DNA of 64,000 nt, taken from assembly GCA_963771275.1 (NCBI GenBank), contig CAVYSW010000005.1, positions 122,460-186,459 on the forward strand. Reading direction: 5' to 3'. Source of the stretch: an uncultured Gemmatimonadales bacterium. GTDB lineage: Bacteria; Gemmatimonadota; Gemmatimonadetes; Gemmatimonadales; GWC2-71-9. Of the stretch, positions 1 through 64,000 are shown one piece after another. The translations under genes and the position numbers were made by a program. Position 1 is the first letter of the stretch, and each line of letters starts with the position of its first letter. Below the pieces are notes generated by a model. That model ran no database searches, was not told where the DNA came from, and saw only the letters and a program-made list of their open reading frames with translations.

Positions 1-174
1 CGAGGGTGTGCCTAGGGGGCACCTCGGTTGTTCTGGTTGGGGAGGGGGATTGGTCCCAGGCTAAAGCCCACGCTCGACAGCGGAAGCGCGTCTTGCCGGA
101 CGCCGCCCGGCGCGCGTCTGGCGAATGGGACCTTCGGGGTGCAGGTTACCGGTGAGTGAATCCCTGAGGATCTC

Positions 175-888
175 ATGATGCTGTGCAAGGCCGCGTTCGT
201 GGGGTTGGGCGCCATCGCGTGCGGCCTCGCCTGCGGAGCCGCGCACGCGCAGGACCCACTCTGCTGGCGCGCGCGGCCCATGCCGGCGTGCACATCCTAC
301 CTCGTCACGGATCTCACCGTCGCGGCCCGTCTCGATCCGGCCCCGGGGGACGAGCGTCGCTACCTCATCACGGCCGAGCTCGGTTGGATGCGAAACGTCG
401 GGTCCCGCAACGGCGTGGGGGCGACACTCAGCATCGTCGCCCACGGCGCGCGCGATCAGTATGCCTCGATCGAGAACCTGTACCCCTACCTTGGCACCGC
501 CGTCATGGTTCGCTACCGGCGCTGGCTGTCGCCGCGCGCCGGGATCGAGCTGGGTCTCGGCACGCCGTTCTCGGCCGAGCGCGCGCTGGGCACGGTGCAG
601 CTCCCGTCGCTGCTCGGGGAGGTGAGCTTCACCTACGCCGGGCTGGTTGCGCTCACGGCGCGCGTCGAGCGCACCAGCTACGAGCAGCGCCACGTTGGGC
701 CCACCGGGACGCCCGGCGTGGGGTTCACCTACCCGCTGGGGAGCCTGCCGGCCTCCTTCCAGGTGAGCAGCCCTGACGTCGACACGGCGTGGTACTTCGG
801 CGCGAAGGTGAGTGCGCTCCCGGGCGCCCTGGGCATCGTGGCGGCGGGCCTGCTCGTCGCCGTGAGTCGGATCGCCTACTCGAGCTGA
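175..888 (+). CDS. Hypothetical exported protein, possibly beta-strand-rich outer-membrane protein
   Basis: 237-aa ORF, GAGG just upstream, signal peptide ending AHA-Q, alternating hydrophobic strands, hydrophobic C-terminal segment. Confidence 0.6.
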   Translation: MMLCKAAFVGLGAIACGLACGAAHAQDPLCWRARPMPACTSYLVTDLTVAARLDPAPGDERRYLITAELGWMRNVGSRNGVGATLSIVAHGARDQYASIENLYPYLGTAVMVRYRRWLSPRAGIELGLGTPFSAERALGTVQLPSLLGEVSFTYAGLVALTARVERTSYEQRHVGPTGTPGVGFTYPLGSLPASFQVSSPDVDTAWYFGAKVSALPGALGIVAAGLLVAVSRIAYSS

Positions 889-894
889 CAGCGA

Positions 895-1941
895 ATGCCG
901 CGCCGACCCTCCCACGTCCCCGCCGTGTCGCGCAGCCTCGCGCCGCATGCGCTGCTCGTCGCGCTGCTCGCGCTCTCCTGCCTGGACGTTGGCTCTCCCG
1001 TGCCGCCCGGGTACGAAGCGGTTGACGTGGGCCGGCTGCTGGGCTGCGGCGACAAGCGCACTTGCTGGAGTCGGGCGACTGACGTCAACGAGCGCGGTGT
1101 GGTGGTGGGCGACGGACTCCAGGCATCGGGGGAGCTGGCGGTGTATGCCGTCGAAGGCGAGCAGCGCACGGTGCTCTGGACCCGCCGGTACGGAGGTACC
1201 GACTACCCGCTCGCCCTGAACGACGCGGGAACGGTCGTGGGCATGGCGCTGCGCGACGAGCCGCCGGTCGTGCCGTACGACATCGGGGTGCGCTGGGAGA
1301 ACGGCGTCGTCACCCCGCTCGGGGTCTGGCCGTCGGACGTGAACGGCGCGGGCGCCGTCGCCGGAACCGAGGGCTACCGGGGGGCGGCCTTATGGCAGGG
1401 GGACACGCTTGTCCGACTCGGCACGCTGGCCGATCCGGACTCCGAGCCGCGGCAGCGCGTGAGCGGCGCGCTGGGGATCAATGACGGGGGCGTGGTGGTG
1501 GGGTGGAGCGAGACCGCGGACTTCACTACCCGGGCGTTCGTCTGGCAAAGCGGCGTGATGACTGAGCTTCCCACCCTGGGCGGCAGCGCGTTCGCGGCCG
1601 ACGTCAACGCCGCCGGACAGATCGTGGGATGGAGCGTCGCGCCCGACGGGAGGTCCCACGCCGTCCTCTGGGAGGGCGGCGCGATCACGGATCTCGGCAC
1701 ACTTGGCGGCGACGAGAGCTACGCGAACGGCATCAACGACCGTGGCGACGTCGTGGGTGGGGCGCAGACCGCGGCGGGTGACTTCCACGCCGCGCTCTGG
1801 CGCGGTGGCGAGGTGATCGATCTCGGCACGCTGCCCGGGTACGCCGCGAGCCACGCCTACCGGATCAACGAGTCGGGTGTCATTGTGGGCTACAGCGCGT
1901 TCCCCACGGCGCTGCGGGCGACGGTGTGGGTGCCGCGATGA
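895..1941 (+). CDS. HAF-family extracellular repeat protein (probable lipoprotein)
   Basis: Repeated xDLGTLGGxxSxAxGINDxGxVVGxS...HAxLW units; LLALSC lipobox-like segment. Confidence 0.85.
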   Translation: MPRRPSHVPAVSRSLAPHALLVALLALSCLDVGSPVPPGYEAVDVGRLLGCGDKRTCWSRATDVNERGVVVGDGLQASGELAVYAVEGEQRTVLWTRRYGGTDYPLALNDAGTVVGMALRDEPPVVPYDIGVRWENGVVTPLGVWPSDVNGAGAVAGTEGYRGAALWQGDTLVRLGTLADPDSEPRQRVSGALGINDGGVVVGWSETADFTTRAFVWQSGVMTELPTLGGSAFAADVNAAGQIVGWSVAPDGRSHAVLWEGGAITDLGTLGGDESYANGINDRGDVVGGAQTAAGDFHAALWRGGEVIDLGTLPGYAASHAYRINESGVIVGYSAFPTALRATVWVPR

Positions 1942-3373
1942 GCTCCGGAGCGACCCCGCCCGGAGCCGTTCGTCCCTCCGAGCCGTTCCAGCAGAAGGTG
2001 CAGAGCTTCTCGCGCGGGAGCCCGATGGCCGCGACGAGGTCGTCCAGCCGCTGGTAGCGCAGCGACGTGAGGCCCAGTCGCTGGCGGATGCGCTCGACCA
2101 TCGCGCCGTGGCGGGTGGAATCCGGATCCGCAAACTCGGCGAGGTGGGTGGTCTCGTCACCCTCCAGCTCGTGCACGGCCCTCCGGCCGGCGAGATCCAG
2201 CTCCGAGCTGGACCGCGAGAAGTTGAGGAACTTGCAGCCGAACACCAGCGGCGGGCACGCCGGGCGCATGTGCACTTCGCGCGCTCCGTAGTCGAAGACG
2301 CGCGTGATGATATCCTTGAGCTGGGTCCCCCGCACGATCGAGTCCTCGCAGAACAGCAGGCGCTTTCCCTCGATGATCTCGCGGATCGGGATCAGCTTCA
2401 TGCGTGCCACGAGGTCCCTGACCCGCTGGTCCTGCGGCATGAAGCTCCGGGGCCACGTGGGCGTGTACTTGACGAACGGGCGGCCGTACGGAATGCCGGC
2501 GGCGTTGGAATAGCCGATGGCGTGGCCGGTGCCCGAGTCGGGGATGCCGGCCACCATGTCCACCGTGACGTCGTCGCGTCGCGCCAGGCACTCGCCGCAA
2601 CGGTACCGCGCGGCCTCCACGTTGATTCCCTCGTAACTCGACGCGGGGTAGCCGTAATAGACCCAGAGAAAGGCGCAGATCTGCGTGCGGTCGCCCGGTG
2701 CCGCGACCGCCTCGATGCCGTCGTGCCTGATCCGGACCACCTCGCCGGGACCGAGATCCCGCACGGTCTGATACCCGAGGTTGGGCAGGGCGCAGGACTC
2801 CAGCGCCACCGCCCGCGCCCCGTCCTTCTCCCCGATCACCACCGGCGTGCGGCCCAGACGATCGCGCGCCGCGTAGATCCCTCCCTCGCTGAGCAGCAGC
2901 AGCGAGCACGACCCCTCGATCCGCTCCTGGGCGTAGCGGATGCCCTCCTCGAACGTCCGTCCCTGATCGATCAAGTGGGCGACGAGCTGGGTGGGATTCA
3001 CCTGACTCCCGGTCATCTCGGAGAAGTGCATCCCCCGCTCGTGGAGGGCCGCGGCGGCGAGGGCCTCGAGGTTGTGCACCCTGCCCACCGTGACGATTGC
3101 GTAGGTGCCGTGGTGCGAGCTGATGATGAGCGGCTGGTCGTCGTAATCGCTGATGACGCCGATCCCCATGCCGCCCTGCAGCTTCGGCAGGTCGTCCTCG
3201 AACTTGCTGCGGAACTGGGCGTTGGTGATGTCGTGAATGACGCGGCGGAATCCCGCCCCGTTCCGCACCGCCATGCCGCCCCGCATGGTGCCGAGATGCG
3301 AGTGATAGTCCGTGCCGTAGAACAGGTCCGCGACGCAGTCGTCGTGCGCCACGACGCCGAACAGTCCGCCCAC
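1880..3373 (-). CDS. purF: Amidophosphoribosyltransferase (PurF-like, variant without N-terminal Cys)
   Basis: ARDRLGRTP, GIPDSG, EDSIVRGT PRPP loop, Fe-S ligands PACPP..C and LCTFCW; GTG start giving MGGLFG. Confidence 0.85.
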   Translation of the reverse strand: MGGLFGVVAHDDCVADLFYGTDYHSHLGTMRGGMAVRNGAGFRRVIHDITNAQFRSKFEDDLPKLQGGMGIGVISDYDDQPLIISSHHGTYAIVTVGRVHNLEALAAAALHERGMHFSEMTGSQVNPTQLVAHLIDQGRTFEEGIRYAQERIEGSCSLLLLSEGGIYAARDRLGRTPVVIGEKDGARAVALESCALPNLGYQTVRDLGPGEVVRIRHDGIEAVAAPGDRTQICAFLWVYYGYPASSYEGINVEAARYRCGECLARRDDVTVDMVAGIPDSGTGHAIGYSNAAGIPYGRPFVKYTPTWPRSFMPQDQRVRDLVARMKLIPIREIIEGKRLLFCEDSIVRGTQLKDIITRVFDYGAREVHMRPACPPLVFGCKFLNFSRSSSELDLAGRRAVHELEGDETTHLAEFADPDSTRHGAMVERIRQRLGLTSLRYQRLDDLVAAIGLPREKLCTFCWNGSEGRTAPGGVAPELIAAPTPSPAAPWGTRCSPQ

Positions 3374-3583
3374 GAGCGCCCCCGAGATTGCCGCCGAGTG
3401 TGAGAGGAGAGCGATGACGATGCGCCCGGAAGCTACCCGGGCGGCACCACGGCGTCCACGAGTCCCCGTCTCTGGCGTAACGCCGTGCCGCGCTCTAGTT
3501 TCGCCCGGCCGGTCGCAGTCGGCGATCGGCTGACCACTTGGAGCTGCAGGTCGGCAAGGATCGCACGCCCGGAGGCGTCACCC

Positions 3584-6205
3584 ATGACACGCGTCGTCGT
3601 CCGCCGAGCCGTATGGCTCATGCTCGCAGTCGTCCTCGTAGCCGGAAGCGCGCCGGTCCGCGCGCAGGTTCAGGCTCCGGTTGGGATCAGCGCGGTCACG
3701 CAGGCGAACTACCGGCTCGCCGGCCGGTGGGCCCCGTACAAGAGCCGCCGGCTGGTCTACAGCTTGTCGGTTGCCCCACGCTGGATCGCGGGGAGCGAGA
3801 AATTCTGGTACCAGTGGGAGACTGCGGCGGGGACGTCCTACTACGTCGTCGATCCGGCGGCGGGCACCAAGCGGCCGATCTTCGATAACGACCGCATCGC
3901 GGCGGAGTTGACGCGCATCACGAAGGACCCCTGGGACGGCCAGCATCTCCCCATCCGGTCCATCAAGTTCATCGACGCCAACACGCTGCAGTTCGAGGTG
4001 CAGTCGTCGCAGGATGAGGAGGTCAAGGACGCGGAGGCGGAGCGCGGCCAGCAGCAGGACCAGCAGCGCGGCCAGCGCCCGGCGCGCCCGCGCCCCAAGA
4101 AGAAGGTCTTCCATTTCCAGTACGACGTCCGCACGCAGACGCTGCGCGAGCTGCCCGACTGGCAGGCGCCCGACAACCACCCGTCCTGGGCGAGCGTCTC
4201 ACCCGACGGCAAGACGGTGGTGTTCGCCCGGCGGAACAATCTCTACCTGATGACCGGTGACGCCTACACGAAGGTCCTCGACGCGCGGCGCGGCAAGGAC
4301 AGCACGCAGGCCGACAGTGCGGAGAAGAAGGTCGAGGTGGAGGAGGTCCAGCTCACCACCGACGGCGAGGAGAACTACGGCTACGGCGGTCGCGACTTCG
4401 GCGAGACGGACGTCCAGAAGGAGAAGACCAAGGACGACCGCAAGGGAGCGCAGATCAGCTGGTCCAAGGACTCGAAGCGCTTCGCGCTGATCCGGAGCGA
4501 CCAGCGCAAGGTCGGCGACCTGTGGGTGATCCACTCGACCGGCAACAAGCGCCCCGAGCTCGAGACCTACAAGTACGACATGCCGGGCGAGACGGACGTC
4601 GCGCAGCAGGACCTGCTGGTGTTCGACGTCCCGAGCAAGACCATGGTGAAGGTCAAGGCCGACCGATTCAAGGACCAGCGCCTCGGGGGCTTCACGGCGC
4701 GCCAGTTCATCTACCCCGACAGCGACGCGCCGCGGCGCGCACTCTGGCTCGCGGACAACTCGGACCAGGTGCATTTCTGGCGGCGCAGCCGCGACCAGCA
4801 CGCGGTGGACGTCTGTGTGGCGGACGCCGGGACGGGCGAGGTGAAGGTGCTGATCGAGGAGCGGCTCAACACCTACGTCGAGCACCAGAACCTCGAGCTG
4901 CTCAAGTCCGGCGACATGCTGTGGTGGTCGGAGCGGGACGGCTGGGCGCACCTCTACCGGTTCGGGCCCGACGGGGCCCTCAAGAACCGCCTCACCGAGG
5001 GCCCGTTCTCGGTGCGCGAGATCGAAGGGATCGACGAAGCCCGCGGGGTGGTGTACTTCAGCGCCAACGCGCGCGAGGCGGGCGAGGATCCGTACTATCA
5101 ACACCTGTACCGGGTGGGCCTCGACGGCCGCGGGCTGCAGCTGCTCGACCCCGGCAACTTCGACCACCAGGTCGGGGGCGGGTTCGGCGGGTTCGGCTTC
5201 GGCGGGCTGTCCGGGATGAGCGAGTCCAACCGCTTCTTCGTGGACAACTATTCCCGCGTGAACACCGTCCCGGCCTCGGCCCTGTTCGACGCCACGACGG
5301 GCCGGAAGATCATGGACCTCGCCGAGGCCGACTTCTCCAAGCTGCTCGCGGCCGGCTGGCGGTTTCCCGAGCCGTACACGGTGAAGGCGGCCGACGGCGT
5401 CACAGACCTCTTCGGGGTGATGTACAAGCCGTTCGACTTCGACTCGACGAAGCGCTATCCGATCATCGCGTACGTCTACCCCGGTCCCCAGACGGAATCG
5501 GTCGCCAAGGCGTTCAACATGGCCCCCAACGAGGTGGGCCTGGCGCAGTTCGGCTTCCTCGTGATCACCGTGGGAAACCGCGGCGGCAATCCGGCGCGCT
5601 CCAAGTGGTACCACAACTACGGCTACGGCAACCTGCGGGACTACGGCCTGGCCGACAAGAAGACGGCGATCGAGCAGCTGGCCGACCGGTACCGCTGGGT
5701 GGACATCGACCGGGTGGGGATCTACGGCCACTCGGGCGGGGGGTTCATGTCCACCGCCGCGATGCTCGTGTACCCGGACTTCTTCAAGGTGGCGGTGTCG
5801 TCCTCGGGCAACCACGAGAACGACATCTACAACCTGAACTGGTCGGAGAAGCACCACGGCATCAAGGAAGTGACGAAGGGGGACAGCACCACCTTCGAGT
5901 ACAGCATCGAGAAGAACTCCCAGCTGGCGCGGAACCTGAAAGGGCACCTGCTGCTCACGACCGGTGACGAGGACAACAACGTCCACCCGGCCAACACGCT
6001 CCGCATGGCCGACGCGCTGATCAAGGCGAACAAGCGGTTCGACTTCTTCGTGTTCCCGGGTCAGCGGCACGGCTACGGCACCATGAGCGACTACTGGTTC
6101 TGGCTGCGCTCGGAGTATTTCGTGCGGCACTTGCTGGGCGACGATCGCTGGAACGCCAACATCACCGAGCTGGACTTGGAGCGGGAGCAGACGGGAAGTC
6201 GTTAG
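3584..6205 (+). CDS. S9 family (dipeptidyl peptidase IV-like) peptidase
   Basis: GHSGGG nucleophile motif, DNNVH and terminal GQRHG; beta-propeller N-terminal region; signal peptide; GGAGG before ATG 3584. Confidence 0.92.
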   Translation: MTRVVVRRAVWLMLAVVLVAGSAPVRAQVQAPVGISAVTQANYRLAGRWAPYKSRRLVYSLSVAPRWIAGSEKFWYQWETAAGTSYYVVDPAAGTKRPIFDNDRIAAELTRITKDPWDGQHLPIRSIKFIDANTLQFEVQSSQDEEVKDAEAERGQQQDQQRGQRPARPRPKKKVFHFQYDVRTQTLRELPDWQAPDNHPSWASVSPDGKTVVFARRNNLYLMTGDAYTKVLDARRGKDSTQADSAEKKVEVEEVQLTTDGEENYGYGGRDFGETDVQKEKTKDDRKGAQISWSKDSKRFALIRSDQRKVGDLWVIHSTGNKRPELETYKYDMPGETDVAQQDLLVFDVPSKTMVKVKADRFKDQRLGGFTARQFIYPDSDAPRRALWLADNSDQVHFWRRSRDQHAVDVCVADAGTGEVKVLIEERLNTYVEHQNLELLKSGDMLWWSERDGWAHLYRFGPDGALKNRLTEGPFSVREIEGIDEARGVVYFSANAREAGEDPYYQHLYRVGLDGRGLQLLDPGNFDHQVGGGFGGFGFGGLSGMSESNRFFVDNYSRVNTVPASALFDATTGRKIMDLAEADFSKLLAAGWRFPEPYTVKAADGVTDLFGVMYKPFDFDSTKRYPIIAYVYPGPQTESVAKAFNMAPNEVGLAQFGFLVITVGNRGGNPARSKWYHNYGYGNLRDYGLADKKTAIEQLADRYRWVDIDRVGIYGHSGGGFMSTAAMLVYPDFFKVAVSSSGNHENDIYNLNWSEKHHGIKEVTKGDSTTFEYSIEKNSQLARNLKGHLLLTTGDEDNNVHPANTLRMADALIKANKRFDFFVFPGQRHGYGTMSDYWFWLRSEYFVRHLLGDDRWNANITELDLEREQTGSR

Positions 6206-6237
6206 CCGATAGCCGATAGCCGATGGCCGATGGCCGA
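6203..6237. repeat. Tandem heptamer T(A/G)GCCGA x5
   Basis: tagccga x3 then tggccga x2, beginning at the S9 gene stop codon. Confidence 0.9.
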
Positions 6238-6313
6238 CGCCGTTCCGCTGCACGCTGCACGAGGGGGGCGGGGGCGGGGTTAACGCCACCGGCCCCTCTT
6301 GCGTAGAACTGGC

Positions 6314-9300
6314 ATGCGGACGCGTCCTTCCGGGCCCCGGTGGTACCGGCTGTCGCTGGCGCTGGGCGCCTGCCTGACCCTGCGGCTCGCGGCGCCGGCC
6401 CCGGCCCACGCCCAAGCCAACGAAACCACCGATATCCTCACCGGCATCGTCGTGGGGTCGAACGGCCTGCCGCTCGCCGGCGTGATCATCGAAGCGCTGT
6501 CGCTCGAGACCCAGGTAACCCGGACCACGGTCACGGACGCCCGGGGCCGGTACGTGATCCTGTTCCCCAGCGGCGGCGGCCAGTTCCGCATGGCGGCGCG
6601 CAGGGTGGGGTACGCCCCGCAGGCGACCGTGCTGCAACGCCACGCCGACGAAGACCGGCTGGTCTGGGACCTGCAGATGCAGGAAGCGGCGTTCATGCTG
6701 GACCCGATCACGGTGACCGGCGAGGTCATGCGGGCGGTGCGGGCGCCGGATCAGCCGACTCCCGGGTCCGTCCAGCGCGTGTTCACGCCCGAGATGCTCG
6801 CCAACCTGCCGCTCGACGCGTCCGACATCGCCCTGCTGGCCGCGCTGGTTCCAGGCGCGCTGGTCATCGATGCCACCGACAGCACCTCGGCCGCGTACTC
6901 GGTGGCGGGCCAGCGCCCGGACGCCAATCAGCTCACGGTCGACGGACTGAGCTTCGGCTCGGGGCAGATGCCGCAGGAGGGCCTGCGGAACACCCGGGTC
7001 GTCACCAACACCTATGACGTCTCTCGCGGCCGGTTCAGCGGCGGCGTGATGGCGTCGACCACCCGCGGCGGGGCGAATGCCCTCCAGGGCTCGCTCAACT
7101 ACTCGCTGCGCGATCACAATCTGGCGGTCGAAGGCGACTCGGCCACAGCGTTCACTTCCGGATTCACCCAGCACGCGGTCGGGGGCGGTGTCGGCGGCCC
7201 GCTCGTGCGGAACCGGCTGTTCGCCTACTTCTCGGGACAGGTGCGGCTGCGCGCCGATCCCCAACCGTCGCTGACGTCGGCGACGCCCTCGGATCTCGAA
7301 CGCCTCGGCGTCGCCCCCGATTCGGTGAGCCGGTTCGTGGCGATCGTCGACAGCCTCGGCGCCGCGCCCGCCAGCCGGTTCGAAGGGCGGCGGTCGAACA
7401 ACAGCCTCTCCGGCATGCTGCGGGTCGACTACCTGCTGACCCCCAACCACACGCTGATGCTGCGCGGCGACCTGCAGGACCAGGGGCAGGACCCGGTGCG
7501 CCTCGGCGCGTCCGCGCTGCCGGAAACGGGCGGCGAGAGCCGGGGGAGCGGCGGCGGGCTGATGGCCGGTCTCTCGTCCCGGATCGGCGGGCGGATCATC
7601 AACGAGGGCCGGGCGTACGCGTCGACCACCACCCGGGGGAGCGATCCGTTCTGGAACATGCCGCAGGGGCGGGTCCAGGTGGCCTCGGAGCTGGCGGACG
7701 GGTCCGTCGGGATCACGACCCTGCTCATGGGAGGGAGCGCGGGGATGCCGTCGCGATCGCTGACCAGGTCGCTCGAGGTGAGTGACGAGCTGTCCTGGCT
7801 GCCGGGGGCGGCTCGGCACCGCCTGAAGCTGGGGGCCCTGTTCCACGCCGACCGGACCGAGGATCTGTCGGCCTCCAATCAGCTCGGCACGTTCGTCTAC
7901 AACTCGCTCGCCAGCTTCGCGGCTGGCCAGCCGGCGCAGTTCCGGCGCGTGCTCGACCCGAGCGAGCGGGCCAGCACGGCGCTCGAGTTCGCCGTGTACG
8001 GCGGTGACGTATGGCTGCCAAGTCGCGCGCTGCAGCTCAACTACGGGCTACGGCTCGAGCGGGGGCTCGTCAGCAATCCTCCGGCGTACAATCCCGGCCT
8101 CGACTCGAGCCTCGGGCTCCGCACCGATCGGCTGCCCGCGGAGCTCGATCTCAGCCCGCGGGCCGGCTTCACCTGGATGATCGGCGGGACGCCCGGCGCT
8201 CCACCCCGCTTCGTGGTGCGCGGCGGCGTTGGCCGGTTCCGCAGCCCTATCCCGCTCGGGCTCGTGGCGCAGGCCCAGTCCTCCACCGGACTGAACGACA
8301 CGGAATCGCTGCTCGACTGCATCGGCCCCGCGGTGCCGAGTCCCGACTGGGCGGACTACCGGACCAATCCCGCGATGATCCCCACGGCCTGCGCCGGTCC
8401 CTCCCCCGGCATCGCGCAGCGGGCACCCGCGGCCGCCGTGTTCGCGCCCGACTACGGGGCGCCCAAGGCCTGGCGGACATCGCTCGGCGTGCAGCGCAAC
8501 CTCACCACGCTGCTGCGCCTGTCCGTGGACCTGGGCTACGCCCGCGGGATCAGCCAGTACGGCTTCCGTGATCTCAACCTCGACACGGCCGGCGGATTCC
8601 GGCTGGGCGCCGAGGCCGGCCGGCCGGTGTTCGTCGACCCCGGCCAGATCGTGCCCGAGACGGGGGCGATCACGTCACGCGCGTCGCGGATCGATACGTC
8701 GTACGCGCAGGTGCTGGAGATGAACTCGGCCCTGCAGTCGGACACGAAGCAGCTCACGGTGTCGCTCGGGGGGATCACGCGGAAGGGCATCGTGCTCCAG
8801 ACGTCCTACACCTGGTCCCACGTGCGGGACCAGTCGTCGCAGAGCGTGCGATTCGGGTCCGGGCGGCTGGGCGGCACCACGACGTCGGGCAACCCCAACG
8901 TGCCGGAGTGGGGGCGCAGCGGCCTCGAGCGCCGCCACTCCTTCCTCACGACCGTGAGCTATCCGTTCGGGGCCGGCCTCGACATCACGGCGATCGGTCA
9001 GGTGCGGTCCGGCACGCCGTTCACGCCGATGGTCGCGGCGGACATCAACGGCGACGGCGTGGCGAACGATCAGGCGTTCGTGTTCCAGCCGACCGATCTG
9101 GCGGGCATGGATCAGTTGCTGCGCAGCGCGCCGGCGGGCGTGCGCCGCTGCCTCGAGCGACAGCTCGGCGCCGTCGCCGAGCGCAACAGCTGCCTGGGTC
9201 CGTGGGAAGGCTCGTTCGACCTGCAGATCAACATGCGGCCGAGCTTCTGGGGCCTGCGCGGTCGCCTGACGGCGTCGATCACGACCGTGAACCTGCTGCA

Positions 9301-10012
9301 CGGTGTGGACCAGCTGCTCCACGGGAGCGACGGGTTGAAGGGCTGGGGGATGCGCGCGCGGCCCGACGACAACCTGCTGTTCGTGACCGGCTTCGACTCC
9401 ACCGCGCTGCATTACCAGTACGCGGTGAATCAGCGGTTCGGAGCGAGCAGCGCGCAGGGCACGGCGCTGCGCCAGCCGTTCCAGATCGGCATCCAGGTGC
9501 GGATGACGTTCGGGCCGGACCGGACGCGCGACGCCCTCGCCGCCCTGCGCGGCGGCGGCCGCGGAATGGGTGGCGGGTTCGGCGGTGGCGTCGGGGGCGG
9601 CATGGGGGCCGGTGGGCGGGGTGGCGCTGGACGGGTGGCGCCCGCCGACTTCCGCGACCGGCTCCGGACCCTGCTCGTGAATCCGGCGACGATCGTGCTC
9701 GAGCGCGCGGACTCGCTCGCGCTCACGCGGGAGCAGGTGACCCGCCTCACCGCCGTACGCGACTCGCTCAGCGTGGTGAACGACAGCCTCGCCGCGACCC
9801 TGGAGCGGGAGATCGAAGAGGTCGGTGCCGGCGATCCGCGCGCGCTGCTCCAGGCGATCCGCCCGCGGATGCAGCAGGCTCAGGAGAACGCCCGCCGCAG
9901 CCTCGAGGCGGTGCGGGCGATTCTCACCTCGGCGCAATGGGACAAACTGCCGGAACGGCTGCGGAATCCCCGCCCGGCGGGGCTGGACCGGCGTCCGCCG
10001 GGTGGCGGGTGA
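6314..10012 (+). CDS. Oar-like TonB-dependent receptor with N-terminal carboxypeptidase-regulatory-like domain and C-terminal LTxxQ helical extension
   Basis: Signal peptide; TVTDARGRY; plug NQLTVDG and GRFSGGV; DINGDG; barrel end FQIGIQVRMTF followed by Gly-rich linker and LTREQ/LTSAQ motifs. Confidence 0.85.
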   Translation: MRTRPSGPRWYRLSLALGACLTLRLAAPAPAHAQANETTDILTGIVVGSNGLPLAGVIIEALSLETQVTRTTVTDARGRYVILFPSGGGQFRMAARRVGYAPQATVLQRHADEDRLVWDLQMQEAAFMLDPITVTGEVMRAVRAPDQPTPGSVQRVFTPEMLANLPLDASDIALLAALVPGALVIDATDSTSAAYSVAGQRPDANQLTVDGLSFGSGQMPQEGLRNTRVVTNTYDVSRGRFSGGVMASTTRGGANALQGSLNYSLRDHNLAVEGDSATAFTSGFTQHAVGGGVGGPLVRNRLFAYFSGQVRLRADPQPSLTSATPSDLERLGVAPDSVSRFVAIVDSLGAAPASRFEGRRSNNSLSGMLRVDYLLTPNHTLMLRGDLQDQGQDPVRLGASALPETGGESRGSGGGLMAGLSSRIGGRIINEGRAYASTTTRGSDPFWNMPQGRVQVASELADGSVGITTLLMGGSAGMPSRSLTRSLEVSDELSWLPGAARHRLKLGALFHADRTEDLSASNQLGTFVYNSLASFAAGQPAQFRRVLDPSERASTALEFAVYGGDVWLPSRALQLNYGLRLERGLVSNPPAYNPGLDSSLGLRTDRLPAELDLSPRAGFTWMIGGTPGAPPRFVVRGGVGRFRSPIPLGLVAQAQSSTGLNDTESLLDCIGPAVPSPDWADYRTNPAMIPTACAGPSPGIAQRAPAAAVFAPDYGAPKAWRTSLGVQRNLTTLLRLSVDLGYARGISQYGFRDLNLDTAGGFRLGAEAGRPVFVDPGQIVPETGAITSRASRIDTSYAQVLEMNSALQSDTKQLTVSLGGITRKGIVLQTSYTWSHVRDQSSQSVRFGSGRLGGTTTSGNPNVPEWGRSGLERRHSFLTTVSYPFGAGLDITAIGQVRSGTPFTPMVAADINGDGVANDQAFVFQPTDLAGMDQLLRSAPAGVRRCLERQLGAVAERNSCLGPWEGSFDLQINMRPSFWGLRGRLTASITTVNLLHGVDQLLHGSDGLKGWGMRARPDDNLLFVTGFDSTALHYQYAVNQRFGASSAQGTALRQPFQIGIQVRMTFGPDRTRDALAALRGGGRGMGGGFGGGVGGGMGAGGRGGAGRVAPADFRDRLRTLLVNPATIVLERADSLALTREQVTRLTAVRDSLSVVNDSLAATLEREIEEVGAGDPRALLQAIRPRMQQAQENARRSLEAVRAILTSAQWDKLPERLRNPRPAGLDRRPPGGG

Positions 10013-10055
10013 GCGCCGGCACAGCCGGCGGCGCGCCCCACCTTCGAGGATAGGC

Positions 10056-11351
10056 ATGCGGATCATCCCCACCATCCGACTCGTCGCGCTGCTCACGCTG
10101 GCGACCGCGGCCGCGGTCGTCGCGCAGGGGCTGCCGCCGGATCGGCCCGAACGGCTCGGCTTCTCCGCGGAGCGGCTCGCGCGGATCGACCGCGTGATGC
10201 AGGAGGCGGTGGATCAGGGTCGAGTGGCGGGCCTCGTGACGCTCGTCGCACGGCACGGCCGGGTGGCGCAGGCGGGTGCCTACGGCTGGGCCGATCGCGA
10301 GGCCGGGCGCCGCATGACCACGGACGCGCTGTTCCGCATCGCGTCACAGACCAAGGCCGTGACCAGCGTCGCGGTGATGCTGCTGGTCGAGGAGGGGCGG
10401 CTGCGGCTGGCGGATCCGGTCGCCCGGTACGTGCCGAGCTTCGCGCGCGCCACGGTCGCCGTCGCGACCGACACCGGGCGGGTATGGGTGCCGGTCCGCC
10501 GGCCCATCACGCTCCGCGACCTGCTCACCCACACGGCCGGCATCTCCTACGGCACCGACTCGCTGGTGCAGGACCTCTATCGGCCCGTCGGGCTGGGACC
10601 GGCGGCCGGCTACGGGTGGTACTTCGCCGACAAGAAAGAGCCCGTGTGCGACGACGTCGATCGCCTGGGGACGCTGCCGTTCGTCGCGCAGCCGGGTGAA
10701 CGATTCGTCTACGGCTACGCCACGGACGTTCTGGGCTGCGTCGTGGAGCGCGCCTCGGGGCAGTCACTCGCCGACTTCTTCGCTTCCCGCGTCTTCCGGC
10801 CGCTCCGCATGACGGACACCCATTTCTTCGTTCCGTCGGACGATCGGGGAAGGCTCACGGCGGTCTACACCGTTTCGGACGGGGGCCTGGCGCGCGCGGG
10901 GGAGGGGTCGCGCGGGCAGGGGGCCTACGGGGACGGCCCGCGCGCCAGCTACTCGGGGGGTGCGGGACTCGTGTCGACGGCGGGCGACTACCTGCGCTTC
11001 CTGGAGATGCTCCTCGAAGGCGGCGTGCTCGACGGGGCGCGCGTGCTCGGATCCAGGACCGTGGCGCTGATGACCGCGGACCAGCTCGGCGCGCTCTACG
11101 GCAGCACAGGCTACGGGTTCGGATTGGGGTTCCAGGTGCTGGTGGATCCGGGCCGCGCCGGTCAGTTCGGCTCCCCTGGCCTGTACGGGTGGGGTGGCGC
11201 GTACGCCACGAGCTACTGGGTGGATCCGCAGGAAGACCTGGTCGGGGTCTTCATGGTGCAGCTGCTGCCGAACCCGGGGCTCGATCTCGCCGACCGGTTC
11301 CGCGCGCTGGTCTATCAGGCGATCGTCGCCCCATCGCCGCGACGCCCCTGA
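10056..11351 (+). CDS. Serine hydrolase, beta-lactamase (AmpC-like) family
   Basis: FRIASQTK (SxxK), LLTHTAG, YG motif, GWGG; signal peptide. Confidence 0.9.
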   Translation: MRIIPTIRLVALLTLATAAAVVAQGLPPDRPERLGFSAERLARIDRVMQEAVDQGRVAGLVTLVARHGRVAQAGAYGWADREAGRRMTTDALFRIASQTKAVTSVAVMLLVEEGRLRLADPVARYVPSFARATVAVATDTGRVWVPVRRPITLRDLLTHTAGISYGTDSLVQDLYRPVGLGPAAGYGWYFADKKEPVCDDVDRLGTLPFVAQPGERFVYGYATDVLGCVVERASGQSLADFFASRVFRPLRMTDTHFFVPSDDRGRLTAVYTVSDGGLARAGEGSRGQGAYGDGPRASYSGGAGLVSTAGDYLRFLEMLLEGGVLDGARVLGSRTVALMTADQLGALYGSTGYGFGLGFQVLVDPGRAGQFGSPGLYGWGGAYATSYWVDPQEDLVGVFMVQLLPNPGLDLADRFRALVYQAIVAPSPRRP

Positions 11352-11362
11352 CCCCGGGTGGG

Positions 11363-12088
11363 TCAGTCCCTGCCGTCCTTGAGGGCGAGCGCGATGTAGC
11401 GCTCGAGCTCCTCCGCCGACTTGGCGCCGCGGAGCCGCCGGCCGTTGATGAACAGCGTTGGGGTGCCGTTCACGCCCAGCTCCCAGCCGTCCAGCAGATC
11501 GCGCGCCACCGCGGTCCGCGTCTCCTCCGCTTGCAGGCACGACTCGAACGCCGCGAGGTCGAGACCGGCCGCGGCCGCATGGGCGCGGAGTACGGCGTCC
11601 GAAAGCGGCCCGGTGTCCCGCAGTAGCGCGTCGTGGTACTCCCAGAAGCGCCCCTGGCGGTAGGCGCACTCCGCCGCCTGGGCGGCCGCGATCGCGAACG
11701 GGTGGAGCGCGGCGAGCGGGAAGTTGCGCACCACGTAGCGGACGCTGTCGCCGTAGCGGGTCAGCACGACGGGCAGGATCTCCGTCGCATGCCGGCGGCA
11801 GAACGGGCACTCGTAATCGGTGAACTCGACGATCGTGACGGGCGCATCAACCGGGCCGCGGGACGGGCGGTCGGTGATCGGCACCGCGGCCGGCACCGCG
11901 TCGGCGTAGTCGGCCGCGTCACCCGCGAGGCGCGCGGCTGCCGCGCTGCTGCGGATGCGCTGGACCGTGCGGACGCCGAGGAACAGCCCGGCGCCGCCCA
12001 GCAGCCCCGCCAGGACGGCGGCTACCACCATCGCATGATTGGCATTCAGGGCGATCGCGATCCGGTCGCCCTTGCGGTGGATTTCCAT
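11363..12088 (-). CDS. DsbA/thioredoxin-fold protein with N-terminal membrane anchor
   Basis: EFTDYECPFC active site, GVNGTPT cis-Pro loop; start refined to MEIHRKG. Confidence 0.88.
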   Translation of the reverse strand: MEIHRKGDRIAIALNANHAMVVAAVLAGLLGGAGLFLGVRTVQRIRSSAAAARLAGDAADYADAVPAAVPITDRPSRGPVDAPVTIVEFTDYECPFCRRHATEILPVVLTRYGDSVRYVVRNFPLAALHPFAIAAAQAAECAYRQGRFWEYHDALLRDTGPLSDAVLRAHAAAAGLDLAAFESCLQAEETRTAVARDLLDGWELGVNGTPTLFINGRRLRGAKSAEELERYIALALKDGRD

Positions 12089-12275
12089 GCGGAGAATGTG
12101 CGGCTCAGGCGCACGTGGTGCCAGGGTTTGCGCGCCGGCTGCGGCGGGGGTTGCGGGGCAGCGTCCCGTCTCCGATATTGGCCGCGGTCGCGCCTCCGCG
12201 GCACCGCGGCCGACGGGGTGCGCGCAACCACTGCGCCGGAACCGATTCCACCTCCAGGAAGGAGAGGACGCCCCA

Positions 12276-12503
12276 ATGCGCAAGTCCGGATTCCTGTTGT
12301 TGGCAGCCGGAGTGGCAGTGGGCACGGCAGCGATCGGGCTCGCCTGCGGCGGCGATGAAGGGTGCCCCGGCATCGTCTGCTCCGACTGCGGTGCGTTCGG
12401 CGACTGCAACATCTCGTGTACCGCCCCGGAGGTGCAGTACTGCGGCAACTTCGGGCTCTCCACCGACCCGACGTATCGGTGTACCTACTGCGGACCGCCA
12501 TGA
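12276..12503 (+). CDS. Small cysteine-rich lipoprotein (75 aa)
   Basis: AGGAGAGG before ATG; signal ending GLA-C; 8 further Cys in the mature part; followed by a perfect hairpin. Confidence 0.75.
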   Translation: MRKSGFLLLAAGVAVGTAAIGLACGGDEGCPGIVCSDCGAFGDCNISCTAPEVQYCGNFGLSTDPTYRCTYCGPP

Positions 12504-12542
12504 TCGGCGGCACCGCGGAGCCGCTCCGCCGCGTGACGCGCC

Positions 12543-12573
12543 AACGCCCGACCCGCCCCGCGGGTCGGGCGTT
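12543..12573 (+). terminator. Perfect 14-bp stem hairpin downstream of the Cys-rich lipoprotein gene
   Basis: aacgcccgacccgc-ccc-gcgggtcgggcgtt; U-tract is weak. Confidence 0.55.
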
Positions 12574-12669
12574 CGCCTTCATCCGGGGTGGCGGAAGGCG
12601 GTACCGCGGGACAACTTCGCGTGCGTGAGCCGAGCCCACCGTTCCGGTGTGCGGCTCGCCTCCGGCACC

Positions 12670-13599
12670 ATGACCGACACCCTCTCTCGTCGAGCATTCG
12701 TGGAAGCTACGGGCGCCGTGCTGCCCGCGGCGTTCCCGTGGGTTACGGGAGGTCGCTGTGCGGCACCGCGGCCGGATGAGCCGCTGTTTCGCATCTCCCT
12801 CGCCGAGTGGTCGCTCCACCGGGCGCTCGGCAGCGGGACCCTCGATCACCTCGACTTCCCGCTGGTGGCGCGGCGCGACTACGGGATCGAGGCCGTCGAG
12901 TACGTCAACACGTTTTTCCGGGGCAGGGGGACCGACGAGCGCTATCTCGCGGCGCTGAAGGCCCGGGCGGCCGATCACGGGGTGAAGAACGTCCTCGTCA
13001 TGTGCGACGGCGAGGGTGCGATCGGCGATCCGGATCCCGCCGCGCGCACCCGGACGATCGAGAACCACTTCAAGTGGCTCGATGCCGCCGCGGTCCTCGG
13101 TTGTCACTCGATTCGCGTGAATGCGCAGTCGCAGGGAAGCGACGCCGAGCAGCACGACCTGGTGGTGGACGGGCTGCGCCGGCTGACGGAGGTGGCGACC
13201 CTGCGCGACCTCAGCGTCATCGTGGAGAACCACGGTGGGCTTTCGTCCAACGGCGCGTGGCTCGCGGCAGTTATCCGGGCAGTGGGACACCCGCGGTGCG
13301 GCACGCTGCCCGACTTCGGGAATTTCCAACTTGGCGGGAATGAGTGGTACGACCGCTACCGGGGCGTCGCCGAGATGATGCCGTTCGCCCGGGCGGTGAG
13401 CGCCAAGTCCCACGACTTCGATGCCGAGGGCAACGAGCAGCACACGGACTTCCGCCGGATGCTGCGGATCGTGCTCGATGCCGGCTACCACGGTCACGTC
13501 GGGATCGAATACGAGGGAAGCGGGTTGAGCGAGCCCGACGGCATTCGCGCTACCAAAGCGCTGCTCGAGCGCGTCCGCGCCGAGCTCACCGGGGCATAG
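12670..13599 (+). CDS. Tat-exported sugar phosphate isomerase/epimerase (xylose isomerase-like TIM barrel)
   Basis: SRRAFV Tat motif; ISLAEWS, VENHGG, LPDFGNF, VSAKS, GIEYEG. Confidence 0.9.
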   Translation: MTDTLSRRAFVEATGAVLPAAFPWVTGGRCAAPRPDEPLFRISLAEWSLHRALGSGTLDHLDFPLVARRDYGIEAVEYVNTFFRGRGTDERYLAALKARAADHGVKNVLVMCDGEGAIGDPDPAARTRTIENHFKWLDAAAVLGCHSIRVNAQSQGSDAEQHDLVVDGLRRLTEVATLRDLSVIVENHGGLSSNGAWLAAVIRAVGHPRCGTLPDFGNFQLGGNEWYDRYRGVAEMMPFARAVSAKSHDFDAEGNEQHTDFRRMLRIVLDAGYHGHVGIEYEGSGLSEPDGIRATKALLERVRAELTGA

Positions 13600-13604
13600 C
13601 CCAC

Positions 13605-14657
13605 ATGCGGGAGGCCGCGCGGATCGCCCGGAGGTTCGCGACCCTGGTCGAGATGGGGTTCGAGCGGGCGGACCACGCGCCCGTCGCCACCGACGTCATC
13701 CGGCTCGACCCGGCGACCGCGCAGGTCGTGGGCGGGCGCCCCGCGATGGGCACGCTGGTGTCCGTCTCGGCCGTGGGCGAATCGCCGGACCGGCTGGAGG
13801 AGGCGATCGGGCGGGCGTTCGCAGAGATGGACCGCCTGATCGGGCTGCTCACCCGGTTCGAGCCTGCCTCCGCCGTGAGCCAGCTCAACGCGACCGGCCG
13901 GCTCGAGGGGGCACCGCCCGAGGTCGTGCGCGTCGTGCGGCGCGCGCTCGAGCACCACGCGCTGAGCGGCGGGGCGTTCGACGTCACGGTCGCGCCGCTC
14001 GTGGATCTGTTCGCCGACCGGTTCGGCCGCGACACGCCTACCGAGCCCACGGCGGCGGAGATCCGCGACGCCCTCGAGCGCGTGGGGTCGCGGCACGTCG
14101 CGGTTGCGCGGCGGCGGATCAGCTTCGCGCGCGAGGGCGTCGCCGTCACGCTCGACGGCATCGCCAAGGGCTACATCGTGGACGGGATGGCGCGGGCGCT
14201 CGACCGGCGCGGGGTCACGCGCTATCTGATCAACGCGGGCGGCGACATCCGGACGCGAGGGATGAAGCAGCGCGGGCGCCCGTGGACGATCGCGGTGCGG
14301 CATCCGTCGCGGAGCGGCGCGTTCGCGGACGCGATCCACGTGACCGACGCGGCGGTCGCCACGTCCGGGAGCTACGAGGTCTGGTTCGACGACGACCGCG
14401 CGTTCCACCATATCGTGAGCGCGCAAACCGGGCGGTCCCCAAACGGCGTGGCGAGCGTGTCGGTGGTCGCCCCCACGGCGATGGCGGCCGACGCGCTGGC
14501 CACGGGCACGTTCGTGCTGGGGCCGCGCGACGGGGTCGCGCTGATCGAGCGGCTGCGCGGGTGCGCATGTCTGATCATCGATCGGGACGGGCGGCAGTGG
14601 AGATCGCGGGGCTGGAGGAGTGCACCACGCACTGAGGGAGACGAGGTGGCGTCATGA
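13605..14657 (+). CDS. apbE: FAD:protein FMN transferase (ApbE family), no evident signal peptide
   Basis: MGT, FDVTV, LDGIAKGYIVD, NAGGD, ATSGSYE, HIV, ADALAT. Confidence 0.92.
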   Translation: MREAARIARRFATLVEMGFERADHAPVATDVIRLDPATAQVVGGRPAMGTLVSVSAVGESPDRLEEAIGRAFAEMDRLIGLLTRFEPASAVSQLNATGRLEGAPPEVVRVVRRALEHHALSGGAFDVTVAPLVDLFADRFGRDTPTEPTAAEIRDALERVGSRHVAVARRRISFAREGVAVTLDGIAKGYIVDGMARALDRRGVTRYLINAGGDIRTRGMKQRGRPWTIAVRHPSRSGAFADAIHVTDAAVATSGSYEVWFDDDRAFHHIVSAQTGRSPNGVASVSVVAPTAMAADALATGTFVLGPRDGVALIERLRGCACLIIDRDGRQWRSRGWRSAPRTEGDEVAS

Positions 14658-15169
14658 CCCAAGGATCATCCCGTACCGGCGTTCAAACGGCGGCTCTGGT
14701 CACACTCCGCATCCTGATCGGCTGGCACTTTCTGTATGAGGGCCTGGCCAAGGTACTGAGTCCGTACTGGACCTCTGCGGAGTACATGGACCAGGCGCGC
14801 TGGCTGTTCCGGGGGCTGTTTCACAGCCTCGCGGCGAGCCCCACCGCCGTGACGATCGTGGACCTCCTCAACACCTGGGGACTCACGCTGATCGGAGCGG
14901 GGCTGCTGGTCGGACTGCTGACGCGCACGGCCACGGCGTCCGGGCTGCTGCTGCTCGTGTTGTACTACATCGTGGCGCCGCCGTTCGTCGGCTTGCTGTA
15001 CGCCATGCCGGCGGAGGGGAGCTACCTGGTCGTCAACAAAGTGCTGGTCGAGGCCGCCGCCCTGCTGGTACTGCTCGCGTTCCCGACGGGCCATCGGTAT
15101 GGCCTGGACGCACTCGTGTTCCGGAATCGCGGCGCTGCCTACCAGGCCCCCGAGCGGGCCGGCGCCTGA
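14654..15169 (+). CDS. DoxX family membrane protein
   Basis: LRILIGWHFLYEGLAK; about four TM helices; GLLTR; YGLD; ATGA overlap with apbE. Confidence 0.85.
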   Translation: MTQGSSRTGVQTAALVTLRILIGWHFLYEGLAKVLSPYWTSAEYMDQARWLFRGLFHSLAASPTAVTIVDLLNTWGLTLIGAGLLVGLLTRTATASGLLLLVLYYIVAPPFVGLLYAMPAEGSYLVVNKVLVEAAALLVLLAFPTGHRYGLDALVFRNRGAAYQAPERAGA

Positions 15170-15178
15170 GGACACCCG

Positions 15179-16777
15179 ATGACCGACGAAACCAAGCAGC
15201 CAAGCGCGACCAAGGCGCCGGCCGATGACTCGACGCGGATCAGCCGGCGGGGCCTGCTCAAGGCCCTGGTCTCCCTCCCCGTCGTGGGCGTCTTCGTCTA
15301 CAACTTTCTCAGGAAGAAGGCGGCGGACGACGCCAAGCGGCGGGCGATCCTCGCCGAGCTCGGCGTGGCCGAGGGTGGGCCGGCCGTCATTCCGAACGCC
15401 ATCTCGCAGCCACCCAGCAAGAAGCTCCGGGTGGGCATCATCGGGTACGGTGGGGAAGGCGAGTCGCTGGTTCGTCACGCCGGGTTCGCGCACCCCGACT
15501 GGGTCGACGGCGCGCGCAAGAGCGTGCGGGAGAACCCGCGCGACAAACAGCTCGAGACGTATCTCAACCAAGACGACCTCAACATCGCGATCACGGCGGT
15601 GTGCGATGTGTTCGACGTGCGCGCCGAGCGTGCCATCGCCGCGTCGCAGGTGGACGTGCGCTCGGGCGGCGGGCCGGCGCTGCCGGCGGCCAAGCGGTAC
15701 GCGCGCTACACGGACCTGCTCGAGAGCGGCGACGTGGATGCCGTGATCATCGCGACGCCCGATCACTGGCACGCGCGGATGACGATGGATGCCGCGGCGG
15801 CGGGGATCCACGTCTACTGCGAGAAGTGCATGACCCGGACGGCCGAGGAGGCGGTCGCGGTCCACGACGCCGTGACCAGGTCGGGCATCGTCTTCGAGCT
15901 CGGTCATCAGAACCGGCAGTCGGAGGCGCACAACAAGGCGCGCGAGATCATCGCGGCCAAGATCCTGGGGCCCATCACGCTGGTCGAGTCCACGACGAAC
16001 CGCAACTCGCCGTGGGGTGCCTGGGTATGGGACATTCACAAGGACGGGAACCCGAAGACGATCGACTGGGCGCATTTCGAGGAGCCGGCCCCACACAAGG
16101 TGCCGTTCAGCCTCGAGCGCTTCTTCCGGTGGCGCTGCTGGTTCGACTACGGCACCGGCCTCTCCGGCGACCTGCTGTCGCATGAGTACGACGGGGTGAA
16201 CCAGATCCTCCAGGTCGGGATCCCGCGCTCGTGCGTCGCGTCCGGGGGGATCTACTACTTCAAGGACGGACGCGACGTACCGGACACGTTCCAGGCCGTG
16301 TACGAGTACCCCGACCGGGATCTCACGTTCGTCTACAGCGCCACGCTGGCCAACGGACGCGATCGCGGCCTCGTATTCATGGGACACGACGCCTCGATGC
16401 GCGTGAGCGGCAGCCTCACGATTCAGGCGGACTACGAGTCGACGCGCTACGAGCAGAAGATCAAGGACGGCGTGATCGACCCGGGACAGCCGATGTTCAC
16501 GTACCGTCCGGGCTTCAAGGGGATCGACGCCGTGACGTCGGCGACGGAGCAGTACTTCGCCAGCCGCGGGCTGCTGTTTACGTATCGGGGTGGGCGGCGG
16601 ATGTCGGCCTACCATCTGCTCATCGCGGAGTGGCTCGACGTGATCCGGAACGGCGGCACGACGAGCTGCAGTGTGGACCGCGGCTTCGAAGAAGCGATCA
16701 CGTGCCACATGGCCACGCGGTCGTATCTGGAGGGCAGGAAGGTGACCTGGGACGCTCGGCGCAGGGTGATCGTGTAG
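15179..16777 (+). CDS. Tat-anchored Gfo/Idh/MocA oxidoreductase with putative flavinylation motif
   Basis: SRRGLLK plus hydrophobic helix; GIIGYGGEG; IATPDHWH; YCEKC; RWRCWFDYGTG; DAVTSAT at aa 450-456. Confidence 0.9.
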   Translation: MTDETKQPSATKAPADDSTRISRRGLLKALVSLPVVGVFVYNFLRKKAADDAKRRAILAELGVAEGGPAVIPNAISQPPSKKLRVGIIGYGGEGESLVRHAGFAHPDWVDGARKSVRENPRDKQLETYLNQDDLNIAITAVCDVFDVRAERAIAASQVDVRSGGGPALPAAKRYARYTDLLESGDVDAVIIATPDHWHARMTMDAAAAGIHVYCEKCMTRTAEEAVAVHDAVTRSGIVFELGHQNRQSEAHNKAREIIAAKILGPITLVESTTNRNSPWGAWVWDIHKDGNPKTIDWAHFEEPAPHKVPFSLERFFRWRCWFDYGTGLSGDLLSHEYDGVNQILQVGIPRSCVASGGIYYFKDGRDVPDTFQAVYEYPDRDLTFVYSATLANGRDRGLVFMGHDASMRVSGSLTIQADYESTRYEQKIKDGVIDPGQPMFTYRPGFKGIDAVTSATEQYFASRGLLFTYRGGRRMSAYHLLIAEWLDVIRNGGTTSCSVDRGFEEAITCHMATRSYLEGRKVTWDARRRVIV

Positions 16778-16803
16778 GGGAGACGCGAGACGGAGGAGAT
16801 GAC

Positions 16804-18024
16804 GTGAGCACAACGGTCCGCCTGTGCGCGATGATGTTCCTGCAGTACGCGATCTGGGGCGCGTGGGCTCCCGTGCTCTCGGCGCACCTCATCGGCAACC
16901 TGGGGTTCAGCGGCGGGCAGGTCGGCTGGATCTACGCCCTGCTTCCCCTGGCCACGATCGTCTCGCCGTTCATCGGGGGCCAGGTCGCGGATCGGTACTT
17001 CGCGTCGGAGAAGGTGATCGGCTGCCTCGCCCTGACCGGCGGCGCGCTCCTGGTCGTGGTATCGCGCACGACGGATTTCACAGTCATGAGCGGGCTGATG
17101 CTGCTCTACTGCCTGCTCTACGCCCCCACCCTCGCGCTCACCAACTCGATCGCGATGATCAACCTGAAGGACTCCGAGGAGGAGTTCGGGCGGATCCGCG
17201 TGTGGGGCACGCTCGGCTGGATCGCCGCGGGCCTGACGCTCAGCGGGTGGCGCTGGCTGGCGCGGGACGGCGTGATGCCCGTGGTCGCCGGGGACACGCT
17301 GCTGCTCGCCGGGGTGCTCTCGATCGTGATGGGCATCCAGTCGTTCACGCTGCCGCATACGCCCCCCCGCACGGAGGGTGTGAAGCCGTGGGCCTTCGTC
17401 GAATCGCTGAAGATGCTGCGGGTCAGGGACTTCGCGATCTTCGTCGGGATCACGTTCGTCGTCGCGACCGAGCTCGAGTTCTACTACATCCTGACGGCCC
17501 CGTTCCTCGAGGCGAAGATCGGCGTATCGAGCGCCAACGTGCCCGCGGTGATGACGGTGGGTCAGCTCGCCGAGATCTTCGTCATGGCGTTCTTCCTGTC
17601 GCGGGCGCTGAAACGCTACGGCATGCGGAGGACGCTCGCGATCGGGGTGATCGCGTGGCCGCTGCGCTACATCGTGTTCGCCGTCGGGAGCCCGGGGTGG
17701 CTGGTGATCGCGTCGCTCGCGCTCCACGGCTTCTGCTACGTGTTCTTCTTCGTCGCCGCGTTCATCTACGTGGACAAGGTGGCGCCGCCGGACGTCCGGG
17801 CCTCGGCGCAGAGCCTCATCGCGATCGTGGCGCTGGGATTCGGACGGTTCCTGGGCAGCCTGTTTGCCGGCCGTATTCGGGACGTGTTCACGACGGACGC
17901 GGGGACGAACTGGACCCATGTGTTCCTCGTCCCGTGCGCGCTCACCGTGCTGTGCGCGGTGGCGTTTCTGCTGTTCTTCCGGGAGAAGACGCCGCCGCGG
18001 CCACTGGAGCAAGTCCATGGGTAA
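16804..18024 (+). CDS. MFS transporter, nucleoside:H+ symporter (NupG/XapB-like) family
   Basis: MMFLQYAIWGAW, ADRYF, RVWGTLGWI, LHGFCY; GGAGG before GTG. Confidence 0.9.
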   Translation: MSTTVRLCAMMFLQYAIWGAWAPVLSAHLIGNLGFSGGQVGWIYALLPLATIVSPFIGGQVADRYFASEKVIGCLALTGGALLVVVSRTTDFTVMSGLMLLYCLLYAPTLALTNSIAMINLKDSEEEFGRIRVWGTLGWIAAGLTLSGWRWLARDGVMPVVAGDTLLLAGVLSIVMGIQSFTLPHTPPRTEGVKPWAFVESLKMLRVRDFAIFVGITFVVATELEFYYILTAPFLEAKIGVSSANVPAVMTVGQLAEIFVMAFFLSRALKRYGMRRTLAIGVIAWPLRYIVFAVGSPGWLVIASLALHGFCYVFFFVAAFIYVDKVAPPDVRASAQSLIAIVALGFGRFLGSLFAGRIRDVFTTDAGTNWTHVFLVPCALTVLCAVAFLLFFREKTPPRPLEQVHG

Positions 18025-19279
18025 CCTCGCAGGCAAGCGGCTGGGGGTCGGTCTGATCGGCGGCGGGTTCGTCGCCAGGTTCCACATCCGGTCCTGGGTG
18101 GGTGTGCGGGACGCGGACATCCGGGGGAGCGTGAGCCGGAACGACGGCACGGCGGAAGAGGCGGCGGTCCTGGCGCGGCGACTCGGCGTCGGGGACGCCA
18201 AGGTCTACCGCACGATCACGGACATGGTAGCGGACCCCGCGATCCACGCGCTCTGGATCTGCGCGCCGAACTTCACCCGCATCGAGGTCATGGAGGAGAT
18301 CGTCCACGCGATCGAGTCGGGGAAAGGCACGCTCGTCGGGGTAGCGTGCGAGAAGCCGCTCGGCCGGAACGCGGCGGAAGCGCGCCGCATGCTCGAGCTG
18401 GCGCGCCGCGTAGGGCTGCTCGACGGCTACCTCGAAAACCAGCTCTTCTCGCCGGGCGTGGTCCGGGGCAAAGACATCGTGTGGAGCCGGGGCGCGGCGC
18501 TCACGGGGCCACCCTTCCTGGCGCGCGCCGCGGAGGAGCACAGCGGCCCGCACATGCCGTGGTTCTGGGAGGGAGCCCTGCAGGGAGGAGGGGTCCTCAA
18601 CGACATGATGTGCCACTCGGTCGAGGTCGCCCGGTTCCTGCTCACGCCCCCCGGCGCGACGCGCGACGCGCTCACGCCGGTCAAGGTCACGGCCCATACG
18701 GCGTGCCTCAAGTGGCAGCAACCCCGCTACGCCGATCGTCTCGCGCGGGACAGTGCAGGAAAGACGGACTACCGGAACCGGCCCGCCGAGGATTTCGCCC
18801 GCGCCCTGGTGGAGTTCCGGGCGGCGGACGGAAGCCGGCGGCTCGTCGAGGCCACGACGTCCTGGTGCTTCGTCGGCGCGGGTCTCCGGCTCAGCATGGA
18901 GCTGCTGGGCCCGGAGTACTCGCTGGCCGTGAACTCGCTGGATGCCGGGCCGAAGATCTTCTTCAGCCGGGAGGTGCGCGGCGCGGCCGGCGAGGACCTC
19001 GTGGAGAAACAGAACGCGGAGATGGGGCTCATGCCGGTCGTGAGCGACGAAGAGGCCGAGTACGGATATGTGGGGGAGAACCGGCACATGGTGCAGGCGT
19101 TCCGGGAGGGGCGACGCCCCGCGGAGAGCTTCACGGACGGGGTCGCCGTGACCGAACTCCTGATGACGGCGTACATGAGCGCGGAGCAGGAGCGCACGAT
19201 CGCGTTCCCGCCGCCCGATCTAGCGGCGTTCGTGCCGGCCGTGGCGAGGGGGCAATGGAATCCGGGCCAGCCCGCGTAG
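18017..19279 (+). CDS. Gfo/Idh/MocA oxidoreductase (no signal peptide)
   Basis: GLIGGGFVA Rossmann motif, CEKPLG, GGGVLNDMMCH. Confidence 0.9.
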   Translation: MGNLAGKRLGVGLIGGGFVARFHIRSWVGVRDADIRGSVSRNDGTAEEAAVLARRLGVGDAKVYRTITDMVADPAIHALWICAPNFTRIEVMEEIVHAIESGKGTLVGVACEKPLGRNAAEARRMLELARRVGLLDGYLENQLFSPGVVRGKDIVWSRGAALTGPPFLARAAEEHSGPHMPWFWEGALQGGGVLNDMMCHSVEVARFLLTPPGATRDALTPVKVTAHTACLKWQQPRYADRLARDSAGKTDYRNRPAEDFARALVEFRAADGSRRLVEATTSWCFVGAGLRLSMELLGPEYSLAVNSLDAGPKIFFSREVRGAAGEDLVEKQNAEMGLMPVVSDEEAEYGYVGENRHMVQAFREGRRPAESFTDGVAVTELLMTAYMSAEQERTIAFPPPDLAAFVPAVARGQWNPGQPA

Positions 19280-19294
19280 GGCGGAGGAGGCAGC

Positions 19295-19960
19295 ATGCGG
19301 TGTGTCGGAGGCGTGTGGTGGGGGAGCGTGCTCGGGGCGGTCGCCGTGGGGGCCCAGGCGCCGATGCGTGAGGCGTCAGCCCAGGACCCGGGCGCGACGC
19401 CGGGGTTCGAGCAGCTCCTCAAGACGCCCGACGGCGGATACTCCAAGGCTGGGTGGAACCACTACGGTCCGGGCTACTTCGATCTCGATCCGCAGACCGG
19501 GATGCTGACGTCGCACGGCGGCATGGGTCTGTTCTGGTACGCGGTCCGAGAGTACGCCGACTTCGTGCTCGAGCTGGATTTCAGGTGCACGGACGGGGCG
19601 ACCAACTCCGGCGTGTTCCTGCGGGTGCCCGGTGTGCCGTCGAGCGACGACTACATCTATCACAGCTTCGAGATCCAGATCGACGACGCGAGCGCAGGGA
19701 TTCACCACACCGGTGCGGTGTACGACGCGGAGGCGCCAAGCGCGCTCGCGTCGAAGCCGCCGGGCGAGTGGAATCACTACGCGATCACCTTTCGGGGCGG
19801 CCACGTCACCGTCGAGCTCAACGGCACGAAGGTGATCGACTGGGAAGCCGAGCCGCGGGGCAAGGTGCGGGACTGGGCACGGCGGGGCTACATCGGGCTC
19901 CAGAACCACGACAACCAGAGCCCCGTGTCCTTCCGCAACATCTTCGTCAAGCAGCTCTAG
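19295..19960 (+). CDS. DUF1080 protein (3-keto-disaccharide hydrolase-like)
   Basis: YADFVLELDF, NSGVFLR, FEIQIDD, GEWNHY, GYIGLQNH, FRNIFVK; signal-like N-terminus. Confidence 0.9.
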   Translation: MRCVGGVWWGSVLGAVAVGAQAPMREASAQDPGATPGFEQLLKTPDGGYSKAGWNHYGPGYFDLDPQTGMLTSHGGMGLFWYAVREYADFVLELDFRCTDGATNSGVFLRVPGVPSSDDYIYHSFEIQIDDASAGIHHTGAVYDAEAPSALASKPPGEWNHYAITFRGGHVTVELNGTKVIDWEAEPRGKVRDWARRGYIGLQNHDNQSPVSFRNIFVKQL

Positions 19961-20624
19961 CCGGCGTGGTGGATCGGGTGGGCGCCGGCACGAGGCGCCC
20001 GCTCCACCACCACGCGAGCCCCGCGAGCACCACCCCGCAGCCGACGTCCGCCACGTAATGCTGCTTGACGAACACGGTCGAGACCGAGATGCCCACGAGG
20101 AGCGCCAGCAGCAAGTGCGGCCGTCGCAGGGCGGGACGACACGCGAAATAGAACAGCCAGGCGGTCGCCACATGAAGGCTCGGGAAGTGGTTGTACGACG
20201 GGTCGTGGTACTCGAGCCAGAGCAGGAACGTCGCGACCGAGCGGATCTCGAGCCGCGGCCGCTCAAGGTACACCGGGAAGGCGAGGTACGTGGCGTACGC
20301 CGCCGCGAGCGTGACGCCGATCGCCACGAGCAGCCGCGCGAACGCGCGCGCGTCGGGCAGCCGGAACAGCGCCACGAGCGGCACGAAGTAGGCGAGCACG
20401 TAGAGGAACTCGAACTCGGGCACGAACGGGATTGCCTGCTCGCGGGGCAGCCAGAGCGCGTGCGCGGGCCGGCCAATGCTGAGCGCGTTGACGGCGCTGT
20501 ACGTGACGGCGAAGATCGCGTAGGTCACGAGCAGCACCACGACGAGGCGGCGCCGTTGGAGGCGCCCCTCGGGGGCGACCCACCGGGAGAGGCCGGCGAG
20601 CGTGGTGGGGCGAGGCTGAGGCAT
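19947..20624 (-). CDS. PAP2-superfamily membrane phosphotransferase/phosphatase (IPC-synthase-like)
   Basis: DPSYNHFPSLHVA and STVFVKQHYVADV motifs; several TM helices. Confidence 0.8.
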   Translation of the reverse strand: MPQPRPTTLAGLSRWVAPEGRLQRRRLVVVLLVTYAIFAVTYSAVNALSIGRPAHALWLPREQAIPFVPEFEFLYVLAYFVPLVALFRLPDARAFARLLVAIGVTLAAAYATYLAFPVYLERPRLEIRSVATFLLWLEYHDPSYNHFPSLHVATAWLFYFACRPALRRPHLLLALLVGISVSTVFVKQHYVADVGCGVVLAGLAWWWSGRLVPAPTRSTTPARAA

Positions 20625-20671
20625 CGCGCTGCAAACTGCGCCGCGGGCCACCCGGAGACAACGGGGGTGTG

Positions 20672-21463
20672 ATGACGCCCTTCCGCCTGGAGAAGTGGTA
20701 CCTCGACGTCGTGGGCGACGACGGGACGCTGCTGATCGTCACGCTCGGGGAGCTCCGGCTCGGGGGGCTGCGACGCGCACGCCTGGCGGCGGAGCTGCAT
20801 CGCCCGGATGGGACCACGGTCCGGGACACGCTGTCGCTGGCCCATTTCCGACGCACCAGCGGCGGCTGCACTTTCGCGGCGGGTGGGCTGGAGCCGGACG
20901 GGCTCGCGTGGCGCGCGCCTGGTCTGTCCGGGTCGGTCCGCCTGGTGCCCAGATTCCCGGCCTTCACGCCCGCCGATCCGCTGCTCGCGACCCGCCGCCG
21001 GTCGCTCCGCTGGACGGTCGAGATCCCCGACGCCGATGCGGCGGTCGACCTGACTTGGCCCACGGGCCGGCTCGCGCTGGGCGGCCGTGCCTACTGCGAT
21101 CGCGTGCTGCTGGACGCGATGCCCTGGCGGCTTGGGCTGCGCCGGCTCGCCTGGGGCCACGCGGTATTCCCGACCGGGGCCACCTGGTGGCTCGAGCTCG
21201 TGACGCGCCGCCACACCATTGCCGCCACGTGGCGTGACGGCGTGCTCTCCGCCGGCTGCGCCCCGCCGGCGCTGGAGCCGGCGCGCACCCTGGGGGATTA
21301 CCGCGTAGTGGATCTCCCCGTCTTGCGGATCCCGCCGCTCGGCACGGTGGTCCGGTGGCTGGCGGGCGATCCGCACCAGCAGCGCTGGCTCGCCCGGGCA
21401 GTCGGCGCGGAGCGCGGCTGGTCGGTTCACGAGCTGGTACGCTGGCGCGCGGGCGACGCTTGA
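20672..21463 (+). CDS. Hypothetical protein with CrtC/AttH/tocopherol-cyclase-like N-terminal motif
   Basis: LEKWYLDVVGDDG and GRAYCD..L...PW resemble that beta-rich fold family. Confidence 0.5.
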   Translation: MTPFRLEKWYLDVVGDDGTLLIVTLGELRLGGLRRARLAAELHRPDGTTVRDTLSLAHFRRTSGGCTFAAGGLEPDGLAWRAPGLSGSVRLVPRFPAFTPADPLLATRRRSLRWTVEIPDADAAVDLTWPTGRLALGGRAYCDRVLLDAMPWRLGLRRLAWGHAVFPTGATWWLELVTRRHTIAATWRDGVLSAGCAPPALEPARTLGDYRVVDLPVLRIPPLGTVVRWLAGDPHQQRWLARAVGAERGWSVHELVRWRAGDA

Positions 21464-21513
21464 CGGGCGCTTGACACCCGGCCCGTACGCTCCCCGCGAC
21501 TCAAGGAGGCTTC

Positions 21514-22896
21514 ATGCGCGAGATGCCGGACCCGGGGGCCTGGGGCCTCGAGCGCCGCGAGGGCCGTCTCCGGCTCGACGGGTGCGATCTCCCGGCGCTC
21601 GCCGCCGAGCATGGCACGCCGCTCCACGTCGTGTCGGCGCGGACGCTGCGCGAGCGCGTGGCCGCGTTCCGCGCGGCGTTCGCTGCCTACCCCGGGCCGG
21701 TGCGGGTCTGTTTCTCCTACAAGACCAATCGGCTGCTTGGGGTGCTGCGGGTGCTGCACGACGCCGGCTGCGGTGCCGAGGTCGTGGATGAGCTGGAGCT
21801 CCGACTTGCCCGCGCGCTCGGGGTGCCGCCCGCCGACACCGTGCTCAACGGACCGTGCAAGACCGACGACGAGCTGGCGCTGGCCGTCGCGTCGGGCACC
21901 GGCCTGGTGGTGGTGGACGGCCTGGGGGAGATCGCCCGGTTGGCGCGTCGGGCGGAGGTGGCGGGGGTCCGCGTGCCGGTCGCGCTGCGCGTCTGTCCCG
22001 GCGTGCGCCCGCGCGGCATGAACGTCTCGTCGGCCACCGGGGCGCGGCGGGCGCAGTTCGGGTTCGATCGGCGGTCGGGGGAGCTGCGGGACGCGATCCG
22101 CGCCGCGCTCGCCGAGCCCGCGCTGGAGCTGCGCGGCGTGATGGCCCACATCGGCTCGGGGATCCGTGACCTCCGTGCCGTCGCGCGGGGCATCGAGCGG
22201 CTGCTCGACGTGCAGCAGGCGATCGCCGCGGCCGGCGCCCGGGCGGACGTGCTCGACGTGGGTGGCGGCCTCGGCGCCCGGCTGTCACGCGAGCTCACGA
22301 CGTTCGAGATGCTGCGCTATTTCGCCGTCGGGCGGCTGCCGGCGCGGTGGCGCCCGGGTCCGGCCGATCTGGTGCGGCGCTACGCGACCACGGTGATCGC
22401 GACCGTCGCAGCCGGGTGCGCCCACCGCGGACTCGCGATTCCCGCGCTCGTGCTCGAGCCGGGCCGGACCCTGGTGAGCGACGCGCAGGTCCTGCTGCTG
22501 CGCGTGGGCGCGGTCCGGGAGCGCCCCGGGATCGGTCGGTTCGCGCTCACCGACGGCGGGGCGATGACCGTCTCGATGATGTTCCTCTCAGAGCAGCACG
22601 CCCTGCTGCTCGCCAACCGCGACGCGCCGGTCGCCGGCCGGACCAACGTGTTCGGGCGCCTGCCCAGCCCGATGGACGTGGTGTACCGCGGCGCCGCGCT
22701 GCCGCGACTCGAAGTGGGCGACCTGCTCGCCGTCATGGATGCGGGCGCGTACTTCACCGCCACGGAGACCTGCTTTGGCGGCGCGCGGCCGGCGGTGGTG
22801 CTGGTCGACGACGGCGCGCCGCGCCTGATTCGCCGGCGCGAGTCCCTCGCCGACCGAGTGGCGCTCGAGGTGGACGGCGATGCGATCCCGCAGTAG
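21514..22896 (+). CDS. PLP-dependent fold-III decarboxylase-like protein (LysA-like, divergent)
   Basis: HGTPL, FSYKTN (PLP Lys), LNGPCK, HIGSG, DVGGG, LEPGR, DAGAY; AAGGAGG RBS. Confidence 0.85.
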   Translation: MREMPDPGAWGLERREGRLRLDGCDLPALAAEHGTPLHVVSARTLRERVAAFRAAFAAYPGPVRVCFSYKTNRLLGVLRVLHDAGCGAEVVDELELRLARALGVPPADTVLNGPCKTDDELALAVASGTGLVVVDGLGEIARLARRAEVAGVRVPVALRVCPGVRPRGMNVSSATGARRAQFGFDRRSGELRDAIRAALAEPALELRGVMAHIGSGIRDLRAVARGIERLLDVQQAIAAAGARADVLDVGGGLGARLSRELTTFEMLRYFAVGRLPARWRPGPADLVRRYATTVIATVAAGCAHRGLAIPALVLEPGRTLVSDAQVLLLRVGAVRERPGIGRFALTDGGAMTVSMMFLSEQHALLLANRDAPVAGRTNVFGRLPSPMDVVYRGAALPRLEVGDLLAVMDAGAYFTATETCFGGARPAVVLVDDGAPRLIRRRESLADRVALEVDGDAIPQ

Positions 22897-24457
22897 CGAA
22901 GCCCGCCGGCGGGCCCTCGTAGTCACCGCCTACGTGCTCGTGTTCTGGGTGGCGCTCCCGGTGCTGCTGTGGATGGCGGGGCGCGCGATCGACCGGCTTG
23001 CCGGCTGGTTGCCGGCTCCATGGGCCGGTGGTTGGGTAGTAGGCGCGGCGGGGCTGGCGTACATGGCTTGGGCCATCGCCGCGCTGTGGCGCCATGGCGG
23101 CGGGGTCCCGGTGAGCGCGCTGCCGCCGCCTCGGCTGACGCGTCGCGGACCGTATGCCCGCGCGCGCCATCCGATCTACCTCGGCGCTACCCTGGTGGTG
23201 TTCGGCGCCGGCCTCGCGCTTGGCTCGCGCGGCCTCGCCTGGGTCGTGGCGCCGCTGTTCGTCCCGCTGTGGATCGGCTACGCGCTGCTGGAGGAGCGGG
23301 GCCTCGTACGCCGCTTCGGCGGGGAGTACCGGCGCTACCGGCGGGAGGTGGGCCTGTGCCCGCGGCCCGGGCTCTACCGCCTGAGCCAGGCGGTGCAGGT
23401 CTGCCGGGTGCTGGACGTGCGGATCGAGGGACGCGAGCATCTGCCGCGCCGCGGTCCGGTCGTCCTCGTGTACAATCACGCCTGCTATCTCGACGCGGGG
23501 TTCGCGGGGACGGCCACCGGGCGTCCGGTCCACCACCTGACGACGGCGGAGGTGTATCGACGCGGCACAATGCGCTGGCTCGTGAGCCACTTCGTCAACG
23601 TGCCCGTCCGGCGCTACCGGCCCGATCCCACCGCCATGCGCGCGGTGCTGCGGCTGCTGGACGAGGGCGCCGTGGTGGGCATCGCGGTCGAGGGCGAGCG
23701 GTCGCTGCTGGGTGACTACCAGGGAGCGCTGCCCGACGTGGCCGGCATCGTGGCGCGGCTCGGCGTTGCGGTCGTTCCGGTCGGTCTGAGCGGTAACTAC
23801 GATGCCGGACCACGCTGGGCCGATGTCGTGCGGCGGCGCCCCGTGCGGGTGCGGGTGGGCCCGCCCATCGCCTTTGGCGGTGATCCGGCCGCCGTGATCG
23901 ACGACGCGCTGCGCCGGTTGCTGGATGCGGATCCGCAGCCCCTACGACTCACCGGTCTGCCGATGGCCAAGCTGGGCCGCGTGCTGTGGCGCTGTCCGCG
24001 CTGCGGCGACGTGGGGCGCTGGCGCGCGGCCGCGCTCGGCTGCGACGGGTGCGGCGCGCGCTTCACGGGCACCGCCGAGGGCTGGCTGAGGGACGAACGA
24101 GGTGCGCGCACGACCATCGCCGCACTCGGCACGAGCGTCGCCGCGTTTCCCGAGGAGGACCGGCTCGCCGTCGTGGGCTCGGTGTGGCGCGAGGGTTCGA
24201 TGTACGGGCCCATCAAGCCCCTCCTCCCCGTGGCGCGCGGGCAGGTCGCGGTGACACCCGATGCGATCGCGTTCGACGGCGGGCAGGTGCCGCTGCGCGT
24301 GGTGCGGCGTGTGTCGACGGAGCGGGCGGACACGCTGCAGATCGCCACGCTTGCCGCCATGTGGCAGGTGCGCGTGGCCGAGGGCTCGGCCTTTCGGCTG
24401 GCGCGGGCGGTGCGGCGGTGGTGCGGGACCCGCCTCCCGGCCGGGAGCGTCGCGTGA
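22880..24457 (+). CDS. Fusion: ICMT/PEMT-like membrane methyltransferase + PlsC-type acyltransferase + CxxC zinc ribbon
   Basis: GPYARARHPIY...EERGL..RFG.EY..Y; NHACYLD (HxxxxD) and EGER; CPRC/CDGC. Confidence 0.85.
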   Translation: MRSRSSEARRRALVVTAYVLVFWVALPVLLWMAGRAIDRLAGWLPAPWAGGWVVGAAGLAYMAWAIAALWRHGGGVPVSALPPPRLTRRGPYARARHPIYLGATLVVFGAGLALGSRGLAWVVAPLFVPLWIGYALLEERGLVRRFGGEYRRYRREVGLCPRPGLYRLSQAVQVCRVLDVRIEGREHLPRRGPVVLVYNHACYLDAGFAGTATGRPVHHLTTAEVYRRGTMRWLVSHFVNVPVRRYRPDPTAMRAVLRLLDEGAVVGIAVEGERSLLGDYQGALPDVAGIVARLGVAVVPVGLSGNYDAGPRWADVVRRRPVRVRVGPPIAFGGDPAAVIDDALRRLLDADPQPLRLTGLPMAKLGRVLWRCPRCGDVGRWRAAALGCDGCGARFTGTAEGWLRDERGARTTIAALGTSVAAFPEEDRLAVVGSVWREGSMYGPIKPLLPVARGQVAVTPDAIAFDGGQVPLRVVRRVSTERADTLQIATLAAMWQVRVAEGSAFRLARAVRRWCGTRLPAGSVA

Positions 24458-24777
24458 CGAACGACTCCCTGCTCGACGTGCGCACGTCGCCCGGTGGTTC
24501 GGGCGCCTGGGCTCCTGCCAGCTCCGTCCCGCGCATCGCGGCGGTGGAGTGATCTCCGGCACGACGGCGGCCTGGGCGGCCAGCACCCGCCCGCCCCCGC
24601 GGTCGAGATGGTCGTGAGCAGGGAGCCACAGAGCCGGGCTGGCCGGCGTCTACCCAAGCCAGCGCATCGCCCCCGACCGGAGGAGCGCCCGGAGCCGTGC
24701 CGGCTTGACCGCACGGGGCCCTCGCTTCACTATGGGGGTGGAAGAAGGCAAGCTCACCGGGAAGCAAGGGGGTCCAC

Positions 24778-26223
24778 ATGTGGAAGCGCGGTATGCTGCC
24801 CGTCTCGGCGGCGCTCGCGATCCTGTGCCTGTCACAGCCAGCGGCGGCCCAGAAACTGGGCTCGATCGAGATCGGCGCGTTCGGCCGGTATACCATCTTC
24901 GACAACGGGATCAACCTCAAGAACGCCATCGGGGGAGGCGGTCAGCTCGGCTTCTACCTCATGCCGCGGCTCTCGCTGGAGTTCTCGGGGGCGTACGTCC
25001 CCACGAAGGACAAGGCAACCGAGGCGGTGAACGTCAAGCACATCCCCGCGTTTGCCCGATTGCTGGTCAACGTCCCGGTGGGCGAGAAGTTCTCGATCCT
25101 CGTGGGAGGCGGGTACCTGCGCTCCTTCTACATGTATGGCGTCCCCGACAGCACCCAGCACCATGGCGCGCACGGCCTGCTCGGGTTCCGCGCCTGGCTC
25201 ACGGACGCCGTGAGCGTGCGGGCCGAGGGGATCCTGCAGTACACGCCCACGCAGTATCACGTCGACCCGGCGCAGAAGACCTACGCCGTCCAGCTCGGCG
25301 TGAGCTACGTGATGGGCCGGGCCGGCAAGGACACCGACGCCGACGGCGTGCCGGACAACAAGGATGCATGCGCCGCGACGCCGGCGGGCGTGCGGGTCGA
25401 TGCGGCGGGCTGCCCGCTGGATACCGACAAGGACCACGTTGCGGACTACCAGGATCGCTGCCCCAATACGCCGGCCGGGGCCCAGGTAGACGGTAGCGGC
25501 TGCCCGACGGATGCGGACAAGGACGGTGTGTTCGATGGGCTCGACAAGTGCCCCAATACCCCCGTGGGAGCGCAGGTCGATGCGTCGGGCTGCCCGACCG
25601 ACGCCGACAAGGACGGCGTGTTCGACGGCCTCGACAAGTGCGCCAACACGCCGGCCGGCACTCCGGTGGGCGCGACCGGCTGCCCGCGCGACTCCGACGC
25701 CGACGGCGTGAACGACGCGCTGGACAAGTGCCCCAACACGCCGGCCGGGGCGCAGGTGGATGGCACCGGCTGCCCGACGGACGCGGACAAGGACGGTGTG
25801 TTCGACGGTCTCGACAAGTGCCCCAACACGCCGGCCGGCCGGCAGGTGGATGCGAACGGCTGCCCGGTGCTGTTCGAGGAGAACAAGCCGCTCATTCTGC
25901 AGGGCGTCACGTTCGCGACCGGCAAGGCCGACCTGACCGGGAACTCGCGCACGGTGCTGGATCTGGTGGCCCAGTCGCTGATCGGCTGGCCCGATCTCAA
26001 GGTGGAAGTCGCCGGATTCACCGACAACACCGGCTCGGCGGCCGTGAACTCGCGGCTGTCGCAGGCCCGGGCGGAGGCGGTGCGCGCGTACCTGATCTCC
26101 AAGGGTGTGCCGGCCGCTCGGCTCACGGCCAAGGGCTACGGGCCCGCGCAGCCGATTGCCCCGAACACCACGCCGGCAGGGCGGGAGAAGAACCGTCGGG
26201 TGGAGCTGCGCAAGACCAGCTGA
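24778..26223 (+). CDS. OmpA family protein with thrombospondin type-3 repeats
   Basis: Signal peptide, beta-barrel N-terminus, DxDxDG repeats, GFTD...NSRLSQARA and NRRVE peptidoglycan-binding domain. Confidence 0.95.
   Translation: MWKRGMLPVSAALAILCLSQPAAAQKLGSIEIGAFGRYTIFDNGINLKNAIGGGGQLGFYLMPRLSLEFSGAYVPTKDKATEAVNVKHIPAFARLLVNVPVGEKFSILVGGGYLRSFYMYGVPDSTQHHGAHGLLGFRAWLTDAVSVRAEGILQYTPTQYHVDPAQKTYAVQLGVSYVMGRAGKDTDADGVPDNKDACAATPAGVRVDAAGCPLDTDKDHVADYQDRCPNTPAGAQVDGSGCPTDADKDGVFDGLDKCPNTPVGAQVDASGCPTDADKDGVFDGLDKCANTPAGTPVGATGCPRDSDADGVNDALDKCPNTPAGAQVDGTGCPTDADKDGVFDGLDKCPNTPAGRQVDANGCPVLFEENKPLILQGVTFATGKADLTGNSRTVLDLVAQSLIGWPDLKVEVAGFTDNTGSAAVNSRLSQARAEAVRAYLISKGVPAARLTAKGYGPAQPIAPNTTPAGREKNRRVELRKTS
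25330..25869 (+). repeat. Six tandem 90-bp (30-aa) TSP3 Ca-binding repeats within the OmpA gene
   Basis: DADKDGVFDGLDKCPNTPAGAQVDxxGCPT-type units. Confidence 0.9.
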
Positions 26224-26242
26224 CCTGAACGGCGGGGATCGC

Positions 26243-26280
26243 AGGCCGGTGGGGACGCCGCAAGGTGTCTTCACCGGCCT
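26243..26280. terminator. GCAA-tetraloop hairpin between convergent OmpA and ProX genes
   Basis: aggccggtggggacgcc-gcaa-ggtgtcttcaccggcct, with G-U pairs. Confidence 0.65.
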
Positions 26281-26297
26281 TCGCCTGCCCGGGCCGA

Positions 26298-26825
26298 TCA
26301 CACCTCCGCGAAGTCGAGCAGGAGGGGCGGATGACCCTCGGCTTCGAGGAAGCGGATCAGATCGGCGGCGGCGATCGCCGTGGTCATGGTGTTGTCGAGC
26401 GGGTGGAGGTTCACCGGGTCGCGCGTGAGCACCGCCTGATCAAGTACCACGCGGACGGTACGCGCGCGATCGTTGATGACGGCGAAGGGACTTACGGCTC
26501 CGGGTATCACCCCCAGGTGGCGCATCAGGCGCGCGGGGCTGCCGAAGGAGAGGCGCCGAGCACCCAGGCGCTCGGCGAGGCGCCGCAAGTCCACCGGCCG
26601 GTCCTCGAGACACACCACGAGCCACATGGCCTCCCTGGGGTCCCGCAGAAACAGGCTCTTGGTGTGGACACCGGGCAGGTCGCCCCGCAGGCGCCGGGCC
26701 TCGTCCACCGTGAACACCGGCGGGTGCGCCACCGTCCGCTCGGCGATGCCGAGCGCGCGCAGGCGCGCGAGCAGCTGCGTCGCGGTTGTGGGGGGATCGT
26801 CTGACGGTGGGCTCGGGTCGGTCAT
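26298..26825 (-). CDS. Prolyl-tRNA editing protein (ProX/PrdX, YbaK superfamily)
   Basis: HPPVFTV, TKSLFLRD, LSFGS, LGVIPGAVSPF, NLHPLDN. Confidence 0.92.
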   Translation of the reverse strand: MTDPSPPSDDPPTTATQLLARLRALGIAERTVAHPPVFTVDEARRLRGDLPGVHTKSLFLRDPREAMWLVVCLEDRPVDLRRLAERLGARRLSFGSPARLMRHLGVIPGAVSPFAVINDRARTVRVVLDQAVLTRDPVNLHPLDNTMTTAIAAADLIRFLEAEGHPPLLLDFAEV

Positions 26826-26971
26826 GGCGTGGCGCTCGGCGCTCGGGAACGCAAAGATCGTGGCGCGGGGCGGGCGCGACCAGGGGGCGGCTGCGCGGCG
26901 CGGTGGCGGCGCGCGCTCTCGCGCGCTTTCCAGGGCGCGCGTATCTTGCAGGCACTCGTCTCGGAGGTTTC

Positions 26972-27414
26972 ATGGGCTTGTTACGGACTCTCAGCGCCGC
27001 GGTCGCGGTGTCATCCGCCGCCCTCGCGCTCGGCGCCTGCGGCAGTAGCAGCGGGCCGAGCGGCACGGCGCAGGATTTCAGCGGCAGCTATACGCTGGTG
27101 TCGTTCGCGCAGGGGACGCCGGCGGGCGTCATCGATGTCCCGGGCACGACGGGCACCGTGACGCTCACCGCGACTCACTACGACGTCTCGCTCTCGATAC
27201 CGCTCCCTGGGGCCTTCCCCCGCTCGACCTCACCGACCAGGGCACCTATTCGGCGATCGGCACGGCGACCAGCGGTACGTTCACGCAGCAGTCCACGGTG
27301 GATCCGTCGTTGCAGTACACGGGTACCTACAGCGTCGATGCGGCCACCAACCAGCTCACCATGGACACGACCGCACAGGGCGTGCGGACGGTCATCGTCC
27401 TCCAGAAGACCTGA
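26972..27414 (+). pseudogene. Lipoprotein gene with a one-base frameshift in a C-run at about 27217-27221 (may be a sequencing error)
   Basis: GGAGG + ATG, LGAC lipobox; adding one C gives ...AFPPLDLTDQGTY...VIVLQKT* ending at 27414. Confidence 0.7.
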
Positions 27415-27438
27415 CGTGTCACGTCGGGACGGGCTCTG

Positions 27439-29613
27439 GTGCTGATGGCGCGTCGGCAGGGCGTCACGCTGCGGGGGCTCGTCGCGCCCGGTGTCGTGGT
27501 GGCCCTGGCCTGGGCGGTCACCCCCGCCCGCGCCCAGACGGCCGCGATCACCGGGACGGTGCAGAATGCCGAGACGGGCACCCCGGTCGTCGGGGCCACG
27601 GTGTTGCTGCCGGGAACGCCCTTCAGCGCCACCACGGACGAGCGGGGCGAGTTCACGCTCGAGCGCCTGGCGGCTGGGCGGTACCGGTTGCAGGCTGTGG
27701 CGATCGGCTACTCGCCCGACAGCGTGCCCGCCATCCAGCTGGCGGAGGGTGAGCGCCGCTCGGTCACGATGACCCTGCACCGCGTGCCGCTGCTGCTCCA
27801 GGACATCGTCGTCACCGCCAGCCGGATCGCGGAGAAGAGCGAGGAGTCGATCGTCAGCATCGCGGCGCTCCCGGCCCGGGACATCGTCGCGCGGAACATC
27901 TCGACGCTCGATCAGGCGCTGGTGTACGTGCCGGGCGTGACGTTCAACAACAACGAGCAACTCGACATCCGTGGCGCCGCCGGCATGTCGCGGGGGGTCG
28001 GGAGCCGCGTGCTGATGCTGCTCGACGGGCACCCGATTCTGAGCGGCGACGGCGGCGAGATCGACTTCGGCAGCCTCCCGCTGCTGGATCTCGACCGCGT
28101 CGAGGTGGTGAAGGGGGCCTACTCCGCCGCCTACGGCAGCAACGCGCTGGGGGGGGTGGTCAACCTCGTGACAAAGCCCGTGGGGCTCTCTCCCGAGACG
28201 ATCTTCCGCGCGCGCGGCGAGACCTACAACTACCAGTCGCAGTACAAGTGGGCCGATGGCCGGCAGGGCGCGATCAGCCTGGGCGTTCAGCATTCCCGCC
28301 GTCTGGGCTCGCTCGGCGCCCGCGTCTACGTCGGGTACGACGATACCGACGGCTTCGCGCAGAACGGCGAGGCGCAGCGCTGGCTCGGACGGTTGAAGCT
28401 CGATGCGCCGAACGACCGGCACCCGTGGGATCTGTATGCGGTCGTGACCCGGGAGCGGGCCGGCGAATCGTTCGTCTGGCGGTCCCCCGACCAGCCGTAT
28501 GAAGTCCCCGCCGACGCGGTCGGCGACTACACGATCTTCTACCAGGCGCTCACCGGCGCGACGGTGACGCCGGTGGCGCGCGGCGCGACCCTGTTCCGCC
28601 TGAGTCCCTACTTCAACGTCAGCACGATCACCAACTACTTCCACGACAACAGCGACTGGCACACCGCCGTGAAGCCGGGTCTCCTCGCCCAGCTCTCGTG
28701 GAACCAGGGTGAGCACCACGCGCTCAGCGTGGGCCTCGACGGCGCCCGCACCTGGGTGCGCTCCAATTTCCTCGGCCAGCCCAGGCTGCTCGATGTGGCC
28801 GCGTTCGCGCAGGACGAGGTGCAGCTCACGCCGGCGCTGAAGACCTCGCTGGGATTGCGGCTCGACCGTCACAGCGTGGATAGCAGCCGGACCGAGCTGA
28901 CCCTGAGCCCCAAGATCGGCGCCGCACTCCGCGTGGCGCCGCGCGCCACGATTCGTGCGTCGGTCGGCGCCGGCTACCGCGCCCCGAGCGCGATCGAGCA
29001 GTTTGTCTCGTCCGTCCAGTTCGGGTTTGAGGTCGTGCCGAACCCCGCGCTGCGCGGCGAGCACGCATGGTCGGGCGAGGTGGGCACCACGGTCACCGTG
29101 CTCGATCAAGTGCGGCTGGACGCGGCCCTGTTCGGCAGCGTCTACCACGATCTCATCGGGCCGGGTCCGGCGCCCGGGCGGCCGTTCGTCTTCCAGTTCC
29201 AGAACATCGCGCGGGCGCGCATCGCCGGTGCGGATGTGGGAATCGACGCACAGGTCATCCCCAAGCGCCTCGAGGTACAGGGCACCTACATGTATCTCGA
29301 TACGCAGGACCGCGACACGGGACTGCCGCTCCCCTACCGGTCCCGCCACAACTTCACCGGCACCCTCACCGCCTTTGAGGGCCTCGCAGGCCTCGATCTG
29401 CGGTATCGCAGCCGCGTGGAGCAGGTGCTGGCCTACCCCCTCGACCAGCGGTCTGCCATGGCGGTCGTGGACCTGCGCTTCGGCTACCGGGTACTCGGCA
29501 TGCTGTGGCAGCTCAAGGTGGCGAACGTCTTCAACCGATTCTACGTCGACGTCCAGGAGCGCAAAGCGGGGGCGCCGCGCAGCTTCGCGGTCACCGCGAT
29601 GCACGGCTTCTAG
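27439..29613 (+). CDS. TonB-dependent receptor
   Basis: TTDERGEF, IVVTASR, IRG, RVEVVKGAYSAAYGSNALGGVVN, C-terminal F. Confidence 0.93.
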   Translation: MLMARRQGVTLRGLVAPGVVVALAWAVTPARAQTAAITGTVQNAETGTPVVGATVLLPGTPFSATTDERGEFTLERLAAGRYRLQAVAIGYSPDSVPAIQLAEGERRSVTMTLHRVPLLLQDIVVTASRIAEKSEESIVSIAALPARDIVARNISTLDQALVYVPGVTFNNNEQLDIRGAAGMSRGVGSRVLMLLDGHPILSGDGGEIDFGSLPLLDLDRVEVVKGAYSAAYGSNALGGVVNLVTKPVGLSPETIFRARGETYNYQSQYKWADGRQGAISLGVQHSRRLGSLGARVYVGYDDTDGFAQNGEAQRWLGRLKLDAPNDRHPWDLYAVVTRERAGESFVWRSPDQPYEVPADAVGDYTIFYQALTGATVTPVARGATLFRLSPYFNVSTITNYFHDNSDWHTAVKPGLLAQLSWNQGEHHALSVGLDGARTWVRSNFLGQPRLLDVAAFAQDEVQLTPALKTSLGLRLDRHSVDSSRTELTLSPKIGAALRVAPRATIRASVGAGYRAPSAIEQFVSSVQFGFEVVPNPALRGEHAWSGEVGTTVTVLDQVRLDAALFGSVYHDLIGPGPAPGRPFVFQFQNIARARIAGADVGIDAQVIPKRLEVQGTYMYLDTQDRDTGLPLPYRSRHNFTGTLTAFEGLAGLDLRYRSRVEQVLAYPLDQRSAMAVVDLRFGYRVLGMLWQLKVANVFNRFYVDVQERKAGAPRSFAVTAMHGF

Positions 29614-29738
29614 TCGTCGACGCGACGTCGCCACCCACGCGCGGCTCCCGGACCCTGCCGTCCGGCGGCCCCCCTAGCGACATTAGGTGGTCGCGACGAC
29701 CGGGGTCCGGTCGCGCCCGTCCCTCACCTGAGATACCC

Positions 29739-31916
29739 ATGCGTCTCCGAATTCCCGTCTGGTCTTCGCTCGCCGCCGCGACCCTGAGCGCCGCGACCGG
29801 CTGCGCGCCCGCCTCGGTCCCGCCCCAGGCGCCGCGTCCGGCCGTTGCCCGCGTGGACACGGTCCGCGTGGTCGACACCACCACGCCGCGGCCCGCGGTT
29901 CCCGATACCGCGCTGCAGGCCGGGCGGTTCGATAACGGCAAGATGTGGACGTTCGAGTATCCCCCGATGGGCTACTTCCGGGAGACGTACGGGTTTGCGC
30001 CCGACTCCGTGTGGTTCCGCACGGCTCGCCTCGGCGCGCTGCGCCTCCCCAACTGCACCGCCTCGTTCGTGTCGTCCACGGGCCTGGTGCTCACGAATCA
30101 CCACTGCGCGCGCGAGAGCGTGGTGGAGGTGACGAAGCCGGGCGAGAAGCTCCAGGACGACGGGTTCTACGCGGCGACGCTCGCCGACGAGCGGCCGGTG
30201 CAAGGGCTGTTCGCCGACCAGTTGATCGCGATCCGGGACATCTCGGCGGAGCTCGACACCGTGTCGGACGCCGGACGCGAGGCCGCGATGCAGGCGATCG
30301 CCGAGCGCATGACGCAGGAGCTCGGCGGGGACTCCGCGGGGATCGTCGTGGAGCCGGTGGCGCTGTGGAATGGCGCCCGGACGTCGGCGTATGTGTTTCG
30401 CCGGTTCAAGGACCTGCGGCTCGTCATGACCCCCGAGATCCAGGTCGGGTTCTTCGGCGGCGACCCGGACAACTTCACGTACCCGCGCTACGACGTGGAC
30501 ATGTCGTTCTTCCGGGTGTACGTGGACGGCAAGCCGTACCACCCCGACGTGTTCTTCCCGTGGAGTGCCACAGGGGTGGGGGACGGCGATCCGATCTTCG
30601 TGATCGGCAACCCGGGGTCCACCAGCCGCCTGCAGACGGTGGCGCAGCTGGCGTTCCGCCGCGACCTGGGCGACAAGGCGCTGCTCGAGTTCCTCACCAG
30701 CCGGATCGCCGTACTGCAGCGCTTCGCGGAGGCAAACCCGGCCCAGGCGGAATCGATCGACGTCCGCAACCGGCTTTTCGACCTGTCGAACTCGCAGAAG
30801 TCGTACGCCGGCATGTGGCGCGGGCTGCAAGACCCCGTGATCATGGCGCGCCGGGCGGATGCGGAGCGCAAGTTCCAGGCGGCGATCGACGCCGATTCCG
30901 CGCTCAAGGCGCGCTACGGCGACCTCATCGCCCGCATGGCCACGGTGCAGCAGGACAAGCGCCAGTACGCCTCGGACGTCGCGGCGCTGGCGGCGTTCGG
31001 CGCGCCCAACTGGATGGGCGCGGCCCTGATGCGGGGCATCTTCGCGTTCCAGTACCTCAACGGGCGGAAGGGCGGTGCCGCGCCGCAGATGCTGAGTCAG
31101 GTCGCCGAGCGGCTGAAGGGCGTCGGGCAGGAGCCCGCGGGGCTGCAGGAGGGCTTCCTGGCCGCGCGCCTCGCCGATCTCCAGCGGGCGTGGGGCGATA
31201 CCAGCGCGACGGTGCGGCAGCTGCTTGCCGGGGCGACGCCGGCGGCACGCGCGCACGCGATCATCGCGGGGTCGGTGCTCGCCGATTCCGCGGCCGCGGT
31301 GGCCGCGCTCGAGGCCGGCACCGTGGCGGATACGGACCCGGCCGTCGTGGCGGCGGGGGTCATGCTGCAGCGGTATTTCGCCTACCAGGGCGCGTTCGGC
31401 CGGCTCAATCAACAGGAGGAGACGATCGCGCGGGAGCTGGGCCGCGCCCATTTCGCGGTCTACGGCACCACCGAGCCGCCGGACGCCACGTTTTCGCTGC
31501 GCCTCGCCGACGGTTTCGTGCGCGGGTACGAGTACAACGGGACTCTGGCGCCGACCTACACGACGTTCTACGGCATGTACGATCGCTATCACTCCTTCGG
31601 CAGCGGCAGCGACTGGGACCTGCCTGCCCGCTGGCGGAAGCCACCGGCGGCGTTCGACCTCGGCACCCCGCTCAACTTCGTTTCCACGGCGGACATCATC
31701 GGTGGCAACTCGGGGTCGCCGGTGCTCAACCGCAAGCTGGAGCTGGTCGGGCTCATCTTCGACGGCAACATCGAGAGCCTGCCGGGCGACTACATCTATC
31801 TGCCCGAGAAGAACCGGGCCGTCGCGGTGGACGCGCGTGGCATCATGGAGGTCCTGCGGGATCTCTACGGCGCGAAGCGGCTCGTGGACGAGCTCGCGGG
31901 TGGCGCCAAGCGCTAG
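29739..31916 (+). CDS. S46 family dipeptidyl peptidase
   Basis: GKMW, CTASFVS, TNHHC, DNFTYPR, DIIGGNSGSP, FDGN. Confidence 0.93.
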   Translation: MRLRIPVWSSLAAATLSAATGCAPASVPPQAPRPAVARVDTVRVVDTTTPRPAVPDTALQAGRFDNGKMWTFEYPPMGYFRETYGFAPDSVWFRTARLGALRLPNCTASFVSSTGLVLTNHHCARESVVEVTKPGEKLQDDGFYAATLADERPVQGLFADQLIAIRDISAELDTVSDAGREAAMQAIAERMTQELGGDSAGIVVEPVALWNGARTSAYVFRRFKDLRLVMTPEIQVGFFGGDPDNFTYPRYDVDMSFFRVYVDGKPYHPDVFFPWSATGVGDGDPIFVIGNPGSTSRLQTVAQLAFRRDLGDKALLEFLTSRIAVLQRFAEANPAQAESIDVRNRLFDLSNSQKSYAGMWRGLQDPVIMARRADAERKFQAAIDADSALKARYGDLIARMATVQQDKRQYASDVAALAAFGAPNWMGAALMRGIFAFQYLNGRKGGAAPQMLSQVAERLKGVGQEPAGLQEGFLAARLADLQRAWGDTSATVRQLLAGATPAARAHAIIAGSVLADSAAAVAALEAGTVADTDPAVVAAGVMLQRYFAYQGAFGRLNQQEETIARELGRAHFAVYGTTEPPDATFSLRLADGFVRGYEYNGTLAPTYTTFYGMYDRYHSFGSGSDWDLPARWRKPPAAFDLGTPLNFVSTADIIGGNSGSPVLNRKLELVGLIFDGNIESLPGDYIYLPEKNRAVAVDARGIMEVLRDLYGAKRLVDELAGGAKR

Positions 31917-31928
31917 CCCGGAGGACCG

Positions 31929-33065
31929 ATGCGACCATTGCGAACCCGCACGCCGTGGGCACTGCTGCTCGCCCTCGGGTGCCACACCGCCCGGCATCCA
32001 GCCATGCCCATGACGTCCGAGCAACCCTGGGGACATCTGCCCGACGGCACCGCGGTCACGCTCTACACGCTGCGGAACGCCCACGGCCTGCGTGCGGACA
32101 TCAGCAACTACGGCGGCATCGTCACGCGCCTCCTGGTGCCGGATCGGGGAGGCACGGTCGCCGACGTGGTGCTGGGGTACGACTCGCTCGCGGACTACCT
32201 CAGGGGCTCGCCCTACTTCGGCGCGATCGTGGGCCGCTACGGCAACCGGATCGCGCAGGGGACCTTCACGCTGGACGGGGTGCGGTACACGCTCGCCGTG
32301 AACAACGGACCGAACGCGTTGCACGGCGGCCTCAAGGGCTTCGACAAGGTGGTGTGGCAGGCCGAGCCGTACGCGGACTCGACGGAATCCGGGTTGCGCC
32401 TGCACTACGTGAGCCCCGATGGCGAGGAAGGCTACCCGGGCCGCCTCGACGTCCGGGTGACCTACGCGCTGACCAACGACAACGCCCTGCGCATCGACTA
32501 TCACCTCACCACCGATCGGCCGACGATCCACAACGTCACCCACCACGGCTACTTCAACCTCGCCGGCCACGCGTCGGGCGACATCCTGGGCCAGGAGCTG
32601 ATGCTGAACGCGGACCGCTTCACGCCGGTGGACTCGACCCTGATCCCCACGGGCGCGCTGCGGGAGGTGGCGGGCACGCCGTTCGATTTCCGGGCTCCGA
32701 CGGCGATCGGCGCCAGGATCGCGGCGGATGACGAGCAGATCCGGTATGGCGGCGGCTACGATCACAACTTCGTGCTGAACGGCGCGGCCGGCACGCTGCG
32801 CCTCGTCGGCCGCGTGCGGGACCCGCAGAGCGGCCGCGTGATGGAGGTCTCCACGACCGAGCCGGGCGTGCAGTTCTACTCGGGCAACTTCCTCGACGGC
32901 AGCAACGTGGGGAAGGGTGGTGCGCGCTACGAGCATCGTGCCGGCTTCTGCCTCGAGACGCAGCACTTTCCAGACTCCCCAAATCACGCCGAGTTCCCGT
33001 CCACCGTGCTCCGGCCCGGTGAGGAGTATCGCTCGACCACGGTGTACACGTTCCTGGCCCGGTGA
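31929..33065 (+). CDS. galM: Aldose 1-epimerase (galactose mutarotase)
   Basis: GRYGNRI, LHGG, EEGYPG, HGYFNL, YDHNF, CLETQHFPD. Confidence 0.93.
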   Translation: MRPLRTRTPWALLLALGCHTARHPAMPMTSEQPWGHLPDGTAVTLYTLRNAHGLRADISNYGGIVTRLLVPDRGGTVADVVLGYDSLADYLRGSPYFGAIVGRYGNRIAQGTFTLDGVRYTLAVNNGPNALHGGLKGFDKVVWQAEPYADSTESGLRLHYVSPDGEEGYPGRLDVRVTYALTNDNALRIDYHLTTDRPTIHNVTHHGYFNLAGHASGDILGQELMLNADRFTPVDSTLIPTGALREVAGTPFDFRAPTAIGARIAADDEQIRYGGGYDHNFVLNGAAGTLRLVGRVRDPQSGRVMEVSTTEPGVQFYSGNFLDGSNVGKGGARYEHRAGFCLETQHFPDSPNHAEFPSTVLRPGEEYRSTTVYTFLAR

Positions 33066-33126
33066 GGCGACCCGTGGCGCGGTGCGGCCCTACGCCCCCC
33101 TCGTCCATGGCGCCCGGTCTCCGCTC

Positions 33127-35592
33127 ATGAGACGCTTCGTCACCGTCCTGGCCATCGTGGCCATCGGCGCCTGTGCGCCGACGCCGGCCTGGCAGCCCGC
33201 ACGCGCCCCGCTCATGACCCGCTGGGCGGTCGAGGTGTCGCCCACGAATGCGCATCCCGAGTACCCGCGGCCGCTGATGCGCCGCGACGTGTGGCAGAAC
33301 CTGAACGGGCTCTGGGAGTACGCCGTGACGCCGCGCGACAGCCAGCCGGCGTCCTACACCGGTTGGCTGCTGGTGCCGTACCCGATCGAGTCGGCGCTCT
33401 CGGGCGTGCGGGATTCGGTGGGACCGTCGCGCACGCTGTGGTACCGCCGGACGTTCGCCGTACCGGCGTCGTGGCGCGGCCAGCGCGTTTTGCTCCATTT
33501 CGGCGCCGTGGACTGGGAGACGCGCGTCTGGGTGAACGGCACGGAGATCGGCAGCCACCAGGGCGGCTACGACCCGTTCACGCTCGACATCACCGCGGCG
33601 CTGCGCGGCGGTGGGCGGGGGGATCTGGTCGTCGCCGTCTGGGATCCCACCGACGCGGGTACCCAGGCGCGTGGCAAGCAGGTGCGCGAGCCGCGGAGCA
33701 TCTTCTACACGTCCGTCACCGGCATCTGGCAGACGGTGTGGCTGGAGCCGGTCCCCCCGGCCGCTATTTTCGACTACGTCGCGACCCCGGATGTCGACCG
33801 CGCGCGTGTGCTCGTGACGGTGCGGGCACAAGGGGCGGACCCCGGCGATCGCGTGGTGGCCATCCTCGCGGCGAGCGCCACGGAGGTCGCGCGCGAGCTG
33901 GGCGAGCCCGGGAAGGCCATCACGCTCCGCGTGCCCGATCCGCGCCTGTGGTCGCCGGACGATCCGTTCCTCTACGATCTCGATCTGCGGCTCGTGCGTG
34001 GCGATACCGTGCTGGATCGGGTCACGGGCTACGTCGGGCTGCGCAAGATCGCCGTGGGCCACGACGCGCGCGGGGTCACACGGCTGCTGCTCAACGACCG
34101 ATTCGTGTTCCAGAGCGGTCCGCTCGACCAGGGATACTGGCCCGATGGGCTGTACACGGCGCCGACCGAGGAGGCGATGGTCTCCGACCTCCGGACCCTG
34201 AAGGCCATGGGCTTCAACATGCTGCGAAAGCACGTGAAGGTGGAGCCGCAGACCTACTACGCCTGGTGCGATCGGTTGGGGATCCTCGTCTGGCAGGACA
34301 TGCCGAGTGCGTCGATTCCGCTCGCGGGCGAGGACGCGGACCGGGCCACCGACACGGCGGCGACGCGCCAATTCGAGGCCGAGCTGGTGCGCATGATCCG
34401 GACGCACGTGAACCATCCGAGCATCGTCATGTGGGTCCCGTTCAACGAGGGCTGGGGCCAGTACGATACGCGACGGATCGCCGCCCTCGTGCGCGCCACG
34501 GACCCCACCCGCCTGGTGGACGCGGCGAGCGGCTGGTACGATCGTGGCACGGGGGACGTGGTGGACATCCACACCTATCCCGATCCGCGGCCCCCGCGGC
34601 CGGAGCGATCGCGGGCCGCGGTGCTCGGCGAGTACGGCGGGCTCGGCTTCAATGCGTCGGGCCACATGTGGCGCGCCACTGGGTGGGGCTACGCGCTGTT
34701 CGCCGACCGCGAAGCGCTCACCGAGCGGTTCGAGGACTTCTTCCGGGTGCTGCGCGCCGCGGCGGCGGACAGTGGGCTCAGCGCCGCCGTGTACACGCAG
34801 ACGAGCGACATCGAGACCGAGAACAACGGGTTGCTCACCTATGACCGCGCCGAGGCCAAGATCGATCTGACAGCCGTGTCGCTGGCGCAGCGCGGCTACG
34901 CCGCGCCGCGCGCGCAGTCACGCGCCCCGATCTTCGTCGACCGGATGGCGGTGGAGCTGCGCACGTTCCGGCCCGGGGCGCAGATCCGCTACACGGCGGA
35001 CTCGGCCGCCGACATGGAGACGTGGGCCGCGTACCGCGGCCCGATCGACCTGAGCGAGACCACGGCGATCCGGGCGCAGGCGTTCTGGGCGGAAGGGGCC
35101 GCGAGCCGGGTGAGCACGTTCCACTTCGCGAAGGTGACGCCGCATCCCGCGACCGCGGTGGCCGGCGGCGAGCCGGGCCTGGCCGTGGACGCCTACGAGC
35201 AGGACGGAAGCTGGCGCGCCCTGCCGGACTTCGGCGCGCTCACGCCGGTGCGCACCGGTGTCGCGCGACGCATCGATCTTGCGGCGGCGCCGCGTCACGA
35301 CAACGTGGGGCTCCGGTTCCGCGGCCACCTCCGCGTGCCGCGGACCGGCGTCTACGGCTTCCACCTCACGTCGGACGACGGCAGCCGGCTGATCGTGGAC
35401 GACAGCGTGGTGGTGGACCACGATGGGGTGCACGGCGCCTCCGAGCGCTCCGGCTGGGTCGCCCTCGAGGCCGGTTTCCATTCGATCGAGCTGCGGTTCT
35501 TCCAGGGGCGCGGTGGCGTGGCGCTCGATGTGAAGCTCGAAGGGCCCGACCTGTCGCCGCGCGAGATCCCAGCCGGCTGGTTGTTCCGGTAG
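33127..35592 (+). CDS. Glycoside hydrolase family 2 with C-terminal PA14 domain
   Basis: LHFGAVDW, RGKQ, GIWQTVW, GPLDQGYWPDG, WQDMP, PFNEGWG, GEYGG; PA14 LTSDDGS. Confidence 0.9.
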   Translation: MRRFVTVLAIVAIGACAPTPAWQPARAPLMTRWAVEVSPTNAHPEYPRPLMRRDVWQNLNGLWEYAVTPRDSQPASYTGWLLVPYPIESALSGVRDSVGPSRTLWYRRTFAVPASWRGQRVLLHFGAVDWETRVWVNGTEIGSHQGGYDPFTLDITAALRGGGRGDLVVAVWDPTDAGTQARGKQVREPRSIFYTSVTGIWQTVWLEPVPPAAIFDYVATPDVDRARVLVTVRAQGADPGDRVVAILAASATEVARELGEPGKAITLRVPDPRLWSPDDPFLYDLDLRLVRGDTVLDRVTGYVGLRKIAVGHDARGVTRLLLNDRFVFQSGPLDQGYWPDGLYTAPTEEAMVSDLRTLKAMGFNMLRKHVKVEPQTYYAWCDRLGILVWQDMPSASIPLAGEDADRATDTAATRQFEAELVRMIRTHVNHPSIVMWVPFNEGWGQYDTRRIAALVRATDPTRLVDAASGWYDRGTGDVVDIHTYPDPRPPRPERSRAAVLGEYGGLGFNASGHMWRATGWGYALFADREALTERFEDFFRVLRAAAADSGLSAAVYTQTSDIETENNGLLTYDRAEAKIDLTAVSLAQRGYAAPRAQSRAPIFVDRMAVELRTFRPGAQIRYTADSAADMETWAAYRGPIDLSETTAIRAQAFWAEGAASRVSTFHFAKVTPHPATAVAGGEPGLAVDAYEQDGSWRALPDFGALTPVRTGVARRIDLAAAPRHDNVGLRFRGHLRVPRTGVYGFHLTSDDGSRLIVDDSVVVDHDGVHGASERSGWVALEAGFHSIELRFFQGRGGVALDVKLEGPDLSPREIPAGWLFR

Positions 35593-35737
35593 TCCTCGCG
35601 CCGCCAACCCCGGCTCATCCAGCCGGTCAGCCCGCATCGCGCGCGGGTCGCCGCCGGGCCGAGGCTGCCATCTCCGGCTCGCGGGCTCGTGCCGGCCCGC
35701 CCATCTTCCTGCATCACGACAGACCGCGGAGCATCCG

Positions 35738-38700
35738 ATGAAGCAGCGGGGCGGGCGACCGGGCGGCATGGCGGGGTGGTGGAGGGCTGTGGGGTGGCAC
35801 GGCGTCGTGCCGGCGGCCGCCGTGTGGATGGCGGTGGGGGCCCCGCTGGCGGCGCAAACCACTCGCGTCGACCTCCCCACGTCCTACCTCGCGGGGTACG
35901 TGGCTCCCGTCTCCGGCGAGGTGCTGGCCTACCACTCACCGATCCCCAGCGTTGGCCACTCCCTGCTGGTCCGTTCGGAGGACAGTACCCGCGCGATCAC
36001 GTGGGTGACGGCCCCGGTGCCGACCGCGTTCGCCGGCGATACGGCCGTGTTCGTGCTGATGGCCGGGATCGACGTCAACGAGGACCGCAGGGCGTTCACG
36101 CTCACGATCGACGGCCGGCTGGCGCTCACGTTCTTCACGCCGCCCAGCGCGGGGCTCGGAACCATGGCGTGGACCGGACCGGCGGGGGTGCGCGCCGACT
36201 TTCGCGTGACGCTGATGGACAAGTACGGCGACGCGATGGGCTACCTGTTCCTGCGCGTCCCCCGCCGCCTGCTGCGGCCGGGCGCGCCCCTCCGGCTCGC
36301 GGTGGCGGGCGAGAGCGCGGGTCGCCGCACTTGGTTCATGGTGTTCATGGAGCCGATCACGCCACGCGTCGAGTTCCGCAACGCGCCGGCCGTGGTGCGT
36401 GCCCCGGAGGGCGAGCGCCAGGCGCTGCGGGTGGACGTGCTCTACCTCGGCGAGCGAGGGCGCCTGCACGTCGCGAGCCCGGGCGGGACGCGCGATACGA
36501 CCCTCGGCCTCGGGTTCACCCGACTCCAGCTCGTCGTGCCCGCGGTGCGGGAGCCGACCGCCATGCCGCTCGACCTGACCGTGGACGGGCGGCCGGCCGC
36601 CGCGCAATACGTCGTGCAGCCGGTGCGCCGCCTCGACCTCTACCTCATCCACCACACGCATCTGGACATTGGCTACACCAACCGGCAGGACGAAGTCGAG
36701 CGGATGCACTGGCAGCACCTCGAGCACGCGCTCGCGTACGGGGCGGCGAGCGACACCTTCCCCGCGGGCGAGCGGTTCGTGTGGCATCCCGAGGGCCTGT
36801 GGGCGGTAGAGTCGTATCTGGCGACGCACGGCCCGGCCGAGCAGGCGCGGCTGATCGCGGGAATCCAACGCGGGTGGATCCATCTGGACGGGCTGTTCGC
36901 CAACCTGCTCACCGGGCTCGCCACCGAGGAAGGACTCGACCGTGCGCTGGAGGCCGGGCGTCGCCTGGCGGCGCGGACGGGCGTGCCGATCGTCTCCGCG
37001 ATGACGAGCGACATTCCCGGGTTCAGCTGGGGGCTGGTGCCCGCGCTGGCGCGCTCGGGCATCCGCTACCTCTCGATCGGCCCGAATCAGGGGCACCGCA
37101 TCGGGTCGTTCCTCAGGGTGTGGGGCGACCGCCCGTTCTACTGGGAGTCGGCGTCCGGCCGAGAACGCGTGCTCACCTGGGTGCACGGCGCGGGCTATTC
37201 CTGGTTCCACACCGGGCTCGGCTACGAGCGCCTCACCACCATTCTCGATGAGGAGAGTGTCTTCCGCTACCTCGACCAGCTCGACGAGACGCAGTACCCG
37301 TACGCCATCGCCGCGCTGCGCTACAACATCGGCTCGGACAACGGCCCGCCGGACTCCACCCTGGCCAACGCCGTGCGCTCGTGGAACGAGCGGTACGCGT
37401 CGCCGCGGCTCGTCATCGGGACGACGACGGGCCTGTTCGAGGCGTTTGAGCGCCGCTACGGGGCCGGCCTGCCGGTGGTACGCGGCGACCTCACCGGCTA
37501 CTGGGAGGACGGCGCCGCGTCATCCGCCCGGGAGACCGGGCTGATCCGGCGCACCGCCGAATCGCTCACGGAGACCGAGCGGCTCGCCGGGCAGCTCGGG
37601 GTCGCCCTGGATGCGAATGCGGTGTACGCCGCCTGGCGGCAGGTCCTGCTGTTCTACGAGCACACCTGGGGATCGTGGAACAGCATCAGCGAGCCGGACA
37701 TCCCGTTCACCCGGGAGCAATGGGAGCGCAAGAAGGCGTTCGCGGATTCGGCGGCGGCGCTGGCGGATCGGCTGCGCGCCACGGCGCTGCGCGGCCGGCC
37801 GCGTCCGGCCGGGACGGTCGAGGTGCTGAATCCGTCCGACTGGCCGCGCTCCGAGTTGGTGCTGCTGGACGACACGACGCGCTCGGGCGGACGCGTGCTG
37901 GACGAGACGGGCGCCGTCGTCCCGTCACAGCGCCTGGCGTCGGGCGAGCTGGCGTTCGTGGCGGCGGTCCCGGCCCGCGGCGCACGGCGCTACCGCGTGA
38001 CGGTGGGTCGGGCGGACCGGGCCGGCGCCGTGCCGCCGGCGCCCGTGCTGGACAACGGCGTGATACGACTCGAGCTGGAGCCGGCGCGTGGCACGATCCG
38101 CTCGTTGCGACGGGCCGGGGAGCGCGAGCTGGTCCCGGCCGGCGAGGGGCTGGGCGAGTACCTCTATGTCCCGGGGCGGAACCCGCGCGACGCGGAGCCG
38201 TCGGGGAGGGCCCACGTCACGGTGGTGGATGCCGGCCCGGTGGTGTGGACGGCCCTGAGCCGGGCGCCCGCGCCGGGGACGACGGGGGCGGTCGAGACGC
38301 GCGTGCGCCTGGTGGCTGGGAGCGATCGCATCGAGATCGTCAACCGCTTCGACAAGCGCCTGGTCTATGCGCCCGAAGCCGTGCTGGTGCGCTTCCCGCT
38401 GGCGCTGGACGGCGCCGAGACCCGCATCAGCGCGCCGTTCGGCGCCTACACCGCCGAGCGGGAGCAGGCGCCCGGCGCCAACCGCAACTACTTCAGCGTG
38501 GAGCGCTGGGTCGATCAGCACGACGCGACCGCGGGCCTGACGCTCGTCAGCATCGACGTCCCGGTCCTCGAGCTGGGCTCGATCGGCACCGACGCCGTCG
38601 TCGCCGGCTGGCGGGACCGCGTGGATCCCGCGCCCGTGCTGTTCTCCTACGTCATGAACAACTACTGGGAGACGAACTACCGCGCCGGACAGGATGGGTC

Positions 38701-38812
38701 CCACGCGTTCCGCTACGTGCTCAGGCCGCACGGCCGGTTCGACGAGCGGGAAGCCGAGCAGCTCGGCGTGGAGATCGCCCAGCCGCTGGTCGTCGTGCGG
38801 GGACGGCCGTAA
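35738..38812 (+). CDS. GH38-like glycoside hydrolase (alpha-mannosidase-like)
   Basis: HHTHLDIGY, SDIPGFSW, DNGPP, YWEDG, YEHTWG, YVMNNYWETN. Confidence 0.85.
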   Translation: MKQRGGRPGGMAGWWRAVGWHGVVPAAAVWMAVGAPLAAQTTRVDLPTSYLAGYVAPVSGEVLAYHSPIPSVGHSLLVRSEDSTRAITWVTAPVPTAFAGDTAVFVLMAGIDVNEDRRAFTLTIDGRLALTFFTPPSAGLGTMAWTGPAGVRADFRVTLMDKYGDAMGYLFLRVPRRLLRPGAPLRLAVAGESAGRRTWFMVFMEPITPRVEFRNAPAVVRAPEGERQALRVDVLYLGERGRLHVASPGGTRDTTLGLGFTRLQLVVPAVREPTAMPLDLTVDGRPAAAQYVVQPVRRLDLYLIHHTHLDIGYTNRQDEVERMHWQHLEHALAYGAASDTFPAGERFVWHPEGLWAVESYLATHGPAEQARLIAGIQRGWIHLDGLFANLLTGLATEEGLDRALEAGRRLAARTGVPIVSAMTSDIPGFSWGLVPALARSGIRYLSIGPNQGHRIGSFLRVWGDRPFYWESASGRERVLTWVHGAGYSWFHTGLGYERLTTILDEESVFRYLDQLDETQYPYAIAALRYNIGSDNGPPDSTLANAVRSWNERYASPRLVIGTTTGLFEAFERRYGAGLPVVRGDLTGYWEDGAASSARETGLIRRTAESLTETERLAGQLGVALDANAVYAAWRQVLLFYEHTWGSWNSISEPDIPFTREQWERKKAFADSAAALADRLRATALRGRPRPAGTVEVLNPSDWPRSELVLLDDTTRSGGRVLDETGAVVPSQRLASGELAFVAAVPARGARRYRVTVGRADRAGAVPPAPVLDNGVIRLELEPARGTIRSLRRAGERELVPAGEGLGEYLYVPGRNPRDAEPSGRAHVTVVDAGPVVWTALSRAPAPGTTGAVETRVRLVAGSDRIEIVNRFDKRLVYAPEAVLVRFPLALDGAETRISAPFGAYTAEREQAPGANRNYFSVERWVDQHDATAGLTLVSIDVPVLELGSIGTDAVVAGWRDRVDPAPVLFSYVMNNYWETNYRAGQDGSHAFRYVLRPHGRFDEREAEQLGVEIAQPLVVVRGRP

Positions 38813-39032
38813 AAGGCCCGCATCACGCGCAGGACCGTTGCGCGTGCGACTGGCGCCCGCACGTCCCGGCGGTGATCTTCAACGCGGTCGCATGATCCGC
38901 CGGCTGCGGATGCTCGCCTGAGCGACTGGCGCGGTCGGCACTACCCATTCGCGGGTGAGCCATGTTGCGGGTTCAGCGTGTGATCCCTCGATATCCCGCT
39001 ATCACCCGATTCCCCCCCCTTGGAGGAGCTCC

Positions 39033-40043
39033 ATGAGAATCACCTTGCCGGTCGTGCTGGCCGGCTCTGTGCTGGTGCTGGGCGGCTGCCAGGGAACCGG
39101 TCGTCAGGCCGACGTCAAGCTGGATTCGGCGGCGTTGGCGATGTTCGCGCCGTTGCCGGACGTGATGACTTCACCTGACAACCTGATCACCGAGGCCAAG
39201 ATCGACCTCGGCCGCGCCCTGTATTTCGAGAAGCGCCTGTCACGCGACAACTCGGTATCCTGCAACGACTGTCACCACCTCGACCGCTACGGCGCCGACA
39301 CCGGCAACGTGAGCGCAGGCGTCGGCGGCGCCCTCGGCGGCCGCAACTCGCCTACCGTGTACAACGCCGCGGGGCATGTCGCGCAGTTCTGGGATGGGCG
39401 GGCCCCGACCGTCGAGGAGCAGGCGAAGGGGCCGATCCTCAACCCCGTTGAGATGGCGATGCCGGGCGATCCGGCGGTGATGAAGGTTTTGACCGCCGAC
39501 GCCAAGTATCGCGCGATGTTCGAGGCGGCGTTCCCCGATGCCGCCAACCCGATGACATATGACAACCTCGGCAACGCGATCGGCGCGTTCGAGCGGAAGC
39601 TCGTGACGCCCTCGCGCTGGGATCGGTTTCTCAAGGGTGAGGACTCGGTGCTCGCCAACGAGGAGAAGGCCGGGTTCAACACGTTCGTCGCCGTCGGCTG
39701 TGCGGCGTGTCATAACGGAGCCTATGTCGGCGGCAGGATGTACCAGAAGGCCGGGGTCGTGAACCCGTGGCCGGACACGTCCGACGTCGGGCGCGAGGCG
39801 GTGACGCATCAGCCCGCGGACCGCATGGTCTTCAAGGTCCCGTCGCTGCGTAACATCGAGCGCACGGGGCCGTATTTCCACAACGGGAGGGTTGTCTCGC
39901 TCGATTCTGCCCTGACCACGATGGCCCACGCCCAGCTCGGCAAGCAGCTCACGGCCGAGCAGCTCCAGCAGATCACGGCGTGGCTGAAGACGCTGACGGG
40001 CGACATTCCGACGGAGTACGTCACGCCGCCGGCCGGCGGCTGA
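39033..40043 (+). CDS. Di-heme cytochrome c peroxidase (lipoprotein)
   Basis: CNDCH and CAACH heme motifs, RNSPTVYNA, QFWDGRA, FKVPSLRN, PYFHNG; GGAGG RBS. Confidence 0.93.
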   Translation: MRITLPVVLAGSVLVLGGCQGTGRQADVKLDSAALAMFAPLPDVMTSPDNLITEAKIDLGRALYFEKRLSRDNSVSCNDCHHLDRYGADTGNVSAGVGGALGGRNSPTVYNAAGHVAQFWDGRAPTVEEQAKGPILNPVEMAMPGDPAVMKVLTADAKYRAMFEAAFPDAANPMTYDNLGNAIGAFERKLVTPSRWDRFLKGEDSVLANEEKAGFNTFVAVGCAACHNGAYVGGRMYQKAGVVNPWPDTSDVGREAVTHQPADRMVFKVPSLRNIERTGPYFHNGRVVSLDSALTTMAHAQLGKQLTAEQLQQITAWLKTLTGDIPTEYVTPPAGG

Positions 40044-40170
40044 CCTGGTGGATTCGCCAGGGGGACGGCGGTCGCGTTCGGGCCGCCGCGCCTCCGGCGG
40101 CTGCCCCACCACGCGGTTCTGCGGCGCGGCTGTGCCGTCCAAGGACTGGTGAAACGTGGATGAGCCGGGA

Positions 40171-41262
40171 ATGAGCGGCCGGTCAGCTCCGAGCGCCGAG
40201 CCGGGTCGCGGTCGGCAAGTCCCGCGGCTGCTGGCCGGGCTCGTGCTCGTGGCGCTCGCAGCGTGCGGTGACGCCACCGGTCCCGATCCGGAGGCCGTCG
40301 ATCGGCCGGCAGACATCCCGTTCAGTCCCGCGCTGCTGCTGAGCCACATCGCGGTACTGGCCGACGACAGCCTGTGCGGGCGCGCCGCGGGCACTCCCTA
40401 TGAGCGCCACGCCGCGCTGTACGTGCGGGACCAGTTCGTCGGCGCCGGGCTCGAGCCCGGGGCTCTGGACTTCCTCGACGTCTTCGCGCTCGGGCCGGTT
40501 CCCGCGCGCGTCGACGGCACCACGCCGGTGGCGTGTGCCGACAGCGACGTCACCGCGTCCCAGAACGTGCTCGGGGTGTTGCCCGGCGCGGGGGCACTCG
40601 CCACCCAGTGGATCGTGCTGGGGGCGCACTATGACCACGTGGGCTGGGACGTGCTGAGCGGGCAGGTCGCGGTATTCAACGGCGCCGACGACAACGCGTC
40701 CGGCACCGCGGTCCTCATCGAGACGGCCCGGCTGCTGCGCCGCTGGGTCCTCGCCCACGAGGCGCTTGCGGCCAATCGTCGTTCGATCCTGTTCGCCGCG
40801 TTCGGCGCGGAAGAAGCGGGCTTGGTGGGCTCCTCGCGCTACGCGAGCGGCGTGGGCCTCCCGATGGACAGCGTCGTGGCGATGGTGAACCTCGACATGG
40901 TTGGGCTGCTGCGAGACAACACGCTCACGGTGCAGGGAACGCTGACCGCGCCGGAATGGCCTGGCCTGCTGGCTGCGGCAAACGACGACGCCCTGCAGTT
41001 GCTGTTTACGGACGATTTCCTCAACCGCAGCGATCAGTATCCGTTCATCCAGCGTGGCATTCCCGCCGTCCACCTTTTCACGGGGCTCCACCCGGACTAC
41101 CACACGCCCAACGACGACGTGAGCCTGGTGAACCGGGACGGGCTCGCGACGGTGGGCGAGCTCGCGCTCGCCATCGTCTGGGAGCTGGCAACCCTGCCGG
41201 GGCGGCTCGGCGGGAGCGCCACCGCCACCCCGGGGCTGGCGGAGGGCGAGGGCGGGAGCTAG
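40171..41262 (+). CDS. M28 family peptidase (lipoprotein)
   Basis: GAHYDH, NGADDNASG, AEEAGLVGS, NLDM, RSD, DYH; LAAC lipobox. Confidence 0.9.
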   Translation: MSGRSAPSAEPGRGRQVPRLLAGLVLVALAACGDATGPDPEAVDRPADIPFSPALLLSHIAVLADDSLCGRAAGTPYERHAALYVRDQFVGAGLEPGALDFLDVFALGPVPARVDGTTPVACADSDVTASQNVLGVLPGAGALATQWIVLGAHYDHVGWDVLSGQVAVFNGADDNASGTAVLIETARLLRRWVLAHEALAANRRSILFAAFGAEEAGLVGSSRYASGVGLPMDSVVAMVNLDMVGLLRDNTLTVQGTLTAPEWPGLLAAANDDALQLLFTDDFLNRSDQYPFIQRGIPAVHLFTGLHPDYHTPNDDVSLVNRDGLATVGELALAIVWELATLPGRLGGSATATPGLAEGEGGS

Positions 41263-41417
41263 AATCGTCGCTTGCAGGCGATGACGCCGCCGGCACGCGA
41301 CCGGCGGCAGCCCAGCGCGGGGGCACATCACCGCGCGACATTGCAGATGTGCGCTCGGTCAGGACGGTGCATGCCGGACTCCGACACCATCAGCACAACG
41401 CAAAGGAGTTCGGCGGC

Positions 41418-41521
41418 ATGCGGACCAAGGGAACCGTGAAGTGGTTCAACGACAGCAAGGGCTTCGGCTTCAGCCGGGCAAGAAGGGCCCGGCTGCCCAG
41501 AACGTCGTCGTGATCAAGTAA
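41418..41521 (+). pseudogene. cspA: Cold-shock protein gene with internal deletion
   Basis: N-terminal MRTKGTVKWFNDSKGFGF joined out of frame to C-terminal QPGKKGPAAQNVVVIK*; RNP2-containing middle is absent; AAGGAG RBS. Confidence 0.85.
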
Positions 41522-41603
41522 CGGCGCATCGACCCACGAACGCGGGCAGGCGGTCGGGGGTACTCGGCCGCCTGTTCTGCTGGCACTCTTGGAGGCATCG
41601 CCG

Positions 41604-41786
41604 ATGACCTACATCGAGCTCGCCGAGTCTGACAAGGTGGAGTGGGCGCTGAAGGCGTTCCGACGCCGGGTGCAGCGCTCGGGCATCCTCCAGGAGCTCC
41701 GCCAGCGGCGACACTACCTGAAGCCCAGCGTGGCGAAGCGACTCAAGGCGGCTGCCGCGGCACGCCGCAAGCGGAAGAAGCACTAG
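41604..41786 (+). CDS. rpsU: 30S ribosomal protein S21
   Basis: ALKAFRRRVQRSGILQELRQRRHYLKPS; GGAGG RBS. Confidence 0.9.
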   Translation: MTYIELAESDKVEWALKAFRRRVQRSGILQELRQRRHYLKPSVAKRLKAAAAARRKRKKH

Positions 41787-41924
41787 CGCCCCGGGGCCGC
41801 ACCGTACCGCTCGGCGCGCGCCACTGGTGCACCGAGTGACTCTGTCGCATTTTGAGGTCCCAGCCGCGGCCGGCCACCAGCCCGGTCCGCCGCCCGATTG
41901 ACGTACCCAGCAGGAGGAAGACCA

Positions 41925-42512
41925 GTGCAGATCGCCCTCGTCGGGGCCGCCTTGCCGGCGGCCCTCATGCTGTTGCCCCCCAGCGTCTCCCCCGCCCAGG
42001 ACAAGGCCCCCCAGCGCCAGATCGCCGACGCGGTGAGCCCGTTGCCGGACAGCCTCCGGGCCGGTGCCAGGGTCCTCGGCTATCGCCGCGGGCAGCTCGT
42101 GACGCTGCGGGAGGGGCAGAACAGCATGATCTGTCTTGCCGACGATCCGCAGGAGAAGGGCTTTCACGCGTCCTGCTACCACCGCTCGCTCGAGCCGTTC
42201 ATGGCGCGCGGCAGGGCTCTCCGAGCCCAGGGCGCGACACGCGAGGCGGTCGAGTCGACCCGGCTCGCGGAGATCGAGGCCGGCAAGCTGACGATGCCCG
42301 CGCAACCGGCTGCGCTCTACCAGCTGTTCCACGACGATGATGCGTTCGACCCGAGCAGCGGCGACGCCACCGGTCTGCGGGGGCTTGACGTCATCTACAT
42401 GCCGTACGCCACCACCGAGACGACCGGGATCGCGACGACTCCTTCCCGCACCGGCCCCTGGCTCATGTATCCGGGCAAGCCGTGGGCCCACGTGATGCTC
42501 AATCGGCGTTAG
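41925..42512 (+). CDS. Hypothetical exported protein
   Basis: AGGAGG + GTG, signal peptide; N.MICLADDP, SCYH, PWLM.PG.PWAHVM. Confidence 0.7.
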   Translation: MQIALVGAALPAALMLLPPSVSPAQDKAPQRQIADAVSPLPDSLRAGARVLGYRRGQLVTLREGQNSMICLADDPQEKGFHASCYHRSLEPFMARGRALRAQGATREAVESTRLAEIEAGKLTMPAQPAALYQLFHDDDAFDPSSGDATGLRGLDVIYMPYATTETTGIATTPSRTGPWLMYPGKPWAHVMLNRR

Positions 42513-44444
42513 GTGGGACGCGTTCCGTCGTTCCCGGCTCGAGTCCTCCACGCGAGCCCCGTGCGACCGCTGAGGTGGGTCGTGTTGGCGGTCCTGCCGC
42601 TCCTGGCGACGTCGCGTGACCCGCGGCTCCCGAAGGTGGCATTCAACGACAACCGCGTGACTGCCGGCACGTTGCGCAACGGCGTGCTCGAGCTGACGCT
42701 CGAGGCCGCGCGAGGGCGCTGGTACGTGCTCGGCGATGACGAGGCACCGGCCGAGATGCTCGCGTTCGACGAGGCCGGGCATGCGCCGCAGATCCCCGGG
42801 CCGCTGATCCGGGTGCCGCGCGGCACGACCGTGCACGTCACGGTGACGAACCCGCTCGACACGACCCTCGTCGTGCACGGCCTGTCGAGCCGGCGCACGG
42901 CGGCGACGGACTCCCTCACGGTTCCGGCAGGAGCCGCGCGCGACGTCACGTTCTCCGCGGACGCCGAGGGTACCTATTTCTACTGGGCGACCACCACCGG
43001 GGCGGCGCTCGGAAACCGGGTGTTCGAGGATAGCCAGCTGGGGGGCGCCATCGTGGTCGACCCGGCGGGCGCGCTCCCCGCGCGCGACCGGATCTTCGTC
43101 ATTGGCCTCTGGGAGGACGGGCGGTTGCCGAACGGCGATCCGGACGACTCTCGCGAGTTTCTCACGATCAACGGCCGTCCCTGGCCGCTCACCGAGCGCC
43201 TCACGTACGACCTGGGCGACTCGGTGCGCTGGCGACTCGTGAACCTGAGCGCGGCGCCCCACCCGATGCACCTCCACGGGTTCTTCTACCGGATTGACAG
43301 CCGGGGAGATGTCGCGCGCGACACGATCTACCGGCCGGATCAGCGGCGCGTGGCGGTCACCGAGCGCATGGGGCCGGGCACGACCATGGCCCTGGTGTGG
43401 TCGCCCGATCGGCCCGGGGGCTGGATCTTCCATTGTCACCTCACGTGGCACGTGATCGCGAACCCGACGCTCGGCCCCGATCGGGAGACGGCCGAGCAAC
43501 GGGAGCACCACGTGTTGCACGGGGACCCGAGCCACGATCCCAACCACCACGTGCAGCGCGGCATGGGCGGGCTGATGCTCGCGATGTACGTGCGCCCGCC
43601 CGAGGGCTGGCGCCCCCACGAGCCCGAGCGGAGGCAGCTGCGGCTGTTCGTGCAGTCCGACTCGGCGCCCGGCGACAGCACGCGGCGGTTCGGCTACGTG
43701 CTGCAGGACGGCGATCGTGAGCCCGCCCCCGATTCGGTGCGCTGGCCCGGTTCCACGCTGGTGCTGTCGCAGGGCGAGCCGACCGGCATCTGGGTGATCA
43801 ACCGCACGCCGGAGCCCACGCAGGTCCATTGGCACGGGCTCGAGATCGAGAGCTACTACGACGGGGTCGCCGGCGTGGGCGGGTACCCCACGATGCCGAC
43901 GCCGGCGATTCTCCCGCACGACTCGTTCGAGATGCGGATCACGCCGCCGCGCGCCGGGAGCTTCATGTACCACACGCATGTGAACGACGTCCACCAGCAG
44001 AGTCGTGGGCTCTACGGGGCGTTCATCGTGCTGCCACCCGGCGCCCGATGGGATGCGGAGACGGACCGGATCTTCATGGTGGCCAGCGACCCCGATGAAG
44101 CCCGCTTCATCCTCAATGGGACGGCATCACCGCCCCCGCTCGCGTTTCGCGCCGGCGTCGGCTACCGCCTCCGCCTGATGAACATCACCTTGGGGGGGGC
44201 CAATCTGTACCTGCGCCTGGTGCGGGGCGACGAGCTCGAGCGCTGGACGCCGCTCGCGAAGGACGGCTGGGACTACCCGCCGGCGCGGCGGGTACCGCGC
44301 CCCAGCGAGCAGCTGGTGAGCATCGGCGAGACCTACGACTTTGCGTTTCGGCCGACCGCGCCGGGTGACCTGGCCCTGGAAGTCCGCCGTGGAGACGGGG
44401 AGCTGGTCACCCGGGAGCTGATCCGGGTCGGCGGGCGGCCGTAG
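42513..44444 (+). CDS. Multicopper oxidase-domain protein (four cupredoxin-like domains); start codon uncertain
   Basis: IPGPLIRV, HPMHLHG, WIFHCHLTWH, VHWHG, MYHTH. Confidence 0.85.
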   Translation: MGRVPSFPARVLHASPVRPLRWVVLAVLPLLATSRDPRLPKVAFNDNRVTAGTLRNGVLELTLEAARGRWYVLGDDEAPAEMLAFDEAGHAPQIPGPLIRVPRGTTVHVTVTNPLDTTLVVHGLSSRRTAATDSLTVPAGAARDVTFSADAEGTYFYWATTTGAALGNRVFEDSQLGGAIVVDPAGALPARDRIFVIGLWEDGRLPNGDPDDSREFLTINGRPWPLTERLTYDLGDSVRWRLVNLSAAPHPMHLHGFFYRIDSRGDVARDTIYRPDQRRVAVTERMGPGTTMALVWSPDRPGGWIFHCHLTWHVIANPTLGPDRETAEQREHHVLHGDPSHDPNHHVQRGMGGLMLAMYVRPPEGWRPHEPERRQLRLFVQSDSAPGDSTRRFGYVLQDGDREPAPDSVRWPGSTLVLSQGEPTGIWVINRTPEPTQVHWHGLEIESYYDGVAGVGGYPTMPTPAILPHDSFEMRITPPRAGSFMYHTHVNDVHQQSRGLYGAFIVLPPGARWDAETDRIFMVASDPDEARFILNGTASPPPLAFRAGVGYRLRLMNITLGGANLYLRLVRGDELERWTPLAKDGWDYPPARRVPRPSEQLVSIGETYDFAFRPTAPGDLALEVRRGDGELVTRELIRVGGRP

Positions 44445-44493
44445 CGGGCGCCCACCGCGCGCAGGACGCGGCCGCGGCGGGGTCGGTGCCCCG

Positions 44494-46764
44494 CTACGGC
44501 AGCGCCGACACCCGCAGCAGCACGTTGCGCCCGGGATTCAGGGCGAACTCCTTGTAGCGGCTCAGGAAGCTCTTGTACGCCGTGTCGAACAGGTTCCGCA
44601 CCTCGAGGTCCAGCCGCAGCGCCCGGCCCGCGAGCGTCACGGTCGAGCCAACCGAGAGGTTCACGAGCGCGTAGCCGTCGGTCGGGAGATCGAGCGGACT
44701 GCGCCGCGTCGGCTTGAGCGCGATGTCCAGGTCTGCGCCCGCGTGCGCCCGCGTCAAGCCGCCGAGCCGGCCGGCGTGCACGTCGGCCCCGACCGTGAGG
44801 TGCGGGGGTGGCACGAGCGGCAGGGGCTCATCGGTCTGCAGGTTGGTCCCGCGCACCGCGTCCGCCCGGGCCATGACGGTGAGTGGCGCCGCCACGTCCG
44901 CCTCGAGCGAAGCCTCGCCGCCCAGCAGTCGGGCGTCCGCCTGGGCGTAGCGATAGACGCGCAGGGAATCGCGAACCTCCGCGGTCGGGGCCACGAACAC
45001 GTAATGGGCGATCTGGTTGCGATACGCCGCGATCTCCCCCCGGATTCTCCGCCGCTCCCAGCGCACGCTCACATCGACGTTCGTCCCGCGCTCCGTCTCG
45101 AGGTCCGGCCGGCCGATTTCGTAGCGCGCCTCGCCGATGCGCGGGCCGTTGGCGTACAGCTCGAACAGGTTGGGCGCGCGCCACGCCCGCCCGACGTTGG
45201 CGGCGAGCGCGACGTCGGCCAGCGGACGGAACACCAGGCCGACATCGCCCGAGAACGCGGTCCAGGTGCGGTGGCCGTCCTGCGTGATGCCCAGGCTGGT
45301 GTTCCGGTCCCAGTCGAGCCGGCGCGCGTCGACGCGGACGCCGCCGAGCAGGCTCCAGCGGCCCGCGGTTGCCTGCTCGAACAGGAACGCCGCGCCGGTG
45401 CGGACACGCGCATCGGGCACCAGGGGGATCGGGCCGCGCGTGTCGTTGTTCTGGTACATGCCCGACACGCCCGCCACGCCGCGCACCGCCCGCCCCAGGG
45501 CGTGGTGCGCCATCAGATCGCCGGACGCCGTGGTCAGGAGCAGGTTGAACGCCTCGGCCTCCCGGCCCGGCGTCGCCGGCAGGACGCCGGCCTCATCGGA
45601 CAGCTCGATCAGGGAGTGGCGCTCGAACTGACCGTTGGCCTCGAGCCGGACCGGGCCGAGATAGTAGTTCGCCGCCAGCTGCACGCGGTCATCCGCCGCC
45701 TTCCGCTCGGGGCCGCCCTCCTCGGTGCCCGCCGCCGAGTCTGCCGGAGGCGGGCCGCCCGCCTCGAGCAGCTTGAACTCGCCGCCGTAGTGCGCGACCC
45801 GTAGCATGGCGTCGGCCCGGTCACCCCGCGCGCCCACCGCCGCCTCGCCGTTCACGGCGCCGAAGCCCGTGTTGTCGAGCTCGCCGGCCGGCGTGCGCAG
45901 ACTGGCCGCCTTGCGGCCGACGAGGAACAGCCGCCAACCGACGAGACCCGTGGCCCCGTCGCCGCGCAGGGCCGTGCCGATCTCCGCGTTGTTCGAGGCG
46001 CCGTACACTTCGGCGCCGAGGCGCGCGAACCCCCGTCCGCCACCGGCACTCGGCAGGTCGGTGGGGATCACGTTCACCACGCCGCCGAGCGCGTCCGATC
46101 CATACAGCACGCTGGCCGGCCCGCGGATTACCTCGACGCGCCGCGCGAGCCGGGCGTCGACCGAGGGGCCGTCCTCGTCACTCCAGGAGTAGTCCTCGAG
46201 CCTGCTGCCGTTGTCCAGCACGAGCACCCGTGAGCCCGACAGGCCGCGGATCACCGGCTTGCCGATCTGCTCGCCGGTCGTGAGGGCCGTCACGCCCGGC
46301 AGGCCGGCGATCGCGTGCGCCAGTGAGACGGTGAGCTCGCGCGCAAGGCGTTCTTCGCCGAGCGAGGCGACCGGCAGGGGCGATGCGAGCGCCGGTGACG
46401 GACCGCGCACCGCGGTCACGGTGATCGGCTCGACATCGAACGCGCTTGGGGTGAGCACCAGCCGGACGGTGACCGAGCCCCGCACCGCGACCGAGACGGT
46501 CGCCGGCGCGTAGCCGATCAGGCGGGCCACGACGGTGTACGTCCCGTCCGGCAGCTCGGTCAGCCGGAACGCCCCGGCGGAATCCGTACGGGCCGATCGG
46601 TTGAGCTCTGCCACGAGCACGAGGGCGTCGCGCAGCGGCTGCCCGCCGGCATCGGCCACGTGCCCCGAGAGCTGCGCCTGGGACAGCGCCGGAGCTGGGA
46701 GGGCGACCGCCGCGACGAGGACGGCGGTCACCCTCAGGGAGCGGATCCGGATGGCACGACCCAC
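44494..46764 (-). CDS. TonB-dependent receptor
   Basis: GGAGG + GTG at 46764; KPVIRGL, VEVIRGPASVLYGSDALGGVVN, RAPNLFELY, NPGRN. Confidence 0.92.
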   Translation of the reverse strand: MGRAIRIRSLRVTAVLVAAVALPAPALSQAQLSGHVADAGGQPLRDALVLVAELNRSARTDSAGAFRLTELPDGTYTVVARLIGYAPATVSVAVRGSVTVRLVLTPSAFDVEPITVTAVRGPSPALASPLPVASLGEERLARELTVSLAHAIAGLPGVTALTTGEQIGKPVIRGLSGSRVLVLDNGSRLEDYSWSDEDGPSVDARLARRVEVIRGPASVLYGSDALGGVVNVIPTDLPSAGGGRGFARLGAEVYGASNNAEIGTALRGDGATGLVGWRLFLVGRKAASLRTPAGELDNTGFGAVNGEAAVGARGDRADAMLRVAHYGGEFKLLEAGGPPPADSAAGTEEGGPERKAADDRVQLAANYYLGPVRLEANGQFERHSLIELSDEAGVLPATPGREAEAFNLLLTTASGDLMAHHALGRAVRGVAGVSGMYQNNDTRGPIPLVPDARVRTGAAFLFEQATAGRWSLLGGVRVDARRLDWDRNTSLGITQDGHRTWTAFSGDVGLVFRPLADVALAANVGRAWRAPNLFELYANGPRIGEARYEIGRPDLETERGTNVDVSVRWERRRIRGEIAAYRNQIAHYVFVAPTAEVRDSLRVYRYAQADARLLGGEASLEADVAAPLTVMARADAVRGTNLQTDEPLPLVPPPHLTVGADVHAGRLGGLTRAHAGADLDIALKPTRRSPLDLPTDGYALVNLSVGSTVTLAGRALRLDLEVRNLFDTAYKSFLSRYKEFALNPGRNVLLRVSALP

Positions 46765-46795
46765 GGGAACCTCCGGCAATCGAGTGCGCTGCGTC

Positions 46796-47812
46796 TCAGT
46801 ACGAGTGGTCATCGAGCACCACCTTGCCGCGGAACGTCCAGTACACCACGAACGTGTACGTCGCCACGAACGGCATCCCGATCGCGGCAATCAGCAGCCC
46901 GATGCCGAGCGTCTTTGCGCTCGACGCGGCGGTGTACACGGTCCAGCTGTTCCCGGGGTCGTTGCTCGCGGTGAGGATGTTCGGGTAGACCGCCAGCGCG
47001 AACAGCAGCACCAGGCACACGATGGTGAGCGCGGATGCCACGAACGCGCGCCCATAGCGCTGCAGAAACAACCCGCGCGGAATGTACGCGATCGCGAGCA
47101 CGTTGAGCACCACCACCGCGGCGGTCCAGGGCACGTGCCGGAAGTTCGCCGCCGCGCCGGGCACCGCGAGCAGCGTGGCGATGGTCGTGAGCAGGTAGAG
47201 CACGAGAAAGACGCCCCACGCGTGCCACACCCAGCCGCCCAGGCGCTGCTGCACCGCCCCCTCCGTCTTGAGGTAGAGGTACAGGGCGCCGTGCACCGCA
47301 AAGAGGGCGACCGCGAGCAACCCCACGAGCAGCTGGTAGGGGCCGAGCAGATCGACGAAACGCCCGACGTACACGCCGCCGGCGTCGAGCGGCACGCCGC
47401 GGACGCCGTTGCCGACCGCGACGCCGAACAGCAGCGTGGCGAGCAGACTCGAGCCGAAGAACCCCCAGTCCCACGCGCGGCGCCAGACCGGATGCGGCAG
47501 CTTGCCGCGGAACTCGAGGCTCACGGCTCGGAAGATGAGCGCGAACAGGATGAGCATGAACGGGAGGTAGAACCCGGAGGCGATCGTCGCGTAGGCCTCA
47601 GGGAACATGGCGAACAGCGCCCCGCCGAACGTCACGAGCCAGACCTCGTTGCCATCCCAGATCGGCCCGATCGCATTGACGAACAGGCGGCGCTCGCGCT
47701 CGTCGCGGGCGAGCGGGTGGAGCATCCCGACACCCAGATCGAAGCCGTCCAGCACCGCGTATCCCGCGAGCAGGGCGACCATCAGCCCGAACCAGATGAG
47801 GTGCAGGTTCAC
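46796..47812 (-). CDS. cydB: Cytochrome bd ubiquinol oxidase subunit II
   Basis: [42 protein letters not shown] overlap with cydA. Confidence 0.95.
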
Positions 47813-49341
47813 GCTCCCGCCTCCCGGTCGTCGGTCATCGAGGCGCGGTGGCCCAGCAGCGACCCCGCAGCCGCGGCCAGACCGGGGCCGCCGGGCGCCG
47901 GACCCGGCTCCGGTCCCGCCTGGATCTTGTGGTTGAGCACGACGATCCACAGCGCGCCGAGCAGGAGGTAGATCAGGCCGAACAGGACCATCGAGCCCAG
48001 GACCTGGGAGCCGGTGACCACCTCGCTCACGGCGTCGGCCGTGCGGAGCCCGGCCACCACCTCCCGCCGGGTGCCGTCGGGCTGCTCGAGCGTTGCCGTC
48101 TCGTAGCGCAGGTAACCGTCGGCGTCGAGCGCGGGCGCGCCGTCGGCGCCGCGCACGACCGGCGGCTGCACGATCCAGGGTTGCCGCCCCACCTCCGCGG
48201 CCACCCAGCCAAGCTGGTTCGCGAGGACGGCGCCGCCGACCGCGAACACGAACACCCACAGCAGCCAGCGCGTCGCGAACAGGCGCCCGCGCCAGCGCAG
48301 CAACGCGGCCAGCAGCGTGAGCGCGATGAACGCGGAGCCCAGACCGATCATCAGGTGATACGACGCGAACGGGACCAGCACCGGAGGCCGGTCTTCCGGC
48401 CGTACCCGGTCGAGGCCGAGCACGGGGGTGCTGAAGTCGTCGAACAGCAGGAAGCTCAGCACGCCGGGGAGGGCCACGTCGTAGTGGACGCGGTGCGCGG
48501 CTTCGTCGGGCAGCCCGAACAGCGTGAAGTCGCCGCGGCCGCTGGTGAACTGCGCCTCGAACGCCGCCAGCTTGGCCGGCTGGTAGCGGTAGACGTTCCG
48601 CGACTGGAAATGGCCGCTCACGAGGGCCCCGAGGCTCGCCAGCGTGCCGAGCAGCAACGCGCCACCGAACGAACGGCGGGCGAAGTCCTCGTGCCTGCGC
48701 TTGAGCAGATACCAGGCGCTGATGCTCATGATGAAGAAGGCGCCGACGATGAAGCTGCCGAGCCACACGTGGACCAGGCGGTGCACGGTGGACGGGTTGA
48801 ACACCAGCGCCCAGAAGTCCGTGATCTCGGCGCGCAGCAGATTCGCGCCGCCCCGGGCCACCTGCACGAGGTGGTGGCCGGCCGGCGTCTGCTGCCAGCT
48901 GTTCGCCACGACGATCCAGACCGAGGAGAAGATCGAGCCCAGCGCCACCATCACGGTCGAGAAGAAGTGCATCCTTGGGCCCACGCGGTCCCAGCCGAAC
49001 ACGAGCACCGCGAGGAACCCGGACTCGAGGAAGAACGCGAAGATGCCCTCCGCGGCGAGCGCGGAGCCGAACACGTCGCCGACGAAGCGGGAGTACACGG
49101 CCCAGTTGGTGCCGAACTGGAACTCCATGACGATCCCGGTCGCGACGCCGACGGCGAAGTTGAGCGCGAAGATCTTCGTCCAGAACCGGGCGGCCGTCTC
49201 GTAGATCGCCGCGCCCGTCCGCAGGAACATTCCCTCCAGGTACACCAGCACCACGCCCATCCCGATGGTAAGGGGCGGGAACAGATAGTGGAACATGATT
49301 GTGAGCGCGAACTGCAGGCGTGACAGCAGCACGACGTCCAT
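47809..49341 (-). CDS. cydA: Cytochrome bd ubiquinol oxidase subunit I
   Basis: [43 protein letters not shown]. Confidence 0.97.
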
Positions 49342-49412
49342 GAGACACTCTGCCGGGCATCGAGACCGCTAGGAGGATACCCACGGGATCCGGCCACGGC
49401 CACATCCAGCCG

Positions 49413-49450
49413 GAAAACGGCAGGGGCGGGAGGAATGGTCCTCCCGCCCC
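49413..49450 (-). terminator. Intrinsic terminator after the amino acid permease gene
   Basis: Perfect 12-bp stem ggggcgggagga/tcctcccgcccc followed on the minus strand by tgccgttttcc. Confidence 0.7.
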
Positions 49451-49474
49451 CGGCGGCGACACGCGGTTACGGCG

Positions 49475-50974
49475 TCAGGCCGAGCCCGCCTCCCGCTCCT
49501 GCTGCAGCACACTGTGGTGCCTGCCGTACCCGAAGTAGATCGTGAGGCCGATGAGCAGCCAGACCACGAGTCGGATCCACGTGTCCATCGGGAGGGTCAG
49601 CATCAGCCCGAGGCAGCAGAGAATGCCCATGACCGGGACGAACGGCACCCACGGCGTGCGGAACGGCCGGTCGAGATCCGGCCGGGTCCGGCGCAGCACG
49701 AGCACGCCGGCGCACACGAGCACGAACGCGAGCAGGGTGCCGATGTTGACCAGCTGGCCGAGCAGCTGGAGCGGCAGGAGGCCGGTGGCCACGCCCACCG
49801 CGATGCCGGTGAAGATGGTGGAGAGGTACGGCGTCCGGAATCGCGGGTGCACCTGGCCCGCCCACTTGCCGAGCAGACCGTCGCGGGACATCGAGTAGAA
49901 CACGCGCGACTGGCCGAGCAGCATCACCAGGATGACCGAGCCCAATCCGAGCACGGCACCCACGTCCACCGACACGCGGACCCATGCCGGGGCGCCGATC
50001 TTCTCCATCGCGTAGGCCATGGGGGCGGGGAGGTTGAGTTCCCCGAACGGCACCATCCCCACGAGAACCGCCGACACCACGACGTACAGCACCGTACAGA
50101 TCGCCAGCGACCCGAGGATGCCGATCGGCATGTCTCGCTGGGGATTCCGCGCCTCCTGGGCCGCCGTCGAGACGGCGTCGAATCCGATGTAGGCAAAGAA
50201 CACCAGGCCCGCGCCGCGCAACACGCCCGACCAGCCGAACGTGCCCCACTCGCCGGTGTTAGCCGGAATGAACGGCTTCCAGTTGGCGGTGTTGATGTGT
50301 CCCAGCCCGACCGCCACGATGAGCAGGATGATCGTGACCTTGAGGATCACGATGACATTGTTGACCGTCGCCGACTCCTTGATGCCCACCACCAGGATGG
50401 TCGACATCAGCGCCACGATGAACATGGCTGGCGCGTTGATGATCGCGCCGGTCCAGTTGAGGCCCCCATGCGCGCAGCCGGCCACCGCCGCCTGGACGTT
50501 GGCGCCCGTGCACCACTGGAACGGCGCATTGGAGAAATGGGGGGGGATGTGCAGGTTGAACTGCTGGAGCAGGCTCACCATGTGCCCCGACCAGCCCACG
50601 CCGACGGTGGCGGCTCCGGCCGCATACTCGAGTACGAGGTCCCAGCCGATGATCCAGGCGACGAACTCCCCCATGGTCGCGTACGAATACGTGTATGCGC
50701 TGCCCGCCACCGGCACGGCGCTCGCCATCTCGGCATAGCAGAGGCCCGCGAACGCGCACGCGATGCCGACGAGCACCATGGAGATCGGCACCGCCGGTCC
50801 AGCATGGAGCGCCGCTGCCTGCCCGGTGAGCACGAAGATCCCGGCGCCGATGATTGCACCGATGCCGAGCGTCGTCAGGTTGAGCGGCCCGAGCGTGCGT
50901 TTCAGCGAGCGCTCGCCCCCGCCTTCAGCCTCGGCGCGGAGCTTGGTGATGGACTTGGTGGCCCACAAGCTCAT
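49475..50974 (-). CDS. Amino acid permease (APC superfamily, CAT-like)
   Basis: GIGAIIGAGIF, GSAYTY, FFAYIGFDAV, NIGTL, RPFRTP. Confidence 0.93.
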   Translation of the reverse strand: MSLWATKSITKLRAEAEGGGERSLKRTLGPLNLTTLGIGAIIGAGIFVLTGQAAALHAGPAVPISMVLVGIACAFAGLCYAEMASAVPVAGSAYTYSYATMGEFVAWIIGWDLVLEYAAGAATVGVGWSGHMVSLLQQFNLHIPPHFSNAPFQWCTGANVQAAVAGCAHGGLNWTGAIINAPAMFIVALMSTILVVGIKESATVNNVIVILKVTIILLIVAVGLGHINTANWKPFIPANTGEWGTFGWSGVLRGAGLVFFAYIGFDAVSTAAQEARNPQRDMPIGILGSLAICTVLYVVVSAVLVGMVPFGELNLPAPMAYAMEKIGAPAWVRVSVDVGAVLGLGSVILVMLLGQSRVFYSMSRDGLLGKWAGQVHPRFRTPYLSTIFTGIAVGVATGLLPLQLLGQLVNIGTLLAFVLVCAGVLVLRRTRPDLDRPFRTPWVPFVPVMGILCCLGLMLTLPMDTWIRLVVWLLIGLTIYFGYGRHHSVLQQEREAGSA

Positions 50975-51095
50975 ATGGAGACTCACAGTGTTGGAAATGG
51001 GGCGCGGTGGTCGCCGCGCGTTCCCCTGGCCGGGGTGCCGCCCGCGATGGCGGCGGGGAAGTCGTTCGGTAGACTAGAGACTGGGGGGAGAAGCG

Positions 51096-54245
<3,150 letters not shown>

Positions 54246-54387
54246 GCCGGGCACTCTCCCGAGAGTCGCGCGAACTATACGACGGTTGGGGAGCGCCGAC
54301 CAGACGGGGGCGGAGTTCACCCGGAATTCAACTCCCCTTCACGGGCGCTACCCGACACTCCGTCTACCGTTCCCCCGGAGCCCCCCC

Positions 54388-55344
54388 ATGCTCTGGCTCG
54401 CCCTGATTCCGGGCCTGCCGCTCCTGCTGCTCGCCATCCTGTGGCTGATCGGCGAGCGCGGGCACCTGGCCCTCCCGTCCACCAGAGCCGCGCTGCGCCA
54501 GAGCCGCCGCGACGCGTCCGCCGGCGGACGGTCCCGCGGCGGCCTGGTCAGGGCCCTGCACGGGTACGTCTACGGGCGCTGGACCGAGCAGTACATCCGC
54601 CTGGCCCGGCGGGTGGTCCCCAGGATGTCGCCGGCCGCGAAGCGCACGTGGGCAGACCACTACCACGGCAAGGTGCTCCCCACCGAGCTCGCCTGTGCGA
54701 TCATCAAGCTCGACCACGACATCAAGCGCACCGACCTCGAGCGGATCATCCCGTATCCCACGGCCCGGGACATCCTGCTCTCGGGGCCCCCCAGCGTCAC
54801 GCTGCTCGACTGCCCGTGCCGCGCGGGGCGGCCCGACCCCTGTCGGCCGATCCAGGTGTGCATGCTGGTGGGCGGCGGTGATTTCGTGCTCGACCATCGG
54901 CCGGGACGCGCCCGCCGCGTGACCCAGGAGGAAGCGCTCGACCTGCTTGCCCGGGAGCACGAGCGCAGCCACGTGCACACGGCCTATTTCAAGGACGCGT
55001 GCGACAACCGTTTCTATGCCATCTGCAACTGCTGTAAGTGCTGCTGCGGCGGGCTCGAGGCCATGGTCAAGCATGGCGTGCCGATGGTGGCCTCGTCGGG
55101 CTACGTGGCGGAGGTCGACGAAGGGGCGTGCATCGGGTGCGGCGACTGCGCGGAGGCCTGTCCGTTCGGCGCCATGACGGTCCCATATCGGGCCGAGGTC
55201 AGCTGGGAGAAGTGCATGGGGTGCGGGGTGTGCGAAGGGAAGTGCGCCACCGGAGCCATCGCGCTCGTGCTCGATGCGCGGAAGGGCCTCCCGCTGGATG
55301 TGCGGCGGATCGGGGCCGCGAGTCCCGCTAGGGTGCCAGGCTGA
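54388..55344 (+). CDS. Membrane-anchored 4Fe-4S dicluster protein with extra Cys cluster
   Basis: N-terminal TM helix; CPCR, CNCCKCCC; CIGCGDCAEACP and CMGCGVCEGKC. Confidence 0.85.
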   Translation: MLWLALIPGLPLLLLAILWLIGERGHLALPSTRAALRQSRRDASAGGRSRGGLVRALHGYVYGRWTEQYIRLARRVVPRMSPAAKRTWADHYHGKVLPTELACAIIKLDHDIKRTDLERIIPYPTARDILLSGPPSVTLLDCPCRAGRPDPCRPIQVCMLVGGGDFVLDHRPGRARRVTQEEALDLLAREHERSHVHTAYFKDACDNRFYAICNCCKCCCGGLEAMVKHGVPMVASSGYVAEVDEGACIGCGDCAEACPFGAMTVPYRAEVSWEKCMGCGVCEGKCATGAIALVLDARKGLPLDVRRIGAASPARVPG

Positions 55345-56149
55345 GCCGGTAATTCGGCCTGAGATACAGCAGCCCGAATCCCATCCGGCGCAGGTTGTGT
55401 GACGACGGGTTCGGCTGCTCCGGCGTGTCCTCCGCCGTTTCCGACACGAACCACCGGCACCCCCGGGCGATCCCGTCGCGGAGCCGCGCGGCGATCAGCG
55501 CGCTCTGCGCGCCGCGCTTCCGGGCCTCCGGGAGCGTCGCTGCCCAACTCAGGTGCCCCGCCTCCCCCGTGAAGAAGACGCTGGCGGCTCCGACCGGCCG
55601 GTCGCCGTCGAGCGCGAGATAGTGCAGCGTGTCGGCGTGCCCGACGCTCTCCGCGAGCCAGTCCTGGAGCGGGGCGGGGAACTGAAACGCCGTGCCCACG
55701 ATGCCGGCAAAGTCCGCCGCGCGTTCGGTCCCGATCCGGACGATCGCAAGCTCCGTGGCGGGGTCGGGAGGTGGGCTCGCATCGCGCCACAGCTTCATCC
55801 AGTTGTTGTGATGCACGAAACCACGCGCGGTCAGCCAGTCCGGAATGCCGGCGGGCCGGGCGGCGGGGCTCACCTGAATGAAGAACCGGGGACTCCCCGC
55901 GGCGCGGTAGACGCGCGTGATCTCGTCGATCTGCGATTCTGTCGCGGGCTCCCCCATGCCGAGCCCGATGGCGCGGTTGAACGAGAGCACGTCGATTCGT
56001 GCCGCGATCGCGACCACGGCGCCGCCGACGTGACGGAGCTGCACGCCCGCGGCGCGCTCCACGGCGGGGGACGCGGTGCGGTAGAGCGCCGCGGCGTGCT
56101 GGGCGTCGACGTGCTCGGCGAGCAGGGCGAGACGACGGGCTTCGTGCAT
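55328..56149 (-). CDS. GNAT family N-acetyltransferase
   Basis: ATLPEARKRGAQ acetyl-CoA motif; NLRRMGF. Confidence 0.85.
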   Translation of the reverse strand: MHEARRLALLAEHVDAQHAAALYRTASPAVERAAGVQLRHVGGAVVAIAARIDVLSFNRAIGLGMGEPATESQIDEITRVYRAAGSPRFFIQVSPAARPAGIPDWLTARGFVHHNNWMKLWRDASPPPDPATELAIVRIGTERAADFAGIVGTAFQFPAPLQDWLAESVGHADTLHYLALDGDRPVGAASVFFTGEAGHLSWAATLPEARKRGAQSALIAARLRDGIARGCRWFVSETAEDTPEQPNPSSHNLRRMGFGLLYLRPNYRLSLAP

Positions 56150-56288
56150 GGTCCTGCCCAAGGTGCGATGCGGCGGGCGCGGGCGCCAGGCGGACCTGAC
56201 TTCCGGACCCGCCCAGTCTATTCTTCCCGGACCCCCGTCGCGCCGGCCGGCGTGGTTCCGGGGGCGGAAACTCGGCGAGGGAGCTGGC

Positions 56289-56819
56289 ATGAAGGGAAGC
56301 ATGATTCGACTGACATCCCTGGCGACGATCGTCGTCGCCGCTGCGTGCGGGCCCTCGCAGCGGGACGCGGAGACGGCCATCAAGGAAGCGGAAGAGGCCA
56401 TCACCGCGCAGCACGCGGAGGCGCTGCGCTATGTGCCGGAGGCGTTCAAAGCGGTGATGGCGGGCTACGATACGGCGAAGACGGCGTTCGACGCCAAGGA
56501 CTACAAGAAAGCCGTCACGGCGGCGCATCAAGTGACGGCGTACGCCCGACGCGACCTGTCGGCAGCCCTGATGCGCGCCAAGCAGCAGGTGTCGGACCGG
56601 CTCACGGTGCTGCGGGACAGCGTCCAGCGGATGATCACGGCGCTCGACAAGCGGGTTGGCCCGCGGGGTCAGACCCGCGCCGCGGTCGACTCCCTCGCGG
56701 CGAGCATGCGGATGGCGCTCGCCGCAGAGCAGCGCGGCGACGTGGCCGACGCCCTGCACGCGGTGATGCGGGTGCAGACGGACGCCGCCGCCCTGTCGCA
56801 GAAGGTGGGGCTGAAGTAG
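56289..56819 (+). CDS. Hypothetical all-helical lipoprotein
   Basis: GGAG before ATG, VVAAAC lipobox, amphipathic helices. Confidence 0.7.
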   Translation: MKGSMIRLTSLATIVVAAACGPSQRDAETAIKEAEEAITAQHAEALRYVPEAFKAVMAGYDTAKTAFDAKDYKKAVTAAHQVTAYARRDLSAALMRAKQQVSDRLTVLRDSVQRMITALDKRVGPRGQTRAAVDSLAASMRMALAAEQRGDVADALHAVMRVQTDAAALSQKVGLK

Positions 56820-56969
56820 CGGGGAGCGCGACCGCCGTCGCCTCGCGCTGCTCGATCAGCACACGTCCTTCGTGGGCGTTCCAGATACAGGGTTGGTGCA
56901 CCCGGACCGAAGGCCACGCCTGGGGGGGCTTTCATCGACCTGTCCTCCCGTGCAGGTTACGCGCTGTCA

Positions 56970-58016
56970 ATGAGCTGGCTTCTCGGTCTCTTCGTCGTCG
57001 GGGTGGTCGTCCTCCTCGTTCTGGACCTGGGGTTCGTCCACCGCGAAGCCCAGGTCCTGCCGCTCAGGCAGGCGCTGGTCCGTGCGGCCGTCTGGGTGGG
57101 CCTGGGACTCTCCTTCGCGCTCGTGGTGTTCTTTGCCTACGGGCACCACTGGGCCGGACTCGGCATGAACCCGGATCCGGTGGACGGCCTGGTGAATACC
57201 GGGGCCAGCGCGACGGTGAAGTACCTCACGGGTTACGTCGTGGAGGAGTCGCTCTCCGTCGACAACCTGTTCGTGATGGCGGTGATCTTCAGCTATTTCC
57301 GCGTGCCGCCCGCGCTGCAGCACCGCGTGCTGTTCTGGGGCATCCTCGGTGCCATCGTGATGCGCGGCGGCATGATCGGCGTGGGGGTCGCGCTGATCAC
57401 GCGGTTCCGGTGGGTGCTGTACGTCTTCGGTGGGCTGCTGATCATCACGGCAATCCGGATGCTGCGGATGAAGGCCGAGCACACGGACCCGGGCCGCAAC
57501 GCGATGGTGCGGCTCGCCCGCAGGTTCTTCCCGGTCACCGCGGACTTCCACGGCAAGCGCTTCGTGATCCGCGCCGGTCCCCGCTACGCGGCGTCCGGCG
57601 ACGCGGCGGTCATGCGGGCGAAGCGCGGTCTGGTGATGCTCACGCCGCTCGCGATCGCGCTGATCACGATCGAGACCACCGACCTGCTGTTCGCCCTCGA
57701 CTCGATTCCGGCGATCTTCGCGATCACGTCGGACCCGTTCATCGTGTTCACGAGCAATGTGTGCGCCGTCATGGGCCTGCGGTCCCTGTACTCGGCGCTG
57801 GCGCATCTGCTGAACCGGTTCCGCTTCCTCAACGTCGCGCTCGCGATCGTGCTGATGCTGGTCGGGCTCAAGATGCTGGCGTCGCAGTGGCTGGTAGAGC
57901 GCGTCGGCCACGGGTTCACGTTCTACTTCCTGGGCGTGGTCGTGGTCGTGCTCGGGGGGGGGATCGTCCTGTCGATGGTCGTGGACCGCCACCCGCGGCG
58001 GCGGGCGCGAGGCTAG
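56970..58016 (+). CDS. TerC/Alx family membrane protein
   Basis: EESLSVDNLFV, QHRVLFWGILGA, DLLFALDSIPA, FTSN..A.MGLRSLY. Confidence 0.93.
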   Translation: MSWLLGLFVVGVVVLLVLDLGFVHREAQVLPLRQALVRAAVWVGLGLSFALVVFFAYGHHWAGLGMNPDPVDGLVNTGASATVKYLTGYVVEESLSVDNLFVMAVIFSYFRVPPALQHRVLFWGILGAIVMRGGMIGVGVALITRFRWVLYVFGGLLIITAIRMLRMKAEHTDPGRNAMVRLARRFFPVTADFHGKRFVIRAGPRYAASGDAAVMRAKRGLVMLTPLAIALITIETTDLLFALDSIPAIFAITSDPFIVFTSNVCAVMGLRSLYSALAHLLNRFRFLNVALAIVLMLVGLKMLASQWLVERVGHGFTFYFLGVVVVVLGGGIVLSMVVDRHPRRRARG

Positions 58017-58031
58017 TGCGGCTGGCCGCTT

Positions 58032-58128
58032 CACCGCAGAGACCGCGGAGAAGGCAGAGATGTAGATGGACGAGCGTGCCGTGAGTCTCCCCACAACGCC
58101 CTCTGGGCGCTCCGCGTACTCTGCGGTG
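58032..58128. repeat. Imperfect inverted repeat built from 9-bp units (approx. nnCGCRGAG) x3 per arm
   Basis: caccgcagagaccgcggagaaggcagag (58032-58059) versus ctctgggcgctccgcgtactctgcggtg (58101-58128). Confidence 0.8.
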
Positions 58129-58157
58129 CACGCTAGCCGACCGTCATGAGGACCACC

Positions 58158-59814
58158 ATGCGTACGACCGACTCCTGCGGCCCGCGATTCCTCCTGAGCG
58201 CGGTGCTCTGCGTATCGCTGGCGAGCGTCGCCGCCGCCCAGACCGCCCCGCTCACCGTCGCCGAGCGGAGCGGCTTCACGGCCACCTCGCGCCACGCGGA
58301 CGTGATGGCGTTCATCGCCGAGCTGCAGCGCCTCTCCCCGCGGGTTCGCCTGGAGCGGATGGCGACCAGCGCCGAGGGGCGTGAGCTGCCGCTGCTCGTG
58401 ATCGGCGACCCGGCGCCCGCTTCGCCCGCCGACCTGCGGGGCGATGACCGCGCGGTCGTGTACTTCCAGGCCGACATCCACGCCGGCGAGGTCGAGGGCA
58501 AGGAGGCGGCGCAGATGCTGGCGCGCGACCTGGCGCTCGGCAAAACGCGGACGAACTACCTCGACCGCCTCGTGATCCTGATCGCGCCGATCTTCAATCC
58601 GGACGGCAACGAGCGGATCAGCACGGAGAACCGCCGCAACCAGCGCGGGCCGGACCAGGGGGTTGGGGAGCGCTACAACGGGCAGAGCCTCGACTTGAAC
58701 CGCGACGGCATGAAGCTCGAGACGCCGGAAGTGCGCGGGCTCGTGGGCGTGCTCAACCGGTGGGACCCCGCGTTCTTCCTCGACAGCCACACGCACAACG
58801 GATCGTACCACCAGGAGCCGGTCACCTGGGTGTGGGGGCTCAACCCCAACGGCGACTCGACGATCCTGGCCTGGGCGTCCGACATCCTGTTCCCGGCGAT
58901 CACGGCCCGGATGCGCGACGCGTACGGCATCTTCACCGTGCCGCACGGCGACTTCGTGGACCCGCGCGACCCCGCCAAGGGCTGGATCCCGCTGGGCCCG
59001 GAGCCGCACTACCTGTCCAACTACGTGGGACTCCGGAACCGCATCTCGATCCTGAACGAGCAGTACCCGTACGTGGATTTCGAGACGCGCGTGCGCGGCG
59101 CGTACGCCGTGTTCCTCGCGTTCCTCGACTACCTGCATGACCATCGGGACGAGGTCGTCTCGCTCGTCCAGGGCGCCGACCGGCGGGCCATCGCGCGCGG
59201 GCTCGCGGCGGGCGGCGGGTTCACCGTTGCCACGGACACCCAGGCGATCGCGCAGCGCCTCACGATCCGGGGCTACGAGATGGAAGTGACGGCGGGTCCG
59301 GGCGGCCGCCCCCGCGCGCGCCCTACCGAGCGGAAGCGCACGTATGAGAACGTGCCCTATCTCGCGCGGTTCGCGCCGGCGCGCACCGTCCCGTACCCGC
59401 GCGGCTACCTGATCCCCGTCGCGGACGATCACGTGCTCGAGAACCTGCTCGCGCACGGCATCGTGGTCGAGCGGCTGCTCGCAGCCGGCGAAGCTCACGG
59501 TCGAGGGATTCACCGTCAGCGAGATCACGGGTGGCCAGCGGCCGAACCAGGGTCATTACATGACCGCCGTGACCGGCGCATACGCCGCCGTCGAGCGCGA
59601 GTTTCCGGCGGGGACGCTGTTCGTGCCGACCGCGCAGGTGCTGGGACCACTCGCGGCGGCGCTGCTCGAGCCGGAGAGCGACGACGGACTCCTGGTGTGG
59701 AACTTCTTCGACCGGTATCTCGCCGCCCAGTTCGGTGGCGGGGCGCAGGCGTGTCCGGTCTACAAGCTCCACGAGCCGGCGCGGCTCGTGACGGAGCGGG
59801 TCGACGCACGCTGA
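58158..59814 (+). pseudogene. M14 zinc carboxypeptidase with frameshift at about 59481 (may be a sequencing error)
   Basis: IHAGEVEGKE, NPDGNE, DLNRD, DSH; protein-like sequence continues in another frame as QPAKLTVEGF...LLEPESDDGL..WNFFD to stop at 59814. Confidence 0.8.
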
Positions 59815-60056
59815 CCACCCCCAAGCGCGTCGCCTTCCCGACAGCGGGCCCGATGCGATCGGGGTGGTCGGGTCGCGACGGGTTTGAGGGCTGACAGCGG
59901 CCACTCGGCGCGTTCTGCCCGATGAGACGGGCGGTGGCCGACCGGGCGTCGCCGTTGCGCGACAGATGGTGCCGAGTAGCCGCTTGAGCGGCGTCCTACA
60001 CGACCCAACCGACCGCGCGCCGCCGATCCTGGCTTGATCCGGGGCCCGGAACGACA

Positions 60057-60098
60057 ACGGCGGGCCGCGGCAGCCCGTGGGGCGCCGCAACCCGCCGT
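60057..60098. terminator. GC-rich hairpin just downstream of the pepD fragment stop
   Basis: acggcggg..gcggc.gccc / gggc.gccgc..cccgccgt. Confidence 0.5.
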
Positions 60099-60121
60099 GA
60101 TCCACTCTCTTGGAGCCGTTC

Positions 60122-60253
60122 TCAGTTCACGTTCTTCAGGATCGCCAACAGGTAGTTCCAGAACTTCTCCACCGTGTCGATGAAGATCTTCTCGTCGGGC
60201 GAGTGCACGCCCTGGAGCGTTGGGCCGAACGACAGCATGTCCATGCCCGGCAT
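60122..60253 (-). pseudogene. pepD: Isolated 3' fragment of aminoacyl-histidine dipeptidase (M20C)
   Basis: Minus-strand translation MPGMDMLSFGPTLQGVHSPDEKIFIDTVEKFWNYLLAILKNVN* matches the PepD C-terminal signature; absent from the ORF track. Confidence 0.8.
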
Positions 60254-62210
60254 CACGGGCGGTGCGAAGGTGGTACGCACCTACCAGTACAACGCGCGAG
60301 GTCAGCGCCTCATGGTTTCCGACGCAGTTTCTGGCGTCACTCTGAGTGGAGGGGAGGGCTCGGGGAGCATTGGGTACACCTATGACGCCATCACTGCGCG
60401 GCTCGCATCGACACTCGGCAGCGCGGATGGAGTGCCGTTTGCCCGAGTCGACTGGCAGTACGATCGGGGAGGCCGGGACACACTGCGCTCGGTACAGCTC
60501 TACACGAGCGGCTTGCCCGGGAGTTTGTTGAGTACCGTGACGCGGTACGATGCGGAGGGACGCCTTAGCTACACGAACACGGCTTCGAATCATGGATGGT
60601 ATTCGTTCCAGACCAACGGCAACTCGTACAACGCGTCGGACGATCTGCTGTACCAGTATGGTGTTCAGCCCGGGCTCATCGGAGGTCAGACGTACTCGTA
60701 CAGCTTCAACCACACGTACGCGACCGACGGGACCAAACGCCTAATCGAGTCTGTGAAGGGCTGGGACGGCCACTCGCGATACACCGACTACGTGTGGACC
60801 TACGATGTCTTCGGCAACCGGATCCGTGAGGAGCCCTTCTTGTACACGGGGGAGCGGCAGGACTGCCCGGTGGACAGCATCGAGGTCGGAGCTGGGAACG
60901 AACTTCTCCGCACGGAATGCACGTCGAACCACCACGCCTCGCGGTACGGCAATGACTGGGCTGGCAACCGTCTGTATCAGATCGACAGCGTGCCAAGTGG
61001 CGCGCCGACCTTGCAGAGCGTCATGTCGTATACGGCGGCCAACCAACTGTTCTTCGCGATGAGCCCCACGCCGATCGCGGGCGACTACGACTACACGTGG
61101 CATTGGTACGACGGCAGCGGGCTGCGCGAGTTGAGCGCGGTGCAGAGTGGGCAGACGTACAACCCGCAGAGCCCGCCGGCGCCCGGAACCGGTCCGTACA
61201 GCTACTACGTGTACGACGGGAACGACGTGCAACTCGCCCTCCGGCGTTCAGGCTCGACGTGGCGGCTTGAACATCGCTACTTGGTCGGTGGCGTCGATCA
61301 GCCACTCGCGGGGCGATTCACCGACTTTCAGGGGAGCAAGAGGAACCTGGCTCTTGTGTCCGACATACAAGGGACTACGCTCGCCGCGATGCGGAGCGAT
61401 GGCACCCAAGAGTATCAGACGAGCCTCTACAGCCGGAACCCGTTCGGGCGTCTCGAGGGTGCGGGGGTGGCAGGCGACCTCAATGTGCAGACCGGCTTTA
61501 CCGGGGCTAGCACACCCAACCAGACCGGGGGCTTCACCTACCTACGGAACCGGTGGTATGATCCTAACACGGGTCGATTCCTGACCCAGGATCCGATCGG
61601 GCTCGCGGGCGGGGTGAATCTGTACGCGTATGCGGGGAACAATCCGGTAGCGTTCATCGATCCCTTAGGGCTCAAGGTGCACTTGGCAGGTGGCAGGGAA
61701 CGGCAGGCCTACGAACAGGGCAAGGCTCAGATGACGGCGTGCGCAAACAGCGCTCAGGACGGGCCGTGCAACGCCCAGGAGGCCAACGACGCCGCACAGG
61801 GGCTTGCGTACCTCGCGGCTGCTGAGGCGGACCCCACGATGCACATCGTCATCAAGTTCAAGCCTCTCAAGGGCAGTCCGTTTGGGGTCGAGGCCCTCTC
61901 GGACTTTGACCGCGTGGTCTACCTGGACCCCGGTAACGAATCTGCGTTCGGGCGGGATCGCGACAAGGCGTCGTACGACCTCGCCTCCGTCGTCGTCCAC
62001 GAAGTGCACGAAGCGTACGGTGCGATGACCCAGTTTGGAAACCGTCTCCTCAGCGGGGAGGAATACCGTCGGGTGCACGACCCTGCGGTCCGTTATGCTG
62101 AAAACCCTGCCTTGCTTGGTGGAGGATTCTCGACGCGGACATCGCGCTCACCTGGCTGCAATGTTGGGCTTCGCCCGAACCCCCTCGGTTCGCGGAGGGT
62201 CTGTCCATGA
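60252..62210 (+). CDS. 5'-truncated RHS repeat protein with zincin-like C-terminal toxin domain
   Basis: YD repeats, RWYDPNTGRFLTQDPIGLAGGVNLYAYAGNNP..FIDPLGL core end; C-terminal VVVHEVHEAY...H..A...EN. Confidence 0.85.
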   Translation: MTGGAKVVRTYQYNARGQRLMVSDAVSGVTLSGGEGSGSIGYTYDAITARLASTLGSADGVPFARVDWQYDRGGRDTLRSVQLYTSGLPGSLLSTVTRYDAEGRLSYTNTASNHGWYSFQTNGNSYNASDDLLYQYGVQPGLIGGQTYSYSFNHTYATDGTKRLIESVKGWDGHSRYTDYVWTYDVFGNRIREEPFLYTGERQDCPVDSIEVGAGNELLRTECTSNHHASRYGNDWAGNRLYQIDSVPSGAPTLQSVMSYTAANQLFFAMSPTPIAGDYDYTWHWYDGSGLRELSAVQSGQTYNPQSPPAPGTGPYSYYVYDGNDVQLALRRSGSTWRLEHRYLVGGVDQPLAGRFTDFQGSKRNLALVSDIQGTTLAAMRSDGTQEYQTSLYSRNPFGRLEGAGVAGDLNVQTGFTGASTPNQTGGFTYLRNRWYDPNTGRFLTQDPIGLAGGVNLYAYAGNNPVAFIDPLGLKVHLAGGRERQAYEQGKAQMTACANSAQDGPCNAQEANDAAQGLAYLAAAEADPTMHIVIKFKPLKGSPFGVEALSDFDRVVYLDPGNESAFGRDRDKASYDLASVVVHEVHEAYGAMTQFGNRLLSGEEYRRVHDPAVRYAENPALLGGGFSTRTSRSPGCNVGLRPNPLGSRRVCP

Positions 62211-62872
62211 CGGCTCTGCCCCTGCTGGTCCTGGCGTTCGAGGCCGCGGCTGGCGCCATGAGTTCGAGAGCGGAAGGAGCGTCGGTGCAGGGTGATTCGG
62301 CGCGATGTGCGCACCTCGACGGTCGCCCTTCGGTCCGGCGAGTGCAAACGAGTTCGGCCTTCGGTTCGGCTATTCGCGCTTTGCGCTCCACGTTACGAGC
62401 GTCGTTCCCACAGGAGCGTGGTGTCTTGGTTGGCGCCAGACTGGACGAGCTCTGCGGGTCGATGAAGATCGTCCAGAACGGGCTCTTTGACCTTGGCCCG
62501 GTCGTCTATTTCGAAATCGGTCTTGCTGGGGAGGCTCAGGTGGTCGCGTTCGGGGTTGGAGAGCGCGAGGTCGTGTTGCTTAACCCGATGTACGAAGGCC
62601 GACTCACAGCCGGCCTGTCCACGGAGGCATGGAACCGTTTCGCTGACTCGGCACCGGAGAGAGCCGGTCGGGATGAGCTATGGGCCATCGCCTATGCCTG
62701 CCTCCTGAACCGGCTTTCGCGGAACATGGATCCGGCCGGCCTCTGTCAGGGGGAGGAGGGAATGACTATTCGGCCGCAGGGGCAGGGTTGGGTCGTCACT
62801 CTGCAGCGGCTCGGCGCGAGTATCACCTTGTCGAACACAGGTCGGTTGCTTGTCATGAACGAACCGCCGTGA
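62207..62872 (+). CDS. Hypothetical protein, putative cognate immunity protein
   Basis: ATGA overlap with RHS stop; signal-like N-terminus; assignment is positional. Confidence 0.55.
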   Translation: MTALPLLVLAFEAAAGAMSSRAEGASVQGDSARCAHLDGRPSVRRVQTSSAFGSAIRALRSTLRASFPQERGVLVGARLDELCGSMKIVQNGLFDLGPVVYFEIGLAGEAQVVAFGVGEREVVLLNPMYEGRLTAGLSTEAWNRFADSAPERAGRDELWAIAYACLLNRLSRNMDPAGLCQGEEGMTIRPQGQGWVVTLQRLGASITLSNTGRLLVMNEPP

Positions 62873-63145
62873 TCCACACCTACGGCCGTGGTTATTCGCG
62901 GCGCCACGAAGTCGTCAGGGCCCGACAGTACGGTCCGAGCTGCCTCGTGGAGTTGCGTGCCGACACCGCCCACCTCAGATCGGTTAGATCGCCCATCGCT
63001 GGAAGGTCGGACATCGGCCAAGGCGCTCGCTGATTCCATGTAGCTGCGCGCGCTGAATCGGATTCGCGAGCGTCTCGGTGCTTCGGGGGGGCGCCTCGGG
63101 CCTTCTCTCACGACGAGATGTGATGCTTCGATTGGGGCGGCCAGC

Positions 63146-63778
63146 TTCCTGACCCAGGATCCGATCGGGTTCGCGGGGGGCGTGAATCTCTATGCGTACG
63201 CTGGTTCGAACCCGATTTCTTATTCCGATCCGTTTGGCTTGTGTTCACCGAGACCTTGGTGTTGGGCCCAGGAGTCCGCGGAGTATTGGGCGGGGCGTGC
63301 AGCTTCATCACGTGGCGTGAGCGCGCTTGGCAACAATCTCATGGGCGGTTTGGCAACCCTAGTCTCCGATCCGGGGCGTGCCGCGCTCACGGGGCTCACA
63401 CTCGCCTCTGGTGGAGTTGCGGCGGGCCTCATCGGCCGAGGTGGAGCTGCTGCATTGGGCACCGGCGCAGCCGCCGACGCAAGTGCAGCAGGGACCAGCG
63501 AACTCGCGGGGACGCTTCGTCAAGGCCTCGAGTACGCGCTCGATCCGAACAAGCTGAACCATTTCTTTGGCAACGCGGAGCACGGGCTCGCGGGATTAGT
63601 TGAGCAGCTCGGGAGCCGGGAAGCTGTGGTTACGGAAGCCGTCAAGGGACTAGTCGGAGAAGGCATCCCAGCCGCAGGAAGGTTCAGCGTTCTTCGGGAG
63701 ATAGCTGGTCAGACTGTTCGGTTCTCGGGTGCCGTCGTTGACGGCGTCGCTAAGATCGGCACCATGTACGTTCCGTGA
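63146..63778 (+). CDS. Orphan RHS core fragment plus alternative C-terminal toxin
   Basis: FLTQDPIGFAGGVNLYAYAGSNP.SYSDPFGL then a different C-terminus ending NKLNHFFG..EH...GAVVDGVAKIGTMYVP; GTG at 63182 lacks a clear RBS. Confidence 0.8.
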   Translation, partial: FLTQDPIGFAGGVNLYAYAGSNPISYSDPFGLCSPRPWCWAQESAEYWAGRAASSRGVSALGNNLMGGLATLVSDPGRAALTGLTLASGGVAAGLIGRGGAAALGTGAAADASAAGTSELAGTLRQGLEYALDPNKLNHFFGNAEHGLAGLVEQLGSREAVVTEAVKGLVGEGIPAAGRFSVLREIAGQTVRFSGAVVDGVAKIGTMYVP

Positions 63779-63784
63779 GGCCCA

Positions 63785-64000
63785 ATGACTGGTCATGGAA
63801 GTTCCGATGTAGTCGAGACAGCAGCTCGCTTGCACGCAAGTCTAAGCGAGACCACTTCCGCCGATGACCTTGTGAGATTGGCGATCCTGCTAACTGAGTC
63901 TTCATCGCGATGACGAGGCGATCAAGTTGCTCAATCGCGCGTTGGAGAAGGACCCAGACAACGATGCAGCTGCGCTCTGGTTCGGTTACGCAGCTATCCA
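63785..64000 (+). CDS. Putative TPR-like immunity protein; frameshift near 63901; runs off the window
   Basis: ATG 6 bp after toxin stop; MTGHGSS...LAILLTE then, in a shifted frame, HRDDEAIKLLNRALEKDPDNDAAALWFGY. Confidence 0.55.

Follow-up and report, generated by a model that had tools for sequence, protein, structure and literature searches.

The closest described relatives of Gfo4, the sugar dehydrogenase encoded by the fourth gene (g4) of the operon studied here, are the glycoside 3-dehydrogenases BT2158 and AL3 (PDB 8tdf and 8tdh; NF058561). Like Gfo4, these enzymes have a Gfo/Idh/MocA fold and a twin-arginine N-terminus and are encoded together with a DUF1080 protein, a TIM-barrel enzyme and another Gfo protein, which is cytoplasmic. 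Gfo4 differs from BT2158 and AL3 in that it is ~60-80 residues longer, contains a DAVTSAT loop, retains a membrane helix and is paired with DoxX. In the described systems, NAD is proposed to be recycled with 3-ketoglucose (bioRxiv 10.1101/2024.03.25.586180, available portion), and the accessible parts of the pathway reports name no DoxX or ApbE partner. Zymomonas mobilis GFOR is likewise a Gfo enzyme that is exported via Tat, holds NADP tightly and functions in the periplasm through a ping-pong mechanism (PMC8121099, accessible part); export and a bound cofactor are also proposed for Gfo4. However, the GFOR cofactor is re-oxidized by a second sugar, whereas for Gfo4 we propose that FMN tethered to the enzyme does this together with a membrane partner.

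Established ApbE clients include FMN_bind domains (NqrC, RnfG, NosR, PceC and PplA), NqrB/RnfD, DUF2271, DUF3570, FMN_red and Flavodoxin_4. Similar to Gfo4, they carry a D-x-x-[S/T]-x-A-[S/T] stretch of a few residues that ends in Thr or Ser, have a cognate ApbE gene nearby and act at the membrane-periplasm boundary. Unlike these clients, Gfo4 is an NAD-type Rossmann dehydrogenase with no flavin domain and bears its site in a loop, usually with Ser in place of Gly. Gfo and DoxX proteins are not mentioned in the eLife 2021 or mSystems 2024 texts on flavinylation. According to its available sections, the eLife survey set aside any ApbE gene that lacked a signal peptide, and thus an ApbE of the type found here would have been removed. 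The cytoplasmic ApbE of Klebsiella pneumoniae resembles the g2 ApbE of our operon in being signal-less, in serving a dedicated client (proposed for g2) and in coexisting with a second, secreted ApbE in the genome (PMC12052999, accessible part). Its client, a soluble fumarate reductase, stays in the cytoplasm and carries an FMN_bind domain, as far as that text extends, whereas Gfo4 appears to be exported after modification. In the literature searched, we found neither ApbE with DoxX nor DoxX with Gfo, and a DoxX-paired, candidate-flavinylated exported Gfo protein in a sugar operon was not found described in print.

ORF calls and Pfam searches place seven genes of a Gemmatimonadota genome on the + strand at positions 12670-19960 of the window (the whole 64,000-nucleotide stretch analyzed), in the tightly spaced and partly overlapping arrangement reported by the original prediction. 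The intergenic gaps from g1 to g7 are 5, -4, 9, 26 or 53, -8 and 15 nt. The g2 stop and the g3 start overlap by 4 nt, and g5 has two candidate starts, GTG at 16804, preceded by GGAGGAG, and ATG at 16831. Both flanking genes, a DsbA-like gene (11363-12463) and a PAP2 gene (19947-20651), lie on the opposite strand, and therefore the seven genes constitute a bounded unit.

Four genes of this unit accompany the sugar dehydrogenase as pathway components. The g1 product (12670..13599; AP_endonuc_2 TIM barrel, 309 aa, Pfam 90 bits) is a xylose-isomerase-like TIM-barrel enzyme and the counterpart of BT2156/AL1. It begins with an SRRAFVE motif, recognized by eye, that is followed by a hydrophobic stretch and is thus probably exported; its orthologues occupy the matching position in three other loci. 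An NHS-type (nucleoside:H+ symporter family) MFS transporter is encoded by g5 (16804 or 16831..18024; Nuc_H_symport, 326 bits), which is syntenic in nine loci. The second Gfo/Idh/MocA oxidoreductase, g6 (18017..19279; 420 aa, PF01408 and PF22725), has no signal and is therefore cytoplasmic. It is probably a keto-sugar reductase equivalent to AL4, and its orthologues in syntenic loci share 66-82% identity. The DUF1080/3keto-disac_hyd protein g7 (19295..19960; 221 aa, Pfam 131.6 bits) has an N-terminal hydrophobic signal, and its homologue BT2157 hydrolyses 3-keto-trehalose (PMC8121099, accessible part). Thus, one operon contains the 3-keto-glycoside set of an exported Gfo (signal assigned by eye), DUF1080, a TIM-barrel enzyme and a cytoplasmic Gfo, and this four-family set recurs in six other loci. 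The 3-keto-glycoside assignment made earlier fits these gene families and the Bacteroides and Alistipes pathway papers.

We propose that the operon mediates an oxidative, 3-keto-type breakdown of glycosides whose initial enzyme sends its electrons into the respiratory chain and is not redox-neutral, and we give this reading a probability of roughly 60%. It draws on gene order, gene families, motif conservation, DoxX and ApbE adjacency and natural gene fusions, which are observed directly. The original prediction had arrived at a respiratory sugar oxidation of this kind, and the present analysis supports it.

Gfo4 (g4, 15179..16777, + strand; 532 aa; PF01408, PF22725 and PF02894) contains both domains of a Gfo/Idh/MocA protein (PF01408, 53 bits; PF22725, 33 bits). 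Its AF2 model (pLDDT 86.8, pTM 0.84) confidently adopts a Gfo sugar-dehydrogenase fold and matches levoglucosan dehydrogenase, the AL3 glucoside 3-dehydrogenase, DgpA and GFOR (1rye) in Foldseek; the best PDB match by sequence is 8tdf (E 3.9e-23). The Rossmann fold presents a G-x-G-x-x-G dinucleotide-binding loop (residues 89-94; 15443..15460, + strand), and in alignment A2, G89, G91 and E215-K216 never vary, with at least 90% conservation of G94. The N-terminus carries an SRRGLLK twin-arginine motif and a hydrophobic helix (residues 22-44; 15242..15310, + strand), recognized by eye. Both arginines, R23 and R24, show at least 90% conservation in A2, and the segment is modelled as part of a helix of residues 23-61. 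This N-terminus is probably an uncleaved Tat signal-anchor. The Tat labels previously given to g1 and g4 agree with RR motifs seen by eye, but no Tat-signal model of Pfam or NCBIfam matches the first 50-60 residues of either protein.

Is Gfo4 an ApbE client? Residues 450-456 (16526..16546, + strand) form a conserved DAVTSAT motif as a candidate flavinylation site, in which T456 is the proposed FMN bearer. The motif places Ser at the Gly position of the canonical D-x-x-[S/T]-G-A-[S/T] site and is thus a one-residue variant that was fairly described as DxxSGAT-like. Among relatives whose sequence spans the loop, D450 and Thr/Ser456 are retained in the window and in all 76 loci (77/77 sequences). 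Position 454 is Ser in 64, Thr in 10 and Gly in 3 of these sequences, and position 455 is Ala in 65 and Pro in 12. Wherever a DoxX-linked relative spans the loop, the motif is retained; both the motif and DoxX are absent from three distant loci (32-35% identity). The motif occupies the corresponding position in 18 of the 150 listed 50%-cluster representatives, two of them with canonical DAVSGAT, and the more distant Gfo proteins listed are without it. In the Gfo4 model, the motif loop (447-459; pLDDT <50) is the sole long low-confidence stretch within the catalytic domain.

The DoxX-Gfo4 membrane complex could be genuine with an unflavinylated TSAT loop that plays a structural, docking or substrate-related role, while ApbE serves another client or handles flavin in another way. 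This would account for the loss of the canonical Gly at position 454 in 74 of the 77 sequences and for a Gfo4 model in which no flavin-binding domain is present; to our knowledge, the Gfo fold has no flavin pocket. However, among 112 proteins (490-580 aa) of a related DoxX-fusion family, the linker after the RRxxLK helix reads [ST]GA[ST] in 60 and [ST]SA[ST] in 36, and therefore Gly and Ser interchange at one homologous site. A Gly-to-Ala change in a model ApbE client leaves ~50% flavinylation (PMC12052999, accessible part). Moreover, a scan of all seven operon proteins revealed no other ApbE-type motif.

The genomic linkage of ApbE bears on the same question. The g2 gene (13605..14657, + strand) encodes an ApbE FAD:protein FMN transferase of 350 aa (Pfam 253 bits, profile positions 1-265 of 266) and is located two genes upstream of Gfo4, as expected of a cognate ApbE. 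Its N-terminus has no signal peptide, lipobox or hydrophobic stretch, and g2 is therefore a cytoplasmic-type ApbE, a signal-less state that the original prediction did not mention. The Gemmatimonadota orthologues of g2 and the ApbEs of two further loci are also signal-less; those of three other loci have lipoprotein signals. The linked ApbEs thus lack a signal in certain lineages and are lipoproteins elsewhere; only a protein that is exported in a folded state would be accessible to both kinds. An ApbE gene lies upstream of Gfo4 on the same strand, within ~2.3 kb, in all eight assessable Gemmatimonadota genomes with a close Gfo4 orthologue (the ninth ends at a contig edge). All 14 Gfo4-positive Gemmatimonadota genomes contain ApbE, versus 77 of 137 others, although related genomes are not independent. 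HMM searches found adjacent ApbE in only 12 of the 80 loci overall, which would suit an unflavinylated loop, but these loci belong to four groups (Gemmatimonadota, Aminicenantes, Marinisomatota and Bacteroidota) and unrelated ApbE types recur in them, with the Gfo4-linked ApbEs of other phyla sharing 25-30% identity with g2. ApbE is encoded elsewhere in 10/10 DoxX-Gfo4 genomes without an adjacent copy, which carries little weight given how widespread ApbE is. The second ApbE of the Gemmatimonadota genome has a Tat signal, resides in an Rnf-like cluster and adjoins the only FMN_bind gene of the genome, an RnfG-like client. Thus, the only classical client is next to the other ApbE, and g2 appears from its sequence and setting to be a paralogue dedicated to this operon. 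On balance, an unflavinylated loop is unlikely.

DoxX is the most constant neighbor of Gfo4. The g3 product (14654..15169, + strand; 171 aa) is a small membrane protein that exceeds the DoxX gathering score marginally (PF07681, 24.6 bits vs 23.6), and DoxX homologues in the loci of relatives score 26-38 bits. As judged from sequence, g3 is a member of a distinct, much more divergent DoxX subfamily, scoring 26 bits vs 62-66 for the two other DoxX genes of the genome. Of the 80 loci, which span at least four phyla, 74 have DoxX next to the Gfo4 homologue and in the same orientation, with 71 copies upstream, three downstream and a median gap of 44 nt; the DoxX alignment (A3) contains 67 sequences. 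Together with the ApbE counts, this bears out the conservation of apbE and doxX with these genes, the loss of which the original prediction had named as its refutation. Among motif-bearing loci, 73 of 76 have an adjacent DoxX. A contig edge interrupts two of the three exceptions; one motif-bearing locus has no DoxX in the 14.5 kb examined. Four protein clusters (682-695 aa) are natural DoxX-Gfo4 fusions that retain DAVTSAT, and in the two clusters scanned, Pfam recognized the DoxX as well as the Gfo portion. A complex prediction gave 0.57 vs 0.00 for the best control and weakly supports the pairing.

The DoxX-Gfo4 pairing is difficult to reconcile with an ordinary redox-neutral pathway of the Bacteroides and Alistipes type, in which DoxX is an anchor or unrelated and no net electrons exit. 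Such a pathway is suggested by the enzyme families shared with BT2156-2159 and AL1-4 and by the NAD recycling through 3-ketoglucose reduction proposed there. However, the described clusters, in their accessible accounts, have no DoxX or ApbE, and Gfo4 scores 115.3 bits against the BT_2158 equivalog NF058561, far below the cut-off of 750, with a match that covers residues 145-381 only. Furthermore, the DoxX-Gfo4 pair persists in three Bacteroidota loci without any glycoside-pathway gene, in addition to being fused in some organisms. We consider a redox-neutral operon distinctly improbable.

FMN might also be attached and pass electrons to an acceptor in solution, for example a cytochrome, oxygen or an extracellular compound, with DoxX as a mere scaffold or anchor. 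Flavinylated proteins often supply extracytosolic acceptors (PMC8238504, accessible part). The quinone role of g3 is proposed by analogy with its family, and g3 reaches no more than 16.3 bits with the DoxD equivalog NF041179 (thiosulfate:quinone oxidoreductase; cut-off 300). The DoxD/DoxX family is exemplified by DoxDA, a thiosulfate:quinone oxidoreductase that, like g3, is a small polytopic DoxX-family membrane protein with a periplasm-facing redox enzyme. Nevertheless, the operon has no gene for a cytochrome or other carrier, and DoxX adjacency is near-universal while the remaining gene context of Gfo4 loci varies, which makes a soluble acceptor very improbable. A reversed flow, from quinol through DoxX to FMN with Gfo4 reducing a periplasmic keto-sugar, is scarcely credible, given that DUF1080 and the TIM barrel use keto-glycosides that must be made first and that quinol is ill suited to drive the NAD-linked reduction of a ketone, even though Gfo enzymes are reversible and their direction is not set by sequence.

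For the respiratory reading, we infer FMN attachment, export, the direction of electron flow, quinone as the acceptor and the substrate as follows. Gfo4 would bind NAD(P) in the cytoplasm, where T456 on the flexible surface loop would receive FMN from the signal-less g2 ApbE. The folded enzyme would then leave via Tat and be anchored by its N-terminal helix beside DoxX. In the periplasm, Gfo4 would oxidize a hydroxyl group of a sugar or glycoside, most probably the one at C3, to a ketone and thereby reduce its tightly bound nicotinamide. The tethered FMN may re-oxidize the bound NAD(P)H, replacing the second substrate of the redox-neutral relatives, and deliver the electrons to quinone at DoxX. 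Cleavage of the keto-glycoside would fall to g1, the exported TIM barrel, and to the DUF1080 protein g7, and the keto-sugar would be imported by the MFS transporter (g5) and reduced by the cytoplasmic Gfo (g6). If this mechanism is true, electrons from sugars outside the cell enter the respiratory chain. In Prevotella sp. 10(H), a same-strand run reads Gfo-DoxX-Gfo4-Gfo-DUF1080-TIM-ApbE-TatC.

The window has a G+C content of about 70%, and its closest protein relatives are found in the Gemmatimonadota. Gene calls, intergenic gaps and Pfam assignments confirmed that 12670-19960 holds seven close-set plus-strand genes (g1-g7) of the families named in the original prediction. Pfam assigns these genes, in order, to a xylose-isomerase-like TIM barrel (g1), ApbE (g2), DoxX (g3; a marginal match at 24.6 bits versus a cut-off of 23.6), Gfo/Idh/MocA (g4), the Nuc_H_symport MFS family (g5), Gfo/Idh/MocA again (g6) and 3-keto-disaccharide hydrolase, DUF1080 (g7). 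The successive gaps are 5, -4, 9, 26 or 53, -8 and 15 nt, and the operon is bordered by two minus-strand genes, a DsbA-like gene (11363-12463) and a PAP2 gene (19947-20651). A scan of 12300-20300 was uninformative, returning no promoter-like site and three terminator-like sites versus a shuffle mean of 2.2. Further upstream, the plus strand of 6299-11351 encodes a 1237-residue outer-membrane beta-barrel with a CarboxypepD_reg domain, resembling a TonB-dependent receptor, and a beta-lactamase-family protein; these two long frames overlap at 9825-10012, and thus one start codon probably lies further downstream. At the far end of the window (60001-64000), the G+C content falls to about 63%.

How is an exported Gfo enzyme re-oxidized? 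In the 3-keto-glycoside pathway of Bacteroides (BT2156-BT2159) and Alistipes (AL1-4), bound NAD is recycled with 3-ketoglucose, according to the accessible text of the report (bioRxiv 10.1101/2024.03.25.586180). Unlike the window operon, the Bacteroides and Alistipes clusters, as described there, contain neither DoxX nor ApbE. The papers on this pathway, in their accessible text, leave Gfo re-oxidation open and put forward 3-ketoglucose or a sugar not yet identified as the oxidant; Liu et al. refer to an 'as yet unidentified sugar' as the oxidant of periplasmic Gfo and, in the same accessible text, describe exported Gfo enzymes as binding NAD(P) tightly (PMC8121099). The module in the window offers a second possible answer, in which a covalent flavin and DoxX would drain electrons into the quinone pool, and sugar oxidation outside the cytoplasm would yield energy.

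We propose, with a probability of roughly 0.45, that Gfo4, the 532-residue product of g4 (15179-16777, plus strand), represents a new class of ApbE client in which an FMN-bearing loop shuttles electrons from NAD(P)H to a quinone at DoxX, that flavinylation precedes Tat export in some lineages and that the module is reused by a family of DoxX fusions of about 520 residues. What the data show directly is how the genes are linked, which families they belong to, that the motif is conserved and that fusions exist; the steps of flavinylation, export, anchoring, electron route and product processing are inferred. Gfo4 would bind NAD(P) tightly, like other exported Gfo enzymes, receive FMN at T456 and be exported, with the flavin attached in the cytoplasm prior to Tat export in some lineages. 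The exported enzyme would be kept anchored beside DoxX and would oxidize a sugar hydroxyl, after which the tethered FMN would re-oxidize the bound cofactor. The loop-tethered FMN may thus act as a built-in second substrate that swings between the bound NAD(P)H and the quinone site of DoxX, where the electrons would pass to quinone. The g1 and g7 products would then process the keto-glycoside, g5 would import the product and g6 would reduce it after import.

The modification, the enzyme fold and the membrane family in this proposal are each known; what is undescribed is their combination. A literature search retrieved no paper that joins ApbE with DoxX or DoxX with Gfo, and a search for flavinylation or ApbE together with Gfo/MocA or glycoside gave nothing relevant among the matches listed. 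The accessible text of the eLife 2021 survey (PMC8238504), its large supplementary tables aside, does not mention Gfo or DoxX, and PF01408, PF07681, DoxX, GFO_IDH_MocA and PF06439 were not found in its small supplements, as far as these were accessible. The same text says that ApbE genes lacking a signal peptide were dropped from the survey and that there are further clients still to be identified. The mSystems 2024 study added FMN_red and Flavodoxin_4 as ApbE clients and, in its accessible text, does not mention Gfo or DoxX. If the proposal is true, an NAD-type dehydrogenase joins the list of ApbE clients, the widespread and poorly understood DoxX family gains a concrete role and flavinylation before Tat export is shown. 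It would also provide a way to run an NAD-dependent dehydrogenase without free NAD and make periplasmic sugar or glycoside oxidation a respiratory electron input.

The AlphaFold2 model of Gfo4 is confident (pLDDT 86.8, pTM 0.84; 74-row alignment), and Foldseek likens it to the sugar-oxidizing Gfo enzymes levoglucosan dehydrogenase, Alistipes AL3 glucoside 3-dehydrogenase, DgpA and Zymomonas GFOR. The best solved sequence relatives are 8tdf and 8tdh, with a match limited to residues 168-372. Because Gfo4 scores 115 bits versus a BT_2158 family cut-off of 750, it is a relative, not a member, of the known glycoside 3-dehydrogenase family. The Gfo4 alignment shows little or no variation at the Rossmann glycines and at E215-K216, and the sole long low-confidence stretch inside the catalytic domain is residues 447-459, the loop that carries the candidate motif. 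The N-terminus consists of SRRGLLK and a hydrophobic helix, modelled within a long helix (residues 23-61). The SRRGLLK motif, read by eye, suggests a Tat signal, with no Tat model matching; when the N-termini of g4, g1, g2 and g7 were searched against Pfam and NCBIfam with E values up to 10 allowed, no signal model was hit. In one Gemmatimonadota genome (G023:C9:186244-187828), the Gfo4 orthologue is split into two frames, residues 4-233 and 234-531, owing to either a frameshift or faulty assembly; ApbE still adjoins it.

The conserved core of the operon is the DoxX-Gfo4 pair. A one-genome-per-species scan yielded 80 Gfo4 loci from Gemmatimonadota, Aminicenantes, Marinisomatota, Calditrichota and many Bacteroidota, and the neighbourhood comparison called for by the original prediction bore out the association with doxX: a DoxX homologue adjoins the Gfo4 homologue on the same strand at 74 of the 80 loci (upstream at 71, downstream at 3; median gap 44 nt). 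The six remaining loci comprise two at contig edges, three motif-less distant relatives and L053, which has the motif and no DoxX in the 14.5 kb examined, HMM search included. In Flagellimonas, Algoriphagus and a Saprospiraceae MAG, the pair is present with only unrelated genes around it, so that conservation attaches to the pair and not to the whole operon. Furthermore, a search with this DoxX for longer proteins returned four clusters of 682-695 residues that are DoxX-Gfo4 fusions and keep DAVTSAT; of these, the two scanned with Pfam showed both domains. Many Bacteroidota carry the pair, among them the gut genera Odoribacter, Prevotella and Dysgonomonas, and it is also present in marine and soil phyla; it thus has relevance to carbohydrate turnover in several habitats. 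Cultured strains among the carriers include Carboxylicivirga sediminis JR1, Algoriphagus alkaliphilus DSM 22703, Maribellus sp. CM-23 and Odoribacter laneus YIT 12061.

Prediction of the DoxX-Gfo4 complex that had been envisaged gave a score of 0.57 versus 0.00 for the best of three controls, graded as weak support. Three runs gave 0.57, 0.54 and 0.60, with contacts agreeing to at least 67% and partner pLDDT values of at least 78 (own alignments). Among solved complexes, 116 of 157 reach the prediction mark, as do 2 of 215 mismatched pairs, and scores up to 0.60 include only 18 of the 157 solved complexes plus both passing mismatches. The link between DoxX and quinone is suggested by family analogy. 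At two loci, other genes lie directly upstream of the pair: in a Marinisomatota MAG, genes for ETF beta and alpha and an Fe-S/CCG-domain protein on the same strand (L012:5856-9467), and in Odoribacter laneus YIT 12061, a 1134-residue frame that combines HEAT repeats with two DUF1080 domains (L031:6029-9430), itself preceded by a GH109-like Gfo (GFO_IDH_MocA_C2, 476 bits).

The link to ApbE, also predicted originally, holds for the close Gfo4 orthologues of Gemmatimonadota and at 12 of the 80 loci overall. In a sample of 151 Gemmatimonadota genomes, one of them unpublished (G057) and none of the claims resting on it alone, nine carry a close Gfo4 orthologue (at least 63% identity). In all eight assessable genomes, a same-strand ApbE is found no more than about 2.3 kb upstream, the ninth orthologue being at a contig edge. 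Synteny extends over all seven genes at L087 and L089, is nearly complete at L088 and is restricted to the ApbE-DoxX-Gfo4 triad at L090. ApbE is present in 14/14 genomes with a Gfo4-type gene versus 77/137 without one, a comparison given without a p-value because related genomes are not independent. The 12 loci with an ApbE HMM match include Aminicenantes, Marinisomatota and four Bacteroidota loci; Prevotella sp. 10(H) has the same-strand run Gfo-DoxX-Gfo4-Gfo-DUF1080-TIM-ApbE-TatC. Where the pair has no neighbouring ApbE, the gene occurs elsewhere in 10/10 such genomes, which is fitting but weak evidence because ApbE is common.

Could this linkage reflect one transferred cassette? Linked ApbEs of different phyla share 25-30% identity with g2, no closer than the Rnf-linked paralogue of the window's genome (32%), and their signal types differ; this explanation was rejected. 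The linked ApbEs of Gemmatimonadota, including g2, and those of Prevotella and Dysgonomonas have no signal peptide, and those of L005, L029 and L071 are lipoproteins. Linked ApbEs are thus both cytoplasmic and periplasmic, so the client must fold in the cytoplasm and then be exported, which fits a Tat substrate. The window's genome has two ApbE genes, the second with a Tat signal and located in an Rnf-like cluster, where it adjoins the sole FMN_bind gene of the genome, so that each ApbE has a candidate client of its own beside it. The Rnf-like cluster (L083; contig C3:1141549-1151397) lies outside the window and ends with this second ApbE. It starts with a 1484-residue frame of PFOR-like and ferredoxin domains, an arrangement uncommon at the head of an Rnf-type complex; next come RnfD-like, Rnf/Nqr membrane-subunit and FMN_bind genes. 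At the Aminicenantes locus (L005:8057-8899), a NusG_II-domain protein adjoins the lipoprotein ApbE, divergent from DoxX-Gfo4.

The FMN motif attributed to Gfo4 is present as a candidate site, D450-A-V-T-S-A-T456, but departs by one residue, Ser for Gly, from the canonical ApbE motif D-x-x-[S/T]-G-A-[S/T] (PMC12052999). Counting the window and the 76 loci that cover the loop (n=77; one further locus is cut by a contig end), D450 and the final T/S are each kept in 77/77 and position 453 is T/S in 74/77; position 454 is S in 64, T in 10 and G in 3, and position 455 is A in 65 and P in 12. The three loci of lowest identity (32-35%) have no such motif. Gfo4, searched against 1.84 billion cluster representatives, matched 319 proteins at E <= 1e-30; among the 150 listed, 18 have D-x-x-[ST]-[GSA]-A-[ST] at the homologous place, down to 39% identity, two of them with canonical DAVSGAT, and shorter, more distant Gfo proteins are without the motif. 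A six-frame scan of the 3.86-Mb genome with the tight motif version gave only one other match, in a 185-residue open frame. Against flavinylation, the Gfo fold has no known flavin pocket. DAVTSAT is the only such site among the seven operon proteins, and the other six were rejected as ApbE clients since none has [ST][GSA]A[ST]. Two loci of a deep Gemmatimonadota lineage (L084, G002:C39; L085, G032:C3) carry a DoxX-Gfo4 pair at 42% identity with E for D (EAVTSAT and EAITSAT), about 30 extra residues beyond the position that matches Gfo4 residue 362, and TIM-barrel genes close by, with no ApbE within the 17 kb fetched.

A second DoxX-fusion family, of about 510-540 residues and retrieved by the same search as the DoxX-Gfo4 fusions, bears on the Ser variant. 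Its 112 proteins (490-580 residues; within P0273-P0390) start with a DoxX domain that shares 40-60% identity with g3, continue with an RRxxLK helix resembling the Gfo4 one and a flavinylation-type site, and end in a C-terminal domain of about 300 residues, for which Pfam gave no match in three proteins scanned. At the site, 60 of the 112 have [ST]GA[ST] and 36 have [ST]SA[ST], and hence Gly and Ser interchange at a homologous position beside the same DoxX subfamily. This interchange is the best argument that TSAT is probably a working variant of the ApbE motif. A relative of this family, P0284, is fused to a polysaccharide deacetylase domain instead.

Follow-up and report, generated by a model that had tools for sequence, protein, structure and literature searches.

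Glucose-fructose oxidoreductase (GFOR) of Zymomonas mobilis is exported by the Tat pathway with NADP bound non-dissociably and regenerates this cofactor in a ping-pong cycle with another sugar as its second substrate. DoxD-type proteins are components of a quinone oxidoreductase, and the soluble fumarate reductase of Klebsiella pneumoniae carries an FMN_bind domain. To our knowledge, the known NAD(P)H:quinone oxidoreductases all take hydride on a flavin.

The established clients of the flavin transferase ApbE are the FMN_bind domain of NqrC/RnfG, NqrB/RnfD, DUF2271 and DUF3570 (Meheust et al. 2021, PMC8238504; PMC12052999). In the accessible text of PMC12052999 the ApbE consensus is given as D-x-x-[S/T]-G-A-[S/T], a Gly-to-Ala change in the motif left about 50% flavinylation, and K. 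pneumoniae is described as having a signal-less, cytoplasmic ApbE dedicated to its soluble fumarate reductase. Among exported sugar dehydrogenases, AL3 is inferred to bind NAD tightly in the available part of the preprint 10.1101/2024.03.25.586180; there, re-oxidation in vivo by 'specialized proteins' is left open, and NAD is proposed to be recycled as 3-ketoglucose is reduced. Here we describe a locus in which a Gfo/Idh/MocA oxidoreductase with an ApbE-type site is encoded downstream of apbE and doxX.

The operon and its predicted exported dehydrogenase

The operon lies in the window, the whole stretch of 64,000 nucleotides that was analysed, and contains the following genes:

12670..13599, + strand: xylose-isomerase-like TIM-barrel protein (AP_endonuc_2; Pfam PF01261, 90 bits)
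13605..14657, + strand: ApbE flavin transferase of 350 aa, counted from its ATG at 13605 (Pfam PF02424, about 252-253 bits)
14654..15169, + strand: DoxX-family integral membrane protein, 171 aa (Pfam PF07681, 24.6 bits, cut-off 23.6)
15179..16777, + strand: Gfo/Idh/MocA oxidoreductase carrying the motif, 532 aa (Pfam PF01408, PF22725, PF02894)
16810..18024, + strand: MFS transporter of the nucleoside/H+ symporter family (Pfam PF03825, 332 bits)
18014..19279, + strand: second Gfo/Idh/MocA oxidoreductase, AL4-like (Pfam, translation)
19295..19960, + strand: 3-keto-disaccharide hydrolase (DUF1080) family protein, AL1-like (Pfam PF06439, 131.6 bits)

At its stop, apbE runs 4 bases into the start of doxX, and doxX is separated from gfo by a gap of 9 bases. 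ApbE is co-encoded, its gene standing two genes upstream of gfo. The preliminary description had placed a DAVTSAT motif at residues 450-456 of Gfo, two genes after apbE, and this is confirmed by codons, translation and Pfam. It had also stated that the operon holds no separate FMN-binding gene, and indeed Pfam finds no FMN_bind there, and none of the operon genes belongs to another known ApbE client family; nor did Pfam find cytochromes or other redox carriers among the operon genes. The second Gfo (18014..19279) carries no signal sequence and is therefore predicted to be cytoplasmic. The N-terminus of the TIM-barrel protein (SRRAFVEATGAV) resembles a twin-arginine signal. By analogy with the pathway set out in the available part of the preprint 10.1101/2024.03.25.586180, this protein is likely a 3-keto-glycoside lyase or isomerase partner of the AL2 type.

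A Pfam search of the 532-aa Gfo returned GFO_IDH_MocA (PF01408, 53.1 bits, cut-off 24), GFO_IDH_MocA_C3 (PF22725, 33.1 bits, cut-off 27) and GFO_IDH_MocA_C (PF02894, 25.3 bits, cut-off 22.9), placing both the N-terminal Rossmann and the C-terminal alpha/beta domain of the family above their cut-offs. Only Gfo/Idh/MocA domains were found in this search, with no FMN_bind, NQR2_RnfD_RnfE, DUF2271 or DUF3570 client fold, and no flavin-binding fold was recognised in the protein. An AF2 model was obtained with a pLDDT of 88.9 and a pTM of 0.86, and Foldseek matched its fold to many Gfo/Idh/MocA structures with a probability of 1.00. The best sequence relative in the PDB is the glucoside-3-dehydrogenase AL3 (8tdf/8tdh, E 3.9e-23), over residues 168-372 only; 8tdf is also a top Foldseek match, with TM-scores of 0.55 (query) and 0.65 (target) at 19% identity. 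GFOR of Z. mobilis (1ofg, 1h6a and others) was likewise among the PDB matches. Among proteins of 932-2660 aa no fusion with Gfo residues 300-532 was found, which is weak evidence, and the matches listed (120 and 150) contained no Gfo fusion. Within Gfo, the following features were located:

15242..15262, + strand: twin-arginine motif S22-R-R-G-L-L-K28 (translation; R23 and R24 nearly invariant in three alignments)
15254..15310, + strand: hydrophobic stretch L26-L44, within the modelled helix 23-61 (translation and AF2 model)
15443..15460, + strand: Rossmann dinucleotide-binding motif G89-Y-G-G-E-G94, GxGxxG (alignments)
16526..16546, + strand: ApbE-type site D450-A-V-T-S-A-T456, with T456 as the predicted FMN-phosphoester acceptor (translation, alignments and model)

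The hydrophobic stretch is followed directly by RKK and no Ala-x-Ala site is present, so that the N-terminal helix is likely an uncleaved membrane anchor. TatC is encoded in the genome of the window. Judged from these sequence features, Gfo is likely a Tat-exported protein that is anchored in the membrane by its N-terminus. G89 and G91 are invariant in all alignments, G94 in one and nearly so in two, and E215 and K216 vary little or not at all; we take these to be the dinucleotide motif (GxGxxG) and the Glu-Lys pair ('EKP') of the Gfo/Idh/MocA family.

Conservation of the seven-residue site

The site is encoded by the codons gac gcc gtg acg tcg gcg acg on the + strand (16526-16546; context GFKGIDAVTSATEQYF). 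It comprises seven residues with Asp first and a potential acceptor Thr last, T-S-A standing before the acceptor where the consensus has [S/T]-G-A. In the AF2 model T456 lies in coil at the N-terminus of helix 455-462, with a local pLDDT of 66-68. Ser or Thr at a helix start, such as T456, can be kept for structural reasons.

In the 4.99 million residues of the genome's six-frame open reading frames of at least 100 aa, the loose pattern D-x-x-[ST]-[GS]-A-[ST] has 60 matches, and about 0.006 are expected by chance per 532-aa protein; a lone match is therefore weak evidence. The site is, however, kept in all 120 close Gfo homologues (72-93% identity), as DAVTSAT in 99, DAITSAT in 19 and DAVSSAT and DAMTSAT in one each. 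A wider alignment was built from 63 DoxX-linked Gfo sequences of several phyla. Here the acceptor position 456 is Thr in 61 and Ser in 2 sequences, a hydroxyl residue thus being present in 63/63, and position 450 is Asp in 58 and Glu in 5. Within the motif, Gly stands at position 5 in a single orthologue, the looser [GS] form fits 44/63, position 6 is Ala in 56 and Pro in 7, and Ala occupies position 4 in three. The Pro-6 variants include three loci (L005, L092, L093) in which apbE still adjoins. Taken as a whole, the seven-residue site ranks 26th of 448 for conservation among the orthologues. RnfD of the same genome has D-A-V-T-T-A-T at its flavinylation-type site, so a hydroxyl residue at position 5 does occur here in an established client class.

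The segment carrying the site had been described as an apparent insertion relative to typical Gfo proteins. This stands for 36 distant Tat-Gfo paralogues, in which the loop is missing or unalignable, but in four relatives at 29-35% identity (P0153, P0156, P0159, P0175) an equally long loop is present and the motif is not. In relatives that lack DoxX, a loop of equal length carries S-P-[ST].

Linkage of gfo to doxX and apbE

Orthologues of Gfo were found in Bacteroidota (including the gut genera Prevotella and Odoribacter), Gemmatimonadota, Neomarinimicrobiota, Aminicenantes and one gammaproteobacterial MAG. The doxX gene adjoins gfo in 44 of 44 orthologue loci, in contrast to none of 36 paralogue loci. 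DoxX, rather than ApbE, is the invariant partner of Gfo, a fact that the preliminary description had missed. The match of DoxX to its Pfam family is marginal (24.6 against 23.6 bits), while the mean column identity of the subfamily is 48% (54 sequences), with the conserved blocks LRxLIGWHFLYEG and PxEGSYLxVNK. No cofactor site was identified in DoxX. When Gfo with NAD and FMN was co-folded with DoxX, the median ipSAE was 0.37 (0.37, 0.18, 0.53), which the tool rates as 'weak support', against 0.00 for the best of three controls; the partner pLDDT was 75-77. In calibration, 116 of 157 solved complexes reached the mark, as did 2 of 215 mismatches; 18 of these 157 complexes and both mismatches did so at or below 0.60. 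The custom alignments and riding ligands of the co-fold fall outside this calibration, and we place no weight on it. DoxX is predicted to be the quinone-side membrane partner of Gfo.

ApbE is encoded in 176 of 301 Gemmatimonadota genomes and the Gfo orthologue in 16 of the 301, each of these having at least two ApbE matches. The order apbE-doxX-gfo, with apbE directly upstream, is collinear in all 15 assessable Gemmatimonadota loci; the sixteenth is split, ApbE-DoxX lying at the end of one contig and Gfo at the start of another. In five Gemmatimonadota genomes of family f10, doxX-gfo comes with E-A-[VI]-T-[SA]-A-T, and apbE is absent from the 9-12 kb examined. Outside the Gemmatimonadota, apbE was present in the flanking sequence of 4/42 orthologue loci, or 2/17 when only loci with full 8-kb flanks were counted. 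It belongs to the same cluster in a Prevotella genome (L022), a Bacteroidota MAG (L041) and a Neomarinimicrobiota genome (L019), and none of the 51 open reading frames scanned in these three neighbourhoods encodes FMN_bind. The proposal that the motif should occur only when apbE is adjacent does not hold: most orthologues outside the Gemmatimonadota keep the site without apbE nearby. ApbE works in trans, however, and it is encoded elsewhere in 9 of 10 checked genomes without a nearby apbE (the exception being a fragmentary 1.9-Mb assembly), and hence adjacency is too strict a criterion.

The operon ApbE is an open frame without any hydrophobic N-terminal stretch and is for this reason predicted to be cytoplasmic. 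The N-termini of 21 linked ApbEs and 20 paralogues were compared. The linked Gemmatimonadota ApbEs have no hydrophobic N-terminus; of the paralogues from the same genomes, 11 of 20 bear twin-arginine signals and the remainder mostly hydrophobic N-termini. In a quick tree, the linked Gemmatimonadota ApbEs (18 sequences) fall together in a single clade (SH-aLRT 100, branch length 1.05). On the evidence of its sequence and the tree, the operon ApbE is an extra, separate paralogue that lacks a signal peptide. One origin for all module-linked apbE genes was rejected by the same tree, in which those of L019, L022 and L041 branch together with two unlinked paralogues from Gemmatimonadota and that of L004 stands alone. 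The other ApbE of the genome is Tat-exported and encoded in an RNF operon, together with RnfD and RnfG, the latter being the genome's only FMN_bind protein. DUF2271 was not found in the genome. For DUF3570 there was no match either, but the search control likewise gave none and the result is uninformative.

Among the six-frame open reading frames of 14 Gemmatimonadota loci, no motif other than the Gfo loop recurs, even when the pattern is relaxed. DoxX and the other operon proteins were considered as ApbE targets and rejected, as they contain no conserved site. Co-variation of a T-T-P-T loop with an altered 'MGT' segment of ApbE was also rejected, since L094 and L095 alter the segment and keep T-S-A-T. 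The preliminary description had named Gfo as the most plausible ApbE target. Site conservation, the collinear gene order, the signal-less ApbE paralogue and the lack of a rival client or second recurrent motif argue for this assignment; Ser in place of the consensus Gly at position 5 counts against it.

A proposed route to the quinone pool, its alternatives and known systems

We propose that Gfo is flavinylated on T456 by the signal-less ApbE of its operon and that the tethered FMN carries electrons from NAD(P)H to quinone via DoxX, a reading that on balance we hold to be probable. ApbE would move FMN from FAD onto T456 in the cytoplasm, as Gfo folds round NAD(P). The folded holo-enzyme would leave via Tat and then be held by its uncleaved N-terminal helix. 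In the periplasm, Gfo would oxidise a sugar or glycoside hydroxyl; glycoside oxidation is proposed because the solved structures nearest to Gfo belong to glycoside 3-dehydrogenases and because DUF1080 and TIM-barrel 3-keto-glycoside genes lie in the operon. The tethered FMN would re-oxidise the trapped NAD(P)H and then pass electrons to quinone at DoxX. From the sequence comparisons, Gfo likely represents a class of client that is new for ApbE, and it is likely that Gfo and DoxX connect sugar oxidation with the quinone pool. The broader proposal, put forward tentatively and with slightly less than even confidence, is a new kind of respiratory dehydrogenase, in which an anchored periplasmic Rossmann enzyme with fixed NAD(P) and ApbE-tethered FMN would deliver electrons through DoxX to quinone, the flavin being attached before Tat export by a dedicated ApbE in the Gemmatimonadota.

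Since loop and DoxX always co-occur, the loop could instead be a structural or DoxX-docking element that resembles an ApbE site, with ApbE acting in FAD hydrolysis or flavin supply or modifying a client encoded at another locus. This would account for the departures from the consensus (Gly-5 in 1/63, Pro-6 in 7/63), for the perfect co-occurrence with DoxX (44/44 against 0/36) where apbE is linked in some lineages only, for the equally long loop of the DoxX-less relatives and for the modelled role of T456 as a helix cap; moreover, some ApbE-family proteins are FAD pyrophosphatases, as stated in the available part of PMC4436053. It fits poorly, however, with the collinearity of 15/15 assessable Gemmatimonadota loci and their dedicated, signal-less ApbE clade, with an acceptor hydroxyl kept in 63/63 orthologues and with a neighbourhood devoid of any other recurrent site. 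The sole FMN_bind protein, RnfG, sits in the RNF operon by the other ApbE, and it is hard to see what a cytoplasmic FAD pyrophosphatase would do among genes for exported enzymes. We consider a docking element unlikely, although it is the likeliest of the alternatives.

A different possibility is that the site is flavinylated but that FMN serves as a catalytic or regulatory cofactor, or feeds a soluble periplasmic acceptor, DoxX being unrelated to electron transfer. The marginal Pfam match of DoxX (24.6 against 23.6 bits), its want of an identified cofactor site and the weakly supported co-fold with Gfo would agree with this, and cytochromes are named as possible re-oxidants in the available part of the AL3 preprint (10.1101/2024.03.25.586180). 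Against it stand the invariant and tight doxX-gfo pairing (44/44 loci, 9-base gap), the highly conserved DoxX blocks and an operon in which Pfam shows no cytochrome or other redox carrier. In addition, DoxD-type proteins are part of a quinone oxidoreductase, and we regard such a bypass of DoxX as improbable. Finally, a short, loose pattern may match by chance, and most of the 60 matches in the genome's six-frame open reading frames do fall in plainly unrelated or non-coding frames. Conservation in 120/120 close homologues and across phyla to about 37% identity, together with the phylum-wide tie to apbE, leaves next to no room for coincidence.

If flavinylation of Gfo and transfer through DoxX hold true, tethered FMN and DoxX would form a direct wire from extracytoplasmic sugar oxidation to the quinone pool. 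Exported Gfo/Idh/MocA dehydrogenases hold non-exchanging NAD(P), and its re-oxidation is an open point in the available part of the AL-pathway work; the proposed route would explain net oxidations by exported NAD-bound sugar dehydrogenases. It would also bring a catalytic NAD enzyme into the range of ApbE clients, beyond the small flavin carriers, and assign a functional role to a DoxX subfamily, in a doxX-gfo module that is widespread across several phyla. We could not find a published description of the arrangement of flavin-tagged exported Gfo, DoxX and ApbE. Literature searches for ApbE or flavinylation with Gfo/MocA, DoxX with Gfo and DoxX with ApbE returned no description of the module, and Gfo, MocA and DoxX are absent from the main text of PMC8238504, PMC11334425 and PMC12052999 (a 2025 review). 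PF01408, PF07681, DoxX and GFO_IDH_MocA are absent from the small supplements of PMC8238504, whose large gene-cluster tables may list such clusters.

Like the established ApbE clients, the window Gfo has a seven-residue Asp...Thr site in an accessible loop and apbE in the same operon, and by prediction it works as a membrane-tied redox protein outside the cytosol. DUF2271 and DUF3570 were identified by similar logic, from an 'orphan' apbE and a conserved motif in a neighbouring gene. Unlike in these clients, the carrier is a Rossmann NAD(P) dehydrogenase instead of a small flavin-binding or membrane domain, Ser stands at position 5, and the linked Gemmatimonadota ApbE has no signal peptide. 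As in K. pneumoniae, as far as the accessible text on that system goes, a second, signal-less ApbE would serve one client beside an exported housekeeping ApbE; the fumarate reductase stays cytoplasmic, however, whereas Gfo would be exported after modification. GFOR, unlike what is proposed for the window Gfo, has no flavin site, DoxX or membrane anchor. With the DoxD/DoxA thiosulfate:quinone oxidoreductase the locus has a DoxX-family protein in common, DoxD being quinone-reducing; the partner differs, no thiosulfate chemistry is implied, and quinone binding by the window DoxX is a prediction.

A further comparison is with AL3 and its BT counterpart (8tdf, 8tdh), which according to the available part of 10.1101/2024.03.25.586180 are, like the window Gfo, Gfo/Idh/MocA proteins with a Tat signal. 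As described there, the AL3 cluster shares gene kinds with the window (DUF1080, a sugar-phosphate-isomerase-like TIM barrel and a second, cytosolic Gfo), and DoxX and ApbE are not listed in that part. The context of DUF1080, TIM barrel and second Gfo is consistent, by analogy, with C3 oxidation of glycosides by the window Gfo. The C-terminal part of Gfo, including the loop, has no sequence alignment to 8tdf. To the AL3 plan the window family adds an N-terminal anchor helix, a flavinylation-type loop and a DoxX partner.

The site-bearing dehydrogenase and its operon

The motif D450-A-V-T-S-A-T456 is encoded by nucleotides 16526-16546 (+), inside a 532-aa protein (15179-16777) which Pfam assigns to the Gfo/Idh/MocA family (PF01408, 53.1 bits; PF22725, 33.1 bits; PF02894, 25.3 bits). 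The motif and its context, GFKGIDAVTSATEQYF, agree with the quotation in the preliminary description. The operon (12670-19960) consists of closely packed genes on one strand (+), and, as had been noted from the sequence alone, it lacks a separate FMN_bind gene: Pfam analysis found none among its seven genes.

Genes of the operon and its flanks
9825-11351, +, beta-lactamase-family protein (flanking)
11363-12463, -, DsbA-like thioredoxin-fold protein (flanking)
12670-13599, +, xylose-isomerase-like TIM barrel, Tat-like N-terminus
13605-14657, +, ApbE; stop codon overlaps the start of the next gene
14654-15169, +, DoxX
15179-16777, +, dehydrogenase (Gfo/Idh/MocA)
16810-18024, +, MFS transporter
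18014-19279, +, second Gfo, without signal
19295-19960, +, 3-keto-disaccharide hydrolase (DUF1080) protein
20058-20672, +, and 20669-21463, +, ORFs without Pfam match
21514-22896, +, PLP-dependent ornithine/DAP-type decarboxylase (flanking)

In the N-terminus of the dehydrogenase a twin-arginine motif (S-R-R-G-L-L-K) precedes a hydrophobic stretch of 18 residues, after which comes RKK; an Ala-x-Ala site is absent from it. An AlphaFold2 model (pLDDT 88.9, pTM 0.86; 85-row alignment) shows residues 23-61 as a single long helix. Every alignment shows the Rossmann GxGxxG (G89, G91, G94) and E215-K216 as invariant or almost invariant; judged by these residues, the protein therefore continues to resemble an NAD(P) enzyme. 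DoxX-linked orthologues have in common a helical insertion within the Rossmann domain, AGFAHPDWVDGARKSVRENPRDKQLETYLNQDDL (window 15440-15600, roughly residues 100-135), which is shorter or absent in several distant relatives (P0164, P0171, P0006). This insertion may be part of a flavin or DoxX interface.

Conservation of the site and its link to DoxX and ApbE

Taken alone, the motif is no more than chance, the pattern D-x-x-[ST]-[GS]-A-[ST] giving 60 matches across the six-frame ORFs of this genome (4.99 million residues), but conservation alters that picture. The 120 best homologues in the database, at 72-93% identity, all keep the motif (DAVTSAT 99, DAITSAT 19, DAVSSAT 1, DAMTSAT 1), and it lies at the same place, at identities down to about 39%, in 18 of 150 representatives of 50%-identity clusters, which include many fragments or distant paralogues. 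Conservation by position was determined in 63 orthologues, namely the window's own, 43 from species-representative loci and 19 from Gemmatimonadota loci, some rows being close kin; L023 (truncated) and L096 (frameshifted) were excluded. Among 448 seven-residue windows the motif ranked 26th in conservation.

Residues at the motif positions in 63 orthologues
Position 1 (residue 450): D 58, E 5
Position 4 (residue 453): T 47, S 13, A 3
Position 5 (residue 454): S 53, T 8, G 1, A 1
Position 6 (residue 455): A 56, P 7
Position 7 (residue 456, predicted acceptor): T 61, S 2

The looser motif form of the preliminary description is satisfied by only 44 of the 63. Relative to the published consensus D-x-x-[S/T]-G-A-[S/T] (PMC12052999, section 8), Gly occupies position 5 in a single orthologue and Pro replaces Ala in seven; these departures, like the poor fit to the looser form, speak against flavinylation. 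Gly-to-Ala and Ala-to-Val were reported to cut flavinylation to about 50%, Asp-to-Ala having a minor effect (PMC12052999). RnfD of this genome reads V-D-A-V-T-T-A-T-P-L at its site; thus, a hydroxyl residue at position 5 is used by an established client class in the same organism.

Scanning a single genome for each species yielded 80 loci: 44 have orthologues (about 520-560 aa, identity 37% or higher) and 36 have paralogues (more distant, shorter Tat-Gfo). A DoxX gene adjoins the dehydrogenase in all 44 orthologue loci, upstream of it in 40 and downstream in the other 4, and none of the 36 paralogue loci has DoxX, ApbE or an alignable loop. The invariant partner of the dehydrogenase is DoxX, not ApbE. 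ApbE was detected in the locus DNA of six orthologue loci (L004, L005, L006, L019, L022, L041), 27 of the 44 ending early at a contig end; with full 8-kb flanks the count is 2 of 17. None of 51 neighbouring ORFs scanned at these six loci carries an FMN_bind domain. In three orthologue loci ApbE lies within the same cluster: Prevotella sp. 10(H) (L022; doxX-gfo-gfo-DUF1080-TIM-apbE, then tatC), a Bacteroidota MAG (apbE-doxX-gfo) and a Neomarinimicrobiota genome (doxX-gfo-MFS-gfo-DUF1080, apbE convergent).

Along the L022 strand lie gfo, doxX, the site-bearing gfo, a second Tat-type gfo, DUF1080, TIM barrel, signal-less apbE and tatC; this Prevotella has been cultured, which makes the module accessible to tests. 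At L004 (Aminicenantes MAG) a lipoprotein-like ApbE lies nearby, divergent and beside a NusG_II-domain protein, and its link to doxX-gfo may be coincidental. Four Bacteroidales loci (L042, L043, L044, L046) have doxX downstream of the dehydrogenase and the loop V-D-A-V-S-S-A-T-A-R-[AT]-Y.

Within Gemmatimonadota, ApbE is patchy (matches in 176 of 301 genomes), and the orthologue (E 1e-179 or better) is present in 16 of the 301, a figure that includes the window's genome and one copy with a frameshift. Each of these 16 genomes has two or more ApbE matches. In 15, apbE, doxX and the dehydrogenase gene directly follow one another in that order on the same strand, and in the sixteenth one contig ends with ApbE-DoxX while another begins with the dehydrogenase. 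The loop reads DA[VI]TSAT in 13 of 15 apbE-doxX-gfo loci; L092, L093 and the related L005 carry DAVTTPT, with Pro at position 6, and keep the gene order. These three represent one family, whose ApbEs form their own sub-clade with A-M-S-T where others have A-M-G-T. At L096 (G023:C9:186244-187828) a frameshift or else an error of assembly divides the orthologue between two open frames (residues 4-233 and 234-531), the adjoining apbE and doxX being intact. Five more genomes (family f10, L098-L102) have doxX-gfo with the loop E-A-[VI]-T-[SA]-A-T-x-Q-W, a 31-residue insertion elsewhere in the dehydrogenase, after the GGIYYFK segment, and no apbE in the 9-12 kb around, ApbE being encoded elsewhere in each genome. 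This family is a natural case in which to ask whether a site that begins with Glu can still receive flavin.

The dehydrogenase as a candidate ApbE client

The preliminary description proposed testing whether the motif occurs only where apbE is adjacent. In that form the test fails, as most Bacteroidota orthologues retain the site without a nearby apbE. ApbE acts in trans, and therefore its presence anywhere in the genome is the fairer test: it is encoded in 9 of 10 checked genomes keeping the site without nearby apbE (the miss is a 1.9-Mb short-contig assembly) and in every one of the 21 Gemmatimonadota genomes that have doxX-gfo. Among the few genomes sampled, no complete one was found to have the module but lack ApbE. 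T456 can also be conserved for structure, as a Thr at a helix start; the site is modelled as coil where helix 455-462 begins, confidence falling to 66-68 across residues 441-460. Alternatively, the loop might be a DoxX docking element, for the two track each other perfectly, and four relatives at 29-35% identity, which have a loop of the same length without the motif, speak against flavinylation. The comparative case for T456 as an ApbE target is good, and the dehydrogenase is probably a new ApbE client; the interpretation given in the preliminary description has partial support.

Other clients for the window's ApbE were sought in the same genome, and among FMN_bind and DUF2271 proteins none turned up outside RNF. 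Its other ApbE, Tat-exported, is the last gene of an RNF operon:

G000:C3:1143000-1151500 (L123, outside the window), RnfC, RnfD, RnfG, RnfE, RnfA, Tat-signal ApbE

RnfG, the only FMN_bind match in the genome, carries D-M-V-T-G-A-T. DUF2271 was not found in the genome, the search control having worked. Across 14 Gemmatimonadota loci, no site in the six-frame ORFs other than the Gfo loop recurred, even with the relaxed pattern [DE]xx[ST][GSA]A[ST], and the DoxX alignment lacks an ApbE-type site. With RNF having its own Tat-signal ApbE, the genome thus keeps an exported ApbE for RNF and a signal-less one beside the dehydrogenase.

The frame of the window's ApbE has no hydrophobic stretch ahead of the catalytic domain from any start codon. 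All linked Gemmatimonadota ApbEs likewise lack it; their common N-terminus follows the pattern M..IARKLAAL..LGFERVD. Of 20 other ApbE copies in these genomes, judged by eye, 11 have a clear twin-arginine signal (HPTRRxxxALGVGAFVV) and most others a hydrophobic N-terminus. A quick maximum-likelihood tree unites the 18 linked Gemmatimonadota ApbEs in one clade apart from all paralogues (SH-aLRT 100, branch length 1.05) and places linked ApbEs from other phyla outside it; apbE linkage therefore arose more than once. The linked Prevotella ApbE also lacks a signal, and the linked copies of L004, L019 and L041 are lipoprotein-like. The Tat pathway exports proteins folded and cofactor-loaded, and the client has a Tat signal; flavinylation of the dehydrogenase would therefore naturally precede export. 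An ApbE without signal, dedicated to a single client, is described for Klebsiella pneumoniae in a review (PMC12052999).

Proposed electron path and comparison with known systems

In the proposed path, the dehydrogenase would bind NAD(P) in the cytoplasm and receive FMN on T456, and would then be exported by Tat, its N-terminal helix remaining as an anchor. There it would oxidise a sugar or glycoside, hydride passing from the trapped NAD(P)H to the tethered FMN and on to quinone at DoxX. To our knowledge, enzymes passing hydride to quinone use a flavin, and the module has no other, which is a biochemical argument for the tethered FMN. Co-folding of the dehydrogenase with DoxX gave a median ipSAE of 0.37 against 0.00 for the best control, weak support that carries the tool's caveats. 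The full path through DoxX is plausible, if tentative.

A full-text literature search returned no paper naming DoxX together with ApbE and no link of flavinylation to Gfo/Idh/MocA enzymes; Gfo, MocA and DoxX are unmentioned in the main texts of a 2021 survey (PMC8238504), its 2024 follow-up (PMC11334425) and a 2025 review (PMC12052999).

The closest solved relatives of the dehydrogenase are glycoside and sugar dehydrogenases, with the glucoside 3-dehydrogenase AL3 (8tdf/8tdh) at E 4e-23; fold matches include levoglucosan dehydrogenase, 8tdi and others. In the preprint on this enzyme (10.1101/2024.03.25.586180), AL3 is Tat-exported with tightly bound NAD, and its re-oxidation in vivo is possibly achieved by dedicated proteins, for instance cytochromes. 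Its partners there are a DUF1080 protein, a sugar-phosphate-isomerase-like protein and a cytosolic Gfo. Akin to this system, the operon in the window encodes the same kinds of genes: DUF1080, isomerase-like and Gfo without signal.
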